From: a virus
Lineage: Duplodnaviria; Heunggongvirae; Uroviricota; Caudoviricetes
DNA length: 37,100 nt
IMG/VR virus record: IMGVR_UViG_2718218139_000003
Strand: one strand, 5' to 3'
Shown here: positions 1 through 37,100 of the stretch, piece after piece
How positions within the stretch are numbered: the stretch's first letter is position 1
How the letters are laid out: the number at the start of each line of letters is the position of its first letter
Made by a program: the position numbers and the translations under genes
Notes under the pieces: generated by a model
Databases searched by the model: none
What the model saw: the letters and a program-made list of their open reading frames with translations, nothing else
Told to the model about the DNA's origin: nothing

Positions 1-6318: not shown

Positions 6319-9112
6319 TATCCGGGTCGCTTTCAGCGCCGTTGACAGGCTGACCCGGCCTGCCGAAAACGCCCGCCGCCTGATGGGGCAGTTTGGTGAC
6401 TCCATCCAGCGAACGCAGGGGGCGATCAAAAATCTCGAGCGTCAGGCGCGTTCATTTGAGCGCGCCCGTGACGCTGTCAGTAAAGCGGATGCTGGCATCG
6501 TGAAAGCACGACGCCAGCTTAACGCCCTTAATCAGTTACAACGCACGGGTACAGTACTCAGCGAAAAACAACAAAAGCTGATGCAGCAGTTAAGCACCCG
6601 GCTTGAACGCCTGAATGAATCGCGCACACGGGAAATTCAGAAAATGCGGGAGCTTGGCGGAGAGCTGAAACGCCACGGCATTTCCCTGACAGGCAGTGAT
6701 AACACCATCCAGCAGGCCATCAGACGCACCGAACAGTACAACAACCAGCTTGAACGCGAACGGCAGGCGCTTGCGCGTGTAACGCGGGCGCGTGAGCGGT
6801 ATTCGCGCGCGCAGGAAACAGCGGGAAAACTGAAAACAGGTGGTGCGCTGGCAATTGGTGCGGCAGCGGCGGGCGGCTATGCTGCCGGGCGTTTTTTGCA
6901 GCCTGCGATCGGGTTCGGCAAAGAGATGTCCCGCGTTCAGGCACTGACGCGAATCGACCAGAACAGCCCGCAGTTTAAGGCGCTGCGTGAGCAGGCGTTA
7001 AAACTTGGCTCTGAAACGCAGTTCACCGCAGGCGATGCCGCCAGTGGACAGGCATTTCTTGCAATGGCTGGCTTCACTCCGCAGGCCATTCAGGCTGCGC
7101 TTCCCGGCGTGCTGAGCATGGCAACGGCTGGCGGTATGGATCTCGGCGAGACGGCAGATATTGGCTCAAATATCCTGACGCAGTTCGGCCTTTCTGCTGA
7201 CCAGATGGACCGGGTCGGTGACACACTCACCGCAGCGTTTACCCGTACCAACACTGACCTTCGCGCACTGGGCGAAACCATGAAATATGCAGGTCCGGTG
7301 GCGGGTAAGCTGGGAATATCGCTGGAGCAGGCCGCAGCGATGGCTGGCGTGCTGGCGAATATGGGCATCAGAGGGAGTGATGCCGGGACGGCAATGCGTG
7401 CCAGCCTGGCTCGTCTGGCATCACCGCCAAAGGCGGCGGCAGAAGCTCTGAAAGAGCTGGGCGTGTCCGTCTCGGATGCCGGGGGCAAAATGCGCCCGAT
7501 GGAGGATGTGCTGGCCGACCTTTATAAAGCCACCCGCAAATACGGGGAAGTTGACCGGGTATCGTTCTTTAAGGACATTGCCGGAGAAGAGGCTTTCACA
7601 TCGTTTATGGCGCTCGTTGATGCAGCGGGTGACGGTTCCTTACCCAAACTGAGAAAAGAACTTGAAGGCGCGCGCGGTGAGGCTGAACGCACAGCAAAGG
7701 TTATGGCCAACAACCTTGACGGCGATCTGAAATCACTCGGCAGTGCATGGGAAGGGTTGCGCATCCGCATTGCAGATCTGATTGACGGTCCGCTGCGTTC
7801 TGTCACGCAGTGGCTCACGCGGGTGGTATCAAGGGTGACGGCGCTGGCGCAGGCCCATCCGGCACTGACGCGCCAGCTACTGATAGCAGGCGGTGCGTTG
7901 CTGGCAATGACTGCAACGGTTGGCTCGTTGTCGCTGGCTATTGGTGTGCTTGCTGGTCCGCTGGCAAAACTGCGTCTTGGTTTTTCTCTCCTGACCGGAT
8001 CAATGAATGCTGTCAGGGTCCTGCCAGCACTATGGGGAATGGTGACGGGTTCCGTTTCTTTACTGGGAGGCGCTATCGGGGCGCTGTTCAGTCCGGTTGG
8101 TCTTATCGTGGCTGCGCTTGCCGGAGCTGCCGTTCTTATCTGGAAATACTGGGATCCCATCAGGGCATTTTTTGCCGGGGTGTTCAGCGGGATTATGGAA
8201 AGGCTGACCCCGTTGCGCGAAACCTTTGAACGGTTTGGTCCTGTTTTTGACGCCATCGGAAGCGGGATCAGCCAGGTGTTTAACTGGTTTAAATCGCTGC
8301 TGTCACCGATGGAGTCCAGCAAGGAAACGCTGGATAAATGTACCAGTGCTGGCGAGATATTCGGTAACGTTCTTGGCGGTGCGTTACAGCTTGTTCTGAC
8401 ACCTGCAAAAATGTTGCTGGATACGCTGGCGTGGATACTTGAAAAGCTCGGTGTGCTTCCGGATGAAGCGGAAAGGGCGCGCAAGAAAATCGAAGACGCA
8501 CAGCGTGCGGCCATTCTTCAGGACAAGGTTGCCTTGCTTCAGGGGGACCTGGCGAAAATCAATCCGCCGAAGCCTGTGGAAAATGGCAATGGCACCGGAG
8601 GTGATAAACCCAAAGACAACAAACCGCTCACAGACAGCAATACCGGTACGCTACGCAGACTCAGCAAAATTGCTGATAACACAGGTAAGCTGGTTGATGA
8701 GACGAAAAAACGTATTGGCCCCGGCGATATTGTCTTTAAGAACCTGCCCCGCGCACTTGCTGTTCGTGGGGAGTGGCAGGAGCGGAAGATTGCGCAGGTC
8801 AGTAAGCCTGCTTCCGCAATCAACATCACACCCGTGGTCCCGACTCCTCTGCCTCCGGCGCTGGTCCCTGTTGTTGCGGCCAGCTCCCGCCCGGTGGCGG
8901 AGGCCATACGATCGCCAGTGGCATCAGTTCCTGCAGCTTCCCGTAATCGGGAGCCTGCTGTCTCCGGATTTGGCGGTGAAATTCATGTTCATCTGCATAA
9001 CGTTGTTACGCAGAATCCCCGCGAACTGGCGAAACTGGTCGGTGAAATGGTCAGGGCAGAAATGGAACGGCGCGCCCGTGCCGGGCGTGGCAGTTTTTAC
9101 GATAAAGATTGA
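6296..9112 (+). CDS. T: Tail tape measure protein (P2 gpT-like), 938 aa
   Basis: Long coiled-coil N-terminal region, glycine-rich TM-like central region, position after E/E'. Confidence 0.85.
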   Translation: MQIMKTLDIRVAFSAVDRLTRPAENARRLMGQFGDSIQRTQGAIKNLERQARSFERARDAVSKADAGIVKARRQLNALNQLQRTGTVLSEKQQKLMQQLSTRLERLNESRTREIQKMRELGGELKRHGISLTGSDNTIQQAIRRTEQYNNQLERERQALARVTRARERYSRAQETAGKLKTGGALAIGAAAAGGYAAGRFLQPAIGFGKEMSRVQALTRIDQNSPQFKALREQALKLGSETQFTAGDAASGQAFLAMAGFTPQAIQAALPGVLSMATAGGMDLGETADIGSNILTQFGLSADQMDRVGDTLTAAFTRTNTDLRALGETMKYAGPVAGKLGISLEQAAAMAGVLANMGIRGSDAGTAMRASLARLASPPKAAAEALKELGVSVSDAGGKMRPMEDVLADLYKATRKYGEVDRVSFFKDIAGEEAFTSFMALVDAAGDGSLPKLRKELEGARGEAERTAKVMANNLDGDLKSLGSAWEGLRIRIADLIDGPLRSVTQWLTRVVSRVTALAQAHPALTRQLLIAGGALLAMTATVGSLSLAIGVLAGPLAKLRLGFSLLTGSMNAVRVLPALWGMVTGSVSLLGGAIGALFSPVGLIVAALAGAAVLIWKYWDPIRAFFAGVFSGIMERLTPLRETFERFGPVFDAIGSGISQVFNWFKSLLSPMESSKETLDKCTSAGEIFGNVLGGALQLVLTPAKMLLDTLAWILEKLGVLPDEAERARKKIEDAQRAAILQDKVALLQGDLAKINPPKPVENGNGTGGDKPKDNKPLTDSNTGTLRRLSKIADNTGKLVDETKKRIGPGDIVFKNLPRALAVRGEWQERKIAQVSKPASAINITPVVPTPLPPALVPVVAASSRPVAEAIRSPVASVPAASRNREPAVSGFGGEIHVHLHNVVTQNPRELAKLVGEMVRAEMERRARAGRGSFYDKD

Positions 9113-9118
9113 GGAGTC

Positions 9119-9613
9119 ATGGCCATGATGATGATCTATGGCATGTTTGTTTTTGAGCTGCGCACACTGCCGCATCAGCAGTTACAGCAAAACAAAAGCT
9201 GGCGGCATGTGAAAAATGAACGCGTTAACCGTTCAGCAAGCTGGCAGTATATCGGTGCAGGTGATGATCGCATCGTTCTTTCTGGTGTGCTTTATCCTGA
9301 AATTACAGGTGGCGAAGTGTCGCTGTCGCTGCTGACCACGCAGGCGTATACAGGACGACCCTGGCCTTTGATTGATGGCGTCGGGCAGATTTACGGCATG
9401 TATGTCCTGACCGGAACGAATACGACCCGTTCCGAGTTTGATCGCTACGGTAAGGCGAAAAAGATAGAATTTTCACTGACTCTTGAACGCTGTGATGAGG
9501 ATTTGCGGGAGCGCCTGCAATCCTCATCGTTCAGCGATATGTTGTCCGGCTTCAAAGATAAGGTGACATCATCCCTTAATAGCGCGACCAGCTCAGTTAA
9601 GGGGCTGCTCTGA
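9119..9613 (+). CDS. U: Tail protein (P2 gpU-like)
   Basis: 164 aa, directly downstream of the tape measure. Confidence 0.7.
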   Translation: MAMMMIYGMFVFELRTLPHQQLQQNKSWRHVKNERVNRSASWQYIGAGDDRIVLSGVLYPEITGGEVSLSLLTTQAYTGRPWPLIDGVGQIYGMYVLTGTNTTRSEFDRYGKAKKIEFSLTLERCDEDLRERLQSSSFSDMLSGFKDKVTSSLNSATSSVKGLL

Positions 9614-9769
9614 TTTAACGTATGTCGCCAATTTCCTGATGAAGGTGACTGGCGACTTGCTGTTGTATGTCCTTCTCAGAAAATTGTTTTTGAATAACAA
9701 ACAACAGGATTTTATAATCTCTTAACCTTATAATATGTGTGGTCTGAAATAATAATTAAGGAGATTATC

Positions 9770-10342
9770 GTGCTGTCTTACTTAATGGCAATTCACTTTG
9801 TTTTATTTGGGAACTCTACTAATTTAAAAAACTTCTGGAAATATGAAGTAATTCGGCGGAAACGTATGGATATCTGGAGGCTTTTAAGAGAGAAAAAACA
9901 GCGTAACCGGAATTTCCTTTTCTGGTGGCGGTTGGCTAACGAAATGTATATTAATGGTAATAAATTACATAAGAAAGCAGCCAAAAAGTTAAACAGTAAA
10001 ATAATTAACAAATTTGGTTGTGAAATTGGATTGGGCGCAAATATTGGAAAAGGGTTAACAATTCCCCATCATGCTGGAATTGTTGTTCATTTTGCTGTTG
10101 ATGCTGGTGAAAATCTGGTGTTACGACAGAATACTACCATTGGACAGATAGATGGTGACATGCCTGGTTCAAGAGTAAAAATTGGTAGTAACGTTGATAT
10201 CGGAGCTAATTGTTGCATCATTGGATTATCACGTAAAATTGGGGATAATGTAAAAATAGGTGCAATGTCTTTTATAAATAAAGATATACCATCGAACTGC
10301 ACATATATAACTAAAAAGAGCGGTGTTGTATTGTATAAATAG
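9770..10342 (+). CDS. Hexapeptide-repeat acetyltransferase (CysE/WcaB/NodL-like left-handed beta-helix), AT-rich cargo gene
   Basis: Strong RBS taaggag 7 bp before GTG 9770; [LIV]-G-x-x-x-x-I hexapeptide repeats (IGANIGKGLTI, IGSNVDIGANCCIIG, IGDNVKIGAMSFI); markedly lower GC than flanking phage genes. Confidence 0.7.
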   Translation: MLSYLMAIHFVLFGNSTNLKNFWKYEVIRRKRMDIWRLLREKKQRNRNFLFWWRLANEMYINGNKLHKKAAKKLNSKIINKFGCEIGLGANIGKGLTIPHHAGIVVHFAVDAGENLVLRQNTTIGQIDGDMPGSRVKIGSNVDIGANCCIIGLSRKIGDNVKIGAMSFINKDIPSNCTYITKKSGVVLYK

Positions 10343-10350
10343 AGTACATA

Positions 10351-10385
10351 AAGCCATCTATATTTCTGTCGATGGCTTTTTCTCT
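10351..10385 (+). terminator. Rho-independent terminator (aagccatc...gatggctt + TTTTCTCTTT), potentially bidirectional between the acetyltransferase and G
   Basis: 8-bp stem followed by T-tract immediately after the acetyltransferase stop. Confidence 0.55.
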
Positions 10386-10964
10386 TTATTGTGGGGCGAC
10401 TGGCCACTCAACATCCGCTGCTACCGCTGTATTAACACGATTCAACAATACCCGGTATGTCTTCCATGCAGCCAGTAACGATGCCTCTTCCTCCGTTGCA
10501 ATATCCAAATCTACGGCATCCTGAAGTGGCGCAATATGCTCGCTGGCTACCTGCATCAGGCTGTTTTTTGTTTCTTCCGCCTCCCTTATCCGAAACAGTT
10601 TTTCTGCTTCTGCATCTTTCACCCAGGATGTGCCGTTCCACTTCTGATACTCTCCATCCGGCGACAACCAGGTAACATTTTCCGGTAATGGACCGAGTTC
10701 AGAAATAAATAACGAGTCCCCTGATGCCACGTCATAAACCGTTTTACCCCGATGGTCTTCAACGAGATGCCACGATGCCTCATCACTGTTGAAAACGGCC
10801 ACGAAGCCAGCCGGAATATCTGGCGGGGCAATATCGGTACTGTTTGCAGGCAGACCTGTATGAGGTGGAATGTATGCATCACCTTCACCAATAAACTCAT
10901 TGGTTCCGGTCAGTAGATTATAAATTTTTATGGTCCGTGATTGTTCACTCATTCTGAATGTCAT
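10386..10964 (-). CDS. G: Tail fibre assembly protein (P2 gpG / Tfa-like)
   Basis: 192 aa directly downstream of the tail fibre gene. Confidence 0.75.
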
Positions 10965-13101
10965 TATGCAAGCCTCACAATATAGTTAAATGCGATGTTT
11001 TTTACGGTGTTTTCTGCGTTCCCCGTAGCATTAACGGTGATGGTGTGTCCGTGGGGACCAATAATGACAGAATGGGCATGAGCACCAATGCCGATAGTGT
11101 GGTTATGGGCACCGATATATACATTGTGAGCATGCCCTCCTGCGCTCGACGTGGTACCAGTACCTAACGCAGCGTTATAACCGGCTGATACACCATTCCC
11201 CGCGCCAGTGTGACCAACAGGTATATTGTGTGAATGAGCTCCTGCGCTATTTGTGGTTTTTGTGCCGTAATCAAATGAACTGGTCGTTTTAGTACCGTAA
11301 TCAAACGACGATGTGGTTTTCGTCCCCAAATCAGTACTGGATGCGCTGGCGCTGTGGGTGTGCGATTTAATGCCGTCCTGTTCCTGAGACAATACGGCAC
11401 GACCACTGGCAGGTTTGCCCTTGATAGTCCAGCCACGCATATCAGGGATCACGCCTGACGGATAAGCGACTGCAAGTTTCGGGTATGCAGATTTGTCAAA
11501 AGTCTGCCCTTGCATCAGGGCATAACCAGACGGAACGGTATCTGATGGCCACGGAATCGGTGCACCGACTGGATAAAACTCTTCAGGAGGATGAGCCGAG
11601 GTGTAAAGCTGCGCCCACGGCGACCAGTTTGCGTCGGTCGTATCCCGTCGTGAACGAATAAATGCCGGAGCATGAGCACCGCTTATACCACTCCAGCCGA
11701 TGAGTAATTCGCCTTCGCCAACGGCTGTCATCCCTTTCAGGTGAATGATATTTCCATACGTTGTTGGATATCCGTTGTTATACGCCTCGTATAACTCCAG
11801 ACCTGTGGCCCCCTGCATATTATCTGTCAGGGCGGTCAGCCGACCTTTTGAAGCCAGATTAACTGACGATACTGCTGTCCCATCTGACGGTAACGCCCCG
11901 ATCTCTGATGCTGTTGGCTTATTCCTGGAGTTATAGTCCCTTCGCCAGCCAGGAGCATAAGCATCACCATGATTAATATAAGTAAATTGAGCATTAGGGA
12001 TGCCTTCACCGCTGGATGTACTCGGTGTGGTAATGCGTATGGTCATTGCGCCGCGGGTGCCAATAACTTCCACAACAGCACCTGCAAGACAAATATTTCC
12101 GCAACCTGTATCTGTAATGACCTTATTACTTGCATAAGCCCATGAGCCTTTGCACATCCAGTAAGGATGGTTAAATGCCCCCTGACTCTCTAGCCAAAAA
12201 ATCAACTGCGCAGTTGTCCATGCTTCACTATCTCCACCAATATTCAGCTCTGCACTATATGCACGGCAGGCACCGATATTTTTCGTAAAGGTGTCTTTGT
12301 CAGAGATATCCTCACCATTCTTAGCTTTCTGCAGACGTTTTTCAGCATTGTCATAGGCAGCTTTTACTGCATTTGATGTTGCCGCCAGCGTTTCAGATGT
12401 ACTGTTGGTTGCACTACTAAGCTGGACAAGGCCTTTTCGCGCTGTTGTTGCGTCCTGAGCGGTATATTTCCCGTTAGCAAGGTCATGTCATAGGCTGTCT
12501 TGACCGCTTTCGGCGTTGCGGCCAGTGCTTCAGACGTGCTGTTAGTGGCGCTACTGAGTTGAACAAAGCCTTTTGCGGTCAGCGAGGCGTCCGGGTGACG
12601 TCGTGACTGTTCATGTTCTTTCAGTTTGTCATTCACGTAATCCACTGTGGCCATCACCATGGTGTTATCCACGGTAAGCGCCACGGTAGCAGTGCTGGAT
12701 ACGGTCAGAATGGTGCGAAATGTTTGTGCACGTCCGGACCCCTCGGCAACGGTTGGTTTGTAACTTTCGGCAGTATTGCCCACCGCGATTAAATCGCCGT
12801 GCTCATCAAATACACCAATTTCCCGGATCCAGAATCCGCCCGTTTCAGGAGGAATAACCAGCTCCGCAATAATGCGGTTCTGATGTGTTGCGTCCAGGAT
12901 GACGCGATTAACAGTATGTCGCCACACCTCATGCACCAGACGGGTCTGCTTACTGTCTGGTGTGGGCAACGTGCCGCCACCGTCGCCCACGGCCATGTGA
13001 GTCAGGCGGACAGGATTACCATCTGGCGCGGCTGCCTGAGCTAATTTTTTGGCACCAGTATCAGTGATAATGGTTTTAAATTTTCGTGTTGTGGTACTCA
13101 T
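10964..13101 (-). pseudogene. H: Tail fibre protein (P2 gpH-like) disrupted by a 1-nt frameshift near 12477; N-terminal frame 12364-13101, C-terminal frame 10964-12500
   Basis: N-terminal ORF reads ...[15 protein letters not shown] then goes out of frame; the other frame continues ...[34 protein letters not shown]..., i.e. a second copy of the internal repeat; restoring one G rejoins the frames. Confidence 0.75.
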
Positions 13102-13103
13102 GC

Positions 13104-13667
13104 TTAATCGTCCGGATAAATGGTAATGACTTCACCGTCGTAAGTTGCTGCCGCCGCGAAAATATCCCCCGGGATCTCCTGAATGATATTCAGCCCTGTC
13201 ATGTGGCGGCTGACCGGGCGGGCATCAGCAATCAACCGCTCCATTTCCAGATACATTTCCTCCGTCACGCCACTGTCCAGCGTGCCGACTTCAACGGTAA
13301 ATGTTCCCGGTTCTCCGCCGAACTCCCACCACTCAGACACACGAATGAGGTATCCCAGCGGCTCAATGGCCCGGCGCAGTGCGCTGATGGTCCCTTTGTG
13401 TCGGTGTATCAGCCATGCATCACGAATCACCTGTCGCTTTGTCTCTTCCGGCCAGTTGCGATCCCAGCGGTCAACGGAAAATGCCCAGGCGAGATAAGGC
13501 AGCAGATGCACCGGGCAGGTGTCCGGCGACCACAGCGTGTTGAGGTCTACCGGAATGTCTGTAATGCGCGTTCCGACAGCTTCGGCACAACGCATGAAAT
13601 TGCTGGCTGATGGCGGTAACAGTGAATTACTCATTACGCCCACCTTCGCTGATGGTGAATGACTCAC
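13104..13667 (-). CDS. I: Baseplate protein (P2 gpI-like)
   Basis: Synteny and size. Confidence 0.7.
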   Translation of the reverse strand: MSHSPSAKVGVMSNSLLPPSASNFMRCAEAVGTRITDIPVDLNTLWSPDTCPVHLLPYLAWAFSVDRWDRNWPEETKRQVIRDAWLIHRHKGTISALRRAIEPLGYLIRVSEWWEFGGEPGTFTVEVGTLDSGVTEEMYLEMERLIADARPVSRHMTGLNIIQEIPGDIFAAAATYDGEVITIYPDD

Positions 13668-14523
13668 AGCGCGCCGCCTGTATGTCGCTGATGGCCATAT
13701 TTTGTGTGGGTTCGATTATCTCCACGCGTTGCACACCGTGCACATGCAGTGCGGCAGCAATGGCTGACAACGCCACGTCCTGACCGATAAGCCCCTGCTC
13801 AGACAGCCACTTCCTGAACGACGATTCCGCCGCGGCCAGAATAGGTTCGGATTCCGGGCCGGGGTAAAAGTACAGTTTTGCATTCAGCCGCCATGTCACG
13901 ATTCTGGCACTCTGTACGGTCAGGCGGTCGGCCACCGGGCGGGTATCCTCTGCATTCAGAACGGCGCGAACGGTATTAAGCAACGCCTCCGTTGCTGTGC
14001 CGTCGCCCTCAGTGGACAGGATGGAAACCGTCACGTTGGCCGGAGACGGGCTGATGGCCCGCGCATCGCGTACCAGACCGCTGGCGCTGCGTGCAAAATA
14101 CTCGTATGCACCTGACGGGCCAGCAACACTCAGACCGTCATATGCCCGTTGCGCCCGTAGTCTCAGCGAGGTGTCACTTTCCATCACTGCGTCGGTGGTA
14201 TCCGTTGCCGGAGTGATAACCAGGCGCTTTGTGTTCATATTGCCCGCGAGGTTGTCCAGGTCTGTCCCGGCGCTGTGGCTTAGCATGCAGGCGCGTGCAC
14301 CCTCATTGACCCGCTGGCGTAACAGCATTTCACGAAAAGACATGGTTTGAGCGATAACGTTCAGGGGTTCCGATTCCAGCTCCAGCGCGGCGGAGACGGC
14401 TTCACGCTGTTCGGCAGGATAGGACGCAATCATCATGGCCTTTGTGTCAGCCAGAATTGCCTCAAAATCAGGCTCCGCGATGATGGCGGGTTCCGGTAAC
14501 TGGGAAAGGTCAACAGCAGGCAT
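13627..14523 (-). CDS. J: Baseplate protein (P2 gpJ-like)
   Basis: 298 aa; synteny. Confidence 0.75.
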   Translation of the reverse strand: MPAVDLSQLPEPAIIAEPDFEAILADTKAMMIASYPAEQREAVSAALELESEPLNVIAQTMSFREMLLRQRVNEGARACMLSHSAGTDLDNLAGNMNTKRLVITPATDTTDAVMESDTSLRLRAQRAYDGLSVAGPSGAYEYFARSASGLVRDARAISPSPANVTVSILSTEGDGTATEALLNTVRAVLNAEDTRPVADRLTVQSARIVTWRLNAKLYFYPGPESEPILAAAESSFRKWLSEQGLIGQDVALSAIAAALHVHGVQRVEIIEPTQNMAISDIQAARCESFTISEGGRNE

Positions 14524-14526
14524 GAT

Positions 14527-14877
14527 TTACTCTCTCAGTGTGATGGTTAATTCAACATTCTGCATGGTCTGCATGACAGTGCCCGACAGCGTCACCCCGG
14601 CGCGGCCTCCTGCCTTCCAGACAACGTCGATGGCGTCCAGGGCAATGCGGGGTTCCCATCGTGTCAGCGCAATCACGGCAGCACTCATGCATTGCAGACG
14701 AGTTGTGTTATTCATGGGTTCGTCAATCAAATCAGGCACAAGGCTGCCATATTCCCGTCGCATAACCCGGCTTGCCAGCGGGGTGGTCAGGATGTCCCTG
14801 ACTGACTGTTTCAGGTGCTCCGTATCGTTCAGGTTTCCCGTCCCGTCCGGATTCATTCCTGTGTAGCGGGTTGTCAC
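14527..14877 (-). CDS. W: Baseplate wedge protein (P2 gpW-like)
   Basis: 116 aa; synteny. Confidence 0.75.
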   Translation of the reverse strand: MTTRYTGMNPDGTGNLNDTEHLKQSVRDILTTPLASRVMRREYGSLVPDLIDEPMNNTTRLQCMSAAVIALTRWEPRIALDAIDVVWKAGGRAGVTLSGTVMQTMQNVELTITLRE

Positions 14878-15455
14878 TGCGGGCCTCCTGTCGAATCGCT
14901 GCCGCCTTTCACGCCACCGTGTTTATGCGTATGCACGGTAATACCGTTTGAGGTGAAGTTGCCGCCGCTGTGCGTGATATTGCCGCTCATCTTTCCCCCT
15001 TTTGTGACGTCAAGCGTCGCCGTTCTCAGAAGGTCTGTGCATTCCACGACGGGCGTGTCCAGTGTCACGCTGACGGATGCCTGCAGGCTGGCTGTTTTCA
15101 TGCCGCTGGCGCTCAGTGCGCCTGCGTCCGCGTCGTAGCGGAACACCGCGCCATCCGGCGCGCTGACCACGATTTCTTTCAGGCTTTTGCCGGGGGCCGG
15201 ACTGGCATCACTCCACAGGCTGCCAATTATCATGGCGGTTTCCGGGTTGCCGCCAATGCAGGCAATTACCACCTGTTCGCCTGGTGATGGCGGCAGCCAC
15301 ACATTGAAGGCTCCCGCGCGCGTGGTGTTCCAGCGCAGCCAGCCTGTTTCCAGTTCGCCGCTGCGAACGCGCACGCGCCAGGACTTTTCATCAACTTCAG
15401 AGATGATCCCGGTGCGGATGATATTGCTCAGCAGTCGCATGAGTTCTGCGCTCAC
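14874..15455 (-). CDS. V: Baseplate spike/assembly protein (P2 gpV-like)
   Basis: 193 aa; synteny. Confidence 0.7.
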   Translation of the reverse strand: MSAELMRLLSNIIRTGIISEVDEKSWRVRVRSGELETGWLRWNTTRAGAFNVWLPPSPGEQVVIACIGGNPETAMIIGSLWSDASPAPGKSLKEIVVSAPDGAVFRYDADAGALSASGMKTASLQASVSVTLDTPVVECTDLLRTATLDVTKGGKMSGNITHSGGNFTSNGITVHTHKHGGVKGGSDSTGGPQ

Positions 15456-16096
15456 CGTACAGCCTCCGCAATCCGGCCCAGCACCGTGTTATAAATCAGG
15501 CGTTCATCTGCCTGACTGATGCCCAACAGCTCACGTACCGGGTAATCGGTGAAAATGCCCGGCGCAACCTGATCGCGCTCACCGAACTGATGAACGCGTG
15601 CAATACGTGCGGCCACGCCGCTGTAACCCACCGTCACACCGGAAGCATCTGCACGGGCTTTCAGGTAGCGGGCGGTGCGCAGTTTTACGAACATGGGGAC
15701 GCGCTTTGTGCTGTCCTGGTTGATGCGCCGGGTGCGTATTTCCAGAAAACGGTCGATGTCATCCCGGTAAAACGTGCGGATATTGTTTTTATCCTCATCC
15801 CACCCGGTAATGGTTCGCCCGTATTTCCCCGTGTCGTGATGCCAGTTTTTCAGCGTGCGTGCTTCGTTATTCCAGATAAAGCGAATGCGCTCCTGTATCC
15901 GGGTTACGCGGCGTCTGCGTGGTGTCCATGCGGTCCCGTCCGGCGCTTTCTGTGACCGGATACGTGCCTGCTGGGCGCGGCGTAAATCCTGTGCCAGCTT
16001 TCTGGCGATGTTATTGATGGCCTGCTGATTCAGGCTGTCGCGGATAGCCTCAAAGGTTTCATCCACGCGGGTGAATGCCTTATCCATCGCTTTCAC
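15452..16096 (-). CDS. S: Virion morphogenesis / tail completion protein (gpS-like)
   Basis: Position between R and V; overlapping start/stop with neighbours. Confidence 0.6.
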   Translation of the reverse strand: MKAMDKAFTRVDETFEAIRDSLNQQAINNIARKLAQDLRRAQQARIRSQKAPDGTAWTPRRRRVTRIQERIRFIWNNEARTLKNWHHDTGKYGRTITGWDEDKNNIRTFYRDDIDRFLEIRTRRINQDSTKRVPMFVKLRTARYLKARADASGVTVGYSGVAARIARVHQFGERDQVAPGIFTDYPVRELLGISQADERLIYNTVLGRIAEAVR

Positions 16097-16547
16097 CCCA
16101 CGTCACATCCTGGAATACATGCGACCAGTCGCCTTCGGAAGAGGGCAGACGGGGTTTTGGCTCCGGCAGGTGTTCTGCCTGCGGTGTGCCCTGACTGCTG
16201 CGCGTGATGCGAACGCGTTCCCGCAGGGGGAGCGTAAACAGGAGATCGGCGCTGTCATCGTCATTGATAACGGCGGAAAATTTGATGTCCTGATTACGCT
16301 CCGGATTGAGCAACAACTGTGGCTGATTTTCGGATAACCACGCCAGCAGCGGCAGCGTGAGGTCGTCCAGCTCTCCGGCGTAATCCATGACAAACATCAC
16401 CATCTGATAGCGGTAAACAAACGAGGGCGTTTCTCCGGTCGTTTCAATGTTGCCGCTCTCCACGAAAATGGTGAATTTTTCCGGGTTAGCCTGACACCAT
16501 CGGCATGAACGGGTCATGGCTTCACGCAGGGAATCAGTTTTCAGCAT
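16080..16547 (-). CDS. R: Tail completion protein (P2 gpR-like)
   Basis: 155 aa; synteny. Confidence 0.65.
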   Translation of the reverse strand: MLKTDSLREAMTRSCRWCQANPEKFTIFVESGNIETTGETPSFVYRYQMVMFVMDYAGELDDLTLPLLAWLSENQPQLLLNPERNQDIKFSAVINDDDSADLLFTLPLRERVRITRSSQGTPQAEHLPEPKPRLPSSEGDWSHVFQDVTWGESDG

Positions 16548-17091
16548 GGTTGTTGTCCTCGTTGTTCAGTCGTTGCAGCCTGCGCTGTTCCAGTAATTCA
16601 ATGGCCCGTTTATCCGCGTTACAGGTTTCCAGTGCATCCAGAAGGCGGTCGCCCCATATACCGAGATTTCCCCATGTGGGAGTATCAGGGAAGGGGGAGG
16701 CATTACCGGCATGGTCAGCGTCTGCGGTATAAGCCGGACTGACGGCGCTGGCCGTGGCGCGTTCTGCGTGCCTGCGCAACCTGTCAGTAAAACGAGCGTC
16801 AGGCAAAGCGTGGGCGCATTCATCTTTTGCAATATCGTTGCGTAGCTGTTCACGTCTGGCCTCTCCGTCCTGATTTCGCTGTTGATTTTCCACGCGAAGT
16901 TGCGCCAGCACCTGCTGCATATCCTGTACCCCGGCGCTGATGATATTCAGGGTGTCGACTGTACTTTTCAGGGTGCTGGCCTGTGCTTCGTTTCTGGCGT
17001 TCTCCTGGCCAAGCGACCATGACAGACGCATGGATGTTCCCCATGCGGCAATCAGAATGAAAGCGACACCCAGCGTGGGCCAGAGCTTCAT
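16534..17091 (-). CDS. Inner-membrane spanin (Rz / LysB-like); start taken at MKLWPTLGVAFILIAAW with ATGA overlap to the endolysin stop
   Basis: N-terminal TM segment, coiled-coil periplasmic region, fully contains an out-of-frame lipoprotein ORF. Confidence 0.65.
   Translation of the reverse strand: MKLWPTLGVAFILIAAWGTSMRLSWSLGQENARNEAQASTLKSTVDTLNIISAGVQDMQQVLAQLRVENQQRNQDGEARREQLRNDIAKDECAHALPDARFTDRLRRHAERATASAVSPAYTADADHAGNASPFPDTPTWGNLGIWGDRLLDALETCNADKRAIELLEQRRLQRLNNEDNNHAEN
16566..16823 (-). CDS. Outer-membrane spanin lipoprotein (Rz1 / LysC-like) embedded in the +1 frame of the i-spanin gene
   Basis: MNAPTLCLTLVLLTGCAG: signal peptide with LTGC lipobox; Pro-rich mature region. Confidence 0.6.
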   Translation of the reverse strand: MNAPTLCLTLVLLTGCAGTQNAPRPAPSVRLIPQTLTMPVMPPPSLILPHGEISVYGATAFWMHWKPVTRINGPLNYWNSAGCND

Positions 17092-17480
17092 GCCGGATAG
17101 GCTCCGTGTGGTAACTGAAAATGCGGTCCGTCTTTCAGGGTCTTCCAGTCGCCGCCCCATTCCACCGGAATATTCAGTTCCCGGCTGGCCTGTCTGAATG
17201 CTGCTGCGATTTTTTCGTACAGCGGCCATTCCCATGACACCTGGCTGCCGATATAAGCCACAACATCCACGGCATGTCCCGTAAGGTGGCGGCTGTTCAT
17301 GGTCTGGCTCTTACCTGTGGCCACAAGTTGCTTCTGGCGGTAACGGCTGCGCAACCCTTCGGTGATACCAAAATCCACTTCCGAAATTTCCAGTGCCCGT
17401 CGGGTCACTTTCACCAGATCAGGATTTACGCCCTGCAAATTCTTTTCGCTCCGGCTGCTGAATTTAAATGTGTTGCTCAT
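17088..17480 (-). CDS. Endolysin, peptidase M15-type (L-alanyl-D-glutamate / D-Ala-D-Ala peptidase fold)
   Basis: 130 aa; SRHLTGHAVDV motif characteristic of zinc peptidase M15 endolysins; located in the lysis cassette. Confidence 0.7.
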   Translation of the reverse strand: MSNTFKFSSRSEKNLQGVNPDLVKVTRRALEISEVDFGITEGLRSRYRQKQLVATGKSQTMNSRHLTGHAVDVVAYIGSQVSWEWPLYEKIAAAFRQASRELNIPVEWGGDWKTLKDGPHFQLPHGAYPA

Positions 17481-17800
17481 TCGTCCTTCTCCTTCACCCT
17501 GCGATTAAAGGCCGCAATAACCTTGTCGCGTGCTTTCTCTGCACCCATAAAACCGATTGATGCGCCGATAAACGTCACGGCATCTTCAGGAAACCCGAAG
17601 AAGCGCAACGACCCGGCCACGGCCATGGCAAGAACGCCGCACGCCAGCGATCCCGTTACGGTCTGAACCAGTGTTCGTCCGTCATAAAGACTCATCAGCG
17701 CGGAAATGCTGACTGCCGCGCCTACTGCATACACCGTTGGCAGGTGGTCAAAGAGCCATGCAATAACCTGCTCTGTGATCCCTGTTTGAATGGTGCTCAC
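17477..17800 (-). CDS. Holin (two predicted TM helices); GTG start at 17800
   Basis: Small protein with two hydrophobic helices and charged C-terminus immediately upstream of the endolysin. Confidence 0.55.
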   Translation of the reverse strand: MSTIQTGITEQVIAWLFDHLPTVYAVGAAVSISALMSLYDGRTLVQTVTGSLACGVLAMAVAGSLRFFGFPEDAVTFIGASIGFMGAEKARDKVIAAFNRRVKEKDE

Positions 17801-17802
17801 TG

Positions 17803-18003
17803 CTACTCCCCCCACAACTGAATCATTTCTCGTTTCTTCTTCTCCGGCTCCGGCATCTCCACTTCCTGCCCGGCGTCCAGAAATACCTGCTGACAGAGTC
17901 CGGGGTTGGCATCCAGCACCTTTTCGGTGACGCCCTGCGTCGTGCCGTAGAACCGGAAACAGAGCGAATCCACGGTGTCGCCTTCCTGTGCCTTCACTTT
18001 CAT
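17803..18003 (-). CDS. X: Tail protein X (P2 gpX-like)
   Basis: MKVKAQEGDTVDSLCFRFYG... small protein between L and the lysis genes. Confidence 0.65.
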   Translation of the reverse strand: MKVKAQEGDTVDSLCFRFYGTTQGVTEKVLDANPGLCQQVFLDAGQEVEMPEPEKKKREMIQLWGE

Positions 18004-18506
18004 CAGCACAACTCCGCAAAGATTCGCGGGCGGCACAGAATGTCAGAGATGGCCCAGCTCACATCGCGCCACAAATCCGATGTCTGTATATCCAGTGCGT
18101 CCGCCCGGCGGTCGCCCTTGTCCGTTGTGTCCGCATCGCGGTAACGCTCCAGAATCAGGGCGCGTGTGGCGGTGTAAACCGCATTGCGCCAGTGCCAGAG
18201 ATTGACGCTTTCTCCGTTAATTACGGGTGCCGGAACATCGGCCAGCGTCTGATGGCCAGCCGTCTGCTGTTCCTGCTGCCACGCTTCCAGCTCGCGGGTA
18301 ACGTGTGCCACGGCCCCGGTGGCGGTATGCAGCAGGCGGGAGGTGGTCACACGGCCCGGCAGTCGTATCGCCAGACGCAGCTCACGCAGCACAATATCCG
18401 GCCAGAATGCACCCGCTGAAATACGGGTATCACCATCATCGGTATCGGTGATGTCGTCCTCTGCGGGTCCGGGGTTGGTTCTGGCAACCATACTCATGGG
18501 GTTCAC
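18003..18506 (-). CDS. L: Head completion/stabilisation protein (P2 gpL-like)
   Basis: 167 aa; synteny. Confidence 0.7.
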   Translation of the reverse strand: MNPMSMVARTNPGPAEDDITDTDDGDTRISAGAFWPDIVLRELRLAIRLPGRVTTSRLLHTATGAVAHVTRELEAWQQEQQTAGHQTLADVPAPVINGESVNLWHWRNAVYTATRALILERYRDADTTDKGDRRADALDIQTSDLWRDVSWAISDILCRPRIFAELC

Positions 18507-18598
18507 TCCTGAAAAAATCGGGCGGTGGGTGCGCGGTGTAAACGGTCACGGAGTCAAACCGGAACACCGCGCACGCCGCCCGCTGACGGGGTCAGTCG

Positions 18599-19399
18599 TT
18601 AACCGCGCTTCGCCTTCTGCGTCGCGGTGGTTTTTCGTGTTGCAGGCTTCCGCGTTGTCTTTTTACTTTTGCTGCTTTCGTCCTGCGCCTGCGGTGTGCT
18701 GGCATCTTCTGGTGCGGCTGCGGAATCGGCTTTTTTCAGGGCGCGGGAAAGGGTTGCAATCTCGCGTTTCACGCCTGCGTTCGGGTTCAGGTGCATCGCT
18801 TCGCGCAGCAGCTTCAGTGACAGGGCCATGCTGTCCGCATCACTCAGACCACGACGGGCAAAGGCGCACGCCTTGCATAATTTGGCGCGCACTTCGTCCG
18901 GCATGTCCTGGTCTGTGACAATCTCCCGGAGGGTGTCCAGTGGTTCGATAAAGGCGGACAAATCTGCGTCGGCATCCGTCCCGGCCTGTGTCAGTACCGG
19001 GTTGCAGATTTCTTCGGTCAGTACCGTGGCAGCAGTACGGCCAAAGTTATCCGGCATGATGAGGTTGTGACGGACCACATACGCACCAATACGCAGCGCC
19101 AGCGGAAGATCGCCGCAGTCAATCGCCCACACCATCAGCGTGGCAATCACTTCATCCTGCTGCCCGCCGTCAGCCTCCAGCGTTCCCTCAATCCAGCCGG
19201 AAAAGTCCGGCAACAACTCTTTTTTGATGGCGGCTTTCGCACTTCTGGCCTGTACGCCATTAAGCCGGGCCTGTGCCAGACGCAGACGATACAGCACCTC
19301 TTCATGCGCGGTACGCGCGGCGTGGTCAACGCCTTCATTCGCCCGGCCTGCGCGCTGTGCCATCACGTTCTGCCAGTGTTGCTGTGCAGGAGTAATCAT
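18599..19399 (-). CDS. M: Terminase small (endonuclease) subunit (P2 gpM-like)
   Basis: Synteny between N and L; basic C-terminus. Confidence 0.7.
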   Translation of the reverse strand: MITPAQQHWQNVMAQRAGRANEGVDHAARTAHEEVLYRLRLAQARLNGVQARSAKAAIKKELLPDFSGWIEGTLEADGGQQDEVIATLMVWAIDCGDLPLALRIGAYVVRHNLIMPDNFGRTAATVLTEEICNPVLTQAGTDADADLSAFIEPLDTLREIVTDQDMPDEVRAKLCKACAFARRGLSDADSMALSLKLLREAMHLNPNAGVKREIATLSRALKKADSAAAPEDASTPQAQDESSKSKKTTRKPATRKTTATQKAKRG

Positions 19400-19444
19400 T
19401 TTTTCTCTCCGTTACAGGCGGGCATGATGCCCGCCGTGAGTTGA

Positions 19445-20497
19445 TTAGCTGTCGGCGAACTTCAGGCCAGTGACCATCGCGCACTTGCCATAGTCTTCAA
19501 CGACATAAGCGTCATTGATGGACTGGTAGGTGGCGATGCGGTTGTATTCCGGTTCGTCTTTCATCAGACGACGCATTGAACCTTTCTGCCAGTAAATCGA
19601 CAGGTTGTTGAATGAGGTGATCAGCATCGTTGCATCCGGGAAGAACGGCGCAAGGAACACGCCCAGCCCGCCAATGGTGCGCGATGACAGGATGAGCTGC
19701 CCGGCAAGTAATTCCGCATTGGGATTCTGGCCGCTGATGCTGTTCAGCACGGGCAGACGCAGCGAGTTAAACAGGTTGCGCCCCATAATCACCACGAGGT
19801 CGTCAGCTTCCTTGTGCCATTCATCCAGCAGGGATGAGCGCGCGTCCTGTACCAGTGCATCAGGGTTCGCATACTTACCCGCGTGCGCCACGGTGTTGTC
19901 CATGTTGCGGGAGGTCAGCGTCACGTCATTCATTACGCGCTCGCTGGCGTCGGCTCTGATGTGCTCCAGCCATCCCACGTTAACGTCCTGAAGCAGTTTG
20001 TTAGTGCTGAAGTTGGACTCATCTGCGTGAGACGTGCCGTTGAAACCGATCATGATGCGGTCAAGCGCCACCTGCCGGGCAATCTGTGCGCTGATGCGAG
20101 ACTGAAAATCGCTGTGTGCCGACCAGGCATCAAGCTGCGGATACGAAATAAACGTGTCGTAGTTCACCTGTTCGCACTGGTATTTGCGGTTTTTCAGATC
20201 AACCACGTTATTCGGGTTACGGCGTTTTGTGCCGTCATAACTGGTATTCGTGCGCGCAATCGGTCCTGTGGTATCCAGGAGGATTTTTTCGCCTTTCTGG
20301 TCGGTCACGCCGATCACGTTAATTCTTTTCGTTAATTCTGTGCTGTCCTTTGAGGCGTTTTCAAAACGCTGCTGCACCGCGGGTTCCACGGTAAATCGCG
20401 ATACCAGTGCAGATACCGGGATATTGTTAAGCGACGCCTGCTGCGCCATATAGCAACCCAGCTTGTTGCGGGTAATATCTGACATCACCAGATTCAT
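19445..20497 (-). CDS. N: Major capsid protein (P2 gpN-like)
   Basis: 350 aa; synteny. Confidence 0.8.
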   Translation of the reverse strand: MNLVMSDITRNKLGCYMAQQASLNNIPVSALVSRFTVEPAVQQRFENASKDSTELTKRINVIGVTDQKGEKILLDTTGPIARTNTSYDGTKRRNPNNVVDLKNRKYQCEQVNYDTFISYPQLDAWSAHSDFQSRISAQIARQVALDRIMIGFNGTSHADESNFSTNKLLQDVNVGWLEHIRADASERVMNDVTLTSRNMDNTVAHAGKYANPDALVQDARSSLLDEWHKEADDLVVIMGRNLFNSLRLPVLNSISGQNPNAELLAGQLILSSRTIGGLGVFLAPFFPDATMLITSFNNLSIYWQKGSMRRLMKDEPEYNRIATYQSINDAYVVEDYGKCAMVTGLKFADS

Positions 20498-20519
20498 AAA
20501 AATTTGCTCCTTTGTCTTA

Positions 20520-21356
20520 TCAGAAGTCAGCCAGCTGGTCGGAGGCTGCGCCTGTTGCGGTGAACCGGTTCTGCGGATCGCCGTCCTGCGTGCGCAGTTT
20601 TTCCTTCAGTGCTGTCAGCTCTGTGGTCAGTGACGTAATTTTCTGGCGGTCCTGCTGATGGCGGGTTTCCAGCACATTAAAACGGTCGATAATGTCGGCC
20701 TGTGACGTTGCGACGCCTTCCACCGCTTCCTGAATACGGGAAAAACTGGCGTCATCCGCTTTGCGGCCACGGCCAATAATCCCCATTACGCGGTTAAACC
20801 ACTGGGTGCCTTCTTCCTGGCGTTGTTCTGCCATTTCGATGATTTCAGACTCGATGGCTTCGGAGATAAGCGGCGCTTCACCCTGGACACTGTTGAACGT
20901 CATTACCGCCTGACGTTGCTGTGCCGTGAATTTCAGGCGCTCAGTGCCCAGGCTTGCCGGGGTGTCGGTCATCGCCAGCCCGACCAGATAGGCGCGCCCG
21001 TTAACGGAGAACTGCGGGTGCAGTTCGATACTGGAATAGATTTTCTTGCCGTCCGCGACAAGCTGCTTCATGCGCTCGGTCGGTTCGATTTCTGCATACA
21101 GCGCAGTACGTCCGGCCAGCGGACCTTCCGTAATGTCTTCCGTACTCAGTGCGGTGACATCGCCCATTGCGGAAAATTCGCTTGACGGGCATGGCGAGAG
21201 ATAGTGCTCAACGTTCACGCGGGCAGCGTAAACATCCGGGTTGAAGTTCTCGGCGGCTTCACGCAGATGCACCGGACTGATTTCACGGCCATCAACAGTT
21301 GATCCGGAGACAGCCACGCGAAACTTTTTGCGGGATGTCTTTTTTTCATTAGCCAT
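20520..21356 (-). CDS. O: Capsid scaffolding protein (P2 gpO-like); start taken at MANEKK with RBS agagggg
   Basis: Synteny; divergent from terminase P. Confidence 0.75.
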   Translation of the reverse strand: MANEKKTSRKKFRVAVSGSTVDGREISPVHLREAAENFNPDVYAARVNVEHYLSPCPSSEFSAMGDVTALSTEDITEGPLAGRTALYAEIEPTERMKQLVADGKKIYSSIELHPQFSVNGRAYLVGLAMTDTPASLGTERLKFTAQQRQAVMTFNSVQGEAPLISEAIESEIIEMAEQRQEEGTQWFNRVMGIIGRGRKADDASFSRIQEAVEGVATSQADIIDRFNVLETRHQQDRQKITSLTTELTALKEKLRTQDGDPQNRFTATGAASDQLADF

Positions 21357-21510
21357 AGTTTTTGCCCCTCTGACTGGTTCTTCAGTCATGATGGCAAAGC
21401 GTAACAGGCTGATACAAAGGGCTTTTGTTGTAAGAAAACGGCCAGAACAGGGGGTTAAGGAGAACGGTTTCGCGCGCGGGTAATCTTCCTGTAATTACTC
21501 AGGGGGAGCA

Positions 21511-23262
21511 ATGATTCAGGACGCTTTTGTGCGCCAGCGTGCGCGGCAACTTTACTGGCAGGGTTATCCGCCCGCAGAAATATCACGTCTGATGGGAATA
21601 AACCCGAACACGATTTATGCGTGGAAAAAACGCGACCAGTGGGATGAAACGCCCCCCGTGCAGCGTGTCACGCAGTCCATCGATGCGCGCCTCATCCAGC
21701 TTACTGAAAAACAGAATAAAACAGGCGGTGACTTTAAGGAAATAGACCTGCTGACCCGGCAGCTTAAAAAGCTGCATGATGGCCAGCCGGATGTGATGGC
21801 CGCAGGAAAGAAAGGCCGGGCGAAAAAACTTAAAAATCATTTCACGCCGGAACAGATTGCCGCACTGCGGGAAAAAATCATCAGCAGGCTGGAGTGGCAT
21901 CAGCGGGGCTGGTTTGACTCCCTGACACTTTGCAGGGAAGCCGGGATACGTAACAGGATGATCCTGAAATCCCGACAGATTGGGGCGACCTGGTATTTTG
22001 CACAGGAAGCTCTGCTGATGGCGCTGCGTGACGATGTGGCGCAACCTTACCAGCGTAACCAGATTTTTTTGTCTGCGTCGCGTCGTCAGGCGTTCCAGTT
22101 TAAAAGCATTATTCAGAAGGCCGCGGCTGAAGTTGATGTGGAGCTGAAAGGGGGCGATAAAATCATCCTCTCCAACGGCGCAGAGCTGCATTTTCTCGGC
22201 ACTTCTGCTGCGTCGGCACAGTCCTATACGGGCAATTTTTATTTTGATGAATTTTTCTGGGTCAGTCGCTTTGCTGAACTGCGCAAGGTGGCTGGCGCTA
22301 TGGCAACCCTCAGCGGACTGCGGCGCACCTACTTCTCCACACCATCCACCGAAACGCACGAGGCGTACGCCTACTGGAACGGCGACCGCTGGAACGAGAA
22401 AAAGGCCTCGCATAAACGCCAGCGTTTTTCTGTGGACTGGAAAACGCTGCATAACGGGCTTATCTGCCCTGACCGGACTTGGCGGCAAATTGTCACGCTG
22501 GAAGATGTGGTTAATCACGGCTGGAAACACACCGATATCGACGAAATTCGTGATGAAAACACCGAAGACGAGTTCCTCAATCTCTATATGTGTGAGTTTG
22601 TCCGCGAAGGGGAATCGGCATTTAACCTGAATATCCTGATTGGCTGCGGTGTTGACGGATACGACGACTGGAAAGACTGGAAACCTTTTGCTCCCCGCCC
22701 GATGGGGAATCGTCCGGTATGGATTGGGTATGACGCAAACGGCAGCAGTGGCAACGGCGACAGCGGTGCTGTGTCCGTGGTGGTTCCTCCGGCTGTTCCT
22801 GGTGGCCGTTTTCGAACGGTGGAGACGCGACGCGTTCAGGGGCTGGAGTTTGAAGAACAGGCCAGAGTCATTGAAGAGTTCACGTGTCGCTATAACGTGG
22901 AACACATCGGCATTGATGTGACGGGCGGGAACGGGGAGGCTGTTTATCAGATAGTGAAACGGTTTTTCCCTGCTGCTATTCCGTACACCTTCACGCTGTC
23001 ATCAAAACGGTCGCTGGTACTGAAAATGCTGCAAATAATGCGTGCCGGGCGGTGGGAATACGATCGCGCCGAACGCGAGCTGGTCGCGGCCTTTAACGCC
23101 GTGCGTAAGGTGAAAACACCGGGCGGCTTTATCACTTACGAAACGGACCGCGCGAGGGGGATCAGCCACGGCGACCTTGCGTGGGCAACCATGCTTGCTG
23201 TCATTAACGAACCGATTGGCGGCGAAGGAGAAAACGAGCGTTTCACGGTTATGGAGTTCTGA
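21511..23262 (+). CDS. P: Terminase large (ATPase) subunit (P2 gpP-like)
   Basis: 583 aa; divergent from the O gene; overlaps the portal start. Confidence 0.8.
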   Translation: MIQDAFVRQRARQLYWQGYPPAEISRLMGINPNTIYAWKKRDQWDETPPVQRVTQSIDARLIQLTEKQNKTGGDFKEIDLLTRQLKKLHDGQPDVMAAGKKGRAKKLKNHFTPEQIAALREKIISRLEWHQRGWFDSLTLCREAGIRNRMILKSRQIGATWYFAQEALLMALRDDVAQPYQRNQIFLSASRRQAFQFKSIIQKAAAEVDVELKGGDKIILSNGAELHFLGTSAASAQSYTGNFYFDEFFWVSRFAELRKVAGAMATLSGLRRTYFSTPSTETHEAYAYWNGDRWNEKKASHKRQRFSVDWKTLHNGLICPDRTWRQIVTLEDVVNHGWKHTDIDEIRDENTEDEFLNLYMCEFVREGESAFNLNILIGCGVDGYDDWKDWKPFAPRPMGNRPVWIGYDANGSSGNGDSGAVSVVVPPAVPGGRFRTVETRRVQGLEFEEQARVIEEFTCRYNVEHIGIDVTGGNGEAVYQIVKRFFPAAIPYTFTLSSKRSLVLKMLQIMRAGRWEYDRAERELVAAFNAVRKVKTPGGFITYETDRARGISHGDLAWATMLAVINEPIGGEGENERFTVMEF

Positions 23263-24308
23263 TGAGCAGAAAAAATAAAAAAGTGCGCATGAGTTCACGC
23301 ATTGATCTCGCTGATGCGCTCAGGAAAGAATCATCGCTCAGTGCATTCACATTTGATGGTCCTTATCGCCTGACCGGGCATGACCTGCTGGATAATATGT
23401 ACTGTGCTGATAACGGGCGGTGGTATGAAACCCCGGTGGACTGGTACGGTCTGGCAAGAGCTGCCCGGCAAACGTCCTGGCATCAGTCTGCGCTTTACTT
23501 TAAGCGCAATGTATTACTCGGTTGCTACATCCCGCACCCGCTGCTTTCCCGGCAGGATTTCTCGGCGCTGGCGCTGGACTGGTTTGTGTTCGGTAACGCA
23601 TTCCTTGAGCTTCGTAGCAATATGCTCGGCGAACCGCTTAAATTACGGCACGCCCTGGCGAAATACATGCGACGCGGAAGCGATCTTGAATCATGGTGGT
23701 ATGTGCAGGATGGCAAGGACGCGTTCCAGTTTCGCCCTGGCAAAGTGTGCCACCTGATGAATCCGGATATTAACCAGGAAATCTACGGCATGCCGGAATA
23801 TCTTGGCGCATTACTCTCGGCCAGCCTTTCTCATTCGGCGGACATGTTCAGAAAACTGTACTACGACAACGGATCCCACGCCGGGTGCATCATCTACATC
23901 GGTGCAGCGCAGGTAAACCGCGAAAGCATGGACTCCCTGAAAGAAACGTTACAAGGTGCGCGTGGTGGTGGTGCGTTTAAAAACGTGCTCATCCACGCGC
24001 CCAACGGGGGCAAAGAGGGGGTGCAAATTTTGCCGTTCCAGCAGATCACCGCAAAGGATGAGTTCATGAATGTTAAGGCGGCATCCCGTGATGATGTGCT
24101 GGCTGCGCACCGCGTTCCGCCGCAACTGATGGGGGCAATGCCGGGCGAAAAAAGTGCGTTTGGTGATGTGGAGAAGGCCGCGCGGGTTTATGCAATTAAC
24201 GAGCTGATGCCCGTTATGGAGGCCATGAAGCACATCAATGACTGGCTTGGCGAAGAGGTGATCCGTTTTAATTCTTATGCTCTTCTTGATGAAAAAACAG
24301 CCCCGTGA
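23262..24308 (+). CDS. Q: Portal protein (P2 gpQ-like)
   Basis: 348 aa; follows terminase P. Confidence 0.8.
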   Translation: MSRKNKKVRMSSRIDLADALRKESSLSAFTFDGPYRLTGHDLLDNMYCADNGRWYETPVDWYGLARAARQTSWHQSALYFKRNVLLGCYIPHPLLSRQDFSALALDWFVFGNAFLELRSNMLGEPLKLRHALAKYMRRGSDLESWWYVQDGKDAFQFRPGKVCHLMNPDINQEIYGMPEYLGALLSASLSHSADMFRKLYYDNGSHAGCIIYIGAAQVNRESMDSLKETLQGARGGGAFKNVLIHAPNGGKEGVQILPFQQITAKDEFMNVKAASRDDVLAAHRVPPQLMGAMPGEKSAFGDVEKAARVYAINELMPVMEAMKHINDWLGEEVIRFNSYALLDEKTAP

Positions 24309-24325
24309 TGGGGCTGTCCTTTTTA
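24297..24325. terminator. Bidirectional rho-independent terminator shared by Q and the convergent 174-aa gene
   Basis: acagcccc-gtgat-ggggctgt stem flanked by A6 upstream and T5 downstream; Q stop codon lies in the loop. Confidence 0.65.
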
Positions 24326-24847
24326 CCAGAGTTGAACCATTTTCTGGGTGCCGTCAGGCTTGAGATTATCAATTTCAGAGAGAACGTAATATTGAATGGC
24401 TTCACAAACGGTGGTGTATGGTGACTTACCTTCTTTAAGTGGCACGATATTATTATTAACGCGAACCTGTATTTCATCGTTATACATTGCGATCGAAAGA
24501 GGAGTATGCACGAAGGCGACTTCGCCAGGTGTGTCGTCAACCACTGTCTCAATGCTGAAAATCAGTTTTCGCTCATCATTGCCGCCCCTTGCTTTGGGGG
24601 TAGCGGCAGGAATCTGAGATAAAGGCATTCTACGAAACCCTTCAGTTGTTTCCAGTCCGCATGAAACGTAATGCTGGCGATTACCGTCGCTATCCGTCCA
24701 TGTCTGTGATGGCAGCTCCAGAGAGATTTCATAAGCATCAACAATTCCCTGGGCAATGCGTACAAGTGGGGTCAGGTCTTCATTGCGGCGAAAACTCTCC
24801 TTTACCTGATCTCGTTTTTCTCGTAACTGCTTGTAATTAATGACCAT
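24323..24847 (-). CDS. Hypothetical protein, 174 aa (start at MVINYKQ with RBS ggagg)
   Basis: Clean ORF with good RBS; no family recognised by eye. Confidence 0.55.
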   Translation of the reverse strand: MVINYKQLREKRDQVKESFRRNEDLTPLVRIAQGIVDAYEISLELPSQTWTDSDGNRQHYVSCGLETTEGFRRMPLSQIPAATPKARGGNDERKLIFSIETVVDDTPGEVAFVHTPLSIAMYNDEIQVRVNNNIVPLKEGKSPYTTVCEAIQYYVLSEIDNLKPDGTQKMVQLW

Positions 24848-25406
24848 AAAACAGCCTCCATTGATTTCTTTGCTCGTATTTTGCACTTATGAAGTGTGGT
24901 CGGCAAGGTGCCGCATCACTGACGCGCTTCGCTTGTCTGCTGCTTCGCCGGGGCATAAAAAATTTATGCCCCGGCTCTCCAGCTCCTGTATCAATCAGAT
25001 AATTTCACGACGCCTTCCAGTTTATCGCCACCATCGACGGTCAGACTCTTACGCAATCCCACCGCGTTGACTGTATGTTCTCGCTGCCTCAGTGCGATTT
25101 TGACGGCCTTACCTTTCACCCCATCAAATCAAAAGCCCTCACGCCTTTTTCATGCTCAGCGTGAGAAATATGGCCATTCTGTTGTGTCTCTGCGACATCG
25201 TTCAGGGAATGCTATTTACCCCCTGAAACGCGGGCTGTTCCCCCGTCACCTGCGCGCAGAAAAAACGCGTTTTTTTGTGCACGCACGGATCCTTGACGGA
25301 TCCAGCCGCCACGCGGGCCGGAAGGGCAAAAATTCGTTCAAAAAAATTGTGCAAATTTGTGCACTATTGTGCATTGAAATAAACGCTCTGGAGGAGGGCG
25401 TTTTAC

Positions 25407-25814
25407 TTATCTTTTATAGCCTTGCCCCTTCCTGGCCAGCGCCCTGATGGCCGGGCGTGCCAACACCATATTTTGGCAATGATGAATTGCCCGGCAAAAT
25501 TCATCTCTACCCATTGGATGCTCAACTGGCAACGTTAAATACAGGTTCCATGCGTCGCCTAAAAGTTGGGCTATCTTTTGTTCTTCAGATGTCAGCAAGC
25601 AAGCGGTATCCGTAAAATAATCATACTTTTCATGTATGTTATTTAACGGTTTTGTCTGTAGTGCAGCCTGAGCTATACGGTATGCCTGAAGCATACTGGC
25701 GTCGTTGATATCCATTCCGAACGGAATTTCTGATGATTGTGACTCTGCATCTTCAAGCCTGGCAATTTCTTTACGTAAGAAGTATTTCAACTCTTGTTTC
25801 TGTTTTCTGTTCAT
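25407..25814 (-). CDS. Hypothetical protein, 135 aa, translationally coupled (4-bp overlap) to the upstream zinc-ribbon gene
   Basis: ORF with ATGA-type overlap; no recognised motif. Confidence 0.5.
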
Positions 25815-26143
25815 GCGTTTTTTTCCTTTTTGTCTGTCACTTCTTTCCTGATAATTTCATTGCACAAATCCACGCACTCATTGCAGATGTAAACAGACGG
25901 TCCGGCAATCACCTTTGTGACTTCGTACTGGGATTTATTGCAGAAACTGCAATAAACCGTCTTCTCGCCTGAAGTCCATGTTTTGCTGGTTTCGCCAGAC
26001 ATCAGTTGTTTGAGGTCTTTTTCACGACGAAGAACTATCTGGCCACATTCAGCTATTTTTTGGATGTTGACATTTTCTTCTTTCGCCAGCGCTTCCATCC
26101 GCTCAATCAGTCGCTGCGCTTTTTCTCTGTCAATGTGTTGCAT
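25811..26143 (-). CDS. Small protein with a C-terminal ClpX-type C4 zinc-binding domain (ZBD-like) fused to an unrelated helical N-terminus
   Basis: Residues about 63-100 [40 protein letters not shown] nearly match the ClpX N-terminal zinc-binding domain as I recall it ([39 protein letters not shown]); strong RBS aaggggga. Confidence 0.7.
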
Positions 26144-26206
26144 TGTGTCCCCCTTGTTTATGCTCCCGGGTTAAAGTCATCAGGGCGGATGCGCCCTGAT
26201 GTTGTG

Positions 26207-26518
26207 TTATTCGGGAAATAACGCCCGGATATTTCCGGCCATCTGACTGGTTATCTGTGCGGCTGATACTGGCTGTGACGCGGGGCGTTCTGTCCTGGTT
26301 TGTGTCACTGATAACGCCTCATCATCAGCCCATGCAGCCAGTCGGTAAGCCTCTGCCGGATTCATTTTCAGTAGTGCCAGCCCGGCCAGAAAAGCCACGC
26401 GTTGGCCGCTTTTGCGGGCTTCTGGTGTAAGGCTGTCCAGCCAGGCGCATGCTTCGCCTTCGTTCTTGACGGCGGCGGGCTTCAGATAGAAACTTATCCG
26501 TCTGGTTGGTGTCGGCAT
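26207..26518 (-). CDS. ParR/StbB-like centromere-binding adaptor (103 aa)
   Basis: RISFYLKP...LDSLTPEARKSGQRVAFLAGLALL...IRALFPE parallels plasmid R1 ParR as I recall it; start 4 nt after the ParM-like stop with RBS aggag. Confidence 0.6.
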   Translation of the reverse strand: MPTPTRRISFYLKPAAVKNEGEACAWLDSLTPEARKSGQRVAFLAGLALLKMNPAEAYRLAAWADDEALSVTQTRTERPASQPVSAAQITSQMAGNIRALFPE

Positions 26519-26522
26519 TGGT

Positions 26523-27482
26523 TTACTCCTTGTCCATTGCGTACAGCCCATTAACCAGAGCAAACTGTGGCACCCCGTCCGCGATGAAAGTCGCATTAAC
26601 TCCGCAGGCTTCGCGGATAGCGGGTGCCACAATCTCCGCTCCGCCACCGACAACCATCACCCGCCCGTAACCCGAAAAACCCGCCAGCGCGCGGATCACG
26701 CGTTGTTTCAGTGTTTCTTCCTTTTCACGAATAACCGCCATCAGGCTGGCGTAATGCGCGTCATTGTGGATGTGCTGGCGCAGCCAGGCTTCATCATGGC
26801 GATGTTCGATAATGGTATTGGCGATGTGGTGACTGGTACGCATACCGTTAGTGGCCATCACCGACAGTACGGCATCGGCCATCAGGGAAACGCCTACGTG
26901 TGGATCGCAAAACACCTGGCTGATACCTGCCAGTTGTCCCTGAACCTTTGCCACATCCAGCGTGGTTCCGCCCAAATCCACAATCAGCAGGGATTCAAAC
27001 GGACTCATGTCAGCCAGTGCCTTAAAGCCAGCCGGAATGGATTCAGGCATAACCCGTACATTACGGATAGTGAATGCCTTACCGTTCTGGTACTCCACCG
27101 GGCGCATGACGTTCGCTTTTTTGCGGTTGATGTTGGCCATGTCCGGCTGTGCGTTTGTGTCGAAATACTCGCTCAGTGGCAGGGTGACAACCACATCCAC
27201 TTCCTGTGGTGTGATGCCTGATTTGACCAGCGCGTGATGAATGGCAATTACATTCACATCGCTGTACTGGTATTGCGTGTCGGTCGTCTGGACAAAGCGA
27301 TCGCTGATCGGATCAAAACCATAGCGCACGCCATCAAGCATGTAGTTCGCAGGCTGTGAGCCACCGAACGGCGCAGACCATTCCGACTTGAAGCTGTTCG
27401 GGCTGATGGCGTTGCGGCGTTCGCCGTTCTCAGTCCATGCCAGCTTGATGTTGGTGGAGCCGTCGTCGATACAAATTTTCAT
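26523..27482 (-). CDS. ParM/StbA-like actin-family segregation ATPase (319 aa)
   Basis: N-terminus MKICIDDGSTNIKLAW and downstream ISPNSFK, FDPIS, YSDVNVIAIHHAL...EVDVVVTLPL blocks parallel plasmid R1 ParM (MLVFIDDGSTNIKLQW...). Confidence 0.75.
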   Translation of the reverse strand: MKICIDDGSTNIKLAWTENGERRNAISPNSFKSEWSAPFGGSQPANYMLDGVRYGFDPISDRFVQTTDTQYQYSDVNVIAIHHALVKSGITPQEVDVVVTLPLSEYFDTNAQPDMANINRKKANVMRPVEYQNGKAFTIRNVRVMPESIPAGFKALADMSPFESLLIVDLGGTTLDVAKVQGQLAGISQVFCDPHVGVSLMADAVLSVMATNGMRTSHHIANTIIEHRHDEAWLRQHIHNDAHYASLMAVIREKEETLKQRVIRALAGFSGYGRVMVVGGGAEIVAPAIREACGVNATFIADGVPQFALVNGLYAMDKE

Positions 27483-27512
27483 GTCGCTTTTCCTTATGTT
27501 GGTTAATTAACC

Positions 27513-27626
27513 GTTTACGGGATTCTGAAATCCCGTTTTTGCCTGTTTTGTGCGCGCTTCATATATCGCTGCGCGTTTTTTGCTCATTTACGGGATTCGT
27601 GAGTCCCGTTTCTGTCTGTTTTTTGT
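27513..27626. repeat. Two about 41-bp direct repeats (27513-27553 and 27586-27626), each with the inverted repeat ACGGGA-N8-TCCCGT; candidate parC-like centromere/operator
   Basis: Seen directly; located immediately upstream of the ParM-like gene. Confidence 0.5.
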
Positions 27627-28023
27627 TTCCACTGGTCAGGCCACCCCGCAGCAGGTCTGCTTTGCGGCGGGCGCGTTCAGTGGTTTCACTGATTCTCTGT
27701 GCGTGCTCTGCGTCGCGGATGGCGCGCAGCATGTCAGAAAGCACGGTAACGGGTGTTTTCATGGTGTTCTGGTCCTGCTGAAGTGTGGATGCCAGGCGTG
27801 CGGCGGCTTCGGGGTCTGATGCCCCCAGCTGTTCCAGATAGCTGGCGACAGGGTTATGGCGGATCTCCGTGCTGCTTACGCCGTGATTACGGCTCAGGCG
27901 TTGCCAGAGCTGCGTGATTCGGCTGTCCGGGCGGGTATCCGGTTTGCGTACAATTTCAAATCCCTGCGGTGCAATGATGCTGCCGTCAACGTACAGACTG
28001 CCGCCCCGTAACAGGTGCAGCAT
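27559..28023 (-). CDS. Hypothetical protein, 154 aa; 3' end overlaps the second direct repeat, so the true extent is uncertain
   Basis: ORF only; weak RBS; low-complexity C-terminus. Confidence 0.3.
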   Translation of the reverse strand: MLHLLRGGSLYVDGSIIAPQGFEIVRKPDTRPDSRITQLWQRLSRNHGVSSTEIRHNPVASYLEQLGASDPEAAARLASTLQQDQNTMKTPVTVLSDMLRAIRDAEHAQRISETTERARRKADLLRGGLTSGNKKQTETGLTNPVNEQKTRSDI

Positions 28024-28083
28024 CTGCTGTTCACCAATATGTAGGCCGAGAGATTCAGCAGACTCCCGCCATTCTTTAGCGAG

Positions 28084-28268
28084 TCACTCGTGGTTATCAG
28101 GCAAAGGTCGCGGCTGTTTGCGGCTCTGTGTCCAGTTCTGCATTTCATCACTGTTGTTTTTTGCCTGTTTGTCACGCAGCGAACGCATCAGCGCCCGGCG
28201 TTCGTGCCGTTTCAGTGAGTGCAGCCATTCGTTCACTTCAACACCGTCAGGGATCTGCGGCCACGGTG
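28084..28268 (-). pseudogene. A: Replication initiation protein A, C-terminal 61 codons separated from the rest by the IS600 insertion
   Basis: Frame joins in-frame to 29533-31648 when the IS and one copy of GTG are removed. Confidence 0.7.
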
Positions 28269-28332
28269 TGAGGTAGCCTGAGTTTAACGGACACTCCTTC
28301 CTGAAATAGAATGGCATCAGAAGGAGCTAATA

Positions 28333-28635
28333 ATGAGCAGAAAAACCCAACGTTACTCTAAAGAGTTCAAAGCCGAAGCTGTCAGAACGGTTCTTGAAAA
28401 TCAACTTTCGATCAGTGAAGGCGCTTCCCGATTATCTCTTCCTGAAGGCACTTTAGGACAATGGGTTACCGCCGCCAGAAAAGGGCTCGGTACTCCTGGT
28501 TCCCGCACGGTGGCTGAACTGGAATCTGAAATTCTGCAACTGCGTAAGGCGTTAAATGAAGCTCGCCTTGAGCGAGATATATTAAAAAAAGCAACAGCGT
28601 ATTTTGCACAGGAGTCGCTGAAAAATACGCGTTAA
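28333..28635 (+). CDS. IS600-like transposase OrfA; A AAA AAA -1 frameshift site at 28584-28590
   Basis: Identical protein to 4384-4686. Confidence 0.8.
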   Translation: MSRKTQRYSKEFKAEAVRTVLENQLSISEGASRLSLPEGTLGQWVTAARKGLGTPGSRTVAELESEILQLRKALNEARLERDILKKATAYFAQESLKNTR

Positions 28636-28670
28636 TCGAACAATGGCGACAACAATTTCCCATTGAAGCG

Positions 28671-29489
28671 ATGTGTCAGGTATTTGGTGTATCCAGGAGC
28701 GGTTATTACAACTGGGTACAGCATGAACCCTCAGACAGAAAACAAAGTGATGAGCGGCTAAAACTGGAGATTAAGGTGGCACATATCCGCACTCGCGAAA
28801 CATATGGAACCCGGCGGCTCCAGACGGAGCTGGCAGAGAATGGCATCATCGTTGGTCGTGACCGACTGGCACGTCTTCGTAAGGAGCTAAGGCTACGCTG
28901 TAAGCAGAAACGCAAGTTCAGAGCGACTACGAACTCGAACCACAATCTGCCAGTTGCGCCAAATCTGCTGAACCAGACGTTCGCTCCTACAGCACCAAAT
29001 CAGGTCTGGGTGGCGGACCTGACGTATGTTGCCACACAGGAGGGATGGTTGTACCTCGCTGGCATCAAAGATGTTTATACGTGCGAAATTGTCGGCTACG
29101 CCATGGGAGAGCGCATGACAAAAGAGCTGACAGGTAAAGCCCTGTTTATGGCGCTCAGGAGCCAGCGCCCACCTGCCGGGCTAATCCACCACTCTGATCG
29201 AGGTTCACAGTACTGCGCATACGATTACCGGGTCATACAGGAGCAGTTTGGTCTGAAAACATCAATGTCGCGTAAAGGTAACTGTTACGACAACGCTCCG
29301 ATGGAAAGCTTCTGGGGAACGCTGAAAAATGAGAGCCTGAGCCACTATCGTTTTAATAACCGGGATGAAGCCATCTCAGTAATACGGGAATACATTGAGA
29401 TTTTCTACAATCGTCAGCGTCGTCACTCTCGTCTGGGGAATATCTCCCCGGCAGCCTTCAGGGAAAAATATCATCAGATGGCTGCTTAA
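28671..29489 (+). CDS. IS600-like transposase OrfB
   Basis: Identical protein to 3530-4348; frame open from 28572, overlapping orfA in -1 frame. Confidence 0.8.
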   Translation: MCQVFGVSRSGYYNWVQHEPSDRKQSDERLKLEIKVAHIRTRETYGTRRLQTELAENGIIVGRDRLARLRKELRLRCKQKRKFRATTNSNHNLPVAPNLLNQTFAPTAPNQVWVADLTYVATQEGWLYLAGIKDVYTCEIVGYAMGERMTKELTGKALFMALRSQRPPAGLIHHSDRGSQYCAYDYRVIQEQFGLKTSMSRKGNCYDNAPMESFWGTLKNESLSHYRFNNRDEAISVIREYIEIFYNRQRRHSRLGNISPAAFREKYHQMAA

Positions 29490-29532
29490 AAAAAGAACAA
29501 ATGGTAGTGTCCGCTATTGCCAGTACACCTCA

Positions 29533-31648
29533 GTGCTGGCCGTTCTTCCGGCTGTTCTGTCCCGTTGTTGTCCGTTTCCTGTACACGAGGACAGTTATTG
29601 CCACGAGTCCAAGGGGCGGCAGGGCCGCCCTGAAGGTCAAAACCATTTTCGCGGGCGCTGTCTTCCACTTCCGGTTTACGTCTTACCAGCTTCCAGTTAT
29701 CCGGATGCGTGCACACACGGGAGGATTCCCCGATGAATGGCGACCAGATCCCGTAAATCTGTACACTCTGTTCGCCGTAATCGTTCAGCTCATCTGCGAG
29801 GTCGTAGGCGGTGCGAATCAGGTAGTCCTTGCGCGGAACAAGTACGCCACCCTGTTTTTCAATGTAGGTGGCAAAACATCCGGCATCAGCGGCAGCGAGT
29901 ACCGCATCCATTGCGTCATCCTTCAGCCGTTGCGGGCCTTCCGGGTTGCGTGCCATCTGGCTGGCAAGGCGGCGGAGTTCACGCCACACCTGACGGGAGG
30001 GGATGCCAAAGAACTGGAACTGGCGGACCCGGTGAAGGCGCGCCCAGCCGATGGCGCGCTCCACACTCTCGGCCATTGATTTACCTGTTTCGTGTTCAAC
30101 GCGTGGCTTGCCCGTTTTCGGGTCGATGCCATCCACGGCACGGCTGTCCAGGTTTTTCCCTATGTAGGTGGCGATGTAGCTGGTCGGTGTGCCTTTTGAG
30201 CCGTCGACGTACTCCGCCTTAAAGCGTGGGGTAATATCATCACCCAGCTCGTGACGATCTTCCTGAATGGCAATATCGCGGGTGTGGGACACAATGGTGT
30301 CGATTTCTTCCGGATGTGCAAAGACCATCATATGCCAGTGCACGGTGCCGTCATGGTGAGGCTCCACCGTGCGGATGCCATACCAGCGCAGGCCGTCGCG
30401 GTTCAGTTTCTTGCGGACCGCCGCAAAAAACGTGTTAACCAGGTAATCACTGGAGTCGCGCATGGTGGCCCCGTTCCATTTGGGATTCGGATGACCGTTC
30501 TCTGTTGTGGCGTGGTATTTTGACGGGCAGGTGACAGTCAGAAACACCGCTCTGTCGCCACGGGCTTCGGCCAGAAGTTCCAGCCCCTTCATGGTGGCCA
30601 TCATTTCTGCCTTACGGTGAACCGGGTTACTTACTCCCGCGTAATACACCGTTTCGAGATCAATCGTGAACCCATCTTCATTTTCCAGCATGAAACTTTT
30701 CAGGAAATCGCGTGTTTTCTCGCGCTGTGCGCGAAACTCGCTTAACGCGTCCTGGCTCAGATAGGGTGATGTTTTTCTGGAAACCAGACAGGCGGCGCGG
30801 AGTTGTTCTTCTCTCCACTCGCAACGTAACAGCCACAGTTTGCGTTTCCACCATTCCGCACAGGTCAGGCGAAGGATTGCGCCCGGCAGCAGCTCCGTGT
30901 CCGGTTCGTTCCTCCGGTCTTTGTCTGTTGTCAGTGCGTCATAATGCGGAGGCATGGCGTGCAGGTGTAACGCCATGCGGGCCAGCATTTGATACGCCTT
31001 CAGCGTTACATCCATGGTCAGCTCGCCATCAGTCGCGCCAAAGCCATCGCAGAGTTTTTCGAAGGTGCTGCTGAACATCGCCGCCGTCATGGTGGCCAGC
31101 GTCTGTATCTGGTGCTTGTTGAGCTGCGGCAGGTAAAGCAAATCGTCCAGGCGTTCGCGTCCGGCAAGGGAGCGATAACCCGGTGTCAGCCAGCGGTGGT
31201 CGGTGCGGTCCAGACGTTCGAATATTTTGCGCAGGGTTCCGCGCGCGTAGCGTTCAGCCTGCCAGCTCTTTTTGCCTTTCCGGCGATCGGCTTCCTGTTT
31301 TTTGCGCAGGAAGGAGAGGTGGCGAATAAGCGGATCGCGCAGATAGGACGGCAGCAGGCGCAGCGAGGCCATGGCTTCATCCACCGCACCGCGTGCCTGT
31401 TTTCTGGCGTCTCCTGCCAGTGTGATGGTTTTGTCCTGTTTTTCCTGTGCGTCCAGGCTTTTATTAATCAGGTTGCCCAGCGGCGTGGCGGAGAATGCCG
31501 CATCAGCCATTTCCTGGCGGCGCTCGTTCTCTGCCCGGTAGGCATCCAGCCAGGAGGAAAGCGCGGATTCAGGAGCGGGGATCCCCGTTCCTTCACGCCC
31601 CACTGCGTGGCGCGGTTGTTGCCAGTCCCTGATGTACTCTGCCGTCAT
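29533..31648 (-). pseudogene. A: Rolling-circle replication initiation protein (P2 gpA-like), N-terminal 705 codons; interrupted near the 3' end by IS600
   Basis: HUH-type motif HDGTVHWHMMVF; size about 766 aa when rejoined with 28084-28268. Confidence 0.75.
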
Positions 31649-31654
31649 AGTGAT

Positions 31655-32020
31655 TTACTTCGTCATGCCATTCAGGGTGTCGCGGCAGACTGTAGCCAGC
31701 CGCTGAATTTCCAGCACGGTGTCTTCTGTGTCGGCATGGCGATGTGTGATGCGGATGCTGTCGGCAATCACGTCGACGATTGCAGAGGATGGGCGCTGGT
31801 AAATGCCAATAACGGACGGGGTGCCACCTTCAATGCGGTAAAGCCTGTAATTTCCCTCATGGCTGTCGATCATGTAGCGACCATCAATAACAATTTTTCC
31901 GTCAGCGAGCTGCGGTACAGACAGGGATTTCAGGTACATGTCATAACGATCACGCACGCGAGCGGCAAGATCACGTTCTGTGTTGAGCAGGTATTCAAGA
32001 AAGTCGTTGGCGAGAATCAT
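31655..32020 (-). CDS. Hypothetical early-operon protein, 121 aa
   Basis: ORF in operon context immediately upstream of A. Confidence 0.45.
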   Translation of the reverse strand: MILANDFLEYLLNTERDLAARVRDRYDMYLKSLSVPQLADGKIVIDGRYMIDSHEGNYRLYRIEGGTPSVIGIYQRPSSAIVDVIADSIRITHRHADTEDTVLEIQRLATVCRDTLNGMTK

Positions 32021-32092
32021 TGCGGCAATCCTCTTGTTACAGATGTGCGAAGGCCTCCCGCCGCAAGGTGCAGGAAAGGCCCGGAACAGGAA

Positions 32093-32323
32093 TTAATGGA
32101 GTTTGTTTTGCTGCTGGATGAGATCCTGAAGAGACAGGAGGTCTTCCGCCAGATAGCTGAATACAGCGGCGCAGTAGTCGGCTGAAATAGTGCTGTTGAG
32201 TCTGTGCAATGTGTTGGATTGCATGATAAAGGCGATGTGTGCGGCGCGGGTGAGTCTGCGATCGATTTCAGTCTGGATGTGACGACGCTCCGCGATAGCG
32301 CGGTGCTGTTTGCGGTTTGCCAT
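32093..32323 (-). CDS. Hypothetical early-operon protein, 76 aa
   Basis: ORF in operon context. Confidence 0.4.
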   Translation of the reverse strand: MANRKQHRAIAERRHIQTEIDRRLTRAAHIAFIMQSNTLHRLNSTISADYCAAVFSYLAEDLLSLQDLIQQQNKLH

Positions 32324-32644
32324 GGTGTGGCCTCTTTGCTAGTAAGTTTTGAAAACTCACCATCCAGAGCTGCGAAACTGTGGGTGGCGAGACGTACGAG
32401 GTTCGCAGTACCGGCTAGCAAAGAACCCGGCCCGACCGAAGTCGGCCCCGTACGCCCCGCCATAATTCGTGTGCGAAAAAGACGTGGCAATACAGTACGC
32501 ACAAAAAAACCGCTGGCGCGGTTGTGCGCTTTGCTAGTCAGCAGGCTGCGAAACCCGGCACCCGTTTTATGAGGTGCAGCGGGAATGTAACCTGACTGAT
32601 TGCGGCATGGCAAGCGGTTTTTTGTGTGTGCATGTTCTGGTTTC

Positions 32645-32944
32645 TTACTGGTTCAGAAAAAAATCAAAAACCTTGTCAATGCGTTGCAGCAGCTCTTGCT
32701 GTATTGCTTCCGGTGTTTCCGGTTCGCCTGGCGCCTCCAACGTCGCGCAGAAATCAGCGATTTCATGATGGAGCGTCAGGCGAATGGCAGGAGCCGTGGT
32801 TCTGGCGTGCTCCGGCTCATCCAGCAGTGCCAGCACAGCAGACGGCGAGAGCATTGCGCGAAATGCCAGTAATTTTTGAGGCGTTGCCATTCGTTGCAGG
32901 GCAAATGCCAGTTCGCGTAGCTTCTGGTGGTTGATGGTGCTCAT
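32645..32944 (-). CDS. Hypothetical early-operon protein, 99 aa
   Basis: ORF, 4-bp overlap with upstream gene. Confidence 0.45.
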   Translation of the reverse strand: MSTINHQKLRELAFALQRMATPQKLLAFRAMLSPSAVLALLDEPEHARTTAPAIRLTLHHEIADFCATLEAPGEPETPEAIQQELLQRIDKVFDFFLNQ

Positions 32945-33207
32945 GCTCTGGCTTCCTTCAGTAGCTGGTTAAACATGTGAGTAAGTGGATTGCTACACCC
33001 GAACGGCATCGGGTTTACGTGGTAAGAAGCCTGGCCTCCTGTTTTGCGAGCGCGACCACCTGTGCTGCGGTTTGTTCTGATGACTAAGCCGCCGCGCCAA
33101 AGTCGGCGTAACTCAGCATTAATGGCTGTGGTTGGGGTATTCAGTGCTGCGGCGATCTCTCCGCCGCTACACCCCGGATGAGTAGCGATGTAGTCCAGAA
33201 TGGTCAT
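32941..33207 (-). CDS. Hypothetical small DNA-binding-like protein, 88 aa
   Basis: ORF, 4-bp overlap with neighbours; helix-turn-helix-like N-terminus. Confidence 0.4.
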   Translation of the reverse strand: MTILDYIATHPGCSGGEIAAALNTPTTAINAELRRLWRGGLVIRTNRSTGGRARKTGGQASYHVNPMPFGCSNPLTHMFNQLLKEARA

Positions 33208-33407
33208 CTGCGTGGCTCCTGTACCTGTCGGATAAGATTTACTCGCGCCACGTTGGTGGCGCAGAAGTAAGTGCCGTCAGTGAGGTAGATGTGGTGTGCA
33301 TCCTTTTCCGAACGATGTTTGTCGATAGTGGTAATCAGGCGTTCGTCGACCTCGTATTCGCGCCCTCTGGAGGTAAAGCGAACGACGGAAAAATGCTTAA
33401 TTGCCAT
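33204..33407 (-). CDS. Hypothetical early-operon protein, 67 aa
   Basis: ORF in operon context. Confidence 0.4.
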   Translation of the reverse strand: MAIKHFSVVRFTSRGREYEVDERLITTIDKHRSEKDAHHIYLTDGTYFCATNVARVNLIRQVQEPRR

Positions 33408-33430
33408 TGCGCCCCCTTTGTCCAGTAACC

Positions 33431-33847
33431 CTATGCGTTAAATACGGCACGTTGCGCGTCATCAATGAATACAGCTTGAGAGCGTTCTATCAGGCGGAGA
33501 TTTGTCAGAAGCTCTGACTCTTTTGTGTGGTAAGGCGTTATCAGGTATTTGCCGTGCAGTTCGGCAATAATGGTGTATCGCAGCATCATTGCTGAACCAA
33601 GAATATAAATGCAGCGTCCAATGCTGGACGGATTCATGGCTGCAACTGTTGACTGTGTTTTAAGAGTGTCGATTTCTTTGCTCTGTTCCTCAATAATTTT
33701 GGCTGCTTCAGAGGTGGCTATTGCGATGGTCAGTGCGTAAAGCGCTGCCATATGTTGATTATCTTTCTGGGCTGCCCTGGACAGCTTGTCTTGCTCTGCT
33801 GACACTATTTTTAATGTATTGATAATATTTTTTTCTTTTGCGTTCAT
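33431..33847 (-). CDS. Hypothetical coiled-coil protein, 138 aa
   Basis: ORF; AT-rich codon usage suggests acquired gene. Confidence 0.45.
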   Translation of the reverse strand: MNAKEKNIINTLKIVSAEQDKLSRAAQKDNQHMAALYALTIAIATSEAAKIIEEQSKEIDTLKTQSTVAAMNPSSIGRCIYILGSAMMLRYTIIAELHGKYLITPYHTKESELLTNLRLIERSQAVFIDDAQRAVFNA

Positions 33848-33939
33848 TTTATATCTCCGTTATTTACGTGTGCGAATACCTCCGCGAATGCGGATAGTTT
33901 TCAGGTTTTCGGGTTTAATCTGGTGTTTTGTTTAAGCTG

Positions 33940-34053
33940 TTATTTGTCAGTGAAAAAGCGTTCAATCTTTTTTACTGAATGAATAATTCGCATAATCCCA
34001 ATGGCGCAGGCCACCGAAATAATCAGAACAAGCCATGAGATAAATATACTCAT
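33940..34053 (-). CDS. Small hydrophobic peptide, 37 aa (MSIFISWLVLIISVACAIGIMRIIHSVKKIERFFTDK), translationally coupled to the upstream gene
   Basis: RBS GGGGA 7 nt before ATG; ATGA overlap with the stop of 34050-34292; single predicted TM helix. Confidence 0.4.
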   Translation of the reverse strand: MSIFISWLVLIISVACAIGIMRIIHSVKKIERFFTDK

Positions 34054-34292
34054 GCGATATTCCCCAGCTTATACGGTTTAATGTGTTCCCCGCATTCTGC
34101 GGCACAGATCAGCTCGGAAAGTTCGTTAAGTGCATCCAGATCATCAGCGTAAAAAGCGACGTCATACAAACTCCGGATTGCCCTGGTCAATGAGTCACGG
34201 GCTGCACGTTCAGCATGAGCGCCTGATGCACTTAAGCGAAAATAAAATCGTTCAAGTGCTTTATTAATGAGAGTTTTATATTCTTTGCCCAT
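34050..34292 (-). CDS. Hypothetical early-operon protein, 80 aa
   Basis: ORF in operon context. Confidence 0.45.
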   Translation of the reverse strand: MGKEYKTLINKALERFYFRLSASGAHAERAARDSLTRAIRSLYDVAFYADDLDALNELSELICAAECGEHIKPYKLGNIA

Positions 34293-34303
34293 CGCAACGC
34301 CCT

Positions 34304-34642
34304 TTAATCTGCTTTCTGAATTTCAGCTTCTGAATCCATACAAATAATTTCGATATAGGGTTCATCGCCATTAACCTGACGTGCCTTTTCAGCTTCGCTA
34401 ATGATTTCTCGTACGGTCTGGTACGGAAGCTCCACAGTCAGGCGCGTACCGTTCAGATAAACGTAAGTAGCTGCGTTTTTTTCGGATGGAACAACTCCGT
34501 CAATGGCTGATGCGCGTAATAACAGTTCACCGCGAAAATCAATAAAACGGATAAATACACCTTGTGCATGCTCTTTGGTCATAAAGCACCTGTTATAAAT
34601 CAGCCTGTTTAATAAAACTTTGCCCGCGAAGCAGACGATCAA
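34304..34642 (-). CDS. Hypothetical early-operon protein (alternative start MTKEH at 34582)
   Basis: ORF in operon context. Confidence 0.4.
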   Translation of the reverse strand: MIVCFAGKVLLNRLIYNRCFMTKEHAQGVFIRFIDFRGELLLRASAIDGVVPSEKNAATYVYLNGTRLTVELPYQTVREIISEAEKARQVNGDEPYIEIICMDSEAEIQKAD

Positions 34643-35078
34643 CCGTGCGAAGTGCTTCGTATAATGTGAAATCCTGCCCGAAGTGATTGTCGCCGCAGCT
34701 CAATGCAAAAATGCGGTTTCCGGTAAACGGATTGCGTGGGCATTTGTGGACCACGATTCCAGCTTTCTCAATCAGCCAGGCATGCTCGCCGATTTGTTTT
34801 ACAGCGTGGCCATCCGGTGTTGCGTGTGTTTCGCTCAGGCTGTAGCGATAGTTGCTACGCGATGCACTGGTAGCGAAACGGTTAGCATGGCGTTCCGCCC
34901 CGTTGCGGAAGCGTTGCTGTGAAGAATTGCACTGTTGCTTCATGTCAAAAACTCCGTACCTATTTACTTCCCCGGCATAACGCCCATTTTCAAAGTAATT
35001 GCGACGAAATCCCGTGTTATGTGGCTTGCCATTTCGCTGTTGCTTATTCATTTTTCGCGCCTCTACCCGATGAGCCAA
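34593..35078 (-). CDS. Hypothetical early-operon protein, about 161 aa; occupies the position of P2 replication gene B
   Basis: ORF; position third in the early operon. Confidence 0.4.
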   Translation of the reverse strand: MAHRVEARKMNKQQRNGKPHNTGFRRNYFENGRYAGEVNRYGVFDMKQQCNSSQQRFRNGAERHANRFATSASRSNYRYSLSETHATPDGHAVKQIGEHAWLIEKAGIVVHKCPRNPFTGNRIFALSCGDNHFGQDFTLYEALRTVDRLLRGQSFIKQADL

Positions 35079-35269
35079 ATAACAAACGCCATGAGCACCG
35101 CGCCAATGGTGATCGGAAAAAGACCTCTGGCATAAGCGGCGAGGTAATGAACGTTGAGAACAATAAAGCGTTCTTTTTGTCCTGTTAGCTTGCTAAGCAG
35201 ATAAATCGCTATTACACCCACTTCTAGGAACACAAGGTCCAAAATGGCGCTGGTGATATTGCTGGTCAT
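35063..35269 (-). CDS. Small membrane protein, 68 aa (two hydrophobic helices)
   Basis: ORF; hydrophobic composition. Confidence 0.4.
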   Translation of the reverse strand: MTSNITSAILDLVFLEVGVIAIYLLSKLTGQKERFIVLNVHYLAAYARGLFPITIGAVLMAFVIWLIG

Positions 35270-35275
35270 TTATGA

Positions 35276-35563
35276 TTAAAGCCCCAGCCACAACAACCAG
35301 GCATCGCGGCGTTCTTTCGGCTGATCAAAAAACGCTTTGCGCATACCTGCGTTAAATGCTGGCAGATATACCCAGTTTTCTGATGCTCGCGTCTTCACTG
35401 AACCTGGTTTCACAAAGTCAATCGTTGGTAACTTTGCAGCGTCAATCATGGTTCTGACGGTTGATTCTTTGCGACCAATCATCTTGGCAAATAGTTGATA
35501 TGGCACCGCTTCAAGTGGATATGGTGCTACCTGAATGAACCCCTCAAGCTCTGATTCGCTCAT
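35276..35563 (-). CDS. Cox/Apl-like small DNA-binding regulator (first gene of early operon)
   Basis: 95 aa, divergent from the repressor gene; helix-turn-helix-like AKMIGRKESTVRTMIDAAKLP. Confidence 0.5.
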   Translation of the reverse strand: MSESELEGFIQVAPYPLEAVPYQLFAKMIGRKESTVRTMIDAAKLPTIDFVKPGSVKTRASENWVYLPAFNAGMRKAFFDQPKERRDAWLLWLGL

Positions 35564-35660
35564 TGTGGTAATCTCCTTAATTCGTCCAAATGGCCCAAAA
35601 TGGCTTATATAGGCTTATTTTGGCTATTTGAATGTTTTGTATTACATGTAACCCAATAGC
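35564..35660. promoter_or_regulatory. Lysis-lysogeny switch region with divergent promoters; three direct repeats of GGCTTAT(T)/GGCTATT as candidate repressor operator
   Basis: aaatGGCTTATAtaGGCTTATTtTGGCTATTtg between the divergently oriented cox-like and C-like genes. Confidence 0.45.
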
Positions 35661-35999
35661 GTGGAGTTTAGATCACATATGATCCATAAATCAAGCCTTG
35701 GAGAAAAACTTCGCCTGATTCGAGAGGCAGAGGGATTGTCACGTAGAGAGATGGAAGAGGTGACAGGGGTATCTCAAAACAATCTCAAAAATTATGAAAT
35801 ATTGGGAAGAATGATACCTGGAGAAACGCTACTCCTGATTTTGAATCATCCTCGTTTTCGGAAGTATTCGGATTGGGTGATGTTTAATCAAACTAATGCT
35901 GCGACGGGGCAGATTGCTCCGCCTCTCTCTCTTGATGGCTTCTTTGATTCGGAGGGCGATCAGGTTTCAACCGAAACAAACCAAAAATCACCCCGCTAA
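35661..35999 (+). CDS. Immunity repressor (P2 C-like, XRE-family helix-turn-helix)
   Basis: HTH LGEKLRLIREAEGLSRREMEEVTGVSQNNLKNYE; located upstream of the integrase and divergent from the early operon. Confidence 0.65.
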   Translation: MEFRSHMIHKSSLGEKLRLIREAEGLSRREMEEVTGVSQNNLKNYEILGRMIPGETLLLILNHPRFRKYSDWVMFNQTNAATGQIAPPLSLDGFFDSEGDQVSTETNQKSPR

Positions 36000-36080
36000 G
36001 GCCAGAAAACTGGTTAGACCTGCTCTTTGTCTGGTCTGATTATTGCTGGAAAGAGGCTGGAGAAATTGTAGAGCGGTTCA

Positions 36081-37100
36081 TTGGAGGGCTTCGCAATGTC
36101 AATTAAGAAGCTCGAAGATGGTCGTTATTTGCTGGACATCAGGCCGAACGGACGCAAGGGAAAGCGCGTGCGTAAGGTATTTGACAAAAAATCGGTAGCG
36201 GTGGCCACTGAACGCTACATCATGGCGAACGCTGAAAAGCGGGAATATATACAGGGCTACCGTGATCGCCGAACGCTAAATGATTTGCTTGAGTTGTGGT
36301 GGATGTATCACGGTCAACATAGGCGTAAGGCGGAAGAAGACCGAAAACAACTGCGCAACATAATCAATGAGCTTGGCGCTGATATGCAGGCTGTGGATCT
36401 TGATAAGCTGAAAATTATCGCGTGGCGTTCTCAAAAGATAGCTGTTGGATTGAAACCGTCATCTGCTAACAGGTACATGAATCGGTTATCCGGAATGTTT
36501 ACCGTGCTGAAAAAAATAGGTCTTTGGGATGCAGAACATCCGGTAAGGGGAATTTCTATTCTTTATGTATCTCCACGAGAAATGGCGTTCCTGTCACAGA
36601 AGGAAGTGGCGCTATTGCTCGATACACTGGAGGGCGACTACTGGCGTGTTGCGCTTTTGTGTTTAAGCACAGGGGCGCGCTGGAGTGAAGCCTGTAAGCT
36701 TCGTGGTGAACAGATAGTTCATAACCGTGTAACGTTTCTTGAAACCAAAAATGGCCGAAAGAGAACAGTGCCAATTTCGCAGGCAGTTTGTGAGGCGATC
36801 AAAACCAGAGAAACAGGCGGCTTGTTTGAGGTGAAGTACCGGGAATTCTGCTTGGCGCTGAAAAGAGTTAAGCCCGATTTACCAAAAGGCCAGGCTGCAC
36901 ATGTGCTGCGGCATACGTTCGCCAGCCATTTTGTGATGAACGGAGGAAACATTATTGCGCTTCAGAAGATTCTTGGCCACGCAACCATTCAGCAAACAAT
37001 GGCATATGCACATTTTGCACCGGATTACCTGCAGGATGCGGTGGCCCTTAATCCGCTGAAAGGTGGCGTGAGTGTCCACGCAGTGTCCACGGGGGATTAA
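36081..37100 (+). CDS. int: Tyrosine site-specific integrase
   Basis: C-terminal catalytic region AHVLRHTFASHFVMNGGNIIALQKILGHATIQQTMAYAHF (R...HxxR...Y); adjacent to repressor at the prophage end. Confidence 0.8.
   Translation: MEGFAMSIKKLEDGRYLLDIRPNGRKGKRVRKVFDKKSVAVATERYIMANAEKREYIQGYRDRRTLNDLLELWWMYHGQHRRKAEEDRKQLRNIINELGADMQAVDLDKLKIIAWRSQKIAVGLKPSSANRYMNRLSGMFTVLKKIGLWDAEHPVRGISILYVSPREMAFLSQKEVALLLDTLEGDYWRVALLCLSTGARWSEACKLRGEQIVHNRVTFLETKNGRKRTVPISQAVCEAIKTRETGGLFEVKYREFCLALKRVKPDLPKGQAAHVLRHTFASHFVMNGGNIIALQKILGHATIQQTMAYAHFAPDYLQDAVALNPLKGGVSVHAVSTGD

Follow-up and report, generated by a model that had tools for sequence, protein, structure and literature searches.

Why does a P2-related prophage carry an AT-rich acetyltransferase gene between its tail gene U and its tail-fibre assembly gene, and what would the encoded enzyme acetylate? 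One paper calls the role of this gene unknown (PMC9603915), elsewhere it is listed as a generic 'fitness' factor (PMC6456863), and our literature search found no functional study of this acetyltransferase family. The explanation that we favour, with slightly more confidence than doubt, is that the gene is a moron encoding a soluble, acetyl-CoA-dependent sugar acetyltransferase, which would bring about lysogenic conversion of LPS and possibly mask a phage receptor.

The acetyltransferase gene and its expression signals

The DNA that we analysed, hereafter the window, is a stretch of 37,100 nucleotides whose sequence identifies its backbone as that of a P88-like (Xuanwuvirus, P2-related) defective E. 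coli prophage. The features in and around the acetyltransferase gene are as follows.

9119–9613, + strand: gpU-like tail gene U, the left neighbour (PHROG 76 tail protein, E = 7e-75)
9623–9656, + strand: hairpin immediately 3' of U (RNA fold of 9605–9680)
9690–9718, + strand: predicted sigma-70-like promoter, TTGAAT-17-TATAAT, matching the consensus at 10 of 12 positions
9758–9763, + strand: Shine-Dalgarno sequence AAGGAG, read from the sequence and conserved in the allele alignment
9770–10342, + strand: acetyltransferase coding sequence, 190 aa, in which a left-handed beta-helix follows a helical N-terminal domain of ~80 aa
10350–10390, no strand assigned: predicted terminator hairpin at the point where the acetyltransferase and tfa genes converge (RNA fold)
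10386–10964, − strand: tail-fibre assembly gene tfa, of the lambda Tfa / P2 G type (PHROG 105, E = 1.7e-96)
10964–11577, − strand: 3' end of tail-fibre gene H, encoding the C-terminal tip (~204 codons) and forming one transferable module with tfa and the acetyltransferase gene

The acetyltransferase is the product of the single ORF within 9614–10385, and its gene lies between U and G, where the initial annotation had placed it. The ORF listing gives a longer frame for this gene (9737–10342). We dropped the start at 9737 for the GTG at 9770 because AAGGAG, already picked out as a strong Shine-Dalgarno sequence, lies 6 nt upstream of the latter, because the homologues in the alignment start at the equivalent codon (an ATG in the P1-like alleles), and because the RefSeq coding sequence is 573 nt long. 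The low GC content described in the initial annotation is confirmed: the value is 0.344 for the coding sequence (GC3 = 0.30) and 0.341 for 9614–10385, compared with 0.50 in U, 0.57 in the tape-measure gene, 0.48 in tfa and 0.526 in the whole window. The two 500-bp intervals lying over the gene have the lowest GC in the 37 kb.

The gene also appears to have a terminator of its own, another feature claimed in the initial annotation. A 9-bp stem (10350–10358 with 10371–10379), followed by UUCUCUUUAUU, folds with a dG of −17.5 kcal/mol (z = −4.75), and none of 200 shuffles was equally stable; the hairpin is absent from the output of a simple consensus scan. On the + strand the stem is followed by a U-rich tail that overlaps the stop codon of tfa, which is convergent with the acetyltransferase gene across a gap of 43 bp.

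Two further features, the sigma-70-like promoter and the hairpin 3' of U, go beyond those described earlier. The predicted promoter is kept in the aligned L144 sequence and partly in those of L135, L142 and L143. In the P1-like alleles the upstream region differs, and these have their own TTGACA...TAAAAT, as read by eye from the alignment. The hairpin 3' of U has a centroid energy of −21.2 kcal/mol (z = −4.30), a stability that none of 200 shuffles reached, and could be the terminator of the FI–U tail operon, shielding the acetyltransferase gene from late transcription. An Rfam scan of 9400–10600 found no match in the leader or the acetyltransferase gene, its sole significant match being IS009 within tfa.

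Backbone and insertion slot

The U gene of the window is 96–97% identical to those of P88, P884B11 and phiSM, and the match stops at query position 920, which is window position 9619, so that homology with P88-like phages without the acetyltransferase gene reaches to about this point. The gene is absent from the equivalent site in P88, P884B11 and phiSM, and would therefore be dispensable for the phage. Relative to P88-like phages, it replaces a DNA invertase and an alternative fibre arm.

The initial annotation had read this position either as the slot where P2 carries Z/fun or as an inversion junction. The first of these stands with respect to G, since fun(Z) in P2 also converges with that gene. 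A recent inversion junction was ruled out: the FI–U segment has the same orientation in P88, P884B11 and phiSM, the + orientation is typical of the P88-like genus, and there are no inverted repeats in the window. To judge from its status as an extra, foreign gene at the end of the tail-fibre operon, its deviant GC of 0.34 and its own predicted promoter and terminator, the acetyltransferase gene appears to be a classical phage moron in the Hendrix/Juhala sense, and as such would be expressed from the repressed prophage. It is under purifying selection, with dN/dS values of 0.02–0.26 in every comparison except one (0.53, from a pair with a dS of 0.008), and internal stops are found in none of the 31 alleles, out of 42 distinct ones, that were compared with the window. 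The gene is also intact in decayed prophages no longer able to make virions, namely those of the window and of EDL933.

Family assignment of the acetyltransferase

Profile searches agree with the earlier description of the product as a CysE/WcaB-like hexapeptide acetyltransferase. The NCBIfam models EpsC (75 bits), cysE (62 bits, E = 8e-17) and WcaB (54 bits) match, every one under its own cutoff, with a best E-value of 4e-21. Pfam Hexapep matches at E = 2.9e-5 (24 bits, slightly under the 27-bit cutoff), PHROG 2154 at E = 1e-87, and the best matches of a PDB sequence search are serine acetyltransferases (E = 1e-12). These results place the protein in the CysE/WcaB branch of the left-handed beta-helix (hexapeptide-repeat) superfamily. 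An AlphaFold2 model built from a 40-sequence alignment (pLDDT 76; 46–75 in the beta-helix part) consists of helices and a beta-helix, with short beta-strands over residues 96–170. Foldseek of this model against the PDB returned nothing below an E-value of 0.001, with serine acetyltransferases at the top of the list (TM 0.3–0.4), and we limited the weight of the model to the fold class.

Given its RefSeq name, serine O-acetyltransferase, the protein might be a genuine member of that family, and the gene an auxiliary metabolic gene that raises the supply of O-acetylserine and cysteine in the lysogen or during phage growth. The cysE and PDB matches are consistent with this, as is the retention of the catalytic CysE pair Asp143/His158, which aligns to E85/H100; among 40 family members, at least 90% have the histidine of position 100, and position 85 is occupied by D or E. 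The protein shares its fold class with CysE (PDB 1T3D, 6WYE and 4N69). However, the scores are three- to tenfold under the CysE cutoffs (TIGR01172, 61.7 versus 210.65; PRK11132, 36.8 versus 397), and other hallmarks of CysE are missing. Pfam gave no match to the SATase_N domain at E ≤ 1, and the hhalign alignment to E. coli CysE starts only at CysE residue 112, the substrate residue Asp92 belonging to the SATase_N region. Three of the four CysE serine-binding residues are not retained (D157, R192 and H193), and the fourth falls in unaligned sequence. D157 aligns to P99, a position that is variable in the family (Pro or others), and the R192/H193 loop aligns to the non-conserved positions 134–135. 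The alignment stops at CysE residue 236, with 11 residues left in the query versus 37 in CysE, and the CysK-binding tail is absent. Moreover, in the glycan-context loci examined, the neighbours of relatives are genes for LPS or other glycans and never cys genes. These differences argue that the protein is not a serine acetyltransferase and not a CysE member, and we regard a role in cysteine supply as very unlikely.

The protein aligns better to WcaB, the colanic-acid O-acetyltransferase of E. coli (hhalign E = 1.6e-23, probability 99.6), than to CysE (E = 2.2e-17), and WcaB is its nearest characterised relative. Both are short hexapeptide-repeat acetyltransferases, 35% identical over 109 aa (E = 9e-16), both have the active-site stretch 'FG-x-EI ... 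TI-x-HH', and both stop straight after the beta-helix. At the N-terminus, the helical domain of the acetyltransferase differs from that of WcaB, being longer and containing the family-specific motif FWWRLANE, and the gene is carried by phages and plasmids, not by the colanic-acid cluster. Its scores against the WcaB equivalog models (TIGR04016 / PRK10191) are 54–55 bits, versus cutoffs of 194.65 and 196, and the gene in the window resides in a prophage, outside the wca cluster.

Genomic context of relatives

We analysed the genes surrounding relatives of the acetyltransferase. Outside phages, relatives were found in clusters of genes for LPS and other glycans. One neighbourhood, that of a Leminorella relative (L006), clearly reads as a waa core cluster: GT4, GT8, WaaY and an unnamed ORF are followed by the acetyltransferase gene, which is convergent with WaaL. 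In a Pseudomonas locus (L008), a GT2 gene stops 5 nt before the acetyltransferase gene, and WbpA- and WbpB-like genes come after it. The Halopseudomonas gene (L007) lies beside an MsbA-like gene and a weak match to the WaaP kinase family. Within prophages, the acetyltransferase gene adjoins the tail fibre together with Glyco_transf_25 in Xenorhabdus and is paired with Glyco_transf_9 in Morganella, and in two phage contigs (L150 and L151) HtrL_YibB sits between it and tfa. This context points to a surface glycan, specifically LPS, and lends support to the earlier proposal that the gene modifies surface polysaccharide. Against it stands that many relatives are orphans flanked by housekeeping genes, or plasmid-borne without glycan genes nearby.

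Some neighbours suggest a different kind of cargo. HicAB or Hok/Gef modules lie beside some homologues, and a Pantoea homologue is near a JetD gene and IS elements. Defence systems are known to concentrate at the P2 G–FI locus, and its occupant in P2, fun(Z), blocks T5. The gene could be cargo of this 'Z/fun' hotspot with an intracellular function in defence or counter-defence, acetylating a protein, a nucleotide, a small molecule, a xenobiotic or an antibiotic. PADLOC, however, returned no family for the acetyltransferase even at an E-value of 1, there is no similarity to Fun(Z), and the NCBIfam models of xenobiotic acetyltransferases (Cat/Vat) gave no match. Considering also the similarity to the WcaB/CysE branch and the LPS glycosyltransferases among the partner genes, we find a defence function quite improbable.

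Distribution and transfer with the tail-fibre tip

The acetyltransferase gene is present in 529 of 5426 complete E. coli genomes. Among these carriers are O157:H7 EDL933 and listed O26, O111 and O103 STEC, and the gene also occurs in P1-like phage-plasmids. The adjacency to the tail-fibre module noted in the initial annotation extends to nearly all of the E. coli carriers, as the gene is contiguous with tfa in 528 of the 529 genomes. A lambda-type tfa occurs in 4375 genomes, mostly without the acetyltransferase gene, and U occurs in 1378, together with it in 494. When relatives were clustered at 90% identity, 12 of the 38 clusters were convergent with a Tfa gene within 100 bp; this arrangement recurs down to 37% identity and includes Hafnia phage yong2, phage 613R2 and phiNP. 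The acetyltransferase is strongly phage-associated. Neither of the two outcomes that the initial annotation had named as counting against its proposal, grouping with housekeeping CysE and lack of phage association in other genomes, was found.

A 1.8-kb module of fibre tip, tfa and acetyltransferase gene is common to the window and P1-like phage-plasmids: JL22 and Ro157c2YLVW, both P1-like phages, match window positions 9778–11577 at 94% identity. For contig L135 the match covers positions 9688–11573 at 88%, and the fibre-side junction is identical in the P1-like phages and L135. In JL22 the acetyltransferase gene is within the invertible C segment. The gene has moved among P2-, P1- and lambda-type backbones, together with the neighbouring fibre tip.

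The tfa linkage in E. coli and the co-transfer with the tip are also what a role in the virion would produce, with the enzyme modifying the tail fibre or Tfa, or being needed to assemble this fibre tip. Such a role is hardly credible. The gene runs convergently to the fibre operon and has a sigma-70-like promoter and a terminator of its own, most genomes with a lambda-type tfa do without it, and relatives that have no phage genes near them are found in waa clusters, on plasmids and as orphans on the chromosome.

Unrelated cargo generally collects at the hotspot 3' of tail-fibre genes, and being adjacent may by itself mean no more than a permissive site with hitch-hiking. Surface-glycan acetylation might then be selected because it benefits the host in fitness or virulence (antigenic change, colonisation, or resistance to serum, bile or antimicrobial peptides), and not for phage exclusion, the fibre-side position being a permissive moron site. 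The intact gene in virion-incapable remnants is consistent with this, as are the apparent enrichment among listed STEC O26, O111, O103 and O157 genomes, the orphan chromosomal copies and a homologue on the EPEC EAF plasmid, downstream of bfp. In addition, another P2-like prophage has at its 'moron position 2' the acyltransferase moron neaT, which improves fitness during bacteraemia (PMC3573123). Selection for host fitness leaves unexplained, however, why the gene travels with one fibre tip and tfa, at an unchanged junction, over P1-, P2- and lambda-like phages, and why convergent Tfa adjacency is repeated among distant relatives. We consider it unlikely.

Proposed role and comparison with known systems

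Taken together, we infer that the most likely role of the gene is lysogenic conversion of LPS. In the lysogen, transcription of the gene would not depend on the late genes. The gene product would O-acetylate a sugar of a lipid-linked envelope glycan that is still at the cytoplasmic face of the inner membrane. The model for this mechanism is WcaB, which acts in the cytoplasm on an Und-PP-linked sugar, its annotation implying acetylated Und-PP intermediates. Lipid A-core would be the best candidate acceptor, with an undecaprenyl-PP-linked repeat unit, as for WcaB, as the alternative. The result would be a lysogen with altered LPS. A plausible additional effect is that the receptor or co-receptor of the adjoining fibre tip would be masked, also against competing LPS-binding phages. 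The LPS core of E. coli is not widely known to be O-acetylated, which counts against this explanation.

Known lysogenic-conversion genes resemble the acetyltransferase gene in part. NeuO, the K1 capsule O-acetyltransferase of prophage CUS-3, is likewise a prophage-borne hexapeptide-repeat enzyme, and its gene adjoins that of the receptor-binding tailspike. As reportedly described by Deszo et al. in 2005, it is a cytoplasmic beta-helix enzyme that carries out lysogenic conversion of the surface glycan recognised by its own phage, and it thereby provides a functional precedent. NeuO belongs to another beta-helix subfamily, however, with similarity only at the level of the repeats (E = 2e-4 over 42 aa). 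The neuO gene has a phase-variable heptanucleotide tract, whereas no tandem repeats of this kind were found in 9500–10500. NeaT, Oac and GtrC (PF01757), as well as P2 fun(Z), are lysogenic-conversion cargo genes with the same genomic logic, and neaT and fun(Z) occupy the same slot, downstream of fibre gene G and transcribed against the tail genes. The acyltransferases NeaT, Oac and GtrC are integral membrane proteins and act on the periplasmic side, while the enzyme described here is predicted to be small and soluble, with no Pfam match to the Acyl_transf_3 membrane domain (PF01757); fun(Z) is unrelated to it in sequence.

More tentatively, fibre tip, chaperone and acetyltransferase may form a portable 'bind-and-mask' cassette, in which acetylation of the LPS core would keep the phage's own tip from binding lysogens and debris. 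Such a coupling would account for the joint movement among P2-, P1- and lambda-type phages and for the recurrence of the arrangement to 37% identity. A lambda-Stf-type tip is generally linked to OmpC, which is a protein, so acetylation of a sugar may not mask its receptor.

Whatever its substrate, the acetyltransferase gene is found in roughly a tenth of complete E. coli genomes under the name "serine O-acetyltransferase", which is probably wrong. Should it leave the envelope unchanged, something else would have to account for the tight linkage to tfa. If LPS acetylation proves true, the gene would make LPS more heterogeneous in major pathogens in a way so far unrecognised, and would be one of the determinants of susceptibility to phages, which matters for phage therapy and typing. 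It would also mean that receptor-binding and receptor-modifying functions are exchanged as a single module.

A single-gene island between tail and tail-fibre genes

A 772-bp island separates the tail gene U (9119-9613, + strand) from the convergent tail-fibre assembly gene tfa (10386-10964, − strand). Its GC content of 0.34, versus 0.50-0.57 in its neighbours and 0.526 in the whole window, is the lowest anywhere in the 37 kb. The island holds a single gene, listed as an ORF at 9737-10342. We take GTG 9770 as the real start because of its spacing from AAGGAG, because homologues begin at the matching codon (ATG in P1-like alleles) and because the RefSeq CDS, named serine O-acetyltransferase, is 573 nt long. 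The signals of the island are as follows.

9623-9656, + strand: strong hairpin directly 3' of U (z = −4.3)
9690-9718, + strand: sigma-70-like promoter candidate, TTGAAT-17-TATAAT
9770, + strand: GTG start codon, 6 nt 3' of AAGGAG
10350-10390: terminator hairpin, 9-bp GC-containing stem followed by a U-run (−17.5 kcal/mol, z = −4.75)

The GC content, AAGGAG and the hairpin at 10350-10390 confirm the initial annotation, which described an AT-rich gene between U and G (the P2 type of tfa) with its own ribosome-binding site and terminator; the promoter-like site extends it slightly. Separately, an Rfam IS009 match (RF02111; 10423-10600, − strand; 161 bits, gathering score 117) falls within the 3' part of the tfa CDS, on the coding strand. 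Low-GC 500-bp windows also occur at 25501-26000 (0.418) and 33501-34000 (0.406) and may point to further foreign cargo genes.

A CysE/WcaB-branch enzyme outside CysE

Pfam detected hexapeptide repeats slightly under threshold. The best NCBIfam models, EpsC (75 bits, cutoff 150), CysE (62, cutoff 211) and WcaB (54, cutoff 195), all scored below their cutoffs. Serine acetyltransferases matched in a PDB sequence search (E 1e-12), and PHROGs placed the protein in phrog_2154, labelled 'unknown function' (E 1e-87). We then compared the E. coli K-12 cysE and wcaB products with a 40-member family alignment. The colanic-acid sugar acetyltransferase WcaB aligned more strongly (probability 99.6, E 1.6e-23, 35% identity) than the housekeeping serine acetyltransferase CysE (98.9, 2.2e-17, 27%), whose alignment begins only at residue 112. 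CysE numbering was placed on a sequence of the right length, in which the published residues carry the letters expected of them. The CysE catalytic pair D143/H158 corresponds to E85/H100, with H100 nearly invariant across the family. D157, R192 and H193, which bind serine, align with non-conserved positions, the D92-containing N-terminal region is not alignable, and the CysK-binding tail is absent. The profile comparison proposed earlier to separate CysE from sugar acetyltransferases thus places the protein in the CysE/WcaB branch as an active-looking enzyme outside CysE, an outcome that favours the initial annotation. That it is a true serine acetyltransferase is very unlikely given these results, and its database name is probably wrong. 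An AlphaFold model (pLDDT 76) has five N-terminal helices followed by short β-strands; a Foldseek search with it gave no significant match, so we do not lean on it.

An intact gene in a defective prophage

The window, an E. coli prophage, belongs to the P88-like genus Xuanwuvirus (Peduoviridae, P2-related). Across the tape-measure and U region it shares 96-97% identity with P88, P884B11, 500465-2 and Citrobacter phiSM, and the same gene order is annotated in E. coli E2865, adjoining tRNA-Leu. Three features mark its decay.

3530-4686, − strand: IS3-family element, copy 1 (ORFs of 100 and 272 aa), truncating the tail-sheath gene
28333-29489, + strand: IS3-family element, copy 2 (ORFs of 100 and 272 aa), splitting replication gene A
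10964-13101, − strand: tail-fibre gene H, frameshifted (ORFs 12364-13101 and 10964-12205)

Only the C-terminal part of the tail-sheath gene remains (4751-5212), gene A lies in two pieces (27559-28023 and 29486-31648), and a DNA methylase and an MFS gene stand in for D and ogr, which have been lost. H measures 2138 nt versus 2133 nt in the intact E2865 allele (97% identical), and is either a pseudogene or carries a sequencing error. The acetyltransferase has nevertheless stayed intact in this defective prophage, as it has in the prophage remnant of O157:H7 EDL933. Compared with the window allele, 31 of the 42 distinct 573-nt alleles, reaching 71% amino-acid identity, contained no internal stops. 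dN/dS was 0.02-0.26 in all comparisons except one (0.53), where dS was only 0.008. This is a real gene under selection.

The gene was also proposed to occupy the Z/fun slot or an inversion junction. In P2, G is followed by the convergent gene fun(Z), which occupies the classical 'moron position 2' of P2-like prophages (PMC3573123). The slot relative to G therefore stands, but a recent inversion does not: the FI-U block also faces the fibre genes in P88, P884B11 and phiSM, as is normal for Xuanwuvirus. Between U and tfa these three phages carry a DNA invertase, an alternative fibre tip and a second tfa, an arm that the acetyltransferase replaces entirely in the window. No inverted repeats are left in the window, and its fibre gene looks like the frozen product of an invertible segment that has since lost invertase and repeats. 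Part of that fibre gene (11930-12321) matches the alternative fibre arms of P88 and P1-like JL22 at 88% identity, in inverted orientation (counterparts at 6655-7046 of contig L165 and 4061-4452 of contig L003).

The acetyltransferase travels with the fibre tip

Among 5426 complete E. coli genomes, the island occurs in 529, whereas U of the window type occurs in 1378 and lambda-type tfa in 4375; the acetyltransferase is therefore optional for backbone and chaperone. When present, it essentially always adjoins tfa (528 genomes), and it is contiguous with U in 494. P1-like phage-plasmids, about 90-100 kb in size, carry most of the remaining copies (66 plasmid places; 35 PLSDB records). In the P1-like phages JL22 and Ro157c2YLVW, two convergent tfa genes flank the acetyltransferase, which in JL22 lies within the invertible C segment between 602-bp inverted repeats. 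Window 9778-11577, which runs from codon 4 of the acetyltransferase through tfa and takes in the final 613 nt of H, is 94% identical to both. Another contig, L135, matches 9688-11573 at 88%, with a fibre-side junction identical to that of the P1-like phages. On a third backbone (L143), the neighbours of the gene are a lambda-Stf-type fibre and, further out, umuDC-like genes. These arrangements indicate that fibre tip, Tfa and acetyltransferase have been exchanged as a unit among P2-, P1- and lambda-type phages.

Grouping family members at 90% identity gave 38 clusters. In 12 of them a convergent Tfa gene lies no more than 100 bp away; these include Hafnia phage yong2 (37% identity), E. coli phage 613R2 (37%) and C. 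rodentium phiNP (44%). In one further cluster a partner gene separates the two, and in two others Tfa is upstream in the same orientation. The association with Tfa is thus older than the cassette shared by the window, the P1-like phages and L135. A role in virion assembly is nevertheless most improbable, as the gene is convergent to the fibre genes with separate signals and many tfa genes lack it.

Neighbours of relatives and proposed role

In Leminorella grimontii (L006), the genes for GT4, GT8 and WaaY and an unnamed ORF precede that for the acetyltransferase, which is convergent with the gene of the O-antigen ligase WaaL; this locus is a waa core operon. A GT2 gene ends 5 nt upstream of the Pseudomonas relative, with WbpA- and WbpB-like genes after it. 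The Halopseudomonas relative lies alongside an MsbA-like transporter and a kinase weakly matching the WaaP family, and that of Intestinirhabdus abuts arn/ugd lipid A modification genes. Two-gene morons beside tail fibres pair the acetyltransferase with Glyco_transf_25 (Xenorhabdus), Glyco_transf_9 (Morganella) or HtrL_YibB (contigs L150 and L151), all LPS-core-type families.

Other neighbours were also observed. An ORF of 258-261 aa directly upstream in three chromosomal contexts (L006 5132-5908; L013 5013-5798; L009 5188-5973), with a weak MptE-like Pfam match in two, may be a conserved partner, perhaps glycosyltransferase-like. EAF-type EPEC plasmids (L179-L183, 7001-7594) carry a homologue at 50% identity among IS66 elements, downstream of bfp-like T2SSE/T2SSF/prepilin peptidase genes. 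Toxin-antitoxin genes are a further kind of neighbour: HicA/HicB lies directly upstream of homologues in two unrelated prophages (L196 643-1835, phiNP; L189 4068-5436, Morganella), and Hok/Gef does so at an HP1-like prophage end adjoining copA (L174-L178, 6662-7573).

The non-phage neighbours, phage partner genes and likeness to WcaB point to lipid-linked envelope glycans, LPS in particular. A soluble acetyl-CoA enzyme would reach glycans solely before they flip across the membrane, so its substrate would likely be lipid A-core or an Und-PP-linked unit, acetylated at the inner face. Because LPS core serves as receptor for the fibres of P1, P2 and Mu, a core-modifying enzyme beside fibre genes would fit superinfection exclusion or shielding of progeny from debris. 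Against LPS masking, tips of the lambda-Stf type are usually linked to OmpC; against a core target, O-acetylation is not an established modification of E. coli core. The site is also a general cargo hotspot (hotspot review), and many relatives are orphan or plasmid-borne with no glycan genes nearby, as on the EPEC EAF plasmid. That the same chemistry serves host fitness deserves to be taken seriously as an alternative to phage exclusion, though it is on the unlikely side. Defence, or another intracellular target, is less probable still: a PADLOC search gave no match, and the protein has no similarity to Fun(Z).

Among characterised enzymes the nearest is WcaB, which works in the cytoplasm and acetylates a sugar linked to Und-PP. 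As functional precedents, prophage O-acetyltransferases come closest: Oac, GtrC and NeaT, which are membrane enzymes, the last sharing the P2 slot, and NeuO of CUS-3, a β-helix enzyme beside a tailspike gene. By sequence, the acetyltransferase belongs to neither group. Thousands of genomes already include an annotation of the gene, and two papers touch on it without giving it a function (PMC9603915, PMC6456863). It is probably a lysogenic-conversion acetyltransferase moron. Our analysis adds that its database name is probably a misnomer, that its family is LPS/glycan-associated and that it travels as a module with the fibre tip.

Follow-up and report, generated by a model that had tools for sequence, protein, structure and literature searches.

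An arrangement resembling an embedded two-component spanin was found in the window, the whole 37,100-nucleotide stretch of prophage DNA analysed here. We consider it best explained, with a probability of roughly two in three, as a native overlapped lysB/lysC pair in which a real decay mutation has shortened a run of six C to five. As judged by alignment with relatives, the nesting of one reading frame within the other is an artefact of this 1-bp deletion in the C6 run. By the same comparisons, the locus is assigned to a known spanin type, the lysB/lysC pair of a P88-like (Xuanwuvirus, P2 family) prophage; its genes were already known, and nothing about them is new in kind. An earlier note on this DNA had proposed a two-component spanin locus at this site, and that part of its proposal was borne out, in the form of the lysB/lysC pair of a P2-like prophage.

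The lysis module and its nested reading frame

The genes around the lysis module all lie on the minus strand, in the late-gene order of P2:

18599-19399, minus strand: terminase small subunit gpM (P88 and H3 annotation of the matching gene)
18003-18506, minus strand: head completion gpL (P88 and H3 annotation of the matching gene)
17803-18036, minus strand: tail protein X (PF05489)
17477-17800, minus strand: holin, 107 aa, intact, lambda-S-type (PF05106 Phage_holin_3_1, 71.1 bits, cut-off 23.8; PHROG 126 holin/anti-holin, 1.7e-35)
17088-17480, minus strand: M15 endolysin, 130 aa, intact (PF13539 Peptidase_M15_4, 46 bits, cut-off 25; PHROG 465 endolysin, 5e-77)
16693-17091, minus strand: lysB-derived part of the 185-aa ORF, LysB residues 1-133 with anchor and periplasmic domain (tblastn, PHROG 214, hydropathy)
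16693-16697, minus strand: C5 homopolymer (G5 on the plus strand), site of the 1-bp deletion relative to C6 (alignments with relatives)
16692-16853, minus strand: 5' part of lysC in the +1 frame, with signal peptide, lipobox LLTGC and Pro-rich linker; LysC 1-44 from ATG 16823 (tblastn, Pfam)
16566-16691, minus strand: out-of-frame tail of the nested ORF, 41 codons and a stop in the third frame, which is neither that of lysB nor that of lysC (translation)
16534-16692, minus strand: 3' part of lysC in the lysB frame, LysC 45-96 and stop, with the conserved TWGNLGIWGDRLLDALETCNADKRAIE motif (tblastn, Pfam, PHROG 3001)
16080-16547, minus strand: tail completion gene gpR (PF06891 P2_Phage_GpR, 137 bits)
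15452-16096, minus strand: gpS (PF05069)
downstream of gpS, minus strand: baseplate V, W and J (P88 annotation)

The holin is identical at 107/107 residues to that of the Escherichia coli H3 prophage and at 106/107 to that of phage P88, and the endolysin matches both at 130/130. The lysis cassette had been described in the earlier note as intact; this stands for the holin and the M15 endolysin and fails for the o-spanin, whose C-terminal 52 residues have been lost to the i-spanin. The product of gpR, a gene that gives context and lies outside the lysis module, is identical to that of H3 at 155/155 residues; the first 14 nt of the gene are shared with the end of lysC, as they are in relatives.

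The 185-aa ORF runs on the minus strand from an ATG at 17091 to its end at 16534, and its start codon shares the sequence ATGA (17091-17088) with the endolysin stop. Its hydropathy, taken over a 19-residue window, peaks at residues 3-21 (LWPTLGVAFILIAAWGTSM; mean Kyte-Doolittle value, 1.49), and the remainder is hydrophilic; a single N-terminal transmembrane anchor and a periplasmic domain, the features of an i-spanin, are present. The ORF matches PHROG 214 ("Rz-like spanin") at 3.8e-52.

A second ORF, carrying the lipobox, lies wholly within the first (16566-16853 inside 16534-17091), its frame being offset by +1. It may start at GTG 16853, which has GGAGAGG plus 6 nt upstream, or at ATG 16823, and it stops at 16566, giving 85-95 aa depending on the start. 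Translation confirmed both ORFs, as well as the placement of the lipobox ORF (LLTGC) in the +1 frame of an Rz-like gene, as first noticed. The segment LCLTLVLLTGC agrees with both the PROSITE-type lipobox pattern and the [LVI][ASTVI][GAS]C consensus taken from Kongari et al. (PMC6139136). The lipobox Cys is residue 16 (ATG start) or 26 (GTG start) and is followed at +2 by Ala, not Asp. Neither start places a Lys or Arg in the first seven residues; the GTG start gives a Lys at position 10. By this pattern check the ORF has the lipoprotein signal peptide and lipobox Cys of an o-spanin, with predicted sorting to the outer membrane. The earlier note had held its reading to the presence of a valid signal peptidase II site, and the lipobox passes; lying upstream of the frameshift, it survives the change, so a check of the lipobox is blind to the damaged gene.

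The first 44 residues of the nested ORF are identical to the N-terminus of LysC in close relatives, and on this basis the ORF is not a product of chance. Since the o-spanin ORF sits fully inside the i-spanin ORF, the window belongs to the embedded class, but formally only. In the overlapped class, the o-spanin gene runs past the i-spanin stop. This is not so in the window, where the lipobox ORF stops at 16566 and the outer ORF at 16534, but it is so in H3, P88, 569R5, Kp4845-1, and P2, and also in the window after one C is added in silico.

LysC homology in two frames

The Pfam LysC family (PF23793, 69 positions) is matched in the window by two pieces that lie in different frames and meet at nt 16692. 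Residues 12-44 of the nested ORF cover model positions 2-32 (16.3-16.8 bits), and residues 134-165 of the 185-aa ORF cover positions 31-63 (22.9 bits), both short of the gathering threshold of 27 bits. The LysC of an intact relative covers positions 2-64 in a single stretch at 50.8 bits, and P2 LysC scores 64.9 bits. When intact LysC was searched against the window with tblastn, residues 1 to ~44 aligned in frame -1 from 16823 and residues 44-96 in frame -3 at 16695-16537, the latter with 100% identity. Intact H3 LysB aligned in one frame over 135 aa with 98.5% identity. In addition, residues 130-185 of the 185-aa ORF match PHROG 3001, as do intact LysC proteins. Because LysC homology changes frame at the C-tract, the 185-aa "i-spanin" is identified as LysB 1-133 fused to LysC 45-96; the nested "o-spanin" is LysC 1-44 followed by 41 residues of the third frame.

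In the alignment with H3, CCTCCCCCCTT (H3) stands against CCTCCCCCTT (window), that is, C6 against C5 at 16693-16697. Tract lengths were compared in seven sequences, and C6 was also found in P88 and 569R5. When one C was restored in silico, LysB became 135 aa long, ending in GNASPLP and a stop, and LysC had 96 aa with the ATG start and 106 aa with the GTG start. The upstream LysC start is used by gene callers elsewhere, giving 106 aa (P0061).

In family searches of Pfam, PHROG, and NCBIfam with the nested ORF, its last 41 residues matched nothing. AlphaFold2 modeled this frameshifted tail without secondary structure at a low-confidence pLDDT of 43-47 (mean for the nested ORF near 50). In its model of intact LysC (P0061, from a 5-sequence alignment; mean pLDDT likewise near 50), residues 61-104 form a C-terminal helix. 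A predicted helix in the one and no structure in the other hint at a scrambled tail.

These observations bear on the possibility that the window carries a functional embedded spanin, with the 185-aa protein as a native i-spanin and the nested 85-95-aa lipoprotein as a native o-spanin, which we regard as highly improbable. The +1 frame, full nesting, valid lipobox, N-terminal anchor, and position after the endolysin all fit such a spanin, and the PHROG 214 match spans residues 2-170 of the 185-aa ORF. Annotation by PGAP is divided: the 185-aa ORF is taken as a normal coding sequence in STEC384 and ETEC1706, and one C5 allele is flagged as a pseudogene. However, the last 52 residues of the 185-aa ORF are 100% identical to the C-terminus of LysC and match the o-spanin models PF23793 and PHROG 3001, while the nested ORF falls below the LysC gathering score and ends in 41 residues without a match. 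The PHROG 214 match is itself affected, since the tail of that profile (positions 137-176) is matched by intact LysC, and the profile has therefore absorbed LysB-LysC fusions. Furthermore, C6 and overlapped genes are found in every isolated phage of the group, and no lambda Rz/Rz1 family was among the Pfam matches at E <= 0.01, where the two ORFs gave LysC and DUF2570 alone. A survey of spanins likewise saw no family with both embedded and overlapped members (Kongari et al. 2018, PMC6139136). The embedded reading is wrong whether C5 arose by mutation or by an assembly error.

Overlapped lysB and lysC in relatives

The closest relative, the E. coli H3 prophage, is 99.7% identical over 1.2 kb and one base longer than the window. 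PGAP annotates in it a 135-aa DUF2570 protein, the lysB equivalent, and an overlapped lysC that extends 14 nt into gpR and ends at the same stop as the 185-aa ORF of the window. In both H3 and P88, lysB stops at 135 aa, two codons past the LysB-derived part in the window. The lysis-region DNA of the P88/Xuanwuvirus phages and of the H3 prophage (WP_032197600.1; lysC, WP_423779428.1) is 97-99.7% identical, with the same lysB/lysC. The difference lies in the tract, with C6 giving a LysB of 135 aa and an overlapped LysC of 96-106 aa in these relatives and C5 standing in the window. The RefSeq record of P88 carries no lysC annotation.

Phage records were searched with 1201 nt of the window, and those spanning the whole query were one nt longer than the window in every case (12/12); these phages include P88, PhiR44_2, Chuche, 500465-2, 503458, 520873, and P884B11. 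LysC was uninterrupted in 13/13 phage records with full-length tblastn matches. A search of 5,426 complete E. coli genomes found the same genes in ~1,040-1,100 of them, depending on the query, and they also occur in isolated Xuanwuvirus phages. When 25 kb was compared with complete E. coli genomes, the best of the matches listed had 91% coverage and 96.6% identity. A sample of 60, spread over the 1,041 E. coli records with a match, contained 58 that were one nt longer than the window and two, ETEC1706 and RM12275-C1, that had its length. STEC384 and STEC379 are further cases of the window's length.

More distant systems share the overlapped layout. Klebsiella phage Kp4845-1, whose LysC is 47% identical, has a lysB of 123 aa and a lysC in the +1 frame that continues for 181 nt past lysB, up to gpR. 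No break separates its motif TWG...DRLIDALDSCNADKAAI from its own lipobox. The TWGNLGIWGDRLLDALETCNADKRAIE motif of the window's lysC 3' part aligns with P2 LysC. In P2, the reference for an overlapped two-component spanin (NC_001895; lysB 7922-8347, lysC 8202-8492), a lysB of 141 aa and a lysC of 96 aa overlap by 146 nt. In the form seen in its relatives, the locus resembles P2 in its order (holin, endolysin, lysB/lysC, R, S) and in having lysC inside lysB in the +1 frame; lysC extends past the lysB stop by 145 nt in P2 and 151 nt in intact relatives and runs into R in both. H3 LysC and P2 LysC are 32% identical (E = 7e-6) in an alignment that spans the frameshift site, and both belong to PF23793. 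The window copy differs from P2 in being -1 frameshifted and formally nested; another difference is its endolysin, which is an M15 peptidase and not P2 K, and lysA is absent.

BLASTP of LysB against P2 LysB gave no significant similarity (E = 2.1). With the NCBIfam model TIGR03495 (phage_LysB), H3 LysB scored 14.9 against a cut-off of 92.75; with NF038368 (P2_Rz1), H3 LysC scored 13.2 against a cut-off of 27, compared with 128.8 for P2 LysC. The window ORFs matched neither model. We therefore rejected the assignment of these genes as equivalogs of P2 LysB/LysC, since the window ORFs and the intact relatives alike fall under the NCBIfam cut-offs, and treat them as relatives only, classified here by Pfam and PHROG families.

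With C6 in the phages and most of the sampled E. coli genomes, and with the layouts of Kp4845-1 and P2, the native architecture is, on these comparisons, overlapped as in P2 and not embedded. A nested arrangement as a native, conserved state with full-length products was not found among these relatives. The "classic embedded spanin architecture" of the earlier note thus gives way to nesting caused by a 1-bp deletion, the pair being overlapped in 13/13 phage records, 58/60 E. coli genomes, Kp4845-1, and P2. The comparison with P2 lysB/lysC that the note itself had called for shows the overlapped arrangement, not the embedded one. We discarded the converse polarity, with C5 ancestral and C6 erroneous, since a LysC that follows the Pfam model, P2 LysC, and the Klebsiella homologue without a break results from C6 alone.

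The reference for embedded spanins, lambda Rz/Rz1, is alike in pairing an N-terminally anchored inner-membrane protein with a Pro-rich outer-membrane lipoprotein in the +1 frame. The position of the spanin genes after the endolysin is also lambda-like, as is, in the window as sequenced, the full nesting. However, nesting in lambda is native and conserved, whereas in the window it is a by-product of mutation and leaves the lipoprotein scrambled in its C-terminal half.

Protein databases contain related fusions. In a large protein collection, C5-type 185-aa fusions (P0001-P0004) have ~224 members, compared with ~2,900 in three large clusters of 135-aa proteins. Other 185-aa database proteins are LysB-LysC fusions at different sites, including sites near GGGG and AAAA runs, and LysB fused to the third frame is also on record (P0009, P0010), representing longer-tract variants. 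A length of 185 aa results whenever a -1 shift falls anywhere from the lysB start to the lysC stop, and these fusions are not a conserved design.

Origin and consequences of the shortened tract

The prophage is already dead from lesions other than the spanin frameshift. It contains two 1264-bp IS3-family copies that are 100% identical to each other. One lies in replication gene A (gpA) with a 3-bp GTG duplication, and the other adjoins a deletion of the P88-equivalent positions 32453-34808, by which the sheath N-terminus and tail gene D (gpD) are gone. The tail-fibre gene is frameshifted by a 5-bp tandem duplication. With the prophage already dead, the change in the spanin genes is most simply a neutral decay mutation.

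The missing C could alternatively be a homopolymer sequencing or assembly error, with a real tract of C6 and an intact overlapped pair, which we consider possible but rather unlikely. The change is a single-base indel in a C5/C6 run, and the exact 185-aa protein was on record nowhere else in an exact-sequence look-up. At least four flanking haplotypes carry C5 (window, STEC384, ETEC1706, and RM12275-C1) in assemblies from different studies, the tract varies in the other direction too (the third-frame fusions P0009 and P0010), and databases hold fusions at other homopolymers (GGGG, AAAA); all of this would suit recurrent error. On the other hand, the assembly does not seem indel-prone, as the C-tract indel is the sole 1-bp indel relative to P88 in an 11.9-kb block (12344-24283, 97% identity). 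Moreover, the two 1264-bp IS copies and the 5-bp tandem duplication are inactivating and impossible as base-calling errors; with three unambiguous inactivating lesions in the prophage, real decay is expected. We infer that the deletion is present in the DNA. A point against the decay reading is that 185-aa proteins of the C5 type are not very rare among the sequences of the large protein collection.

A regulatory role for the C-tract was also considered, either as a slippage switch turning the genes on and off (phase variation) or through +1 recoding at the wild-type lysB end, CCC-TGA. Under recoding, a +1 slip at CCC-TGA would move the ribosome into the lysC frame and yield a fusion nearly the same as the 185-aa protein, which C5 would then hard-wire. 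In E. coli, ribosomes can be prone to shift at CCC when a stop codon comes next. Consistent with a regulatory tract, length changes are recurrent on several haplotypes and in both directions, and lysB ends in Pro and a stop in H3 (CCC TGA), P88 (CCC TAA), and Kp4845-1 (CCG TGA), with lysC in the +1 frame. Yet five to six C is short for a contingency locus, and the ~3% frequency among complete genomes is what prophage decay would lead one to expect. The programmed +1 frameshift at CCC-stop was set aside, at a low residual probability, on two grounds: P2 lysB ends in CAG-TGA, so that the feature is not general, and the Pro codon and stop are already constrained by the F-P-D of LysC in the overlapping frame. 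A regulatory tract of either kind thus seems most improbable.

It is similarly doubtful in the extreme that the C5 allele is more than decay, be it a one-step change of overlapped into formally embedded genes (a step that the 2018 survey saw in no spanin family), a slippage switch, or a mimic of a +1-shift product of the wild-type phage. If the converted pair had kept some function, the LysB-LysC(45-96) fusion could act as a self-complemented or dominant-negative spanin.

Under the preferred reading, decay of an overlapped pair, an updated view of the lysis module can be proposed by analogy with lambda and P2. The holin would permeabilise the inner membrane, and the M15 endolysin would cut the peptidoglycan. 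In the intact form, a LysB of 135 aa, anchored in the inner membrane, and a LysC of 96-106 aa, tethered to the outer membrane by its lipid-modified Cys, would form a complex that bridges the periplasm and disrupts the outer membrane, probably by fusion with the inner membrane. With one C lost, lysB is read into the lysC frame, giving the 185-aa LysB(1-133)-LysC(45-96) protein. The lipoprotein enters the third frame after residue 44 and reaches an early stop, which leaves its gene nested. Its signal peptide, lipobox, and Pro-rich linker are preserved, but the conserved C-terminal 52 residues, including a conserved Cys, are lost; this domain, the part of LysC expected to contact the i-spanin, is now carried on LysB.

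By analogy, we predict that no functional spanin complex is made while the holin and endolysin remain intact. The spanin-null phenotype expected of the window allele follows from lambda genetics, in which Rz1 truncations upstream of ~residue 46 of 60 were lysis defective and frameshifts in either gene were among the recovered lysis-defective clones (PMC5295617). Two points count against the weight of this prediction: the requirement for the C-terminus varies between spanin families (PMC6139136), and lysB/lysC are recorded in the P2 annotation as non-essential timing genes. For lysis of the host by this prophage, the outer-membrane step would probably be lost.

Biologically this is minor: a P2-like prophage that was already dead has a further inactivating lesion. 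The allele shows that deleting one base can give an overlapped pair the geometry of an embedded one, although function is almost certainly lost in the process. For annotation, the case shows that a single-base indel can make an overlapped spanin pair pass all of the simple checks for an embedded one (nesting, +1 frame, lipobox, anchor, and neighbourhood), and the artefact was exposed only by comparing frames against family models and relatives. It is already in public resources: PGAP names the 185-aa fusion a "DUF2570 domain-containing protein," and PHROG 214 consists, over its C-terminal 40 positions, of what is in fact LysC sequence.

Frameshift fusions of lysB and lysC in public databases

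The overlap between the spanin genes lysB and lysC is an indel hotspot, in nature or in assemblies. Public data hold many distinct lysB-lysC frameshift chimeras (database proteins P0009, P0010, P0016, P0019, P0041, P0043, and P0053), with third-frame fusions at the C-tract also represented, and chimera junctions fall at other sites as well, near GGGG and AAAA runs. In both STEC384 and ETEC1706, PGAP labels the 185-aa fusion like any normal gene product ("DUF2570 domain-containing protein"), but in RM12275-C1 it calls it a pseudogene. Because intact LysC matches the C-terminal 40 positions (137–176) of PHROG 214, "Rz-like spanin" (1.8e-5), this i-spanin profile itself appears to include frameshift fusions.

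Annotation of lysC in intact relatives is incomplete. The PGAP lysC (sequence L001, 2371–2568) of E. coli H3, which carries the closest relative prophage, encodes 65 aa from an ATA start located 3' of the lipobox, and the annotated protein therefore has neither the signal peptide nor the lipoylated cysteine. The RefSeq record of Escherichia phage P88 contains no annotated lysC CDS.

Extent of the prophage

The left end of the window (1–2835) appears to comprise host DNA and a methylase gene; with an integrase at the right end, the window therefore covers essentially the whole prophage.

1–822, MFS/arabinose-exporter-like gene, partial
819–1814, flk
2044–2835, N6/N4 DNA methylase ORF
36081–37100, tyrosine integrase ORF, continuing past the right end

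Tail-fibre region

The tail-fibre gene is frameshifted by a 5-bp tandem duplication, ATGAC ATGAC (approximately 12480–12495, minus strand), such that its N-terminal ORF terminates at 12364, with the remaining part of the gene lying in another frame.

13101–10964, minus strand, tail-fibre gene, frameshifted
10964–12205, continuation ORF in the other frame, with a Collar domain
10386–10964, tail-fibre assembly protein (PF02413)
9737–10342, ORF with a weak, sub-threshold hexapeptide-transferase match

Segment 9620–12343 codes for an alternative tail-fibre C-terminus and at the DNA level is almost wholly unmatched in P88, the sole exception being 11930–12321, which corresponds to P88 26468–26859 in inverted orientation. 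No counterpart of the P88 DNA invertase was seen in this segment.

Disruption by two insertion sequences

The window carries two IS3-family insertion sequences of 1264 bp each, 100% identical to one another and in inverted orientation, which may be copies of IS600, given their size and ORF lengths.

3487–4750, minus strand, IS3-family copy 1 (NF033516; ORFs of 100 and 272 aa)
28269–29532, plus strand, IS3-family copy 2 (NF033516; ORFs of 100 and 272 aa)
4751–5212, sheath C-terminal fragment (PF17482), the sole remnant of the sheath gene

The first copy, whose junctions (3486/4751) show no target duplication, stands in place of the equivalent of P88 32453–34808, so that the tail sheath gene lacks its N-terminal part and tail gene D is gone. 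The second copy lies within the P2-type replication gene A (PF05840) at 28266–29535, flanked on both sides by a 3-bp GTG direct repeat equivalent to P88 8070–8072; the replication gene of the prophage is thus interrupted, its broken parts extending over approximately 26.7–31.6 kb.

Follow-up and report, generated by a model that had tools for sequence, protein, structure and literature searches.

Do the genes between the portal gene Q and the replication gene A of a P2-type prophage form an undescribed system, as an earlier note on this DNA proposed, or are they a collection of unrelated parts? We examined this in a window of 37,100 nucleotides, the whole stretch analysed, in which the interval corresponds to the known gpA-gpQ variable region, as had been recognised before. 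We consider it likely that the interval is a cos-proximal accessory region, a mosaic of independent parts and not one system. The patchwork comprises a piece of gene A, a ParM/ParR module, a probable cos and three independent small genes, and it is already on record from roughly one E. coli genome in four. Of these parts only one is notable, a protein that stands alone and carries a zinc-binding domain with 83% identity to the one in host ClpX.

The prophage and its interrupted replication gene

The window holds a defective, decaying P88-like (Xuanwuvirus) prophage of the P2 type. PhiR44_2 and P88 phages were 97% identical to the window with conserved gene order, and an identical arrangement, but with gene A intact, was found in E. 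coli STEC1590. Gene A of the window is divided as follows.

27559..28269, minus strand: 3' fragment of replication gene A (phrog_6857 positions 621-680 and 702-855; alignment to P88 gene A; reconstruction)
28270..29533, plus strand: IS600, 1264 bp, inserted in gene A with a 3-bp target duplication (breakpoints against the intact STEC1590 gene A)
29534..31648, minus strand: 5' part of replication gene A, a gpA-type nicking endonuclease (Phage_GPA family matches in relatives)

Six minus-strand genes had been counted in the interval. Five were found intact at the positions given for them, but the sixth, a 154-aa unknown (27559-28023), was rejected as a gene of its own and represents codons 787-940 of gene A. 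This ORF matched positions 702-855 of the 855-position gpA-type family phrog_6857 (E = 8.5e-87) and aligned base for base to the 3' end of P88 gene A. Removal of IS600 and one copy of the 3-bp target duplication restored an in-frame gene A of 2823 nt, interrupted only once, by a premature TGA at codon 766 (window 28084-28086) in place of the Leu found in relatives. These comparisons showed the fragment to be the dead 3' end of a replication gene A cut by IS600. As gene A is both split by IS600 and interrupted by a nonsense codon, replication of this phage is probably impossible. The insertion was 100% identical to elements annotated 'IS3-like element IS600 family transposase'. A second, identical IS600 copy is located at 3487-4749, and comparison with an intact P88-like genome indicated that ~2.4 kb of backbone had been deleted by a second IS600.

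The ParM/ParR module

27514..27625: candidate parC/operator, two 39-nt direct repeats (D1/I1) immediately upstream of parM
26523..27482, minus strand: ParM/StbA actin-like segregation ATPase, 319 aa (PF06406, E = 4.5e-82; PF21523, E = 1.3e-68)
26207..26518, minus strand: ParR/StbB-type partition adaptor, 103 aa (PF10784, E = 3.9e-24; phrog_2515 'partition protein')
26178..26201: hairpin with a 10-bp stem between parR and the zinc-finger gene, without a U-run on the coding strand

ParM matched R1 ParM (1MWK) over its full length (E = 1.2e-92) and retained the motifs DDGSTNIKL, DLGGTTLD and GGGAE. ParR, annotated as a 312-bp CDS in relatives, had no detectable relative in the PDB. The Pfam families and the R1 ParM match upheld the earlier view of ParM-ParR as a real functional module, and judged by these matches the two proteins are a genuine R1-type partition pair. 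Tight coupling had been described for the region; this was confirmed for the zinc-finger and 135-aa genes, which share a 4-bp ATGA overlap, whereas parM and parR are separated by a 4-nt spacer without overlap, the ribosome-binding site of ParR lying within the 3' end of parM. The hairpin downstream of parR is also kept in strain KOr024.

The candidate parC repeats (27514-27552 and 27587-27625) lie 73 bp apart and each contain the palindrome ACGGGA-N8-TCCCGT. Nowhere else in the window was this palindrome matched exactly; with up to two mismatches allowed, 5 matches were observed versus 1.09 expected. The presence of only two palindromic sites counts against an R1-like reading, as parC of R1 contains ten 11-bp iterons in two blocks of five. 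Nevertheless, we infer that ParM, ParR and the upstream palindromes constitute a putative type II (R1-like) partition module that has become fixed in this phage lineage.

Such a module would be an extension of the gene-A operon, in which ParR would bind the repeats and cap ATP-driven ParM filaments, and the filaments would push apart copies of the circular, non-integrated phage genome. Partition would act after infection, excision or replication, with daughter cells retaining the genome until integration or packaging. A comparable role has been reported for SrpMRC on the excised forms of SXT/R391 ICEs (PMC4489591) and for AlpAC, encoded by the Corynebacterium prophage CGP3 (PMC4446434).

ParM-ParR DNA was detected in 1306 of 5426 complete E. 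coli genomes, and according to Rousset et al. 2022 (PMC9122126) about one quarter of P2-like phages carry a putative system for plasmid partitioning. The gene set is therefore not atypical of P2-like phages, contrary to what the earlier note had believed. Moreover, for ParM-ParR an annotation as a known system exists already in related prophages, a finding which that note had itself named as grounds for giving up its proposal of an undescribed system.

Within complete E. coli genomes, ParMR was situated at 1452 chromosomal places versus 2 on plasmids. This near-exclusively chromosomal location indicates that the phage integrates, so that a partition system has no obvious benefit for it. The same distribution (1452 of 1454 places) argues against a suggestion by Rousset et al. 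(PMC9122126), namely that ParMR would let P88-like phages persist as stable low-copy plasmid prophages, beyond a transient circular form. Apart from having been stated in print, that suggestion is favoured by the close relationship of this ParM to plasmid R1 ParM and by one complete assembly in which the whole P88-like genome is a 34,461-bp circular replicon, but this single record may be an excised, induced phage. These phages also keep integrase, Cox and repressor, and we know of no plasmid maintenance by the route of P2-type gpA rolling-circle replication. Persistence as a plasmid prophage is in our estimation unlikely, and we prefer partition of the circular, non-integrated genome.

The zinc-finger and 135-aa proteins

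25811..26143, minus strand: ClpX-zinc-finger protein, 110 aa (PF06689, E = 6.8e-18; PDB 1OVX/2DS5, E = 7e-20)
25407..25814, minus strand: chimeric small protein, 135 aa (phrog_660 on aa 1-64; phrog_13916 on aa 70-134)

The 110-aa protein consists of a helical N-terminal domain followed by a ClpX-type C4 zinc-binding domain, and matched ClpX NCBIfam models at positions 6-54 only. Of 36 core residues, 30 were the same as in E. coli ClpX, among them the four Cys and those of the C-terminal helix; across the family alignment, the N-terminal halves were far more divergent than the zinc-binding domain. The protein stands alone in Salmonella P2-like prophages and phage D6; in these, and in P2-like prophages of E. 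coli, neither ParMR nor the N-terminal module of the 135-aa protein accompanies it. Among 41 close IMG/VR loci, four with 93-98% identical ParM carried a zinc-finger allele just 37-51% identical. The zinc-finger gene is a small early gene independent of the others.

The conserved domain suggests that the 110-aa protein is possibly a ClpX N-domain decoy. As a decoy or heterodimer partner of that domain it would titrate adaptors and substrates that need it, and some phage or host protein would be shielded from ClpXP. The opposite outcome can also be envisaged, in which the protein recruits: it would form a heterodimer with the ClpX N-domain while its own helical domain hands over one particular protein, of the host or of a competing phage, for degradation by ClpXP. 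Consistent with recruitment, the dimer-forming C-terminal helix (ECVDLCN-IIR) hardly differs from the one in host ClpX, and the N-terminal domain, kept as a domain yet fast-diverging and swapped between alleles, fits a target-recognition module. However, zinc-binding-domain dimers are reported to be stable, so that subunit exchange with ClpX hexamers is uncertain. We doubt that the protein is a recruiter and retain the decoy as its possible role.

Two shuffled modules make up the chimeric 135-aa protein. Its N-module (aa 1-57) is common to P88 gp20-type proteins, and its C-module (aa ~60-135) is elsewhere a stand-alone protein of 76-86 aa, encoded directly after gene A in Pectobacterium and Yersinia prophages. 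It is a recombinant in which a common helical 'handle' at the N-terminus has been joined to a small C-module, also helical, and is probably a protein-binding accessory factor. Its AF2 model was all-helical, of low confidence (pLDDT 56) and too poor to use.

The zinc-finger and 135-aa genes had been regarded as a functional module. They are indeed translationally coupled, yet the pairing is not obligatory: the zinc-finger gene has been cleanly deleted between 14-bp direct repeats, with the 135-aa gene left intact, in lineages such as KOr024 and O26 and in a 34.5-kb circular phage. ParM/ParR was present in 40 of the 41 close loci, and an N-module gene lay downstream in only 27. Retention of this junction makes some functional coupling of the zinc-finger gene and the N-module possible. 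One could go further and suppose that the two proteins act as toxin and antitoxin, as an abortive-infection pair, or as an adaptor and its substrate linked to ClpXP turnover. Their small size, the ATGA overlap and the 27 loci would agree with this, as would the degradation of several antitoxins by ClpXP (PMC8808172). Nonetheless, the losses in KOr024, O26 and the circular phage, the solitary zinc-finger protein of Salmonella prophages and D6, the C-module occurring alone after gene A, and the lack of similarity to known toxin or antitoxin families in Pfam and PADLOC make such a pair very unlikely.

The 174-aa cassette and the probable cos

24272..24918: swappable cassette with the 174-aa gene, including the last ~12 codons of Q (synteny break)
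24292..24322: hairpin resembling a bidirectional terminator, where portal gene Q and the 174-aa gene converge (inverted repeat I7; 9 pairs, then a T-run)
24323..24847, minus strand: 174-aa protein, phrog_5091, a lone moron-type gene
24919..25406: conserved noncoding region with the probable cos (~25310-25329), kept in all P88-like relatives

Relative to an intact P88-like genome, synteny was broken exactly at 24271/24919, and the cassette is absent from P88 and pZ1323PEC0009-2. Members of the 174-aa family are lone genes in several accessory slots. The family is a diffuse one of solitary 'moron' genes, whose expression from the prophage is plausible, and our guess for the 174-aa protein is a role in superinfection exclusion or counter-defence. 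That it is a virion or assembly accessory protein, and not a lysogenic-conversion or defence gene, seems improbable.

Both ends of the linear phage P88_4B11 record fall at the window equivalent of 25328|25329. This suggests a probable cos at ~25310-25329, a position that depends on the linearisation of one database record. The noncoding region showed no significant similarity to P2 cos and no match in Rfam. Together, the probable cos and a conserved noncoding stretch of ~490 bp part the 174-aa cassette from the other genes, which contradicts the description of the interval as one island.

Assessment of a defence function

Could the genes between Q and A nevertheless be one or two undescribed anti-phage defence systems in the P2 old/tin slot? 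They are located in the gpA-gpQ hotspot, home to many defence systems; three of the proteins are without annotated function in Pfam and phrog; the zinc-finger and 135-aa genes overlap; and positions 25001-26000 have a GC content of 0.46, below the 0.54 of the ParMR segment. On the other hand, no PADLOC or Pfam defence match was obtained among the interval's proteins, in agreement with the earlier statement that none resembles a described defence system. The parM, parR, zinc-finger and 135-aa genes are co-directional with gene A and extend its operon, whereas old and tin of P2 are transcribed the opposite way from their own promoter. Furthermore, the six 'genes' include a fragment of a pseudogene, ParMR belongs to the partition systems, and the parts occur independently of one another. 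The whole arrangement was found in 68 E. coli genomes, the zinc-finger gene in 111, the C-module of the 135-aa protein in 111 and the 174-aa gene in 396. Therefore, given the separate occurrence and differing frequencies of the parts, the gene A fragment and the catalogued ParM-ParR, the region is not a coherent undescribed system, and we regard a defence function of this kind as a poor prospect.

Comparison with known systems

The closest known counterpart of the partition module is ParMRC of R1/R100 (ParM/StbA, ParR/StbB, parC). Shared features are a full-length ParM homologue with its nucleotide-binding motifs kept, a StbB-family adaptor gene directly downstream, and repeated palindromic DNA immediately upstream of parM. 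The putative module described here, in contrast, belongs to a P2-type phage that integrates, where it prolongs the gene-A operon, and its candidate centromere has two 39-nt repeats instead of two blocks of five 11-bp iterons. SrpMRC of SXT/R391 ICEs and AlpAC of CGP3 similarly combine an actin-like ATPase and a DNA-binding adaptor in a normally integrated element, and are proposed to act on its excised, replicating circular form (PMC4489591, PMC4446434). They belong, however, to other types of element, and the actin-like family of AlpC is only distantly related to that of the putative P88-like module.

The cargo of the P2 gpA-gpQ hotspot (old, tin and the systems of Rousset et al. 2022, PMC9122126) occupies the same genomic interval, and the same arrangement, with the same 135-aa protein accession, is present in Table S5A of that study. 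Here the genes continue the gene-A operon, in contrast to the opposite orientation and own promoter of P2 old/tin; no defence model is matched; and the 174-aa cassette is placed between Q and cos, a stretch spanning just 187 bp in P2.

With the ClpX N-terminal zinc-binding domain (PDB 1OVX, 2DS5-2DS8) the 110-aa protein shares the C4 type and 30 of 36 core residues, the four cysteines among them, but it is small, has an unrelated helical N-terminal domain and lacks the AAA+ module, and therefore cannot be an unfoldase. T4 PinA and T7 Gp4.5 are phage-encoded inhibitors of the host protease Lon. If the decoy idea is true, the 110-aa protein would resemble them in being small, phage-encoded and able to weaken an ATP-dependent protease of the host; in contrast to both, it would not bind Lon but would mimic a domain of the protease's own substrate-recognition module.

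Genomic setting of the interval

The window proved to be a single P2-type prophage of the P88-like group (genus Xuanwuvirus), bounded on the left by a fragment of a host MFS-transporter gene and on the right by the integrase. We examined the stretch 24323-28083, which an earlier note had described as a cargo island of six minus-strand genes between portal gene Q and replication gene A, atypical of P2-like phages and a candidate for an undescribed system. Its placement in a variable hotspot was correct: terminase gene P and portal gene Q flank the interval on one side and gene A on the other, so that it sits between gpA and gpQ, the location of P2 hotspot defence systems. The gene count stood in part. 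Of the six ORFs, five are genuine genes and the sixth is a pseudogene fragment of gene A; a probable cos site splits the island.

Features of the interval and its flanks
21511-23262, plus strand, terminase gene P
23262-24308, plus strand, portal gene Q
24323-24847, minus strand, gene for a 174-aa protein
about 25310-25329, probable cos site
25407-25814, minus strand, gene for a 135-aa protein
25811-26143, minus strand, gene for a 110-aa zinc-finger protein
26207-26518, minus strand, parR
26523-27482, minus strand, parM
27559-28023, minus strand, 154-aa ORF, 3' piece of gene A
28270-29533, insertion in gene A

Of the 4.2-kb interval, 90% aligned with phage PhiR44_2 at 97% identity, and 62-77% with P88 and a number of other E. 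coli phages at 96-97% identity. An Rfam scan of 23000-29000 (E ≤ 1) returned no RNA family. Elsewhere in the prophage, the tail-fibre region (9500-13220) was not colinear with a reference P88-like genome. It contains a low-GC (0.38) stretch that includes a hexapeptide-transferase-like ORF (9737-10342) and a tail-fibre assembly gene (10386-10964), and the fibre gene is seemingly split between 12364-13101 and 10964-12205.

The 154-aa ORF belongs to a disrupted gene A

In P88, PhiR44_2 and STEC1590, an E. coli relative with the same arrangement, gene A forms one ORF of about 2.8 kb whose end lies 76 nt upstream of parM. The ORF previously listed as a gene for an unknown 154-aa protein matched positions 702-855 of the 855-position gpA-type family phrog_6857 (E = 8.5e-87) as well as the end of phrog_91 ('nicking at origin of replication'), and was colinear with the C-terminus of full-length gpA homologues. 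An adjoining 77-aa ORF corresponded to positions 621-680 of phrog_6857, and the fragment DNA aligned base for base with the 3' end of P88 gene A, save for TGA in place of TTA.

Comparison with the intact STEC1590 gene A delimited an insertion of 1264 bp with a 3-bp overlap (28270-29533), which was 100% identical to elements annotated as IS600 (IS3 family, orfA/orfB, 3-bp target duplication). When IS600 was removed in silico, a 2823-nt in-frame gene A was recovered whose sole defect was a stop at codon 766, and the reconstructed 940-codon ORF was 89% identical to STEC1590 gpA. Therefore, gene A carries two lesions, the IS600 insertion and the stop, and the 154-aa ORF is its 3' piece. A second IS600 (3487-4749, minus strand), 100% identical to the copy in gene A, stands in place of about 2.36 kb of P88-like backbone, equivalent to positions 1551-3912 of pZ1323PEC0009-2. 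The prophage thus has at least three inactivating lesions and is defective.

A plasmid-type partition module

The view that ParM and ParR form a module was upheld by sequence comparison. ParM matched PF06406 (E = 4.5e-82) and PF21523 (E = 1.3e-68), and its residues 2-316 aligned with ParM of plasmid R1 (E = 1.2e-92), with the motifs DDGSTNIKL, DLGGTTLD and GGGAE kept. The parR gene starts 4 nt past the parM stop codon and encodes a 103-aa protein of the StbB family (PF10784, Plasmid_stab_B, E = 3.9e-24), for which a PDB search found no relative. Two 39-nt direct repeats, 73 bp apart, immediately precede parM; each has the palindrome ACGGGA-N8-TCCCGT, which has no other exact copy in the window. 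We consider the repeats a candidate centromere/operator (parC). Judged by these similarities, ParM and ParR are a bona fide partition module.

The gene set had been thought atypical, a view that did not survive a wider search, as 1306 out of 5426 complete E. coli genomes carried ParM-ParR DNA and the arrangement has been catalogued. In an entry of their survey of cargo at the P2 gpA-gpQ hotspot, Rousset et al. 2022 (PMC9122126) place the 135-aa protein itself (WP_001080496) under 'StbA + Plasmid_stab_B + hypothetical'.

What a plasmid-type system does in these phages was considered in the light of their lifestyle. Of the 1454 places at which ParMR was located in complete E. coli genomes, 1452 were chromosomal, and phages with ParMR retain integrase, Cox and repressor; therefore, a stable plasmid lifestyle is unlikely as a rule. 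One complete P88-like genome is on record as a circular 'plasmid' of 34,461 bp from an isolate of E. coli (NZ_CP148288.1, 1-34461). It contains integrase, Cox, repressor, ParMR and the 135-aa gene, lacks the zinc-finger gene, and may be an induced phage that has excised or else a truly extrachromosomal state. The better-supported reading is that ParMR would segregate or position a transient circular form of the phage after infection, excision or replication. Analogues for such a role are the ParM-type system of SXT/R391 ICEs (PMC4489591) and AlpAC of prophage CGP3 (PMC4446434). That a quarter of the P2-type prophages of E. coli, which integrate into the chromosome, keep a plasmid-type ParMRC is a puzzle and still of interest.

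A stand-alone ClpX-type zinc-binding domain

In the 110-aa zinc-finger protein, an N-terminal half that looks helical precedes a ClpX-type C4 zinc-binding domain at the C-terminus (PF06689, E = 6.8e-18). The protein matched the E. coli ClpX domain of known structure (1OVX, 2DS5) with E of about 1e-19 (1OVX, E = 6.9e-20), and between YCSFC and IIR 30 of 36 residues were the same as in ClpX, among them all four cysteines and the C-terminal helix. The AAA+ module with its pore loops and ClpP-binding IGF loop is absent from the protein, which covers only positions 6-54 of the 414-position ClpX NCBIfam model and scores 51 bits against a cut-off of 370. The name 'carboxylate--amine ligase' given to this protein was dismissed as annotation noise, there being no detectable domain behind it. 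Between parR and the zinc-finger gene lies a conserved, GC-rich hairpin (26178-26201) with a 10-bp stem and no U-run on the coding strand, which may serve as an attenuator, as an RNA-stability element or in some other way.

Full-length relatives were restricted to enterobacterial temperate phages. They occur in P88-like phages, in ParMR-free P2-like prophages of Salmonella and E. coli, with the gene invariably placed after gene A and ahead of the portal gene, and, at about 50% identity, in the P1-like phage-plasmid D6 and CMS-2020a. A tie between the zinc-finger protein and the partition system was rejected because the protein is present without ParMR in the Salmonella prophages and D6. Across relatives the zinc-binding domain remains ClpX-like and the N-terminal half is strongly divergent. 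In 4 of 80 IMG/VR loci, ParM was 93-98% identical to that of the window and the zinc-finger allele just 37-51% identical, a pattern suggesting that one allele has replaced another at a set place after parR.

The downstream 135-aa protein is a chimera

The physical coupling noted earlier between the zinc-finger and 135-aa genes is real, as the start of the latter overlaps the stop codon of the former (ATGA). Residues 1-57 of the 135-aa protein (N-module) are common to P88 gp20 and PhiR44_2 proteins with unrelated C-terminal halves, and resemble N-terminal modules joined to other domains in prophage proteins (phrog_660). Residues from about 60 to 135 (C-module) constitute a stand-alone 76-86-aa protein, encoded directly after gene A, in Pectobacterium and Yersinia prophages; the C-module is also free-standing in Hafnia and Enterobacter and has distant relatives in Pseudomonas phages. 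The 135-aa protein is therefore chimeric. Nor is it obligately paired with the zinc-finger protein.

Overlapping genes could encode a toxin-antitoxin pair, which would call for obligate co-occurrence. This failed in both directions, with the zinc-finger gene lost where the 135-aa gene was kept and found alone elsewhere. In KOr024, several O26 genomes and the 34.5-kb circular phage, a deletion running between 14-bp direct repeats (25826-25839 and 26119-26132) has removed the zinc-finger gene and left an identical 135-aa gene. The N-module gene was downstream of the zinc-finger gene in only 27 of 41 close loci. Therefore, neither a toxin-antitoxin nor a strict two-component reading is supported.

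The AF2 model of the 135-aa protein, two helical hairpins and a disordered linker, was of low confidence (pLDDT 56) and was judged too poor for a fold search; that of the 174-aa protein was better (pLDDT 73) and gave no convincing structural neighbour. The 'DNA ligase' label of phrog_13916 was likewise set aside as annotation noise, with no detectable domain. In some relatives the position of the C-module is occupied by extra genes (e.g. PhiR44_2 3000-3491), one of them an 'XF1762 family protein' (PGAP) in E. coli PCN033 and related genomes, which places the variable junction inside the gene downstream of the zinc-finger gene.

A probable cos site separates the 174-aa cassette

The stretch 24919-25406 was noncoding and conserved across all relatives. 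The linear P88_4B11 record (LR595891.1) starts and ends at the equivalent of 25328/25329, G-rich CCACGCGGGCCGGAAGGGCA/AAAATT, and from these termini about 25310-25329 was assigned as the probable cos site. Neither the P2 cos 19-mer (up to 3 mismatches) nor the P2 cos junction, compared with the noncoding stretch by blastn at low stringency, gave a significant match. With cos at about 25328/25329, the 174-aa gene is therefore on the portal side of it.

The 174-aa gene occupies a separate 647-bp cassette (24272-24918), which is absent from P88 and replaced by 33 bp in the 34.5-kb circular phage. Its product belongs to phrog_5091, within a wider family of 78 representative clusters. Neither Pfam nor PADLOC matched the protein, and 35 relatives were also PADLOC-negative. 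The relatives are lone genes in a variety of settings: beside the portal gene in further P2-like prophages, after NinG and ahead of the holin gene in one lambdoid prophage, within the baseplate cluster of a myovirus, or in plain chromosomal context. A genome scan with the close family alignment found one locus only. The 174-aa gene behaves moron-like. The cassette swap also takes in the last 12 or so codons of portal gene Q (24272-24308), which ends in ...FNSYALLDEKTAP in the window and ...FNPYALLDTQPTS in P88.

A mosaic of exchangeable modules

If the genes formed one system, its parts should occur together. Among complete E. coli genomes, ParMR was present in 1306, the 174-aa gene in 396, the zinc-finger gene in 111 and the 135-aa C-module in 111, and the whole arrangement (≥80% coverage) in 68. 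Co-occurrence as a unit thus fails across genomes, as it does in the deletion variant and in the solitary homologues. PADLOC gave no defence match for the interval proteins besides one marginal hit (E = 0.012), and in the main text and available supplements of Rousset et al. we found no mention of the arrangement among the systems tested. The idea of an undescribed system is therefore not sustained, as the parts differ in frequency, occur separately and match no defence model. The arrangement is annotated in RefSeq genomes and catalogued in the literature, and we regard the region as a mosaic whose modules can be exchanged independently of one another within a known hotspot. We give it little weight as a defence candidate, since it is common, catalogued and mostly a known partition module and a pseudogene fragment. 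Its lasting interest lies in the ClpX-domain mimic and in the role of ParMRC in integrating phages.

When supplied in trans, the zinc-binding domain of ClpX on its own competes for substrates that depend on the N-domain, lambda O among them. On this basis the zinc-finger protein could act as a decoy or heterodimer partner for the ClpX N-domain, a proposal that we hold as possible, with the balance against it. We found no characterised phage-encoded ClpX zinc-domain protein in the literature. It is doubtful, and offered tentatively, that the 110-aa mimic blocks or re-aims adaptor- and N-domain-dependent ClpXP proteolysis and that, separately, the family of 174-aa lone genes might provide a new exclusion factor encoded by one gene. 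Such a mimic might shield a phage protein or disarm ClpXP-triggered toxin-antitoxin defences, and its fast-evolving, allele-swapped N-terminal domain would supply target specificity. If true, phages would have a class of host-protease modulator not characterised before. The role of a stand-alone, near-exact ClpX substrate-recognition domain is worth asking after in phages as unlike as P88-like phages, other P2-like phages and D6-like phage-plasmids.

Set beside known systems, the genes of the interval differ in several respects. The P2 genes old and tin run opposite to gene A from their own promoter, whereas parM, parR and the genes for the zinc-finger and 135-aa proteins share the direction of gene A. 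Compared with R1 ParMRC, the candidate parC of the window has fewer repeats. The zinc-finger protein shares with the ClpX unfoldase its C4 zinc-binding N-domain but lacks the AAA+ module; should the decoy proposal hold, domain mimicry would join the known routes of phage control over host proteolysis.

Follow-up and report, generated by a model that had tools for sequence, protein, structure and literature searches.

A probable cos site of diverged sequence beside the portal gene of a P88-like prophage

The DNA analysed here (the window, 37,100 nt in length) contains a non-coding stretch at 24848-25406 that very probably holds the cos site of a P88-type prophage of the P2 family, with a core of about 160 bp (25214-25373) as its functional element. 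An earlier note on this DNA had put the stretch forward as a candidate cos or packaging locus, and that reading is supported by the position of the core, by its conservation across genera, by a copy of it in a satellite-like element, and by its collinearity with the cos sites of P2, P4, 186 and phiCTX. If the region is indeed cos, we consider a cut at 25232-25250 the likelier outcome; both this position and the length of the overhangs are read from homology of layout. The kind of element, a P2-family cos beside a hotspot of variable genes, is well known, and only the sequence of the P88 type appears to be undescribed: in the searchable literature, including the papers on P88, on Citrobacter phiSM, on Serratia and on the P4/P2 hotspots, we found no P88-type cos described.

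A conserved core in the non-coding stretch

By its sequence, the window is a P88-like prophage of the genus Xuanwuvirus in the Peduoviridae (P2-like phages). It carries a P2-type head and packaging module whose portal gene adjoins the cos side, and its order runs from the large terminase gene (TerL) through the portal gene to the core, and then on to the accessory genes and the replication gene (Table 1). The placement of the candidate site beside the portal and terminase genes, as originally suggested, is thus borne out, with the core lying just beyond these genes in a P88-like prophage. The large terminase is the presumed cos-cutting enzyme, and the small terminase is a candidate reader of the TTGTGCA heptamers described below.

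Table 1. Coordinates of the features in and around the non-coding stretch of the window
Feature	Position	Strand	Remarks
Small terminase, gpM-like	18599..19399	-	PF05944; 36% identity to P2 gpM
Large terminase, gpP-like, with N-terminal HTH domain	21511..23262	+	Terminase_6N/6C and gpP-like N-terminal domain; 44% identity to P2 gpP
Capsid scaffold and major capsid	near the non-coding stretch	-	part of the gene order around the non-coding stretch
Portal protein, gpQ-like	23262..24308	+	neighbours cos in P2-family genomes
Accessory gene, 174 aa, phrog_5091, function unknown	24323..24847	-	sits between portal and cos
Non-coding stretch	24848..25406		left edge: ATG of minus-strand gene at 24847; right edge: stop of minus-strand gene at 25407
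Hairpin, perfect 13-bp stem, 3-nt loop, no T tract	24947..24975		dG about -29 to -32 kcal/mol, z about -7.5
Fast-evolving non-coding spacer	24976..25213		about half of sites variable, no codon phase, 1-nt indels; unalignable with phiT5282H
Conserved putative cos core, about 160 bp	25214..25373		only cross-genus conserved part of the stretch; common to the satellite
Predicted cohesive-end block (cosN homologue)	25232..25250	-	reads GGTGACGGGGGAACAGCCC; predicted from layout
Proximal TTGTGCA heptamer, after T-run (25269-25274)	25275..25281	+	matches TGCA-A-run at -29 in P2/P4/186
Spacer, sequence variable, length fixed	25282..25346		holds ACGGATCC duplication and two GATC sites
Three distal TTGTGCA heptamers in 10-bp phase	25347..25373	+	candidate terminase recognition repeats
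Terminator-like hairpin at the 3' end of convergent gene 25407-25814(-)	25381..25403		part of the variable accessory module, not cos
Accessory gene, 135 aa	25407..25814	-	C-terminus matches phrog_13916 (labelled DNA ligase)
110-aa protein with ClpX-type C4 zinc finger	25811..26143	-	
StbB	26207..26518	-	
ParM	26523..27482	-	
Replication gene, P2 gpA-type replication endonuclease	29486..31648	-	

The earlier finding that the stretch has no credible open reading frame held on comparison with 89 unique relatives, among which 121 sites vary within 24976-25215: these are spread over the codon phases as 40/37/44, indels of 1 nt occur, and the small ORFs that depositors have annotated here differ from one record to another. 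The motifs listed in the earlier note are also present, namely a perfect 13-bp inverted repeat (GCCGGGGCATAAA/TTTATGCCCCGGC, at 24947-24959/24963-24975), an A6CGCGT7 palindrome (AAAAAACG/CGTTTTTT, at 25260-25275), a GGATCC duplication (ACGGATCC twice, at 25285-25292 and 25296-25303) and four copies of TTGTGCA, although the latter span 99 bp and not the 60 bp or so that had been given. All four heptamers are on the plus strand, starting at 25275, 25347, 25357 and 25367, the last three being phased at exactly 10 bp and the remaining copy lying 72 bp upstream. There is no overall enrichment of TTGTGCA in the window (7 found versus 9.4 expected), and the chance of finding four same-strand copies within 99 nt, calculated from the window-wide rates of the heptamer, is about 1e-9 per position, or about 1e-4 after a scan of the whole window. 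The pattern TGCA-N6-TGCA-N6-TGCA-N66-70-TGCA occurs a single time in the window. A perfect palindrome of 16 bp is expected by chance about 0.6 times per window. As parts of a cos site, only the TTGTGCA repeats survive from this list: the 13-bp hairpin lies outside the core, and the palindrome and the GGATCC duplication, though inside it, are confined to the E. coli-type lineage.

Homology among close relatives extends further to the left than the core does, with 16 P88-like phage records being 93-98% identical from about 24914 to 25373. For most P88-like phages it stops at 25373, directly after the third distal heptamer, and the sequence to the right of this point differs between relatives. 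Enterobacter phage phiT5282H, which belongs to another genus, can be aligned only over the core (about 25232-25376). When 114 oriented copies from viral contigs were reduced to 20 representative variants at 92% identity, conservation among the 20 was likewise limited to about 25214-25373, with unconserved flanks.

Our first search for further copies forced two short blocks to match, and it was rerun with only 20 nt of the distal repeats as an anchor. With this anchor alone, a TGCA was found 71-73 nt upstream in 74 of 82 unique metagenome copies (at exactly 72 nt in 72 of them), and the C-rich/GCGC block also stood at a fixed offset in this set. The middle of the core, about 65 bp, drifts freely while the overall length stays constant at 139 ± 1 nt; such fixed spacing combined with free sequence looks like that of a protein-DNA assembly site. 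On the other side of the proximal heptamer, most P88-type copies, whatever the genus, have the same 19-mer at 25232-25250 amid variable surroundings, and variants of it by 1-3 nt are seen in the satellite and at a few loci. Of 5426 complete E. coli genomes, 1149 (about 21%) carry the core, and the same layout was found in more than 20 species of Enterobacterales.

Some further features of these copies can be recorded. The spacer contains two GATC (Dam) sites, at 25288 and 25299, the first of which is kept in many, though not all, variants (as CGGATCC, CCGATCC or CAGATCC). In the GGCGAGGCGGGGG subtype the 72-bp spacer has a conserved palindrome, GCCAGYRCTGGC, at its centre, which appears in the satellite as CCAGTACTGG and is absent from the window's lineage. 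P88-type cores were also seen in assemblies labelled Vagococcus sp. and Bacillota MAG, the Vagococcus core being near-identical to the E. coli type, and these Gram-positive-labelled assemblies probably contain enterobacterial contaminant contigs.

Layout in common with mapped cos sites, and the predicted cut

P2 and P4 have nothing but their (core) cos in common (PMC9122126); this cos is described as a 55-bp core with 19-nt 5' cohesive ends (Ziermann and Calendar 1990, as cited in PMC9122126 and PMC5694545). The cos sites of P2, P4 and 186 are like the core of the window in their position next to the portal gene and in going with a homologous terminase. A comparison with the cos regions of P2, P4 and 186, in line with the check proposed in the earlier note, revealed a collinear layout in largely different sequence. 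For this comparison the record ends of P2, P4 and 186, in which the cohesive ends are annotated, were joined, and positions were counted relative to the first cohesive-end base. TGCA is found at -123/-124, -111, -101 and -29 in all three alike, despite unrelated spacer sequences. On the minus strand of the window, TGCA stands at -123, -113, -103 and -31 from GGTGACGG, the start of GGTGACGGGGGAACAGCCC (25232-25250), and the distance from the proximal to the nearest distal TGCA is 72 bp in the window, P2, P4 and 186.

The layout that the window has in common with P2, P4 and 186 therefore consists of three TGCA at about -123/-112/-102, a TGCA with an A-run at about -30, the 72-bp gap and a G-rich 19-mer. 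At the same time, the repeat unit is TTGTGCA in the window and TGCAT-like in the other three, the proximal TGCA is shifted by 2 nt (-31 versus -29), and GCGCGC precedes the G-rich block in the window whereas it follows the block in P2, P4 and 186. The layout used as a criterion here, TGCA repeats at fixed distances from a G-rich block, was derived in this analysis from P2, P4, 186 and phiCTX and has no published definition; the window has it. In the literature searched, we found no description of the TGCA layout of the P2, P4 and 186 cos sites.

At the level of sequence the likeness is much less apparent. The 19-nt P2 cohesive end, GGCGAGGCGGGGAAAGCAC, has no match within 3 mismatches in the window, and the 13/19 identity between it and 25232-25250 carries no significance by itself, as 13-14/19 is also reached at several unrelated places in the window. 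The conserved 55-bp core sequence of P2 is not there, and we therefore file the site as a diverged type and not under the canonical sequence. This explains why no P2-type cos had been found by eye in the earlier note: with a cohesive-end homologue matching at only 13/19, the site is recognisable by its spacing and through a related subtype.

This second enterobacterial subtype, seen in Klebsiella, Yokenella, Brenneria, Pectobacterium and Xenorhabdus, has TGCACAA repeats as in the window, at -121/-111/-101/-29. In the place of the cohesive block it carries GGCGAGGCGGGGGAGCAAG, the first 12 nt of which are those of the P2 cohesive end, and around the cut site it is 86% identical to the annotated cos of phiCTX. 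The phiCTX record annotates a 21-nt cohesive end, AGGCGTGGCGGGGGGACGACT, and repeats R4-R6 around cos, and has GTGCAGAAAAAG at -28. A G-rich cohesive end with flanking repeats is what phiCTX and the window have in common; the distal repeats of phiCTX are of a GCAG type with a spacing unlike that of the window, and the window's block GGTGACGGGGGAACAGCCC is further diverged than the second subtype. The chain leading from phiCTX and P2 through the second subtype to the P88 type predicts cuts at the edges of 25232-25250 (± 2 nt).

A different cut can be envisaged within the same cos region, in the variable spacer at about 25328/25329 (between GGAAGGGCA and AAAATTCG), 19 nt from the triple repeat, with 25232-25250 serving as a binding element. 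The linear record of P88_4B11 (LR595891/NC_049391) has both its start and its end exactly here, in P2-like orientation, and the nearby CGCGTGGCGG resembles the cohesive ends of 186 and phiCTX. We nevertheless regard this cut as unlikely. The depositors of P88_4B11 set nt 1 relative to reference genomes after trimming contig-end repeats (PMC6969025), which means that the start of the record is not a measured end, and we rejected it as a physical one; other P2-like records from the same depositors start at or near the P2 reference start. Moreover, the stretch around 25328/25329 is the least conserved part of the core, unlike the cohesive ends of the P2 family, and it is 25232-25250 that is indicated by the layout as well as by the second subtype. 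Searches with diverged cores found no further phage records ending inside the core, and contig ends near the core, in metagenomes as in viromes, do not pile up at any single position but are scattered.

On the right-hand side of the predicted cohesive block, two metagenome contigs are near-identical to the window, and on the left they are unrelated to it, with the change falling at the equivalent of 25225-25255. Such mosaic junctions fit with cohesive ends seeding recombination, and two cases are too few to serve as evidence.

A satellite-like element and other readings of the repeats

The core accompanies P2-type terminase and portal genes, and it also occurs in a satellite-like element without them. 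This integrative element of about 12.5 kb lies between hpt and gcd in E. coli (NZ_CM132655.1, at about 2727247-2739760). Its copy of the core is 78.7% identical to that of the window, and the similarity coincides exactly with the core, the flanks being unrelated. The element encodes a toxin-antitoxin pair, a homologue of the P2-family major capsid protein, an Ogr/Delta zinc-finger protein, two integrases, a Toprim primase and an Icd-like protein, and we found no terminase, portal or tail genes in it. The capsid homologue (423 aa) is 35% identical to the capsid protein of the window and has an N-terminal extension of about 130 aa. Three more copies of the element were found in viral contigs, and no fewer than 56 complete E. 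coli genomes contain its cos-bearing segment.

In the element the core sits between a Delta-like gene and an integrase, and the cos of P4 likewise sits between the late genes (sid-delta-psu) and int. By sequence, on the other hand, a relationship to P4 was rejected, with only weak similarity of the integrase (22%) and of orf88 (32%). In place of the sid and psu of P4, the element, which may represent an apparently undescribed satellite family of the P88 type, encodes a P2-family capsid homologue. Its gene content suggests that the element depends on a helper; if so, that it shares only 160 bp with a phage is what one classically expects of a packaging signal, just as cos is common to P2 and its dependent element P4.

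It is very improbable that the region is a transcriptional regulatory region, a late promoter or a small-RNA locus and not a packaging site. An intergenic position, A/T tracts, hairpins and a minus-strand gene starting at 24847 could all be expected of such a locus, and the earlier note had left room for it, yet scans for RNA families, promoters, terminators and Ogr dyads lent it no support. A scan of 24200-25900 with the covariance models of Rfam 15 gave no match at E<=1, sigma-70-like sites were absent from the core and, over the whole region, not clearly above shuffled controls, and the only Ogr-type TGT-N12-ACA dyad, at 25180, falls in the unconserved spacer outside the core. Conservation, moreover, tracks the packaging genes and the satellite and not the flanking genes, which vary between relatives.

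The ParM and StbB genes lie 0.8-2 kb from the TTGTGCA repeats, and short phased direct repeats are typical of centromeres, so the repeats could be thought of as a parC-like centromere of this plasmid-partition system. We rejected this identity, which we hold to be extremely improbable. The iterons of a type II centromere adjoin parM-parR, usually on the upstream side, and are inherited along with these genes. ParM is found within 4.5 kb in only 56 of 123 repeat-carrying loci, while phiT5282H, the ES1 prophage and the satellite have the repeats without ParM. In addition, a break in homology and two unrelated genes separate the repeats from the par genes, and a better parC candidate is found directly upstream of parM (27514-27625). 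The latter consists of two 39-nt repeats, at 27514-27552 and 27587-27625, which are 73 bp apart and each bear a palindrome, ACGGGATT...AATCCCGT; it is plausible that this pair is the parC of the prophage's ParM/StbB system.

Just as improbable is that the repeats are iterons of a replication origin, as their phasing and the adjoining A/T-rich tracts might suggest, since the phage and the satellite have unrelated replication proteins (a P2 gpA-type endonuclease and a Toprim primase) and yet a common core, since the P2 origin lies within gene A, and since the ori and crr repeats of P4 differ in sequence and location.

Surroundings of the core, proposed mechanism and implications

The hairpin to the left of the core varies less than the neighbouring spacer, with 3 variable sites in 30 nt where the spacer has 10-19 in the same length. 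In P88 and P88_4B11 the portal stop codon is followed by this hairpin after about 28-33 nt, the same post-portal position that the tQ terminator occupies in P2; phiT5282H lacks the hairpin. Its stem is very stable, but the T tract of an intrinsic terminator is missing on both strands, and the terminator label is tentative because of this. It is probably a terminator-type or RNA-end hairpin of the terminase-portal operon, outside cos.

In the window, a module at 24297-24913 consisting of the 174-aa gene and a bidirectional terminator (24297-24317) is inserted between the portal stop and this hairpin. The module is present in vB_EcoM-569R5 and its relatives and absent from P88 and P88_4B11. The 174-aa protein has no Pfam match, and neither it nor the proteins encoded at 25407-25814 and 25811-26143 matched the PADLOC defence models. 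The interval between cos and Q is a known insertion hotspot (PMC5694545), and the cos-adjacent interval between gpA and gpQ has been described as a hotspot of variable genes (PMC9122126). The accessory genes of the window from 25374 onward, together with the extra gene between portal and cos, match the latter hotspot; the accessory proteins that were tested differ in having no PADLOC defence match, and ParM/StbB and the protein with the ClpX-type zinc finger lie nearby.

The cos of lambda comprises cosN and cosB, with the sites R3-I1-R2-R1 for the small terminase and IHF, and has a 12-nt overhang. Its short same-sequence repeats are similarly one-sided, with one near copy and a distant group at a spacing that implies DNA bending. 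The sequence and the small terminase subunit are unrelated to those of the window, where binding of the heptamers by the small subunit is only a candidate function. The 10-bp phasing and the fixed 72-bp gap suggest a bent, wrapped or looped complex that would be functionally like lambda cosB.

We propose that the terminase of the prophage would recognise the four same-strand TTGTGCA heptamers, either via its gpM-like small subunit or via the N-terminal helix-turn-helix of its gpP-like large subunit. The large subunit would then nick both strands in a staggered manner at the edges of the predicted block (± 2 nt), leaving 5' overhangs of about 19-21 nt. The genome would be packaged through the portal, and after injection the cohesive ends would re-anneal to form a circle. 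Elements that copy the core would be packaged by the same enzyme. More tentatively, three TGCA, 72 bp, a TGCA with an A-run, about 30 bp and a G-rich cut may be a general recognition layout of the P2 family, in which the P88 type could form a specificity group of its own with its own satellite family; we consider this possible, with the balance somewhat against it.

None of these results overturns current understanding. They locate the predicted packaging signal of a prophage type carried by roughly one in five complete E. coli genomes, and they yield predicted virion ends and a minimal fragment of about 160 bp for cos-plasmid or phagemid work. The third distal heptamer marks the exact boundary of the cos-adjacent hotspot at which accessory or defence genes are swapped. 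The repeat spacing common to P2, P4 and 186 suggests how the terminases of the P2 family read cos, and the presence of the core in a satellite that encodes a capsid homologue speaks for a helper-satellite pairing other than that of P2 and P4.

Follow-up and report, generated by a model that had tools for sequence, protein, structure and literature searches.

A standalone ClpX-type zinc-binding-domain protein with a family-restricted N-terminal hairpin, encoded by temperate enterobacterial phages

Why should a temperate phage carry a small gene whose product closely resembles the host unfoldase ClpX's zinc-binding domain (ZBD), and what might such a product do? The question is raised by a 110 aa ORF in a stretch of viral DNA of 37,100 nucleotides (IMG/VR record IMGVR_UViG_2718218139_000003), referred to here as the window, which is a P88-like (Xuanwuvirus, Peduoviridae) prophage of the P2 type. 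The minus strand carries, in order, the replication gene gpA, parM, parR, the ZBD gene and a 135 aa ORF (Table 1), beyond which lie about 500 bp of small ORFs, a 187 aa ORF and then, on the plus strand, the portal gene Q. A 1264 bp IS3-family element at 28269–29532 splits gpA, so that the prophage is probably defective, and an identical second copy lies in inverted orientation at 3487–4750; a search with a P2 cos sequence gave no match.

Table 1. Features of the ZBD locus in the window, in window coordinates
Feature	Position	Strand	Details
Terminator-like hairpin directly 3′ of the 135 aa gene	25381..25403	minus	z=-4.25
135 aa mosaic gene	25407..25814	minus	ORF; facultative neighbour of the ZBD gene
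C-module of the 135 aa protein, about aa 63–135	25410–25628	minus	swapped among prophages
N-module of the 135 aa protein, aa 1–56 (MNRKQKQ...AALQxKP)	25647–25814	minus	conserved
Standalone ClpX-ZBD-like protein gene	25811..26143	minus	ORF, 110 aa, ATG start
ZBD core, residues 64–102, C4 zinc ribbon plus helix	25838..25954	minus	Pfam, ClpX identity, crystal superposition of the predicted model
Flexible linker, residues 51–60	25964..25993	minus	pLDDT below 50; family indels
N-domain, residues 1–50, predicted helical hairpin (H6–23, H27–48)	25994..26143	minus	AF2 pLDDT 85–96; family-restricted
Perfect 10 bp stem hairpin separating parR from the ZBD gene	26178..26201	minus	-23.6 kcal/mol, z=-3.9; coding strand without a U-tract
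parR/StbB-like	26207–26518	minus	Pfam Plasmid_stab_B 3.9e-24
parM	26523–27482	minus	Pfam StbA_N 4.5e-82, ParM_N 1.3e-68

The interval between gpA and gpQ is a variable and defence hotspot of P2 phages (Rousset et al., 2022; PMC9122126). Two related Xuanwuviruses, phage P88_4B11 and Citrobacter phage Shae_phiSM, carry parMR followed by other cargo and have no ZBD gene, and their homology to the window starts at position 26181, within the hairpin that separates parR from the ZBD gene. The ZBD gene is therefore hotspot cargo and not a component of the partition module, and the hairpin marks where the conserved parMR block gives way to variable cargo. Since parMR is not found next to distant members of the ZBD family, it is context and lies outside the family's conserved neighbourhood. 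The supplementary table of Rousset et al. (PMC9122126) contains entries such as 'StbA + Plasmid_stab_B + zf-C4_ClpX + hypothetical...', and one accession in it, WP_001163782, is the one that RefSeq assigns to the copy carried by E. coli 2014EL-1345-2, a copy with 100 % DNA identity to the ZBD gene of the window. Within one part of that table 'ClpX' occurs 43 times and 'StbA' 489 times, which places the ZBD gene in only a minority of the ParM-carrying loci covered there; the main text of the paper never mentions ClpX.

Judged by its sequence, the 110 aa protein is at the domain level a clear member of the zf-C4_ClpX family: Pfam PF06689 matches residues 64–99 with an E-value of 6.8e-18 and a score of 64.7 bits, where the gathering score is 27, and a phmmer search of the PDB matches the protein to the E. 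coli ClpX ZBD (1ovx) with an E-value of 6.9e-20. Over the core that runs from YCSFC to RKEV, 31 of 39 residues (79 %) are identical to those of E. coli K-12 ClpX (NC_000913), and among PDB entries the phage domain scores much better against ClpX of E. coli than against that of Listeria or Neisseria. Its four cysteines (C65, C68, C87 and C90) have the spacing CxxC-x18-CxxC, align with the ClpX ligands and are invariant in 27 distinct family sequences; F67, which the alignment equates with ClpX F16, is likewise invariant, and I97, the equivalent of ClpX I46, is nearly so. Ten of ten diverse members match zf-C4_ClpX, and no other zinc-finger family was matched consistently. Foldseek places the predicted ZBD model on the ClpX ZBD crystals 2ds5, 2ds6 and 2ds8 with an rmsd of 0.7–1.2 Å and a target TM-score of 0.86–0.89, ranges that widen to 0.7–1.5 Å and 0.75–0.89 when 1ovx is included. 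An earlier note on this DNA had pointed out the resemblance and had named two doubts about it, that the cysteines might not model as a zinc ribbon and that the similarity to ClpX might be much lower than supposed; both fall away, since the similarity is far beyond chance and the model of the cysteine region superposes on the ClpX crystals as a zinc ribbon. The note had also placed the domain at the very C-terminus. The match itself is real, but it occupies residues 64–102 and is followed by a tail of eight residues, which, like the N-terminal 60 residues, is unrelated to ClpX in sequence comparison, as the note had said. The NCBIfam equivalog model for clpX (TIGR00382) reaches 51 bits, against a cutoff of 370.75, through model positions 6–54 alone; a protein of 110 aa with no AAA+ module and a score so far below the cutoff is not a full ClpX unfoldase.

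Directly 5′ of the gene's ATG lies a good ribosome-binding site, AAGGGGGACACA, and no convincing promoter was found for the gene. Over its full length the protein matches phrog_6797 (2.1e-58), and PGAP labels it 'ClpX C4-type zinc finger protein', naming it by its domain. In older records the product is called 'carboxylate--amine ligase', a mis-annotation. An AlphaFold model built on 14 sequences predicts the N-terminal hairpin with confidence, a disordered linker at residues 51–60 and a β-hairpin plus helix over residues 61–109 (pLDDT 73–84). The three parts keep this order throughout the family alignment, the D6-like clade described below included, and the linkers differ in length through indels of up to about 20 residues.

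Sequence searches found no relatives of the hairpin outside the family. When residues 1–62 were compared by phmmer with 1.84 billion representative sequences, 12 matches were returned, comprising ten family members or fragments, one 78 aa fragment that has N-terminal residues in common with the query and one repetitive 1212 aa protein, and no other characterized family was among them. The match to the repetitive protein looks spurious. The scan with the N-domain alone did bring in two divergent full-length members (P0158 and P0162), and profile searches with the hairpin against Pfam and the PDB gave no match. The description of a standalone, phage-borne ClpX-ZBD-like protein with an N-terminus that lacks other relatives thus holds.

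The closeness of the match had been taken as a sign that the 5′ end of host clpX was captured recently, and here the codons tell otherwise. Over the 117 nt of the ZBD core, nucleotide identity to E. coli clpX is 68 %, third positions agree at 16 of 39 codons, and 19 of the 31 residues identical to ClpX are specified by different codons, including a serine encoded by AGT in one and TCT in the other; with such divergence at the codon level, recent capture is rejected. Comparable values were obtained for the genes from P88 and E. coli 1190 and for those of four divergent members, with nucleotide identities to clpX of 65–75 %, third-position identities of 36–49 %, and 29–34 of 39 residues shared with ClpX. 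Between family members the ZBD is 62–82 % identical and the hairpin 26–60 %, with synonymous sites saturated; given this saturation and the divergence of the N-domain, the fusion of hairpin and ZBD is old. Values of dN/dS are 0.13–0.37 for the ZBD and, where measurable, 0.16–0.31 for the hairpin. On these comparisons the similarity to ClpX is old and maintained by purifying selection, which acts on both domains, and the ZBD is held close to the enterobacterial ClpX sequence. In every lineage examined the ZBD is 74–87 % identical to ClpX; that it has stayed so while its synonymous sites were randomized, and with dN/dS as low as it is, argues for selection on a ClpX-like surface and not on a zinc knuckle alone.

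Full-length relatives are few and enterobacterial. Those in E. coli and E. albertii are 86–95 % identical to the window's protein, a 109 aa form is 69 % identical, a further member (P0016) 54 % and one from Salmonella (P0019) 44 %. Of 5426 complete E. coli genomes, 112 (about 2 %) carry the gene, UTI89 and ST131 strains among them, and so do the isolated phages P88, PhiR44_2 and D6. In IMG/VR, 358 stretches encode ZBD relatives, and about 50 of the 80 loci that were fetched belong to the hairpin–ZBD family. Distant P2-like members also lie between gpA and Q or ogr, without parMR. A second clade (about 50 % identity, 107–121 aa) is found in phage D6 and D6-like phage-plasmids, where the gene sits between ref and ppp among accessory genes of the Ead/Ea22 type; a 'lambdoid' identity for this clade was ruled out by a phage-database match to D6-like (P1-related) phage-plasmids. 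The ZBD gene is thus accessory cargo of temperate enterobacterial phages, carried in the gpA–gpQ hotspot of P2-like phages and in the accessory region of D6-like ones. Proteins of phrog_12435, of phrog_5259 and of a 136 aa actinobacterial type have the ZBD in common with this family, but they lack the hairpin and fall outside it. Literature searches for a phage-encoded ClpX ZBD protein found no study, the single trace being the domain label in the tables of Rousset et al., and a PDB search found no solved structure of such a protein. The gene is real, conserved and uncharacterized, although already named by PGAP and listed in a published supplementary table.

What the protein might do is best approached through the domain it resembles. 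The ClpX ZBD dimer serves SspB, RssB and substrates such as λ-O, MuA and FtsZ as a docking platform, and it is dispensable for recognition of the ssrA tag (PMC5415555; PMC7804408). F16 and I46 line a hydrophobic pocket at which λ-O, trigger factor (TF), SspB and RssB dock (PMC7804408), and ClpX that lacks the ZBD does not degrade σS or λ-O, whereas ssrA-tagged substrates are still degraded (PMC7226468; PMC7804408). The earlier note had suggested that a free ZBD might act as a decoy or competitor, an idea that is mechanistically reasonable, since purified ClpX ZBD supplied in trans inhibits RssB-mediated degradation of σS by ClpXP in vitro (PMC7226468). We infer zinc binding, dimerization, competition with ClpX and the biological target of the phage protein, and the scheme that follows is conditional throughout.

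Our preferred reading, a tentative one that falls a little short of probable, is that the phage protein may be a trans-acting decoy for ClpXP proteolysis that depends on the ClpX N-domain. The phage ZBD would fold like that of ClpX, probably as a homodimer, with the hydrophobic docking pocket of the F16/I46 type kept, and would compete in trans with the three ZBD dimers of the host ClpX6 for docking proteins. Among adaptors it would titrate RssB and SspB, and among substrates those that depend on the ZBD, such as λ-O-type initiators and MuA; N-domain-dependent proteolysis would be selectively slowed, and degradation of the ssrA type, in which the substrate is recognized by the pore, would be spared. 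Candidates for the beneficiary are an early or replication protein of the phage, an antitoxin or σS; the hairpin may contribute avidity, stabilize the dimer or provide a second contact.

Several observations speak for a decoy. The F16 and I46 equivalents are preserved as F67 and I97 in a domain that has kept its identity to ClpX in all lineages examined, and the gene resides in loci that gather host-interaction and defence cargo (PMC9122126); it is also co-directional with replication and early genes, which fits an early role in host takeover. Against it, a simple decoy model leaves the hairpin, conserved and under purifying selection, unexplained. The surface of the ZBD is partly altered in the D6-like clade, where the alignment has VKDC in place of VDLC and GDNVF in place of GPSVY, so that some ClpX-like contacts are not preserved there. 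The gene is also dispensable for prophage persistence, being deleted in AVS0530-type prophages. Finally, inhibition by the free ZBD in vitro took 5–20 μM against 0.6 μM ClpXP (PMC7226468), which makes it a weak competitor; a protein acting purely as a decoy would thus have to be highly expressed or bind with extra avidity.

The first alternative, which we regard as unlikely, is that a zinc ribbon of the ClpX type now serves as a generic module for interactions or nucleic-acid binding, in a role that has nothing to do with ClpXP, for example in a small early-gene regulator or in a partition or replication accessory factor. Standalone or otherwise fused zf-C4_ClpX domains are indeed common, among them the 136 aa actinobacterial-type proteins, which have an extra C-terminal domain, viral proteins of 303–309 aa with a C-terminal ZBD, and sigma-factor fusions; but a mere scaffold would have no need of 74–87 % identity to enterobacterial ClpX, the F16/I46 pocket included, alongside N-domains at 26–60 %. 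The position of the gene, 3′ of parMR in Xuanwuvirus and 3′ of gpA elsewhere, would suit a partition or replication factor, although most of the family's contexts lack ParMR. A helical hairpin followed by a C4 finger and a C-terminal helix also bears a loose resemblance to DksA/TraR. A regulator of that type was nevertheless rejected: no member matches zf-dskA_traR or a DNA-binding family even at E<=1, no DksA or TraR structure is found among the fold or profile matches, and the linker that parts the hairpin from the finger is disordered and variable in length, unlike the rigidly attached coiled coil of DksA.

A second alternative, quite unlikely in our judgement, makes the protein an adaptor that takes over ClpXP: the phage ZBD would form heterodimers with the ClpX ZBD, or the hairpin would dock on ClpX, and a ligand of the hairpin would be tethered to ClpXP, so that a chosen protein of the host or of a rival phage is delivered for degradation or remodelling. 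The layout of binding domain, flexible linker and docking module is that of tethering adaptors of the SspB type, purifying selection on the N-domain suggests a specific ligand, and a ZBD core almost identical to that of ClpX, hydrophobic positions included, makes mixed dimers conceivable. ClpX ZBD dimers are reportedly very stable, however, and may swap subunits with a free homodimer only slowly; nor does the hairpin have detectable relatives outside the family among the 1.84 billion representatives or any known ligand. The SPO1 adaptor-like protein for ClpCP (PMC6873191) offers a precedent. Very unlikely, as we see it, is a viral plug-in module proper, in which the ZBD would swap into ClpX ZBD dimers, or the hairpin dock on the ring, and so graft a binding domain of the phage's choosing onto the host unfoldase, with a specific protein of the host or of a competing phage degraded or remodelled as the outcome. 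Were this true, a virus would have a new way of reprogramming an AAA+ protease, through a copy of the protease's dimerization and docking domain.

The last alternative turns on the 135 aa gene downstream, whose ATG overlaps the stop codon of the ZBD gene by 4 bp (ATGA, 25811–25814), as the earlier note had correctly recorded in proposing a two-gene module. The 135 aa protein has no match in Pfam, NCBIfam or the PDB, and its AF2 model is all-helical with a pLDDT of only 56. It is a mosaic: the 56 aa N-module is joined to at least four unrelated C-modules in different prophages, and the C-module of the window occurs both as a standalone protein of 76–86 aa (in Hafnia, Enterobacter, Pectobacterium and Yersinia) and behind another leader. 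Of the complete E. coli genomes, 112 have the ZBD gene, 161 the N-module and 112 the window's C-module. Each gene also occurs alone. In AVS0530 the ZBD ORF has been deleted between short AAAAAG repeats, leaving 12 residues, and the 135 aa gene is intact; in E. coli 1190 a 111 aa variant of the ZBD protein is encoded without a co-directional neighbour, and a Phd/Doc pair faces the gene. Thirty Xuanwuvirus-type IMG/VR loci include 17 in which an MNRKQKQ gene overlaps the ZBD gene, two in which that gene is frameshifted and 11 with none, and distant family members, all the distant P2-like ones among them, lack the 135 aa neighbour as well (loci L004–L008, L013 and L099). Members of the D6-like clade have another gene there (MKFSKFSELV..., 184–310 aa, with no significant Pfam match), which overlaps the ZBD gene by the same 4 bp, and in other P2-like members HicA, an HTH protein or nothing lies 3′ of it. 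A 4 bp overlap that recurs with unrelated downstream genes reflects tight operon packing and not partnership; the 135 aa gene accompanies the ZBD gene facultatively and is no obligate partner, and the ZBD gene is independent of it. No PADLOC model supports membership of either protein in a defence system, the ZBD protein having no match and the 135 aa protein a partial one at 0.012 (RT_UG36) that is spurious. An obligate toxin–antitoxin or defence pair is therefore highly improbable and largely refuted by the distribution, the overlap, the location in a known defence and toxin–antitoxin hotspot and the company of the N-module in most of the complete E. coli genomes sampled notwithstanding.

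Set beside known systems, the putative decoy is closest to the host ClpX ZBD itself, with which it has in common the domain family, predicted fold, cysteine spacing, 79 % identity and the F16/I46-equivalent residues; it differs in belonging to a protein without an AAA+ module, in lying at the C-terminal and not the N-terminal side, in its private hairpin and linker, and in being encoded by temperate phages. Lambda RexB and T4 PinA are phage modulators of host AAA+ proteases. The SPO1 ClpCP adaptor-like protein (PMC6873191) is another phage protein that redirects or inhibits energy-dependent proteolysis of the host, but none of these is known to be a copy of the protease's own recognition domain. 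The logic of the decoy model is better matched by ClpC2 of M. tuberculosis, a partial homologue of the ClpC1 N-domain that stands alone, takes up the same ligands as the full unfoldase and thereby buffers it (PMC10030653), and which is likewise a free copy of the N-terminal recognition domain of an unfoldase. ClpC2, however, is built on a ClpC N-domain with no zinc ribbon and is chromosomal, not viral, and its function has been demonstrated by experiment, where that of the phage ZBD is predicted. The small anti-adaptors IraD, IraM and IraP stabilize σS by occupying RssB, the step at which a free ZBD would act, and an overlapping site on RssB has been proposed for IraD and the ClpX ZBD (PMC7226468). 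They have no kinship with the phage protein in sequence or fold, and whereas the Ira proteins are specific for RssB, a ZBD decoy would affect all clients that dock on the ZBD.

Since phages P88, PhiR44_2 and D6 have been isolated and carry the gene, its role is directly testable, and the protein could be put to use as a naturally occurring reagent to separate N-domain-dependent from pore-dependent recognition by ClpX. Should the decoy reading prove true, a function would be assigned to a gene that about 2 % of complete E. coli genomes carry, and temperate phages would be seen to possess a simple lever on N-domain-dependent ClpXP proteolysis, with σS, SspB-delivered substrates, replication initiators, Mu-type transposases and some antitoxins within its reach. 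Whether it acts as a decoy or by hijacking, this would be the first case found of a phage copy of the domain on which a host AAA+ unfoldase docks its substrates and adaptors.

The 135-aa product of the gene downstream of the ClpX-type zinc-binding domain (ZBD) gene is a textbook mosaic. Among its relatives (proteins P0121–P0155) the 56-aa leader, ending in AALQxKP, is followed by any one of at least four unrelated C-modules, and the C-module found in the window also lies behind a different leader, ending in ASLEAKP, in proteins labelled DUF551. These swapped leaders and C-modules suggest a recombination-prone linker common to phage accessory proteins. The ZBD gene itself is not always retained, since by comparison with the window its ORF has been cleanly removed between short AAAAAG repeats in Escherichia coli AVS0530 (L012), leaving an 11-codon remnant that keeps the overlap with the downstream gene; in about 50–60 complete E. 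coli genomes the N-module of the downstream gene is present and the ZBD gene is missing.

The ZBD family is widely mislabelled 'carboxylate--amine ligase' (phages P88, KP063541/NC_026014, and D6, NC_050154, and many NCBI proteins), the parR/parM neighbours are mislabelled 'recombinase', and the C-module PHROG, phrog_13916, carries the label 'DNA ligase' without visible basis. The 187-aa ORF abutting the portal gene is conserved in phage PhiR44_2 and many E. coli loci, and is absent from P88.

Features of the window and of compared prophage loci
Feature	Sequence	Coordinates	Details
IS3-family element, copy 2	window	3487-4750	1264 bp; orfA 100 aa, orfB 272 aa
187-aa ORF	window	24323-24886	phrog_5091, function-unknown PHROG
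Mosaic gene	window	25407-25814	
ZBD gene	window	25811-26143	
ParM/ParR pair	window	26207-27482	StbA/StbB-like
Hairpin	window	27517-27536	8-bp stem; ACGGGATTC..GAAATCCCGT
gpA piece	window	~27559-28268	
Hairpin	window	27590-27609	8-bp stem, similar; ACGGGATTCGTGAGTCCCGT
IS3-family element, copy 1	window	28269-29532	1264 bp; orfA 100 aa, orfB 272 aa
gpA piece	window	~29533-31648	
Phd/Doc	L009 (E. coli 1190)	2579-3330	beside ZBD gene
HicA	L075/L076	5405-5680	beside ZBD gene
XF1762-family protein and small neighbour	L010	2696-3187	beside ZBD gene
XF1762-family protein and small neighbour	L002	3361-3852	beside ZBD gene

The two IS3-family copies are identical and mutually inverted, and the prophage is probably defective because one of them splits the replication gene gpA. 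The two hairpins lie one on either side of the stop codon of gpA, a short way upstream of parM, and could represent a parC-like centromere, an operator or a terminator. An integrating P2-like prophage here houses a plasmid-type partition pair, and such pairs occur in about a quarter of P2-like phages (Rousset et al., PMC9122126).

Toxin–antitoxin-type cargo repeatedly adjoins the ZBD gene in other prophages; Phd of phage P1 is a ClpXP substrate. In other contexts (loci L072, L089–L092 and L077–L096; proteins P0049 and P0098), ClpX-type ZBDs are found in both viral and bacterial proteins. They lie at the C-terminus of viral proteins of 303–309 aa, are present in several viral proteins of 77–183 aa, and, in a 136-aa form that is widespread, occupy the N-terminus ahead of an additional C-terminal domain. 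Proteins with a standalone ZBD may be a recurrent theme.

Follow-up and report, generated by a model that had tools for sequence, protein, structure and literature searches.

An IS600 insertion and a nonsense codon in replication gene A of a multiply damaged P88-type Escherichia coli prophage

The DNA analyzed here (the window, 37,100 nucleotides) carries what can be classed from its sequence as a P88-type prophage of Escherichia coli (Xuanwuvirus, Peduoviridae, P2-like), and this prophage is very probably a cryptic remnant that has been inactivated several times over by independent lesions. Its gene A is a pseudogene of the gpA-type HUH initiator family, whose full-length frame has been lost both to a complete IS600 element and to a nonsense codon further downstream. 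The initial annotation had deemed the prophage replication-defective and had ascribed this to the IS600 copy. With gene A doubly hit, the defect itself is almost certain, the inactivity of the truncated A product being what the sequence suggests; the attribution to IS600, in contrast, fails in the face of at least three further lesions, namely the nonsense codon in A, the loss of ogr, D and much of FI, and a frameshift in H.

The prophage is integrated between flk and pdxB, with the attachment core repeat kept at both ends, and nearly all its head, lysis and tail genes code for proteins with 94-100% identity to those of a related E. coli prophage. Positions 25646-32628 of the window are co-linear with phage P88 (NC_026014), the IS excepted. 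The gene A neighborhood is likewise that of P88, with genes for ParM, a ParR-like protein and a ClpX zinc-finger protein downstream, and a derepression protein and a 121-aa ORF upstream. The P88 counterpart of gene A, SF19_gp16, codes for 940 aa and shows 96.6% DNA identity to the window gene over the 5' 2.1 kb; the two are equal in length and register over 2823 nt with the IS taken out. P88 has an intact gene A and is viable, whereas the copy in the window is split by IS600 at codon 705 and has TGA as its codon 766.

The element in gene A is a complete 1264-bp copy of IS600 (IS3 family; 28269-29532, plus strand), recognized by its identity and its ends. It matches copies annotated as 'IS3-like element IS600 family transposase' on S. 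sonnei and E. coli plasmids at all 1264 of 1264 nucleotides (100%). Its termini are imperfect inverted repeats (5'-TGAGGT...ACCTCA-3') with six terminal nucleotides and further blocks in common, and the window has exactly two occurrences of each end motif, where chance would give 0. It codes for orfA (28333-28635, plus strand; 100 aa; HTH_Tnp_1, Pfam PF01527, E = 1.5e-20) and orfB (28671-29489, plus strand; 272 aa from the first ATG; DDE/rve and HTH_21, Pfam PF00665, E = 3e-26), with an A7G slippery run at 28584 within orfA and orfB in the -1 frame relative to it (frame 0 versus 1). In its sequence, TG...CA ends, orfA/orfB organization and A7G run it is the same as the reference IS600 of Shigella and E. 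coli (IS3 family, IS3 group), and the insertion site is its sole difference from known IS600.

The insertion itself is a simple transposition with a 3-bp GTG duplication, because P88 and the E. coli relatives show an uninterrupted site with a single GTG where the window has two, at 28266-28268 and 29533-29535. The initial annotation had placed an IS600 with an intact GTG duplication splitting gene A at 28266-29535, and these coordinates are exact. On alignment to P88, the flanks of the element are contiguous and have exactly 3 bp in common, window 25646-28268 corresponding to 878-3500 and 29533-32628 to 3498-6592 (own numbering of the P88 piece, L005), so that the duplication is not a 1-in-64 coincidence. 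The empty site in P88 reads GGCCACG[GTG]CTGGCCG, with one GTG. Three base pairs is also the usual length of the IS600 target duplication (ISfinder); a search of the literature on this point yielded nothing directly usable. IS600 entered codon 705 by the normal IS3-family route, generating the duplication and cutting off the last 235 of the 940 gpA residues. None of the 5,426 complete E. coli genomes of the RefSeq complete-genome collection has IS600 at this site.

The second lesion becomes visible only when the element is taken out. Removal in silico of IS600 and one GTG leaves a single open frame of 765 aa (766 with both GTGs retained) that carries the Phage_GPA domain (E = 3e-131). To this extent the rejoined gpA-like frame of about 766 aa that had been proposed is borne out; what does not stand is its equation with the intact gene. 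That gene codes for 940 aa in P88 and in every E. coli relative fetched, including STEC2018-607 and ETEC4090, and the window gene without its IS is co-linear with these 940-aa genes across 2823 nt, with no indels and 97.4% identity. The rejoined frame falls short (765 versus 940 aa) because codon 766 (28084-28086, minus strand) is TGA where the intact relatives have TTA (Leu). P88 is mitomycin-inducible and plaque-forming, with a burst size of ~65 (PMC5285337), and since it does so with a 940-aa product, this is the functional form of gene A. The TGA is a second, independent lesion of the gene. A stop in the rejoined frame, which the initial annotation had itself named as telling against its reading, is thus present, and precise excision of the IS would leave gpA without its last 175 residues and A unrestored.

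In the genomes searched, neither lesion occurs outside a single clone, and none of these genomes was found to have just one of the two. Of the 5,426 complete E. coli genomes, 0 contain a 41-mer with the TGA base and 265 contain its wild-type counterpart, every match of the latter lying within a 'replication endonuclease'. Relaxed selection was considered as a clock for the lesions, given an apparent private excess of non-synonymous changes in codons 706-940 relative to P88 and STEC2018-607. It was ruled out by the closest allele, ETEC4090, against which there are seven synonymous and three non-synonymous changes, with a similar picture upstream (Fisher p = 0.42); the apparent excess in the 3' part reflects allele mosaicism.

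What was cut away by the two lesions is still recognizable. Codons 706-765 lie 3' of the IS (28087-28268, minus strand), in frame with the 5' fragment once the IS is excised, and codons 767-940 with the natural stop form an orphaned 3' part (27559-28083, minus strand) that is co-linear with the 940-aa genes. Within the latter sits a 154-aa ORF (27559-28023) that has no Pfam match and is in fact the family-conserved C-terminus: the orphaned part aligns with the final 130 positions of PHROG 91 ('nicking at origin of replication', E = 1.8e-14). Residues 706-940 as a whole match positions 667-852 of this profile, up to its end (E = 1e-22), and the P88 orthologue matches it with E = 1.7e-272; NCBIfam assigns neither the 940-aa protein nor its C-terminus to a family. 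The part missing from gpA thus appears to be conserved across the gpA family.

The 5' fragment, codons 1-705, continues across the IS boundary to give a 720-aa fusion ORF (29486-31648, minus strand), the tail of which consists of 15 IS-derived residues, ...PALRCTGNSGHYHLFFF. Its gene A residues (1-705) are 99% identical to the same stretch of a relative's 940-aa protein and include the full profile of the Phage_GPA domain (PF05840, residues 179-503, E = 3.3e-131). The catalytic apparatus likewise remains upstream of the IS, both the HUH motif H437-W-H439 (30326-30340, minus strand) and the active-site tyrosine pair of Y491-IAT-Y495 (30164-30178, minus strand), which align with the HWH motif and Y450/Y454 of P2. 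The roles of the P2 gpA tyrosines are reportedly the subject of work by Odegrip and Haggard-Ljungquist from 2001. The P2 protein (761 aa, an HUH rolling-circle initiator that acts in cis) has the Phage_GPA domain, the HUH/YxxxY motifs and ~700 residues at 30% identity in common with the P88-type protein, which is 179 residues longer. The alignment of the two ends at P88 residue 800, leaving the last ~140 P88-type residues without a P2 counterpart, so the extreme C-terminus of gpA appears to differ between genera.

The origin is also predicted to lie within the gene. In P2 the ori is inside A, the product of which is recorded as an 'essential protein' that nicks at ori, and the 'nick site at ori' is annotated at 29892 of the P2 record, i.e., at codon 620 of A. 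The surroundings of this site are retained in the window at the homologous codon position in 30 of 38 nt, including AATAACTGT, which defines by homology to P2 a predicted nick-site region at 29591-29628 (minus strand). The nick-site sequence is conserved among P2-like phages (PMC8537503), while a literature search for the extent of the minimal P2 ori gave nothing directly usable. The predicted nick falls between 29610 and 29609, at about codon 680 and thus upstream of the insertion, with the IS600 duplication 74 nt further downstream in the coding sense. The insertion would therefore have brought 1.26 kb of foreign sequence to a distance of 74 nt from the predicted nick.

This arrangement raises the question of whether the truncated A product (residues 1-705 plus the 15 IS-derived ones) might still nick the ori and start rolling-circle replication, the C-terminal third being accessory. 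The survival of the whole GPA domain with its HUH and tyrosine residues, the position of the predicted nick and the fact that the far C-terminus cannot be aligned between P2 and P88 would be consistent with such activity. We nevertheless regard it as unlikely. The match of residues 706-940 to PHROG 91 through the profile end points to a C-terminus maintained across the family, and the population data point the same way: the mutant 41-mer is absent from the complete E. coli genomes, no truncated allele was found among them, and in the ~1,400 genomes with gene A the listed features that the matches fall in are single 'replication endonuclease' entries. The IS, so close to the predicted nick, may moreover disturb the ori in cis; and even with replication, particles would be impossible. 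We infer that the truncated A is inactive, in which case the prophage would be unable to replicate.

The reading closest to the initial annotation would have IS600 alone inactivate a gene A of ~766 aa that has no other damage, within a prophage that is otherwise functional, such that precise excision would restore both. The flanks do rejoin in frame with a full Phage_GPA domain, and the resulting 765 aa come near the 761 aa of P2 gpA. However, this likeness in length is coincidental: all the close relatives fetched, the viable P88 among them, have 940 aa in gapless alignment, and it is a private TTA>TGA change that terminates the frame. The lesions elsewhere in the prophage tell equally against this reading, and we consider it very unlikely. 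The case also has a lesson for method, in that an open frame of plausible length after in silico excision is insufficient to call a gene restorable; rejoined frames need to be checked against intact orthologues, which here revealed the hidden second lesion.

Two lesions outside gene A would affect the making of particles. A second IS600 (3487-4750, minus strand), inverted with respect to the first and identical to it at 1264 of 1264 nucleotides, is flanked by ATT and GTG and lacks a target duplication. It stands in place of 2364 bp comprising ogr, D and FI codons 1-241, the boundaries being set against E. coli VTB97432v, of which positions 10844-13207 (own numbering, piece L004) are missing in the window. 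Neither D nor ogr has a tblastn match in the window, and of the tail-sheath gene FI only residues 242-394 are left (4751-5212, plus strand; Pfam Phage_sheath_1C; tblastn query residues 242-394). The second IS600 is associated with the loss of ogr, which is the late-gene activator, of D and of the 5' two-thirds of FI. In the tail-fiber gene H, a 5-bp tandem duplication of ATGAC (12487-12491, minus strand) causes a frameshift that splits the gene into ORFs of 245 and 413 aa. With ogr, D, FI and H missing or broken, the prophage would be unable to make particles.

Beside these inactivating events, a possible non-random choice of the insertion site may be considered, i.e., targeting by IS3-family elements of origin-proximal or hairpin-forming DNA, or else the retention of the 720-aa HUH fragment as a domesticated nickase or a factor against incoming P2-like phages. 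Besides being 74 nt from the predicted nick, the IS600 in gene A does interrupt a small inverted repeat, CGGCCA-CGGTGC-TGGCCG, at its spacer. The data, which come from one event in a single clone, offer no positive support for either idea, and we would give them only a slender chance. An IS hot spot near the ori had also been suspected from the many 'partial' A proteins (624-787 aa) in the 90% cluster. These are contig-end truncations, because none of the 12 inspected carries an IS-derived tail, each of them breaking off in native A sequence.

The presence of two identical inverted IS600 copies 23.5 kb apart, one of them without a duplication, might suggest that the copy in gene A arose by recombination or rearrangement of IS600 copies with one another, e.g., by an inversion between this very pair, as IS copies without target duplications are often footprints of rearrangements. 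Such an inversion would be expected to leave flanks mismatched through CAC or ATT-derived sequence and an inverted gene order, neither of which is seen; the gene A copy instead has matching GTG flanks in a region co-linear with, and in the same orientation as, that of P88 and the E. coli relatives, making this origin highly improbable. The claim that the duplication marks simple transposition rather than a recombination product is accordingly upheld for the gene A copy, where the P88 flanks overlap by 3 bp at a single GTG, and for that copy only; it does not extend to the second IS600. An inversion was separately suspected from the position of the FI-U tail block on the strand opposite the other late genes. 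It was discounted, as IS600-free relatives share this arrangement.

A multiply inactivated remnant is what remains the best account of the window, and it is one with ready parallels. An IS600 in a gene of a decaying prophage is an ordinary case. Other cryptic ('grounded') prophages display the same mix of IS insertion, IS-adjacent deletion, nonsense change and frameshift in an otherwise well-preserved prophage, and the one in the window shows nothing distinctive against them. The consequence is mainly one of annotation: the prophage in the E. coli lineage of GCA_003015325.1 would be a non-inducible remnant, judging from its sequence. We suggest that gene A be annotated as one pseudogene, 27559-31648, to replace the 720-aa protein, the 77-aa ORF and the 154-aa 'hypothetical protein' (AOM57146.1).

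That errors of sequencing or assembly in a single long-read assembly produced the stop at codon 766, the IS junction or both has next to no probability: although the source record is assembled to WGS level and the arrangement is without a copy in the RefSeq complete-genome collection, a Logan short-read contig (run SRR31456477) that starts 28 bp inside IS600 reproduces the same junction and agrees with the window without a mismatch over 6697 bp, the TGA included, and the 154-aa orphan ORF recurs in 11 contigs and has two GenBank protein accessions. The 245-aa product of the frameshifted gene H is similarly found in independent assemblies.

The replication initiator gene A (minus strand, start 31648) is interrupted in codon 705 by a 1264-bp element (28269–29532; starting with TGAGGTAGCC and ending with GTACACCTCA), with GTG, corresponding to gene A nucleotides 2114–2116, on either side. 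Its organization is that of the two-ORF IS3-family elements: orfA (28333–28635) matches HTH_Tnp_1, and orfB (28671–29489), shifted to the -1 frame relative to orfA, matches rve and HTH_21; there is an A7G slippery run at 28584. The element is an exact match to a known one, being identical at 1264/1264 nt to Shigella sonnei and Escherichia coli plasmid copies annotated as 'IS3-like element IS600 family transposase'. A 3-bp match between flanks is expected by chance in 1/64 of cases, and the empty site is the deciding test of a duplication. The left flank (25646–28268) aligns to phage P88 (L005) at 878–3500 and the right flank (29533–32628) at 3498–6592; these alignments are contiguous on P88 and overlap by exactly 3 bp, and the uninterrupted P88 site, GGCCACG[GTG]CTGGCCG, has one GTG only. 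Thus, the copy in A is a simple transposition, and the initial annotation, which had recognized at 28266–29535 an IS600 with an intact GTG duplication splitting A, is borne out on both counts. The interrupted arrangement occurs in 0 of 5,426 complete E. coli genomes, around 1,400 of which carry gene A, and among the matches listed A carries the annotation of one unbroken 'replication endonuclease'.

In silico removal of the element and one GTG yields a 765-aa open frame whose Phage_GPA domain is complete (E = 3e-131). The flanks therefore rejoin in frame as had been proposed; the accompanying interpretation fails on one substantive point, in that this frame of about 766 aa does not amount to the restored gene. 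STEC2018-607, the E. coli relative closest to the window, has an A of 2823 nt that codes for 940 aa, as do phage P88 and E. coli ETEC4090, and the excised window, from 31648 down to 27559, aligns to STEC2018-607 as one gapless block of 2823 nt at 97.4% identity. Codon 766 (28084–28086) is TGA in the window and Leu in both STEC2018-607 (TTA) and ETEC4090. As P88 is mitomycin-inducible and forms plaques (burst size about 65; PMC5285337), the 940-aa protein is the functional form. The 154-aa ORF at 27559–28023, deposited as 'hypothetical protein' AOM57146.1, is the C-terminal end of A, left orphaned. The P88 protein aligns with the PHROG 91 profile ('nicking at origin of replication') up to the profile's end; A residues 706–940 match its positions 667–852 (E = 1e-22) and the orphan its positions 722–852 (E = 1.8e-14). 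Judged from these matches, the lost C-terminal part is more than a dispensable tail. The rejoined frame is a truncated pseudogene product. The frequency of the stop was probed with a 41-mer that has the mutated base at its centre, with every 28-nt seed forced to include that base: the mutant (TGA) version is found in 0 of 5,426 complete genomes and the wild-type control in 265, always inside 'replication endonuclease'.

The 154-aa orphan is found on 11 contigs, namely three of megabase scale that share the gene layout of the window and eight from short reads. The single short-read contig examined of these eight (L008; run SRR31456477) begins at window position 28296, 28 bp inside IS600, the point at which a repeat interrupts short-read assembly, and shows complete identity with the window across 6697 bp, TGA included. 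Both lesions in A are therefore real and belong to a repeatedly sequenced clone. By the NCBI names of the identical protein, its host is E. coli; the window derives from contig PVMG01000001.1 of GCA_003015325.1. The closest intact alleles show 98.8% identity to the upstream A fragment and 98.6% to the downstream one, with seven synonymous and three non-synonymous differences, the stop among the latter, from the best downstream allele. There is no excess of non-synonymous changes in the downstream relative to the upstream part of A (Fisher p = 0.42), and thus no sign of long neutral decay. The genomes searched include no intermediate from which to tell whether the IS insertion or the nonsense change came first.

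A belongs to the known gpA-type HUH replication initiators, with the ori, by homology, probably inside its own gene. In the P2 record, A is an essential protein nicking at ori, with the nick placed at 29892, i.e., codon 620 of a 761-codon gene. P2 gpA has 30% identity to the window protein. The HUH motif (H437-W-H439) of the latter and its Y491/Y495 pair, aligned with Y450/Y454 of P2, are situated far upstream of the IS. Of 38 nt around the P2 nick, 30 are conserved in the window, including AATAACTGT, and conservation of the nick sequence among P2-like phages is reported (PMC8537503); the corresponding nick would fall between window positions 29610 and 29609, at a distance of 74 nt from the IS600 duplication. 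The currently encoded product comprises residues 1–705 and 15 IS-derived residues (720 aa), retaining the catalytic core and the predicted nick site without the conserved C-terminal quarter, and is probably inactive. In the reconstructed target site (28255–28280 joined to 29533–29545), the GTG lies between the arms of a 6-bp inverted repeat with a 6-nt spacer, CGGCCA CGGTGC TGGCCG; this location, 74 nt from the putative nick, may be a coincidence, and there is no comparable inverted repeat at the original FI site of the other IS600 copy.

At least three other inactivating lesions accompany the insertion in A. A second IS600 (3487–4750) has exactly the sequence of the first in the opposite orientation; its flanks, ATT (3484–3486) and GTG (4751–4753), do not match, and it replaces 2364 bp present in E. 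coli VTB97432v, which carries its prophage at this same flk-side site. The replaced segment holds ogr, D and codons 1–241 of the sheath gene FI; neither D nor ogr has a tblastn match anywhere in the window. An IS-adjacent deletion and recombination between two direct copies would both fit this loss. The tail-fibre gene H (10964–13101, minus) carries a 5-bp tandem duplication, ATGAC, at 12487–12491, whose frameshift leaves ORFs of 245 and 413 aa; the 245-aa product also appears in independent assemblies (GCA_002486255.1, SRR3372144). The other head, lysis and tail genes are mostly intact, with 94–100% identity in a protein-by-protein comparison with a related E. coli prophage. Outside the prophage, the host MFS transporter gene yfcJ (1–822, plus) has, relative to other E. 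coli, a 355-bp internal out-of-frame deletion at about 665 (VTB97432v locus L004 7666–8020 missing) and is, by its reading frame, a pseudogene here. The 20-bp attachment core (AAAATCCTTGTTGATGAAAA) at 1916–1935 is repeated just past the window end, adjoining pdxB; as it is retained at both ends, excision might still be feasible. Neither replication nor particle assembly should be possible, and with the lesions in A, the loss of ogr, D and FI codons 1–241, and the H frameshift, the prophage is defective, as had been anticipated. All of its parts are of known kinds, a P88-type (Xuanwuvirus) prophage included, and IS insertion, IS-linked deletion, nonsense change and frameshift are a known mode of prophage decay; the finding is thus ordinary and already explained.

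Several features of the neighbouring modules may be recorded. Directly downstream of A, and likewise on the minus strand, lie parM (26523–27482), a ParR-like/Plasmid_stab_B gene (26210–26518) and a gene for a ClpX zinc-finger-only protein (25811–26143), a plasmid-type actin segregation module (25811–27482) in an integrating P2-like phage, conserved in P88 and the E. coli relatives. Of two near-identical 20-nt hairpin-forming repeats (ACGGGAnnnnnnnnTCCCGT; 27517–27536 and 27590–27609), 73 nt apart, one lies within the A 3' end and the other in the A-parM spacer; they may serve the ParR-like protein as a parC-like centromere, or act as terminators. Upstream of A, Rfam matches above gathering score to C4 antisense RNA (32380–32467, 82.8 bits) and isrK (32503–32577, 65.5 bits), both minus, lie just upstream of a 76-aa 'derepression protein' ORF (32093–32323), which together look like a P1-style antisense-RNA/antirepressor module within a P2-like early operon. 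A full-length Rfam IS009 match (10423–10621, minus; 192 bits) lies within the 3' part of the tail-fibre assembly gene (10386–10964), suggesting that this 'sRNA' family is really a piece of prophage coding sequence. The FI-FII-E-T-U tail block (4751–9613) and the remaining late genes (10386–21389) lie on opposite strands, an arrangement that differs from that of P2; it is common to relatives without IS600 (compared at a relative's locus, L003 29645–35220, and in VTB97432v, L004 12485–17843), where D is short (266 aa) with an adjoining pseudogene fragment, and is thus a feature of the lineage. Variable cargo is seen at 9669–10391, where a hexapeptide-repeat (acetyltransferase-like) ORF (9737–10342) stands in the place of a relative's GT9 glycosyltransferase, and at the flk-side prophage end (2044–3486), with a DNA methyltransferase, a Com-family regulator and hok. 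In the integrase/immunity region (~34900–37100), the window and the STEC relative are unrelated, with integrases 40% identical, and the prophage is thus a mosaic.

Follow-up and report, generated by a model that had tools for sequence, protein, structure and literature searches.

A probable P4-style RNA-immunity cassette in the early operon of a P2-like prophage

A gap in the early operon of a P2-like prophage (positions 32324-32644 of the window, that is, of the whole 37,100-nucleotide stretch that was analysed) is, with high probability, an RNA-immunity cassette homologous to the seqA-CI-seqC region of P4 that works like the c4 region of P1 and P7. Several parts of this reading were observed directly: both RNAs encoded in the gap belong to known families, the antisense RNA has two-part pairings with its targets that covary three ways, the downstream target a2 overlaps a Shine-Dalgarno (SD) sequence, and the arrangement is syntenic with P4. 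The original prediction, made from the letters of the DNA, had offered a small RNA, a regulatory site or an origin-like element as explanations for the gap. The first two turned out to be one and the same thing, in that the gap encodes both a C4-type antisense RNA and an RNA of the isrK type, and its repeats are the loop of the antisense RNA and the sites targeted by it.

The window is a P2-like prophage of the P88/Xuanwuvirus type. Its early operon runs on the minus strand from Cox (35563-35276) through several small genes, a MarR-type winged-helix gene and a 99-aa ORF to the gap, which is followed by a 76-aa ORF, a 121-aa ORF and gene A. The limits of the gap are the stop codon of the 99-aa ORF (32647-32645) and the ATG of the 76-aa ORF (32323), both on the minus strand, and all functional parts between them are on that strand as well. 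The prophage is defective, since an IS3-family element splits gene A and, in addition, the ATG of a reading frame resembling P4 eta is frameshifted in this copy. The RNA genes are intact, and they are the only half of the cassette that is. The elements discussed below are, from upstream to downstream in the direction of transcription:

32017-32649, minus strand: eta/Ash-like frame, spanning the promoter, the isrK-type RNA, C4, the targets and the epsilon-like gene
32584-32613, minus strand: predicted internal sigma-70-like promoter, TTGCCA (32613-32608), 18-nt spacer, TACATT (32589-32584); 9/12 in a consensus scan
32503-32577, minus strand: isrK-type (P4 seqA-type) leader RNA; Rfam RF01394, 65.5 bits (gathering score 50), E=5e-12
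32546-32552, minus strand: b1, upstream target UUCGCAG, located in the hairpin 2 loop of the isrK-type RNA and complementary to b' of C4
32529-32537, minus strand: a1, upstream target CUAGCAAAG in the single-stranded part of the isrK-type RNA, equivalent of P4 seqA, complementary to a'
32501-32523, minus strand: predicted intrinsic terminator of the isrK-type RNA, AACCGC-GCCA-GCGGUU followed by U7, found by a terminator scan
32380-32467, minus strand: C4-type antisense RNA (P4 CI/P1 c4 family); Rfam RF01695, 82.8 bits (gathering score 45), E=5e-15
32415-32423, minus strand: a', specificity loop CUUUGCUAG of C4, equivalent of P4 seqB
32402-32408, minus strand: b', single-stranded junction CUGCGAA of C4
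32370-32376, minus strand: b2, downstream target UUCGCAG in the downstream leader, complementary to b'
32331-32342, minus strand: a2, downstream target CUAGCAAAG (32342-32334), equivalent of P4 seqC, complementary to a'
32093-32323, minus strand: 76-aa homologue of P4 epsilon, the first gene that the cassette would control
32020-31655, minus strand: 121-aa ORF, the downstream gene in the same operon
31648-29534 and 28266-27559, minus strand: replication gene A, split; Pfam Phage_GPA, 437 bits
About 28267-29533: IS3-family insertion in gene A, a 1,267-bp interruption delimited by tblastn with an intact homologue; orfA and orfB of the element are present

The antisense RNA and its paired targets

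The repeats by which the gap had attracted attention are present beyond chance. The 37.1-kb window contains three copies of CTTTGCTAG, all of them in the gap (32334-32342, plus; 32415-32423, minus; 32529-32537, plus), where shuffling leads one to expect 0.10 matches and none of 100 shuffles contained three copies. GCTGCGAAAC occurs twice (32369-32378 and 32545-32554; 0.16 expected), and a separate repeat search recovered the same direct and inverted pairs. What had been described as repeated TTGCTAG-type motifs is the C4 loop a' with its two targets, and the duplicated gctgcgaaac is the target pair b1 and b2 for the C4 junction b'. The hairpin with a T7 tract noted on the minus strand is likewise there (stem-loop 32523-32508, T7 32507-32501) and forms the 3' end and predicted terminator of the isrK-type RNA.

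A covariance-model scan of Rfam, one of the checks proposed with the original prediction, placed both RNAs above the gathering score of their families. The RF01394 match is full-length (model positions 1-77 of 77, at 32577-32503 on the minus strand) and comprises hairpin 1 (32577-32558), hairpin 2 (32557-32542), a single-stranded target stretch and the intrinsic terminator, whose stem is invariant among homologues and makes up the 3' part of the match. Taken alone, the isrK part folds no better than shuffled sequences (z=-0.68). The start predicted for the internal promoter, at about 32577, coincides with the first base of the isrK model, and both hexamers are invariant among 58 distinct homologues; judged from these features, the site at 32613-32584 is predicted to be an active promoter. 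An inverted repeat formed by an A-run plus ACCGC (32623-32610) and the 3' arm and U-tract of the terminator (32517-32504) was considered as an anti-terminator and rejected, the only variant in its upstream arm being uncompensated.

The RF01695 match is also full-length (model positions 1-87 of 87, at 32467-32380 on the minus strand). C4 consists of a 17-bp closing stem, a hairpin capped by UUCG and a hairpin presenting a', and it carries a CCA-like 3' tail (GCCACCC). Its minimum-energy fold equals the family structure (-47.7 kcal/mol, z=-4.8), and its three helices are 100% paired in the 58 homologues, with changes on both sides at four pairs. A second promoter-like site lies directly 5' of C4 (32490-32462), and transcription of C4 from there is a possibility. 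We do not favor it as the C4 promoter because both TTGCCA and TCGCCA occur as its -35 hexamer and the C4-like RNA of Gifsy-1 depends on the isrK promoter (PMC4825925).

For the comparison with homologous prophages, which had also been suggested as a check, we used 80 IMG/VR loci with an epsilon-like gene. All of them have the homologous interval (86-99.7% identity), and 58 distinct sequences among them were aligned. Variation is concentrated in six blocks (a1, b1, a', b', a2 and b2) corresponding to the repeats, and these blocks change together in a three-way manner. For the individual helices, the paired cells of the alignment and the pairs that change on both sides are 99.6% and 7 of 9 for a1:a', 99.8% and 4 of 7 for b1:b', 95.8% and 6 of 11 for a':a2, and 100% and 4 of 7 for b':b2. 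The combined values are as follows:

Upstream targets, a1:a' plus b1:b': 99.7% of cells paired; 11 of 16 pairs changed on both sides; covariation 0.619 (shuffled 0.118; slid at most 0.134)
Downstream targets, a':a2 plus b':b2: 97.4% of cells paired; 10 of 18 pairs changed on both sides; covariation 0.549 (shuffled 0.120; slid at most 0.141)

The helices internal to the isrK-type RNA and C4 are 98.7% paired and include five compensated pairs. In one homologue (L015) a' is mismatched to its own a1 and a2. Taken together, the alignment provides strong evolutionary evidence that C4 pairs with both target sites. The Rfam model of the upstream target, RF03163 (c4-a1b1), stayed below its threshold here (21.3 bits against a gathering score of 46.7; P4 itself reaches 44.1), and the functional equivalence of a1 and b1 therefore rests on covariation.

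Thirteen a' variants and five b' variants combine to 17 specificity types. Cognate duplexes have mean energies of -10.1 (a) and -7.7 kcal/mol (b), compared with -2.2 and -1.0 kcal/mol for non-cognate ones; in the window the a1:a' duplex amounts to -10.8 kcal/mol. An example of a natural type that is non-cognate to the C4 of the window is CUUUGGUUG/CUGCGAA. These types show a phage population divided into many RNA classes which, to judge from their pairing, would be heteroimmune in the way P1 is to P7. The exact C4 specificity of the window is found also in more distant P2-like phages (gpA 31-52% identical), where the order of C4, epsilon-like gene and gpA is kept wherever the contig reaches far enough.

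By analogy with Gifsy-1, the isrK-type RNA might be mainly a trans-acting, Hfq-binding activator that opens the long transcript and turns on the genes downstream, or that titrates C4, and not only a target site. We regard this as unlikely, if worth keeping in mind. The RNA is a full-length member of its family with a predicted promoter and terminator of its own, and the short form carries both a1 and b1, so that it could bind C4. In Gifsy-1 the short IsrK activates translation of an ORF overlapping the C4-like RNA and hence of the downstream anrP (PMC4825925). Our data, however, fit the roles of decoy or activator and of cis-acting target equally well; in P4 the establishment of immunity depends on seqA, a repressive role (PMC3632133), and co-expression of the C4-like RNA in Gifsy-1 did not follow a simple titration model (PMC4825925).

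The eta-like frame and the epsilon-like gene

The gap had been described as free of ORFs, which is approximately correct for this copy only. One minus-strand frame (32649-32017; 198 aa with TTG as its start codon in the ORF list) is open throughout the gap and ends in an ATGA overlap with the start of the next gene at 32020. In relatives it is a conserved, ATG-initiated frame: it is open in 55 of the 58 homologues, and an in-frame ATG, located seven or eight codons 5' of the -35 hexamer of the internal promoter, is present in 82 of 83 related loci with several different upstream contexts. In the window this ATG (32633-32631) is out of frame owing to a 1-nt deletion in an A-run (32623-32618; A6 instead of A7), which is shared by one other locus and leaves a 31-aa ATG-initiated stub (32633-32538) as the frameshifted head of the eta-like frame. 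An eta frame of the kind found in the P4 cassette, starting 5' of the internal promoter and reading through the RNAs, is thus missing from this copy.

On sequence grounds the frame is a homologue of P4 eta. In the window it scores 23.9 bits with Pfam PF10554 (Phage_ASH), below the gathering score of 26, whereas two homologues reach 26.0 and 30.1 bits and P4 Eta 82.4 bits. Its products in homologues comprise 205-224 codons; translation of the P4 record gives an Eta of 199 aa with three initial Met codons, the last 65 codons of which correspond to kil. PF10554 has been used as a marker for epsilon (PMC8628076). We note that this family matches the Eta frame; P4 epsilon matches PF25738 (170 bits).

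The amino acid sequence of the eta-like frame is, as far as the pattern of variation tells, not what is conserved. Variable columns of the gap distribute over its codon positions as 22, 26 and 27, that is, with no excess at third positions. Over the epsilon-like gene, variation sits at the second codon position of the long frame, and only 8% of the changed codons are synonymous in that frame compared with 35% in the epsilon frame. Nevertheless, when the gene was randomised synonymously, the long frame stayed open over it in only 1.5-10% of cases, the figure varying with the allele, so that its being kept open there is unlikely to be due to chance. For P4 eta and orf45 of Gifsy-1 it has been reported that the act of translation, and not the product, lets transcription and translation proceed (PMC10111431, PMC4825925, PMC12197685). 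A frame that bears no codon signature yet is kept open fits such a role.

A conserved ORF that is frameshifted in this copy is the very finding that had been named as speaking against the original prediction, and it raises the question of whether the gap is simply a damaged protein gene, an Ash/Eta-family pseudogene whose protein accounts for the conservation, with the RNA matches being incidental. The ATG-initiated frame of the homologues, its attaining the Phage_ASH threshold there, the single-nucleotide deletion by which the window departs, and one GenBank record that labels the stretch 'similar to ash family protein' are all in line with that reading. By contrast, the lack of a third-position excess, the pattern of substitutions in the overlap with epsilon, and the confinement of variation mainly to six blocks that covary as RNA duplexes are not. 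Moreover, both RNA models score far above threshold, and amino acid similarity to P4 Eta falls exactly over the homologous RNA elements. A protein gene as the sole explanation is therefore very unlikely. The RNA interpretation survives the conserved ORF because the eta frame and CI RNA of P4 overlap likewise and the frame here is devoid of a codon-position signature of selection; the best explanation includes a co-existing frame that would be translated without selection acting on its sequence.

The 76-aa protein encoded directly downstream is 29% identical to P4 epsilon (BLASTP, E=2e-8). Its score with Pfam PF25738 (Derepression) is 22.1 bits and hence below the gathering score of 27. It is best called epsilon-like, a putative homologue of the anti-repressor or 'derepression' protein. 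Its gene shows an excess of variation at the third position of codons (42, against 24 and 23 at the other two). In a small and phylogenetically non-independent sample, the epsilon allele tracks the type of the C repressor encoded 3.4 kb away in 35 of 36 loci, yet its combinations with the C4 type, at a distance of only some 100 nt, are shuffled in the same sample, with the same limits. This allele distribution, following the C repressor and not the adjacent C4, hints that the epsilon-like protein may act on the phage's own C repressor. For Sp13, a P2-like prophage of E. coli O157 Sakai, a P4 epsilon homologue has been reported and proposed as the reason for mitomycin inducibility despite an uncleavable repressor (PMC2669165). 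Phage P88 was recovered following mitomycin C treatment of its lysogen (PMC5285337).

Further downstream, the 121-aa ORF has no significant similarity to P4 orf151. A hairpin in the invariant 73-nt spacer between it and the epsilon-like gene was dismissed, as the spacer folds no better than shuffled sequences (z=-0.45).

Proposed mechanism and relation to known systems

Taking into account these data and the known systems, we propose that in a lysogen transcription would start constitutively at about 32577 from the internal promoter of the early operon (32613-32584) and that most transcripts would end at the terminator (32523-32501), giving an isrK-type RNA of about 75 nt. Transcripts reading through would be processed to a C4 RNA of about 80 nt (32467-32380), whose a' and b' would pair with a1 and b1 on the leader and with a2 and b2 just 5' of the epsilon-like gene. 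The target a2 runs into the SD sequence AAGAGG (32336-32331) of this gene, and the a':a2 duplex (-13.7 kcal/mol) covers AAAGAG at this site; since the SD is covered by the duplex, translation of the epsilon-like anti-repressor would be blocked by C4. By analogy with P4 and P1, transcription of the untranslated RNA would then terminate without reaching the 121-aa gene and gene A. During lytic growth, transcripts from the upstream early promoter would carry the eta-like ATG, and ribosomes on the eta-like frame would cross the terminator, C4 and the targets and thereby override the block, as is assumed in analogy to P4 eta.

The mature P1/P7 c4 and P4 CI RNAs are made by RNase P processing of a longer transcript. 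For the cassette described here, RNase P processing and an involvement of Rho are carried over from P4 and P1. In P4, immunity acts directly on the translation of kil. Because kil is absent here and an epsilon-like gene occupies its position, the termination step may differ from that of P4. The mechanism of CI and the location of CI inside eta have been summarised (PMC4825925, PMC10111431), and the C4-like RNA of Gifsy-1 arises by read-through of the isrK terminator (PMC4825925).

The closest parallel is P4, whose immunity region is made up of PLE, seqA, CI RNA and seqC within eta/kil, followed by epsilon; parts of this arrangement are summarised in PMC4825925, PMC3632133 and PMC10111431. The two Rfam families are shared by both cassettes, in identical order and orientation, and lie directly 5' of an epsilon homologue (seqA/IsrK, CI/C4, epsilon), the homologous isrK match of P4 being located at 8692-8615. 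Common to both are also an antisense loop complementary to one upstream and one downstream site and an internal promoter, here a predicted one, within a long eta-homologous frame whose register with respect to the RNAs is identical. By contrast, the host of the cassette is here a complete-phage genome of the P2 type (Cox, C repressor, gpA and structural genes), whereas P4 is a satellite with an alpha primase. In the absence of kil, the downstream target lies on the SD of the epsilon-like gene; this gene is the first one after C4 to start with ATG, and the eta-like frame extends across it in a different phase. The isrK-type RNA and C4 are 35 nt apart here and 107 nt apart in P4, and the specificity sequences are CUUUGCUAG and CCUGUGAA, respectively.

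The c4 system of P1 and P7 (immI: a1 b1 - c4 - a2 b2 - icd - ant) shares with the prophage cassette the recognition by a' and b', target pairs flanking the RNA gene, a downstream target that masks the ribosome-binding site of the first gene before the anti-repressor function, and the Rfam family RF01695. Variants in specificity confer heteroimmunity on P1 and P7 (PMC12197685, PMC7313666). The two systems differ in that an epsilon-type anti-repressor and then a replication gene follow here instead of icd-ant, in the sub-threshold score of the upstream target model RF03163, and in the placement of the cassette within a P2-like early operon.

A third related system is IsrK/STnc1160/orf45-anrP of Salmonella Gifsy-1. 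Its isrK-type RNA is transcribed from a promoter of its own up to an intrinsic terminator that is leaky, read-through transcripts are processed to a C4-like RNA, and the ORF overlapping this RNA matters for expression downstream by its translation, not by its sequence (PMC4825925, PMC12197685). Lambdoid phages have nucleotide matches of about 72% to positions 32330-32577. Gifsy-1, however, is a lambdoid prophage in which anrP and then antQ (an anti-terminator gene) take the place of the epsilon-like gene and gene A, and for its IsrK, activation in trans has been documented. Finally, Sp13 resembles the prophage studied here in being P2-like and in having a reported P4 epsilon homologue; the accessible part of its published description does not mention an RNA cassette 5' of the epsilon-like gene (PMC2669165).

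For lambdoid prophages with IsrK-C4 systems, Barquist et al. raised the idea of a device for cross-immunity (PMC3632133), which in the present case would mean that the C4 of the helper matches seqA/seqC of P4-like satellites, or the reverse, and serves to control them. Such an anti-satellite function is highly improbable. A comparison of the 17 P2-like types with at least 13 loop/junction combinations in 80 P4-like satellites revealed neither loops nor junctions in common, and an exact search with the specificity of the window found it in P2-like contexts only. With the exception of the a' of L015, the C4 variants match the targets of their own cassette. Among these specificity types, none of them shared, we found no sign of cross-immunity between helper and satellite.

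A replication origin or another DNA-level site, the origin-like element of the original prediction, has next to no probability, its sole support being short repeats in a non-coding-looking gap that contains no iteron array and whose repeats are all explained as RNA pairing partners with compensatory covariation; the Rfam matches, promoter and terminator are all specific to the minus strand, and the P2 origin is located within gene A.

Significance for P2-like phages

An RNA-immunity cassette thus explains the gap by a mechanism that is already known, being textbook knowledge for P4 and P1, with both RNAs curated as Rfam families; no new mechanism is invoked. What is new is that a P4-style cassette occurs in the early operon of a P2-like phage, where an epsilon-like gene stands instead of kil. 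In the searchable literature we found no description of the RNA part of the cassette in P2-like phages. The early operon of a helper-type phage family contains such a cassette in complete form, comprising an internal promoter, seqA/IsrK, CI/C4, a downstream target, an epsilon homologue and an eta-like frame. This arrangement occurs frequently: of 5,426 complete E. coli genomes, 784 contain at least 80% of the 6.2-kb early region. In genome annotation the region is mislabelled, being either blank or called 'similar to ash family protein' in the annotated records that we inspected. The population of homologues, with its 17 types and three-way compensatory change, represents a clean natural experiment in RNA-RNA specificity.

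It is tempting to speculate, although we consider it doubtful at present, that P2-like phages of the P88 type possess a second, RNA-based and hypervariable layer of immunity with at least 17 specificities, which gates an epsilon-type anti-repressor directed against the phage's own C repressor. If true, the cassette would be an induction switch that explains the mitomycin inducibility of P88/Sp13-type prophages despite their uncleavable repressors, and the immunity and derepression block of P4 (eta, seqA, CI, seqC and epsilon) would have been exchanged as a whole with the helper lineage.

Epsilon alleles, C repressor type and C4 specificity

The epsilon-like protein encoded next to the C4 antisense RNA varies mainly in its central part, by which the proteins of the window and of homologous loci L093–L172 sort into allele groups. 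In this same set, the allele groups match the type of the C repressor in 35 of the 36 loci where the two were readable. With the C4 specificity type, although it adjoins the epsilon-like gene, the epsilon alleles are found in shuffled combinations. On the other side of this gene lies a spacer that shows zero variation across 49 distinct homologues; nucleotide divergence of the adjoining epsilon-like gene reaches 23%. Folding of a GC-rich hairpin in the spacer was not better than that of shuffled sequences (z = -0.45).

Features of the epsilon region
35661–35999, plus strand: C repressor gene
32323–32093, minus strand: epsilon-like gene
32021–32092, minus strand: 73-nt spacer separating the 121-aa ORF from the epsilon-like gene

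Mismatches within the cassette were found in two homologues. In L015 (IMGVR_UViG_2565956729_000013), where the cassette is located upstream of the epsilon-like gene of that locus, the C4 loop CUGUAGUUG is unmatched to its own target sites a1 and a2 CAACCAAAG. This homologue is an apparent recombinant, and self-repression at the a sites should be lost. In L027, it is target site b1 that is mismatched.

The eta-like frame and its Pfam models

The eta-like frame lacks its ATGA stop in a few homologues, namely L002 (E. coli GF66.2) and three IMG/VR loci, where it continues in frame into the 121-aa gene to give a total of 319–326 codons.

Run-on frame in L002
5469–6449 (NZ_CP172145): run-on eta-like frame

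In phage P4, PF10554 (Phage_ASH) matches the Eta or old 'cI ORF' frame (P4 record, 8168–8767, minus strand), which overlies the CI RNA, with 82.4 and 59.7 bits. The match is to the Eta frame and not to epsilon, which itself matches PF25738 with 170 bits. A survey of P4-like satellites took PF10554 as an 'epsilon' marker (PMC8628076).

Inverted repeat and features outside the cassette

Two stretches form a 14-nt inverted repeat with 93% complementarity: one, at 32610–32623, is made up of an A-run and ACCGC and precedes the internal promoter; the other, at 32504–32517, comprises the isrK terminator's 3' arm and U-tract. Pairing on long early-operon transcripts is possible; a function is unsupported because the sole upstream-arm variant is uncompensated.

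Away from the cassette, the prophage carries a full-length match to IS009 (Rfam RF02111; 192 bits, gathering score 117) at 10423–10621 on the minus strand. Replication gene A is split by a 1,267-bp IS3-family element, and the prophage is therefore replication-defective.

Gene A and its insertion
31648–29534 and 28266–27559, minus strand: gene A fragments
28267–29533, plus strand: IS3-family element
28333–28635, plus strand: orfA of the element
28671–29489, plus strand: orfB of the element

Follow-up and report, generated by a model that had tools for sequence, protein, structure and literature searches.

A conserved 37-codon gene overlapping a DUF4754 gene in the putative early operon of P88-like prophages encodes a predicted single-pass membrane protein

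In the P2-like phage 186, two small, non-essential and mutually overlapping early genes, fil (75 aa, a cell-division inhibitor) and dhr (66 aa, an inhibitor of host replication), are found between the switch and the replication genes of the early lytic operon, just before the terminator tR1. Among small hydrophobic proteins of bacteria, the type I toxins (Hok/Gef, TisB, Ldr, Ibs, ShoB, DinQ, and ZorO) consist of 19 to 50 residues, with one hydrophobic helix and a charged end, and act at the inner membrane, while the Escherichia coli proteins AcrZ, MgrB, MgtS, Blr, and CydX are single-pass proteins of 30 to 50 residues that act by binding a larger membrane protein. Phages also encode superinfection-exclusion functions, often small, quick to evolve and restricted to one family. 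Annotation routinely overlooks small membrane proteins or gives them no more than the label "hypothetical", and phage-encoded ones with a known target are few. Our search of the literature retrieved nothing relevant on DUF4754, on the 37-aa peptide described below, on small membrane proteins of P2-like early operons, or on fil and dhr of phage 186.

The window analysed here, that is, the whole stretch of 37,100 nucleotides of IMG/VR record IMGVR_UViG_2718218139_000003, holds what we identify from its gene content as a P88-like (Xuanwuvirus, Peduoviridae; P2-like) prophage in an E. coli-type chromosome segment. Among named phages, P88 and its relatives come closest to it. At the left end of the window lies a gene for an MFS transporter, accompanied in matching genomes by yfcJ and flk. 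The genes for an HTH (C-type) repressor (35661-35999) and the integrase (36081-37100) lie on the plus strand. Divergent from them, a series of minus-strand genes starts with Cox (35276-35563) and continues with a 68-aa ORF (35063-35269), DUF4761, a 92-aa ORF, DUF4754, and the 37-aa peptide; 3' of the peptide come a 138-aa ORF, a 67-aa ORF, a MarR-type winged-helix protein, a 99-aa protein with a weak, sub-threshold Ead/Ea22 match, a "derepression" protein, a 121-aa ORF, and replication gene A (Phage_GPA). Judged by gene order, the minus-strand genes from Cox to A make up the early lytic operon, and the placement of the peptide within it, as proposed in the first-pass annotation, was borne out, since the peptide gene shares the strand of this series from which repressor and integrase diverge. 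The 68-aa ORF between cox and DUF4761, a RefSeq hypothetical protein with two hydrophobic segments, matches no family and has a same-length counterpart at the equivalent position of a distant locus (L170, 2926-3132), and could be the second small membrane protein encoded in this early operon.

Other parts of the prophage deserve a brief description. Just upstream of the 76-aa "derepression protein" gene (32093-32323, minus strand), matches at Rfam gathering score were obtained for the C4 antisense RNA (32380-32467, minus strand; 82.8 bits) and for isrK (32503-32577, minus strand; 65.5 bits). Together with the derepression gene, they resemble an antirepressor module under RNA control, here in a P2-like prophage, in contrast to phage 186, whose tum gene is controlled by LexA. 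Two IS3-family copies of 1264 bp, 100% identical and in inverted orientation (3487-4750 and 28269-29532), each hold a 100-aa HTH_Tnp_1 ORF and a 272-aa rve ORF, and the right-hand one cuts replication gene A in two. Nucleotides 29486 to 31648 hold the N-terminal part of gene A (720 codons), and the rest of the gene would stop at 27559, leaving the 77 nt to parM that are also seen in intact relatives; added together, both parts come to about 2826 nt, versus 2823 nt in O157 strains. Because of this interruption, the prophage is probably replication-defective. Directly downstream of gene A lies the gene for a ParM actin-like segregation protein (26523-27482, minus strand; PF06406 and PF21523), adjoined by a 110-aa ORF (25811-26143, minus strand) whose O157 counterpart position is annotated as "plasmid partitioning/stability family protein", and from these matches the pair is read as partition machinery of the plasmid type within a P2-like prophage. 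Next to the tail-gene end of the prophage, Rfam IS009 is matched over its full length (10423-10621, minus strand; 192 bits).

The 37-aa ORF occupies nucleotides 33940 to 34053 of the minus strand, with an ATG start and 37 codons followed by TAA, and encodes MSIFISWLVLIISVACAIGIMRIIHSVKKIERFFTDK. Its ATG (34053-34051) overlaps the TGA stop codon (34052-34050) of the preceding 80-aa DUF4754 gene in an ATGA motif (34050..34053, minus strand; tcat on the plus strand). Both the coordinates and the overlap reported in the first-pass annotation were thus recovered, and the junction proved to be conserved in related loci, as detailed below. A Shine-Dalgarno-like GGGGA (34061..34065, minus strand) is located 8 nt before the ATG, within the Leu-Gly-Asn codons of DUF4754. 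Its anti-Shine-Dalgarno duplex energy of -5.5 kcal/mol lies between the extremes computed for the other operon genes (-3.8 to -10.7), and an energy of -5 or better is reached at about 16% of arbitrary positions in the region. For this reason, the description of the site as a good ribosome-binding site mildly overstates the case for the window; the site is present and moderate, acceptable rather than strong. The ATGA overlap is the better argument for coupling.

The peptide had also been described as unannotated, which holds only for the ORF track available at that stage, as public records already call it. In RefSeq E. coli genomes it is predicted by PGAP as WP_000021655.1 ("hypothetical protein"), in the phage P88 record it is gp07, a "membrane protein" (YP_009113050.1), and its UniRef name is "Prophage membrane protein". 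It is, then, a well-supported gene call already in public annotation and not a discovery, and, as a small phage membrane protein, it is of a familiar kind. The peptide is 84-95% identical over residues 1-37 to its counterparts in P88, Citrobacter phage Shae_phiSM, Xuanwuvirus P884B11, 520873, and vB_EcoM-569R5, with differences only in the last residues (...FFTDK in the window versus ...FFTGE, FFSDE or FFTEE in relatives). Members of the P88 gp07/WP_000021655 family occupy the same position, with a 4-nt overlap with the end of DUF4754, and the window peptide belongs to this family both by its full-length similarity and by its overlapping position behind DUF4754. The exact sequence sits in a 33-member 90% cluster and occurs on at least 1000 contigs. 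An exhaustive HMMER (phmmer) search of 1.84 billion cluster representatives returned nine clusters, all of the peptide's own family, and no match was found in Pfam, PHROG, NCBIfam, PADLOC or the PDB sequences. For three divergent types (L164, L166, and L170) the genomic context was checked, and each was found behind a DUF4754-type gene. Of 5426 complete E. coli genomes, 1364 contain a match to the 1.3 kb surrounding the ORF, and in 794 this match extends over 80% or more of that length. One contig labelled as a Firmicute, Vagococcus sp. WN89Y NZ_JBQPOM010000071.1 (L004; 226 kb), has a DUF4754 gene with 96% identity to that of the E. coli prophage, and probably reflects assembly contamination or mislabelling.

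In order to assess conservation, loci were gathered from IMG/VR, species-representative genomes and annotated records, with DUF4754 as the anchor; as the initial IMG/VR scan yielded only 99%-identical loci, diverged queries were then used to capture variation. In total, 164 related loci, each with an intact 80-codon DUF4754 gene, were counted. Lack of conservation in homologous regions had been named in the first-pass annotation as a reason to abandon the ORF; an ORF of at least 30 aa from the overlapping start codon is in fact kept in 164/164 loci, the junction being ATGA in 163 and GTGA in one. In 150 loci the encoded peptide has the same 37-aa length as in the window; nine loci encode 45 aa, three 30 aa and two 41 aa. 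Among the 107 distinct sequences of the two-gene region, codons 2-37 of the peptide harbor 28 synonymous and 33 non-synonymous variants for 25.0 synonymous and 83.0 non-synonymous sites, giving an omega of 0.35 (binomial P = 7.8e-5), with an excess at third codon positions (17/11/33 variants at the three positions, respectively). The same count gives 0.37 for DUF4754, and in pairwise comparison the two genes have mean pN/pS values of 0.28 (peptide) and 0.20 (DUF4754). In the remaining two frames of this strand, omega is 1.1-1.2 and stops have been acquired; one of them is the alternative 47-codon frame at 33962..34105 (minus strand), which the window itself leaves open. On the antisense strand, no frame runs through the ORF without interruption; the wobble-sharing antisense frame mimics the selection signal, as expected, but is closed by stops. 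The 37-aa frame is thus conserved and is a real gene under purifying selection.

Most of the loci are 90-99% identical in DNA, and the sequences, drawn mostly from E. coli, show little diversity, so that the co-occurrence of DUF4754 and the peptide partly reflects shared descent. Two distant modules from E. coli prophages (L166 and L170) extend the range. Their peptides are 57% and 47% identical to the window peptide (50-57% over the first 30 residues), while their 80-aa gene products are only 36% and 33% identical to the window DUF4754. Both keep the ATGA overlap and display a stronger Shine-Dalgarno motif at the same place (GAGGAG or CAGGAGG). Variation at the C-terminus follows a pattern of its own. 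The nine 45-aa variants (L006, L039, L065, L080, L081, L083, L093, L096, and L038) arise from a one-base length change in a T-run at codons 33-34, which shifts the frame into an unrelated polar tail, and the three 30-aa variants (L125, L155, and L156) end after ...SVKKD. As the transmembrane helix and the KK motif are retained in all these 45-aa and 30-aa variants, the last seven residues (31-37) appear, on this comparison, to be dispensable or plastic, and replaceable.

As the first-pass annotation had it, the product is a hydrophobic peptide with one transmembrane helix, predicted here from hydropathy and from an AlphaFold model. The predicted transmembrane segment spans approximately residues 3 to 21 or 24, followed by a basic tail (residues 22-37) encoded, like the segment, within 33940..34053 on the minus strand. 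Residues 3-21 have a mean Kyte-Doolittle value of 2.68 and a simple Hessa insertion sum of -2.9, which is favourable, and the tail RIIHSVKKIERFFTDK has a net charge of +3. AlphaFold models the peptide as one continuous helix (residues 2-35; pLDDT 90). The predicted product is a 4.3-kDa single-pass inner-membrane protein. Under the positive-inside rule, the basic tail is expected on the cytoplasmic face. Across 60 distinct family members, M1, S6, W7, I11, and I24 are invariant and S13, C16, A17, G19, R22, and K28 almost so; inside the helix, nearly every substitution exchanges one hydrophobic residue for another. A conserved interaction face on the helix was also considered, and we make no claim for it, the 100-degree periodicity of variability along the helix being non-significant (permutation P = 0.37).

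The partner gene, always located 5' of the peptide gene, encodes an 80-aa protein (34050..34292, minus strand) that matches PF15946 over its full length (Pfam E = 1.5e-53). It is predicted to be soluble, the model (pLDDT 88.5) being a three-helix bundle with helices at residues 4-23, 25-48, and 52-66, and structure and profile searches returned only generic helical-bundle or repeat matches. Neither its fold nor its charge offers anything specific pointing to peptide binding; an electrostatic pairing of an acidic DUF4754 with the basic tail was considered and set aside, as DUF4754 is near neutral (-1.3). A programmed frameshift fusing the two proteins was likewise rejected, there being no slippery heptamer at the junction. 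Nine "DUF4754" calls of 103-128 aa (P0016, P0019, P0020, P0026, P0030, P0031, P0036, P0047, and P0051) are frameshift read-throughs into the peptide region; they lie mostly in the non-coding alternative frame and come mostly from single, often short SRA or metagenome contigs, and, judged by these features, they look like indel errors.

Overall, the best explanation of these data, to which we assign a probability of roughly one half, is that the peptide is a real single-pass membrane protein forming a DUF4754-coupled accessory module of early lytic growth. According to this explanation, the peptide would be produced only upon firing of the early lytic promoter. Ribosomes ending DUF4754 at the UGA would re-initiate at the overlapping AUG, aided by the embedded Shine-Dalgarno motif, and such termination-reinitiation would deliver DUF4754 and the peptide in a fixed ratio. 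Residues ~3-24 would then cross the cytoplasmic membrane, leaving the two-residue N-terminus outside and, by the positive-inside rule, the R22/K28-K29 tail in the cytoplasm. As one half of a two-protein accessory module, the peptide might tether or present DUF4754 at the membrane, or bind a host inner-membrane protein. The module would serve to tune the physiology of the host at an early stage of lytic growth, a non-essential "takeover" function like that of fil and dhr of phage 186. Because the helix is better conserved than the partner and the pair is never separated, we tentatively favour, from these comparisons, a specific protein-protein role over non-specific membrane damage.

A more specific version of this explanation, which we put forward tentatively and hold to be possible, is that of a new coupled module in which the peptide recruits DUF4754 to a specific host inner-membrane protein, or inhibits that protein directly. 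Candidate targets would be a divisome, transport or quality-control component. If this were true, a latent regulator of a host membrane machine, silenced by the repressor, would be present in about one in four complete E. coli genomes, and a defined host target would both add a phage takeover mechanism and give DUF4754 a function. In any case, the peptide is a common, selected gene outside described families, locked to a second domain of unknown function.

The main rival explanation is that of a stand-alone membrane-damaging peptide, similar to a type I toxin, which would depolarise the membrane or arrest growth upon induction with no need for a partner. The first-pass annotation had pointed to a toxin-like or host takeover role, which, by analogy, is a plausible guess. 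In size, in its single, very hydrophobic helix (as predicted) and in its charged tail, the peptide does resemble toxins of the Hok, TisB, Ldr, and DinQ type, and silencing by the prophage repressor in the lysogen would make an antitoxin unnecessary. However, it bears no sequence relation to these toxins, the exhaustive phmmer search having returned only its own nine clusters, and Pfam, NCBIfam, and PADLOC no toxin homology. No Rfam family was detected at gathering score over or beside the ORF that could represent an antisense RNA antitoxin, and no sigma-70-like site was seen on the opposite (plus) strand across 33940-34300, in a consensus scan that is crude and that a weak or atypical promoter could escape. 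Furthermore, type I toxins are independent units with a structured 5' leader, whereas the peptide has no promoter of its own and its start overlaps the preceding stop inside a long operon. Early depolarisation would presumably harm the phage's own replication, and the strict pairing with DUF4754 would be left unexplained. On balance, we regard a stand-alone toxin as rather unlikely.

Less probable still is a superinfection-exclusion or injection-blocking protein, expressed early, like T4 Imm/Sp or HK97 gp15, that would stop the DNA of a later phage at the inner membrane. A small (predicted) inner-membrane protein expressed early by a temperate phage would suit such a function. Nevertheless, the peptide gene belongs to a lytic operon switched off by the immunity repressor and, being silent in the lysogen, cannot protect it, so that the fit is poor; moreover, neither PHROG, PADLOC nor the exhaustive HMMER search revealed homology to known exclusion proteins of the T4 Imm/Sp or HK97 gp15 type.

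The sequence immediately downstream of the peptide bears on a further explanation. A hairpin with a 5-bp stem and a 4-nt loop (TCCGC-ATTC-GCGGA; 33881..33894, minus strand) is located 45 nt 3' of the peptide stop codon. Its stem is perfect in 150 of the 164 related loci, with double-compensatory variants in 32 (TCCGT/ACGGA) and 5 (TCTGC/GCAGA) loci, while the loops vary freely. The hairpin marks the border between the conserved cox-to-peptide module and a variable downstream cargo, the sequence diverging just past it, and it sits in the place taken by tR1 in phage 186 and, in P2, by a putative terminator behind gene B. A role in ending transcription of the operon, as an intrinsic terminator, was rejected, since the hairpin is terminator-like only on the plus strand, where a T-run follows, with no U-tract on the mRNA (minus) strand, and since its folding energy is unremarkable (z-score ~-1). 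On the opposite strand, a promoter-like site (33799-33828, plus strand: CTGACA, 16-nt spacer, GATAAT; 10/12 matches) is found within the 138-aa gene, at its 5' end, and faces the plus-strand hairpin, so that an antisense RNA of ~60-70 nt over the ribosome-binding site and start of this gene could be produced; the promoter scan yielded fewer promoter-like sites than expected by chance, and this site is only a lead. The conserved, compensatory hairpin at the module border, placed like tR1 and the P2 terminator, would fit a regulatory leader or upstream ORF, the mere translation of which would control the hairpin and hence read-through into the variable cargo. Such leader peptides and attenuators are recognised by an unconstrained peptide and a stop codon within ribosome reach of the RNA structure, whereas here the amino acids are under purifying selection with conservative substitutions, the 45 nt between stop and hairpin are more than a terminating ribosome could span, and the hairpin is devoid of a U-tract on the mRNA strand; we thus consider a leader function highly improbable. 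Equally improbable is a non-functional ORF, kept open by the youth or low divergence of the region, or masking a real gene in another frame, for while the high DNA identity of most loci and the open 47-codon frame would allow it, the omega of 0.35 set against 1.1-1.2 in the alternative frames, which gain stops, the retention of the ORF at 47-57% identity in the diverged modules, and the indel-like nature of the frame-fused "DUF4754" calls (103-116 aa) speak against it.

Returning to the explanation that we prefer, a membrane protein coupled to DUF4754, the known systems compare with it as follows. Holins and antiholins are likewise small phage membrane proteins with a charged C-terminus, but they are encoded in the lysis cassette under late control, whereas the peptide is an early-operon product, encoded at 33.9 kb, for which neither Pfam nor PHROG gave a holin match. 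The lysis cassette of this prophage (holin, PF05106, within 17477-18019, minus strand; endolysin, PF13539, 17088-17480, minus strand; and a LysC-like spanin) occupies the minus strand of the late region at ~16.5-18.0 kb, 16 kb from the peptide. The small proteins AcrZ, MgrB, MgtS, Blr, and CydX share no homology with the peptide in the HMMER search and, unlike these, the peptide is phage-encoded; by analogy, binding of a larger membrane protein in the manner of AcrZ or MgrB would nonetheless, in our view, be its most likely mode of action. The fil and dhr genes of phage 186 differ in that they have no sequence similarity to the peptide (being absent from the HMMER matches), in that they overlap by 14 nt and not by ATGA, and in that the 186 record gives no membrane role for either of them. 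As small genes set between the switch and the replication genes of a P2-like early operon, they offer, for a putative takeover role of the peptide, the best positional and logical analogue.
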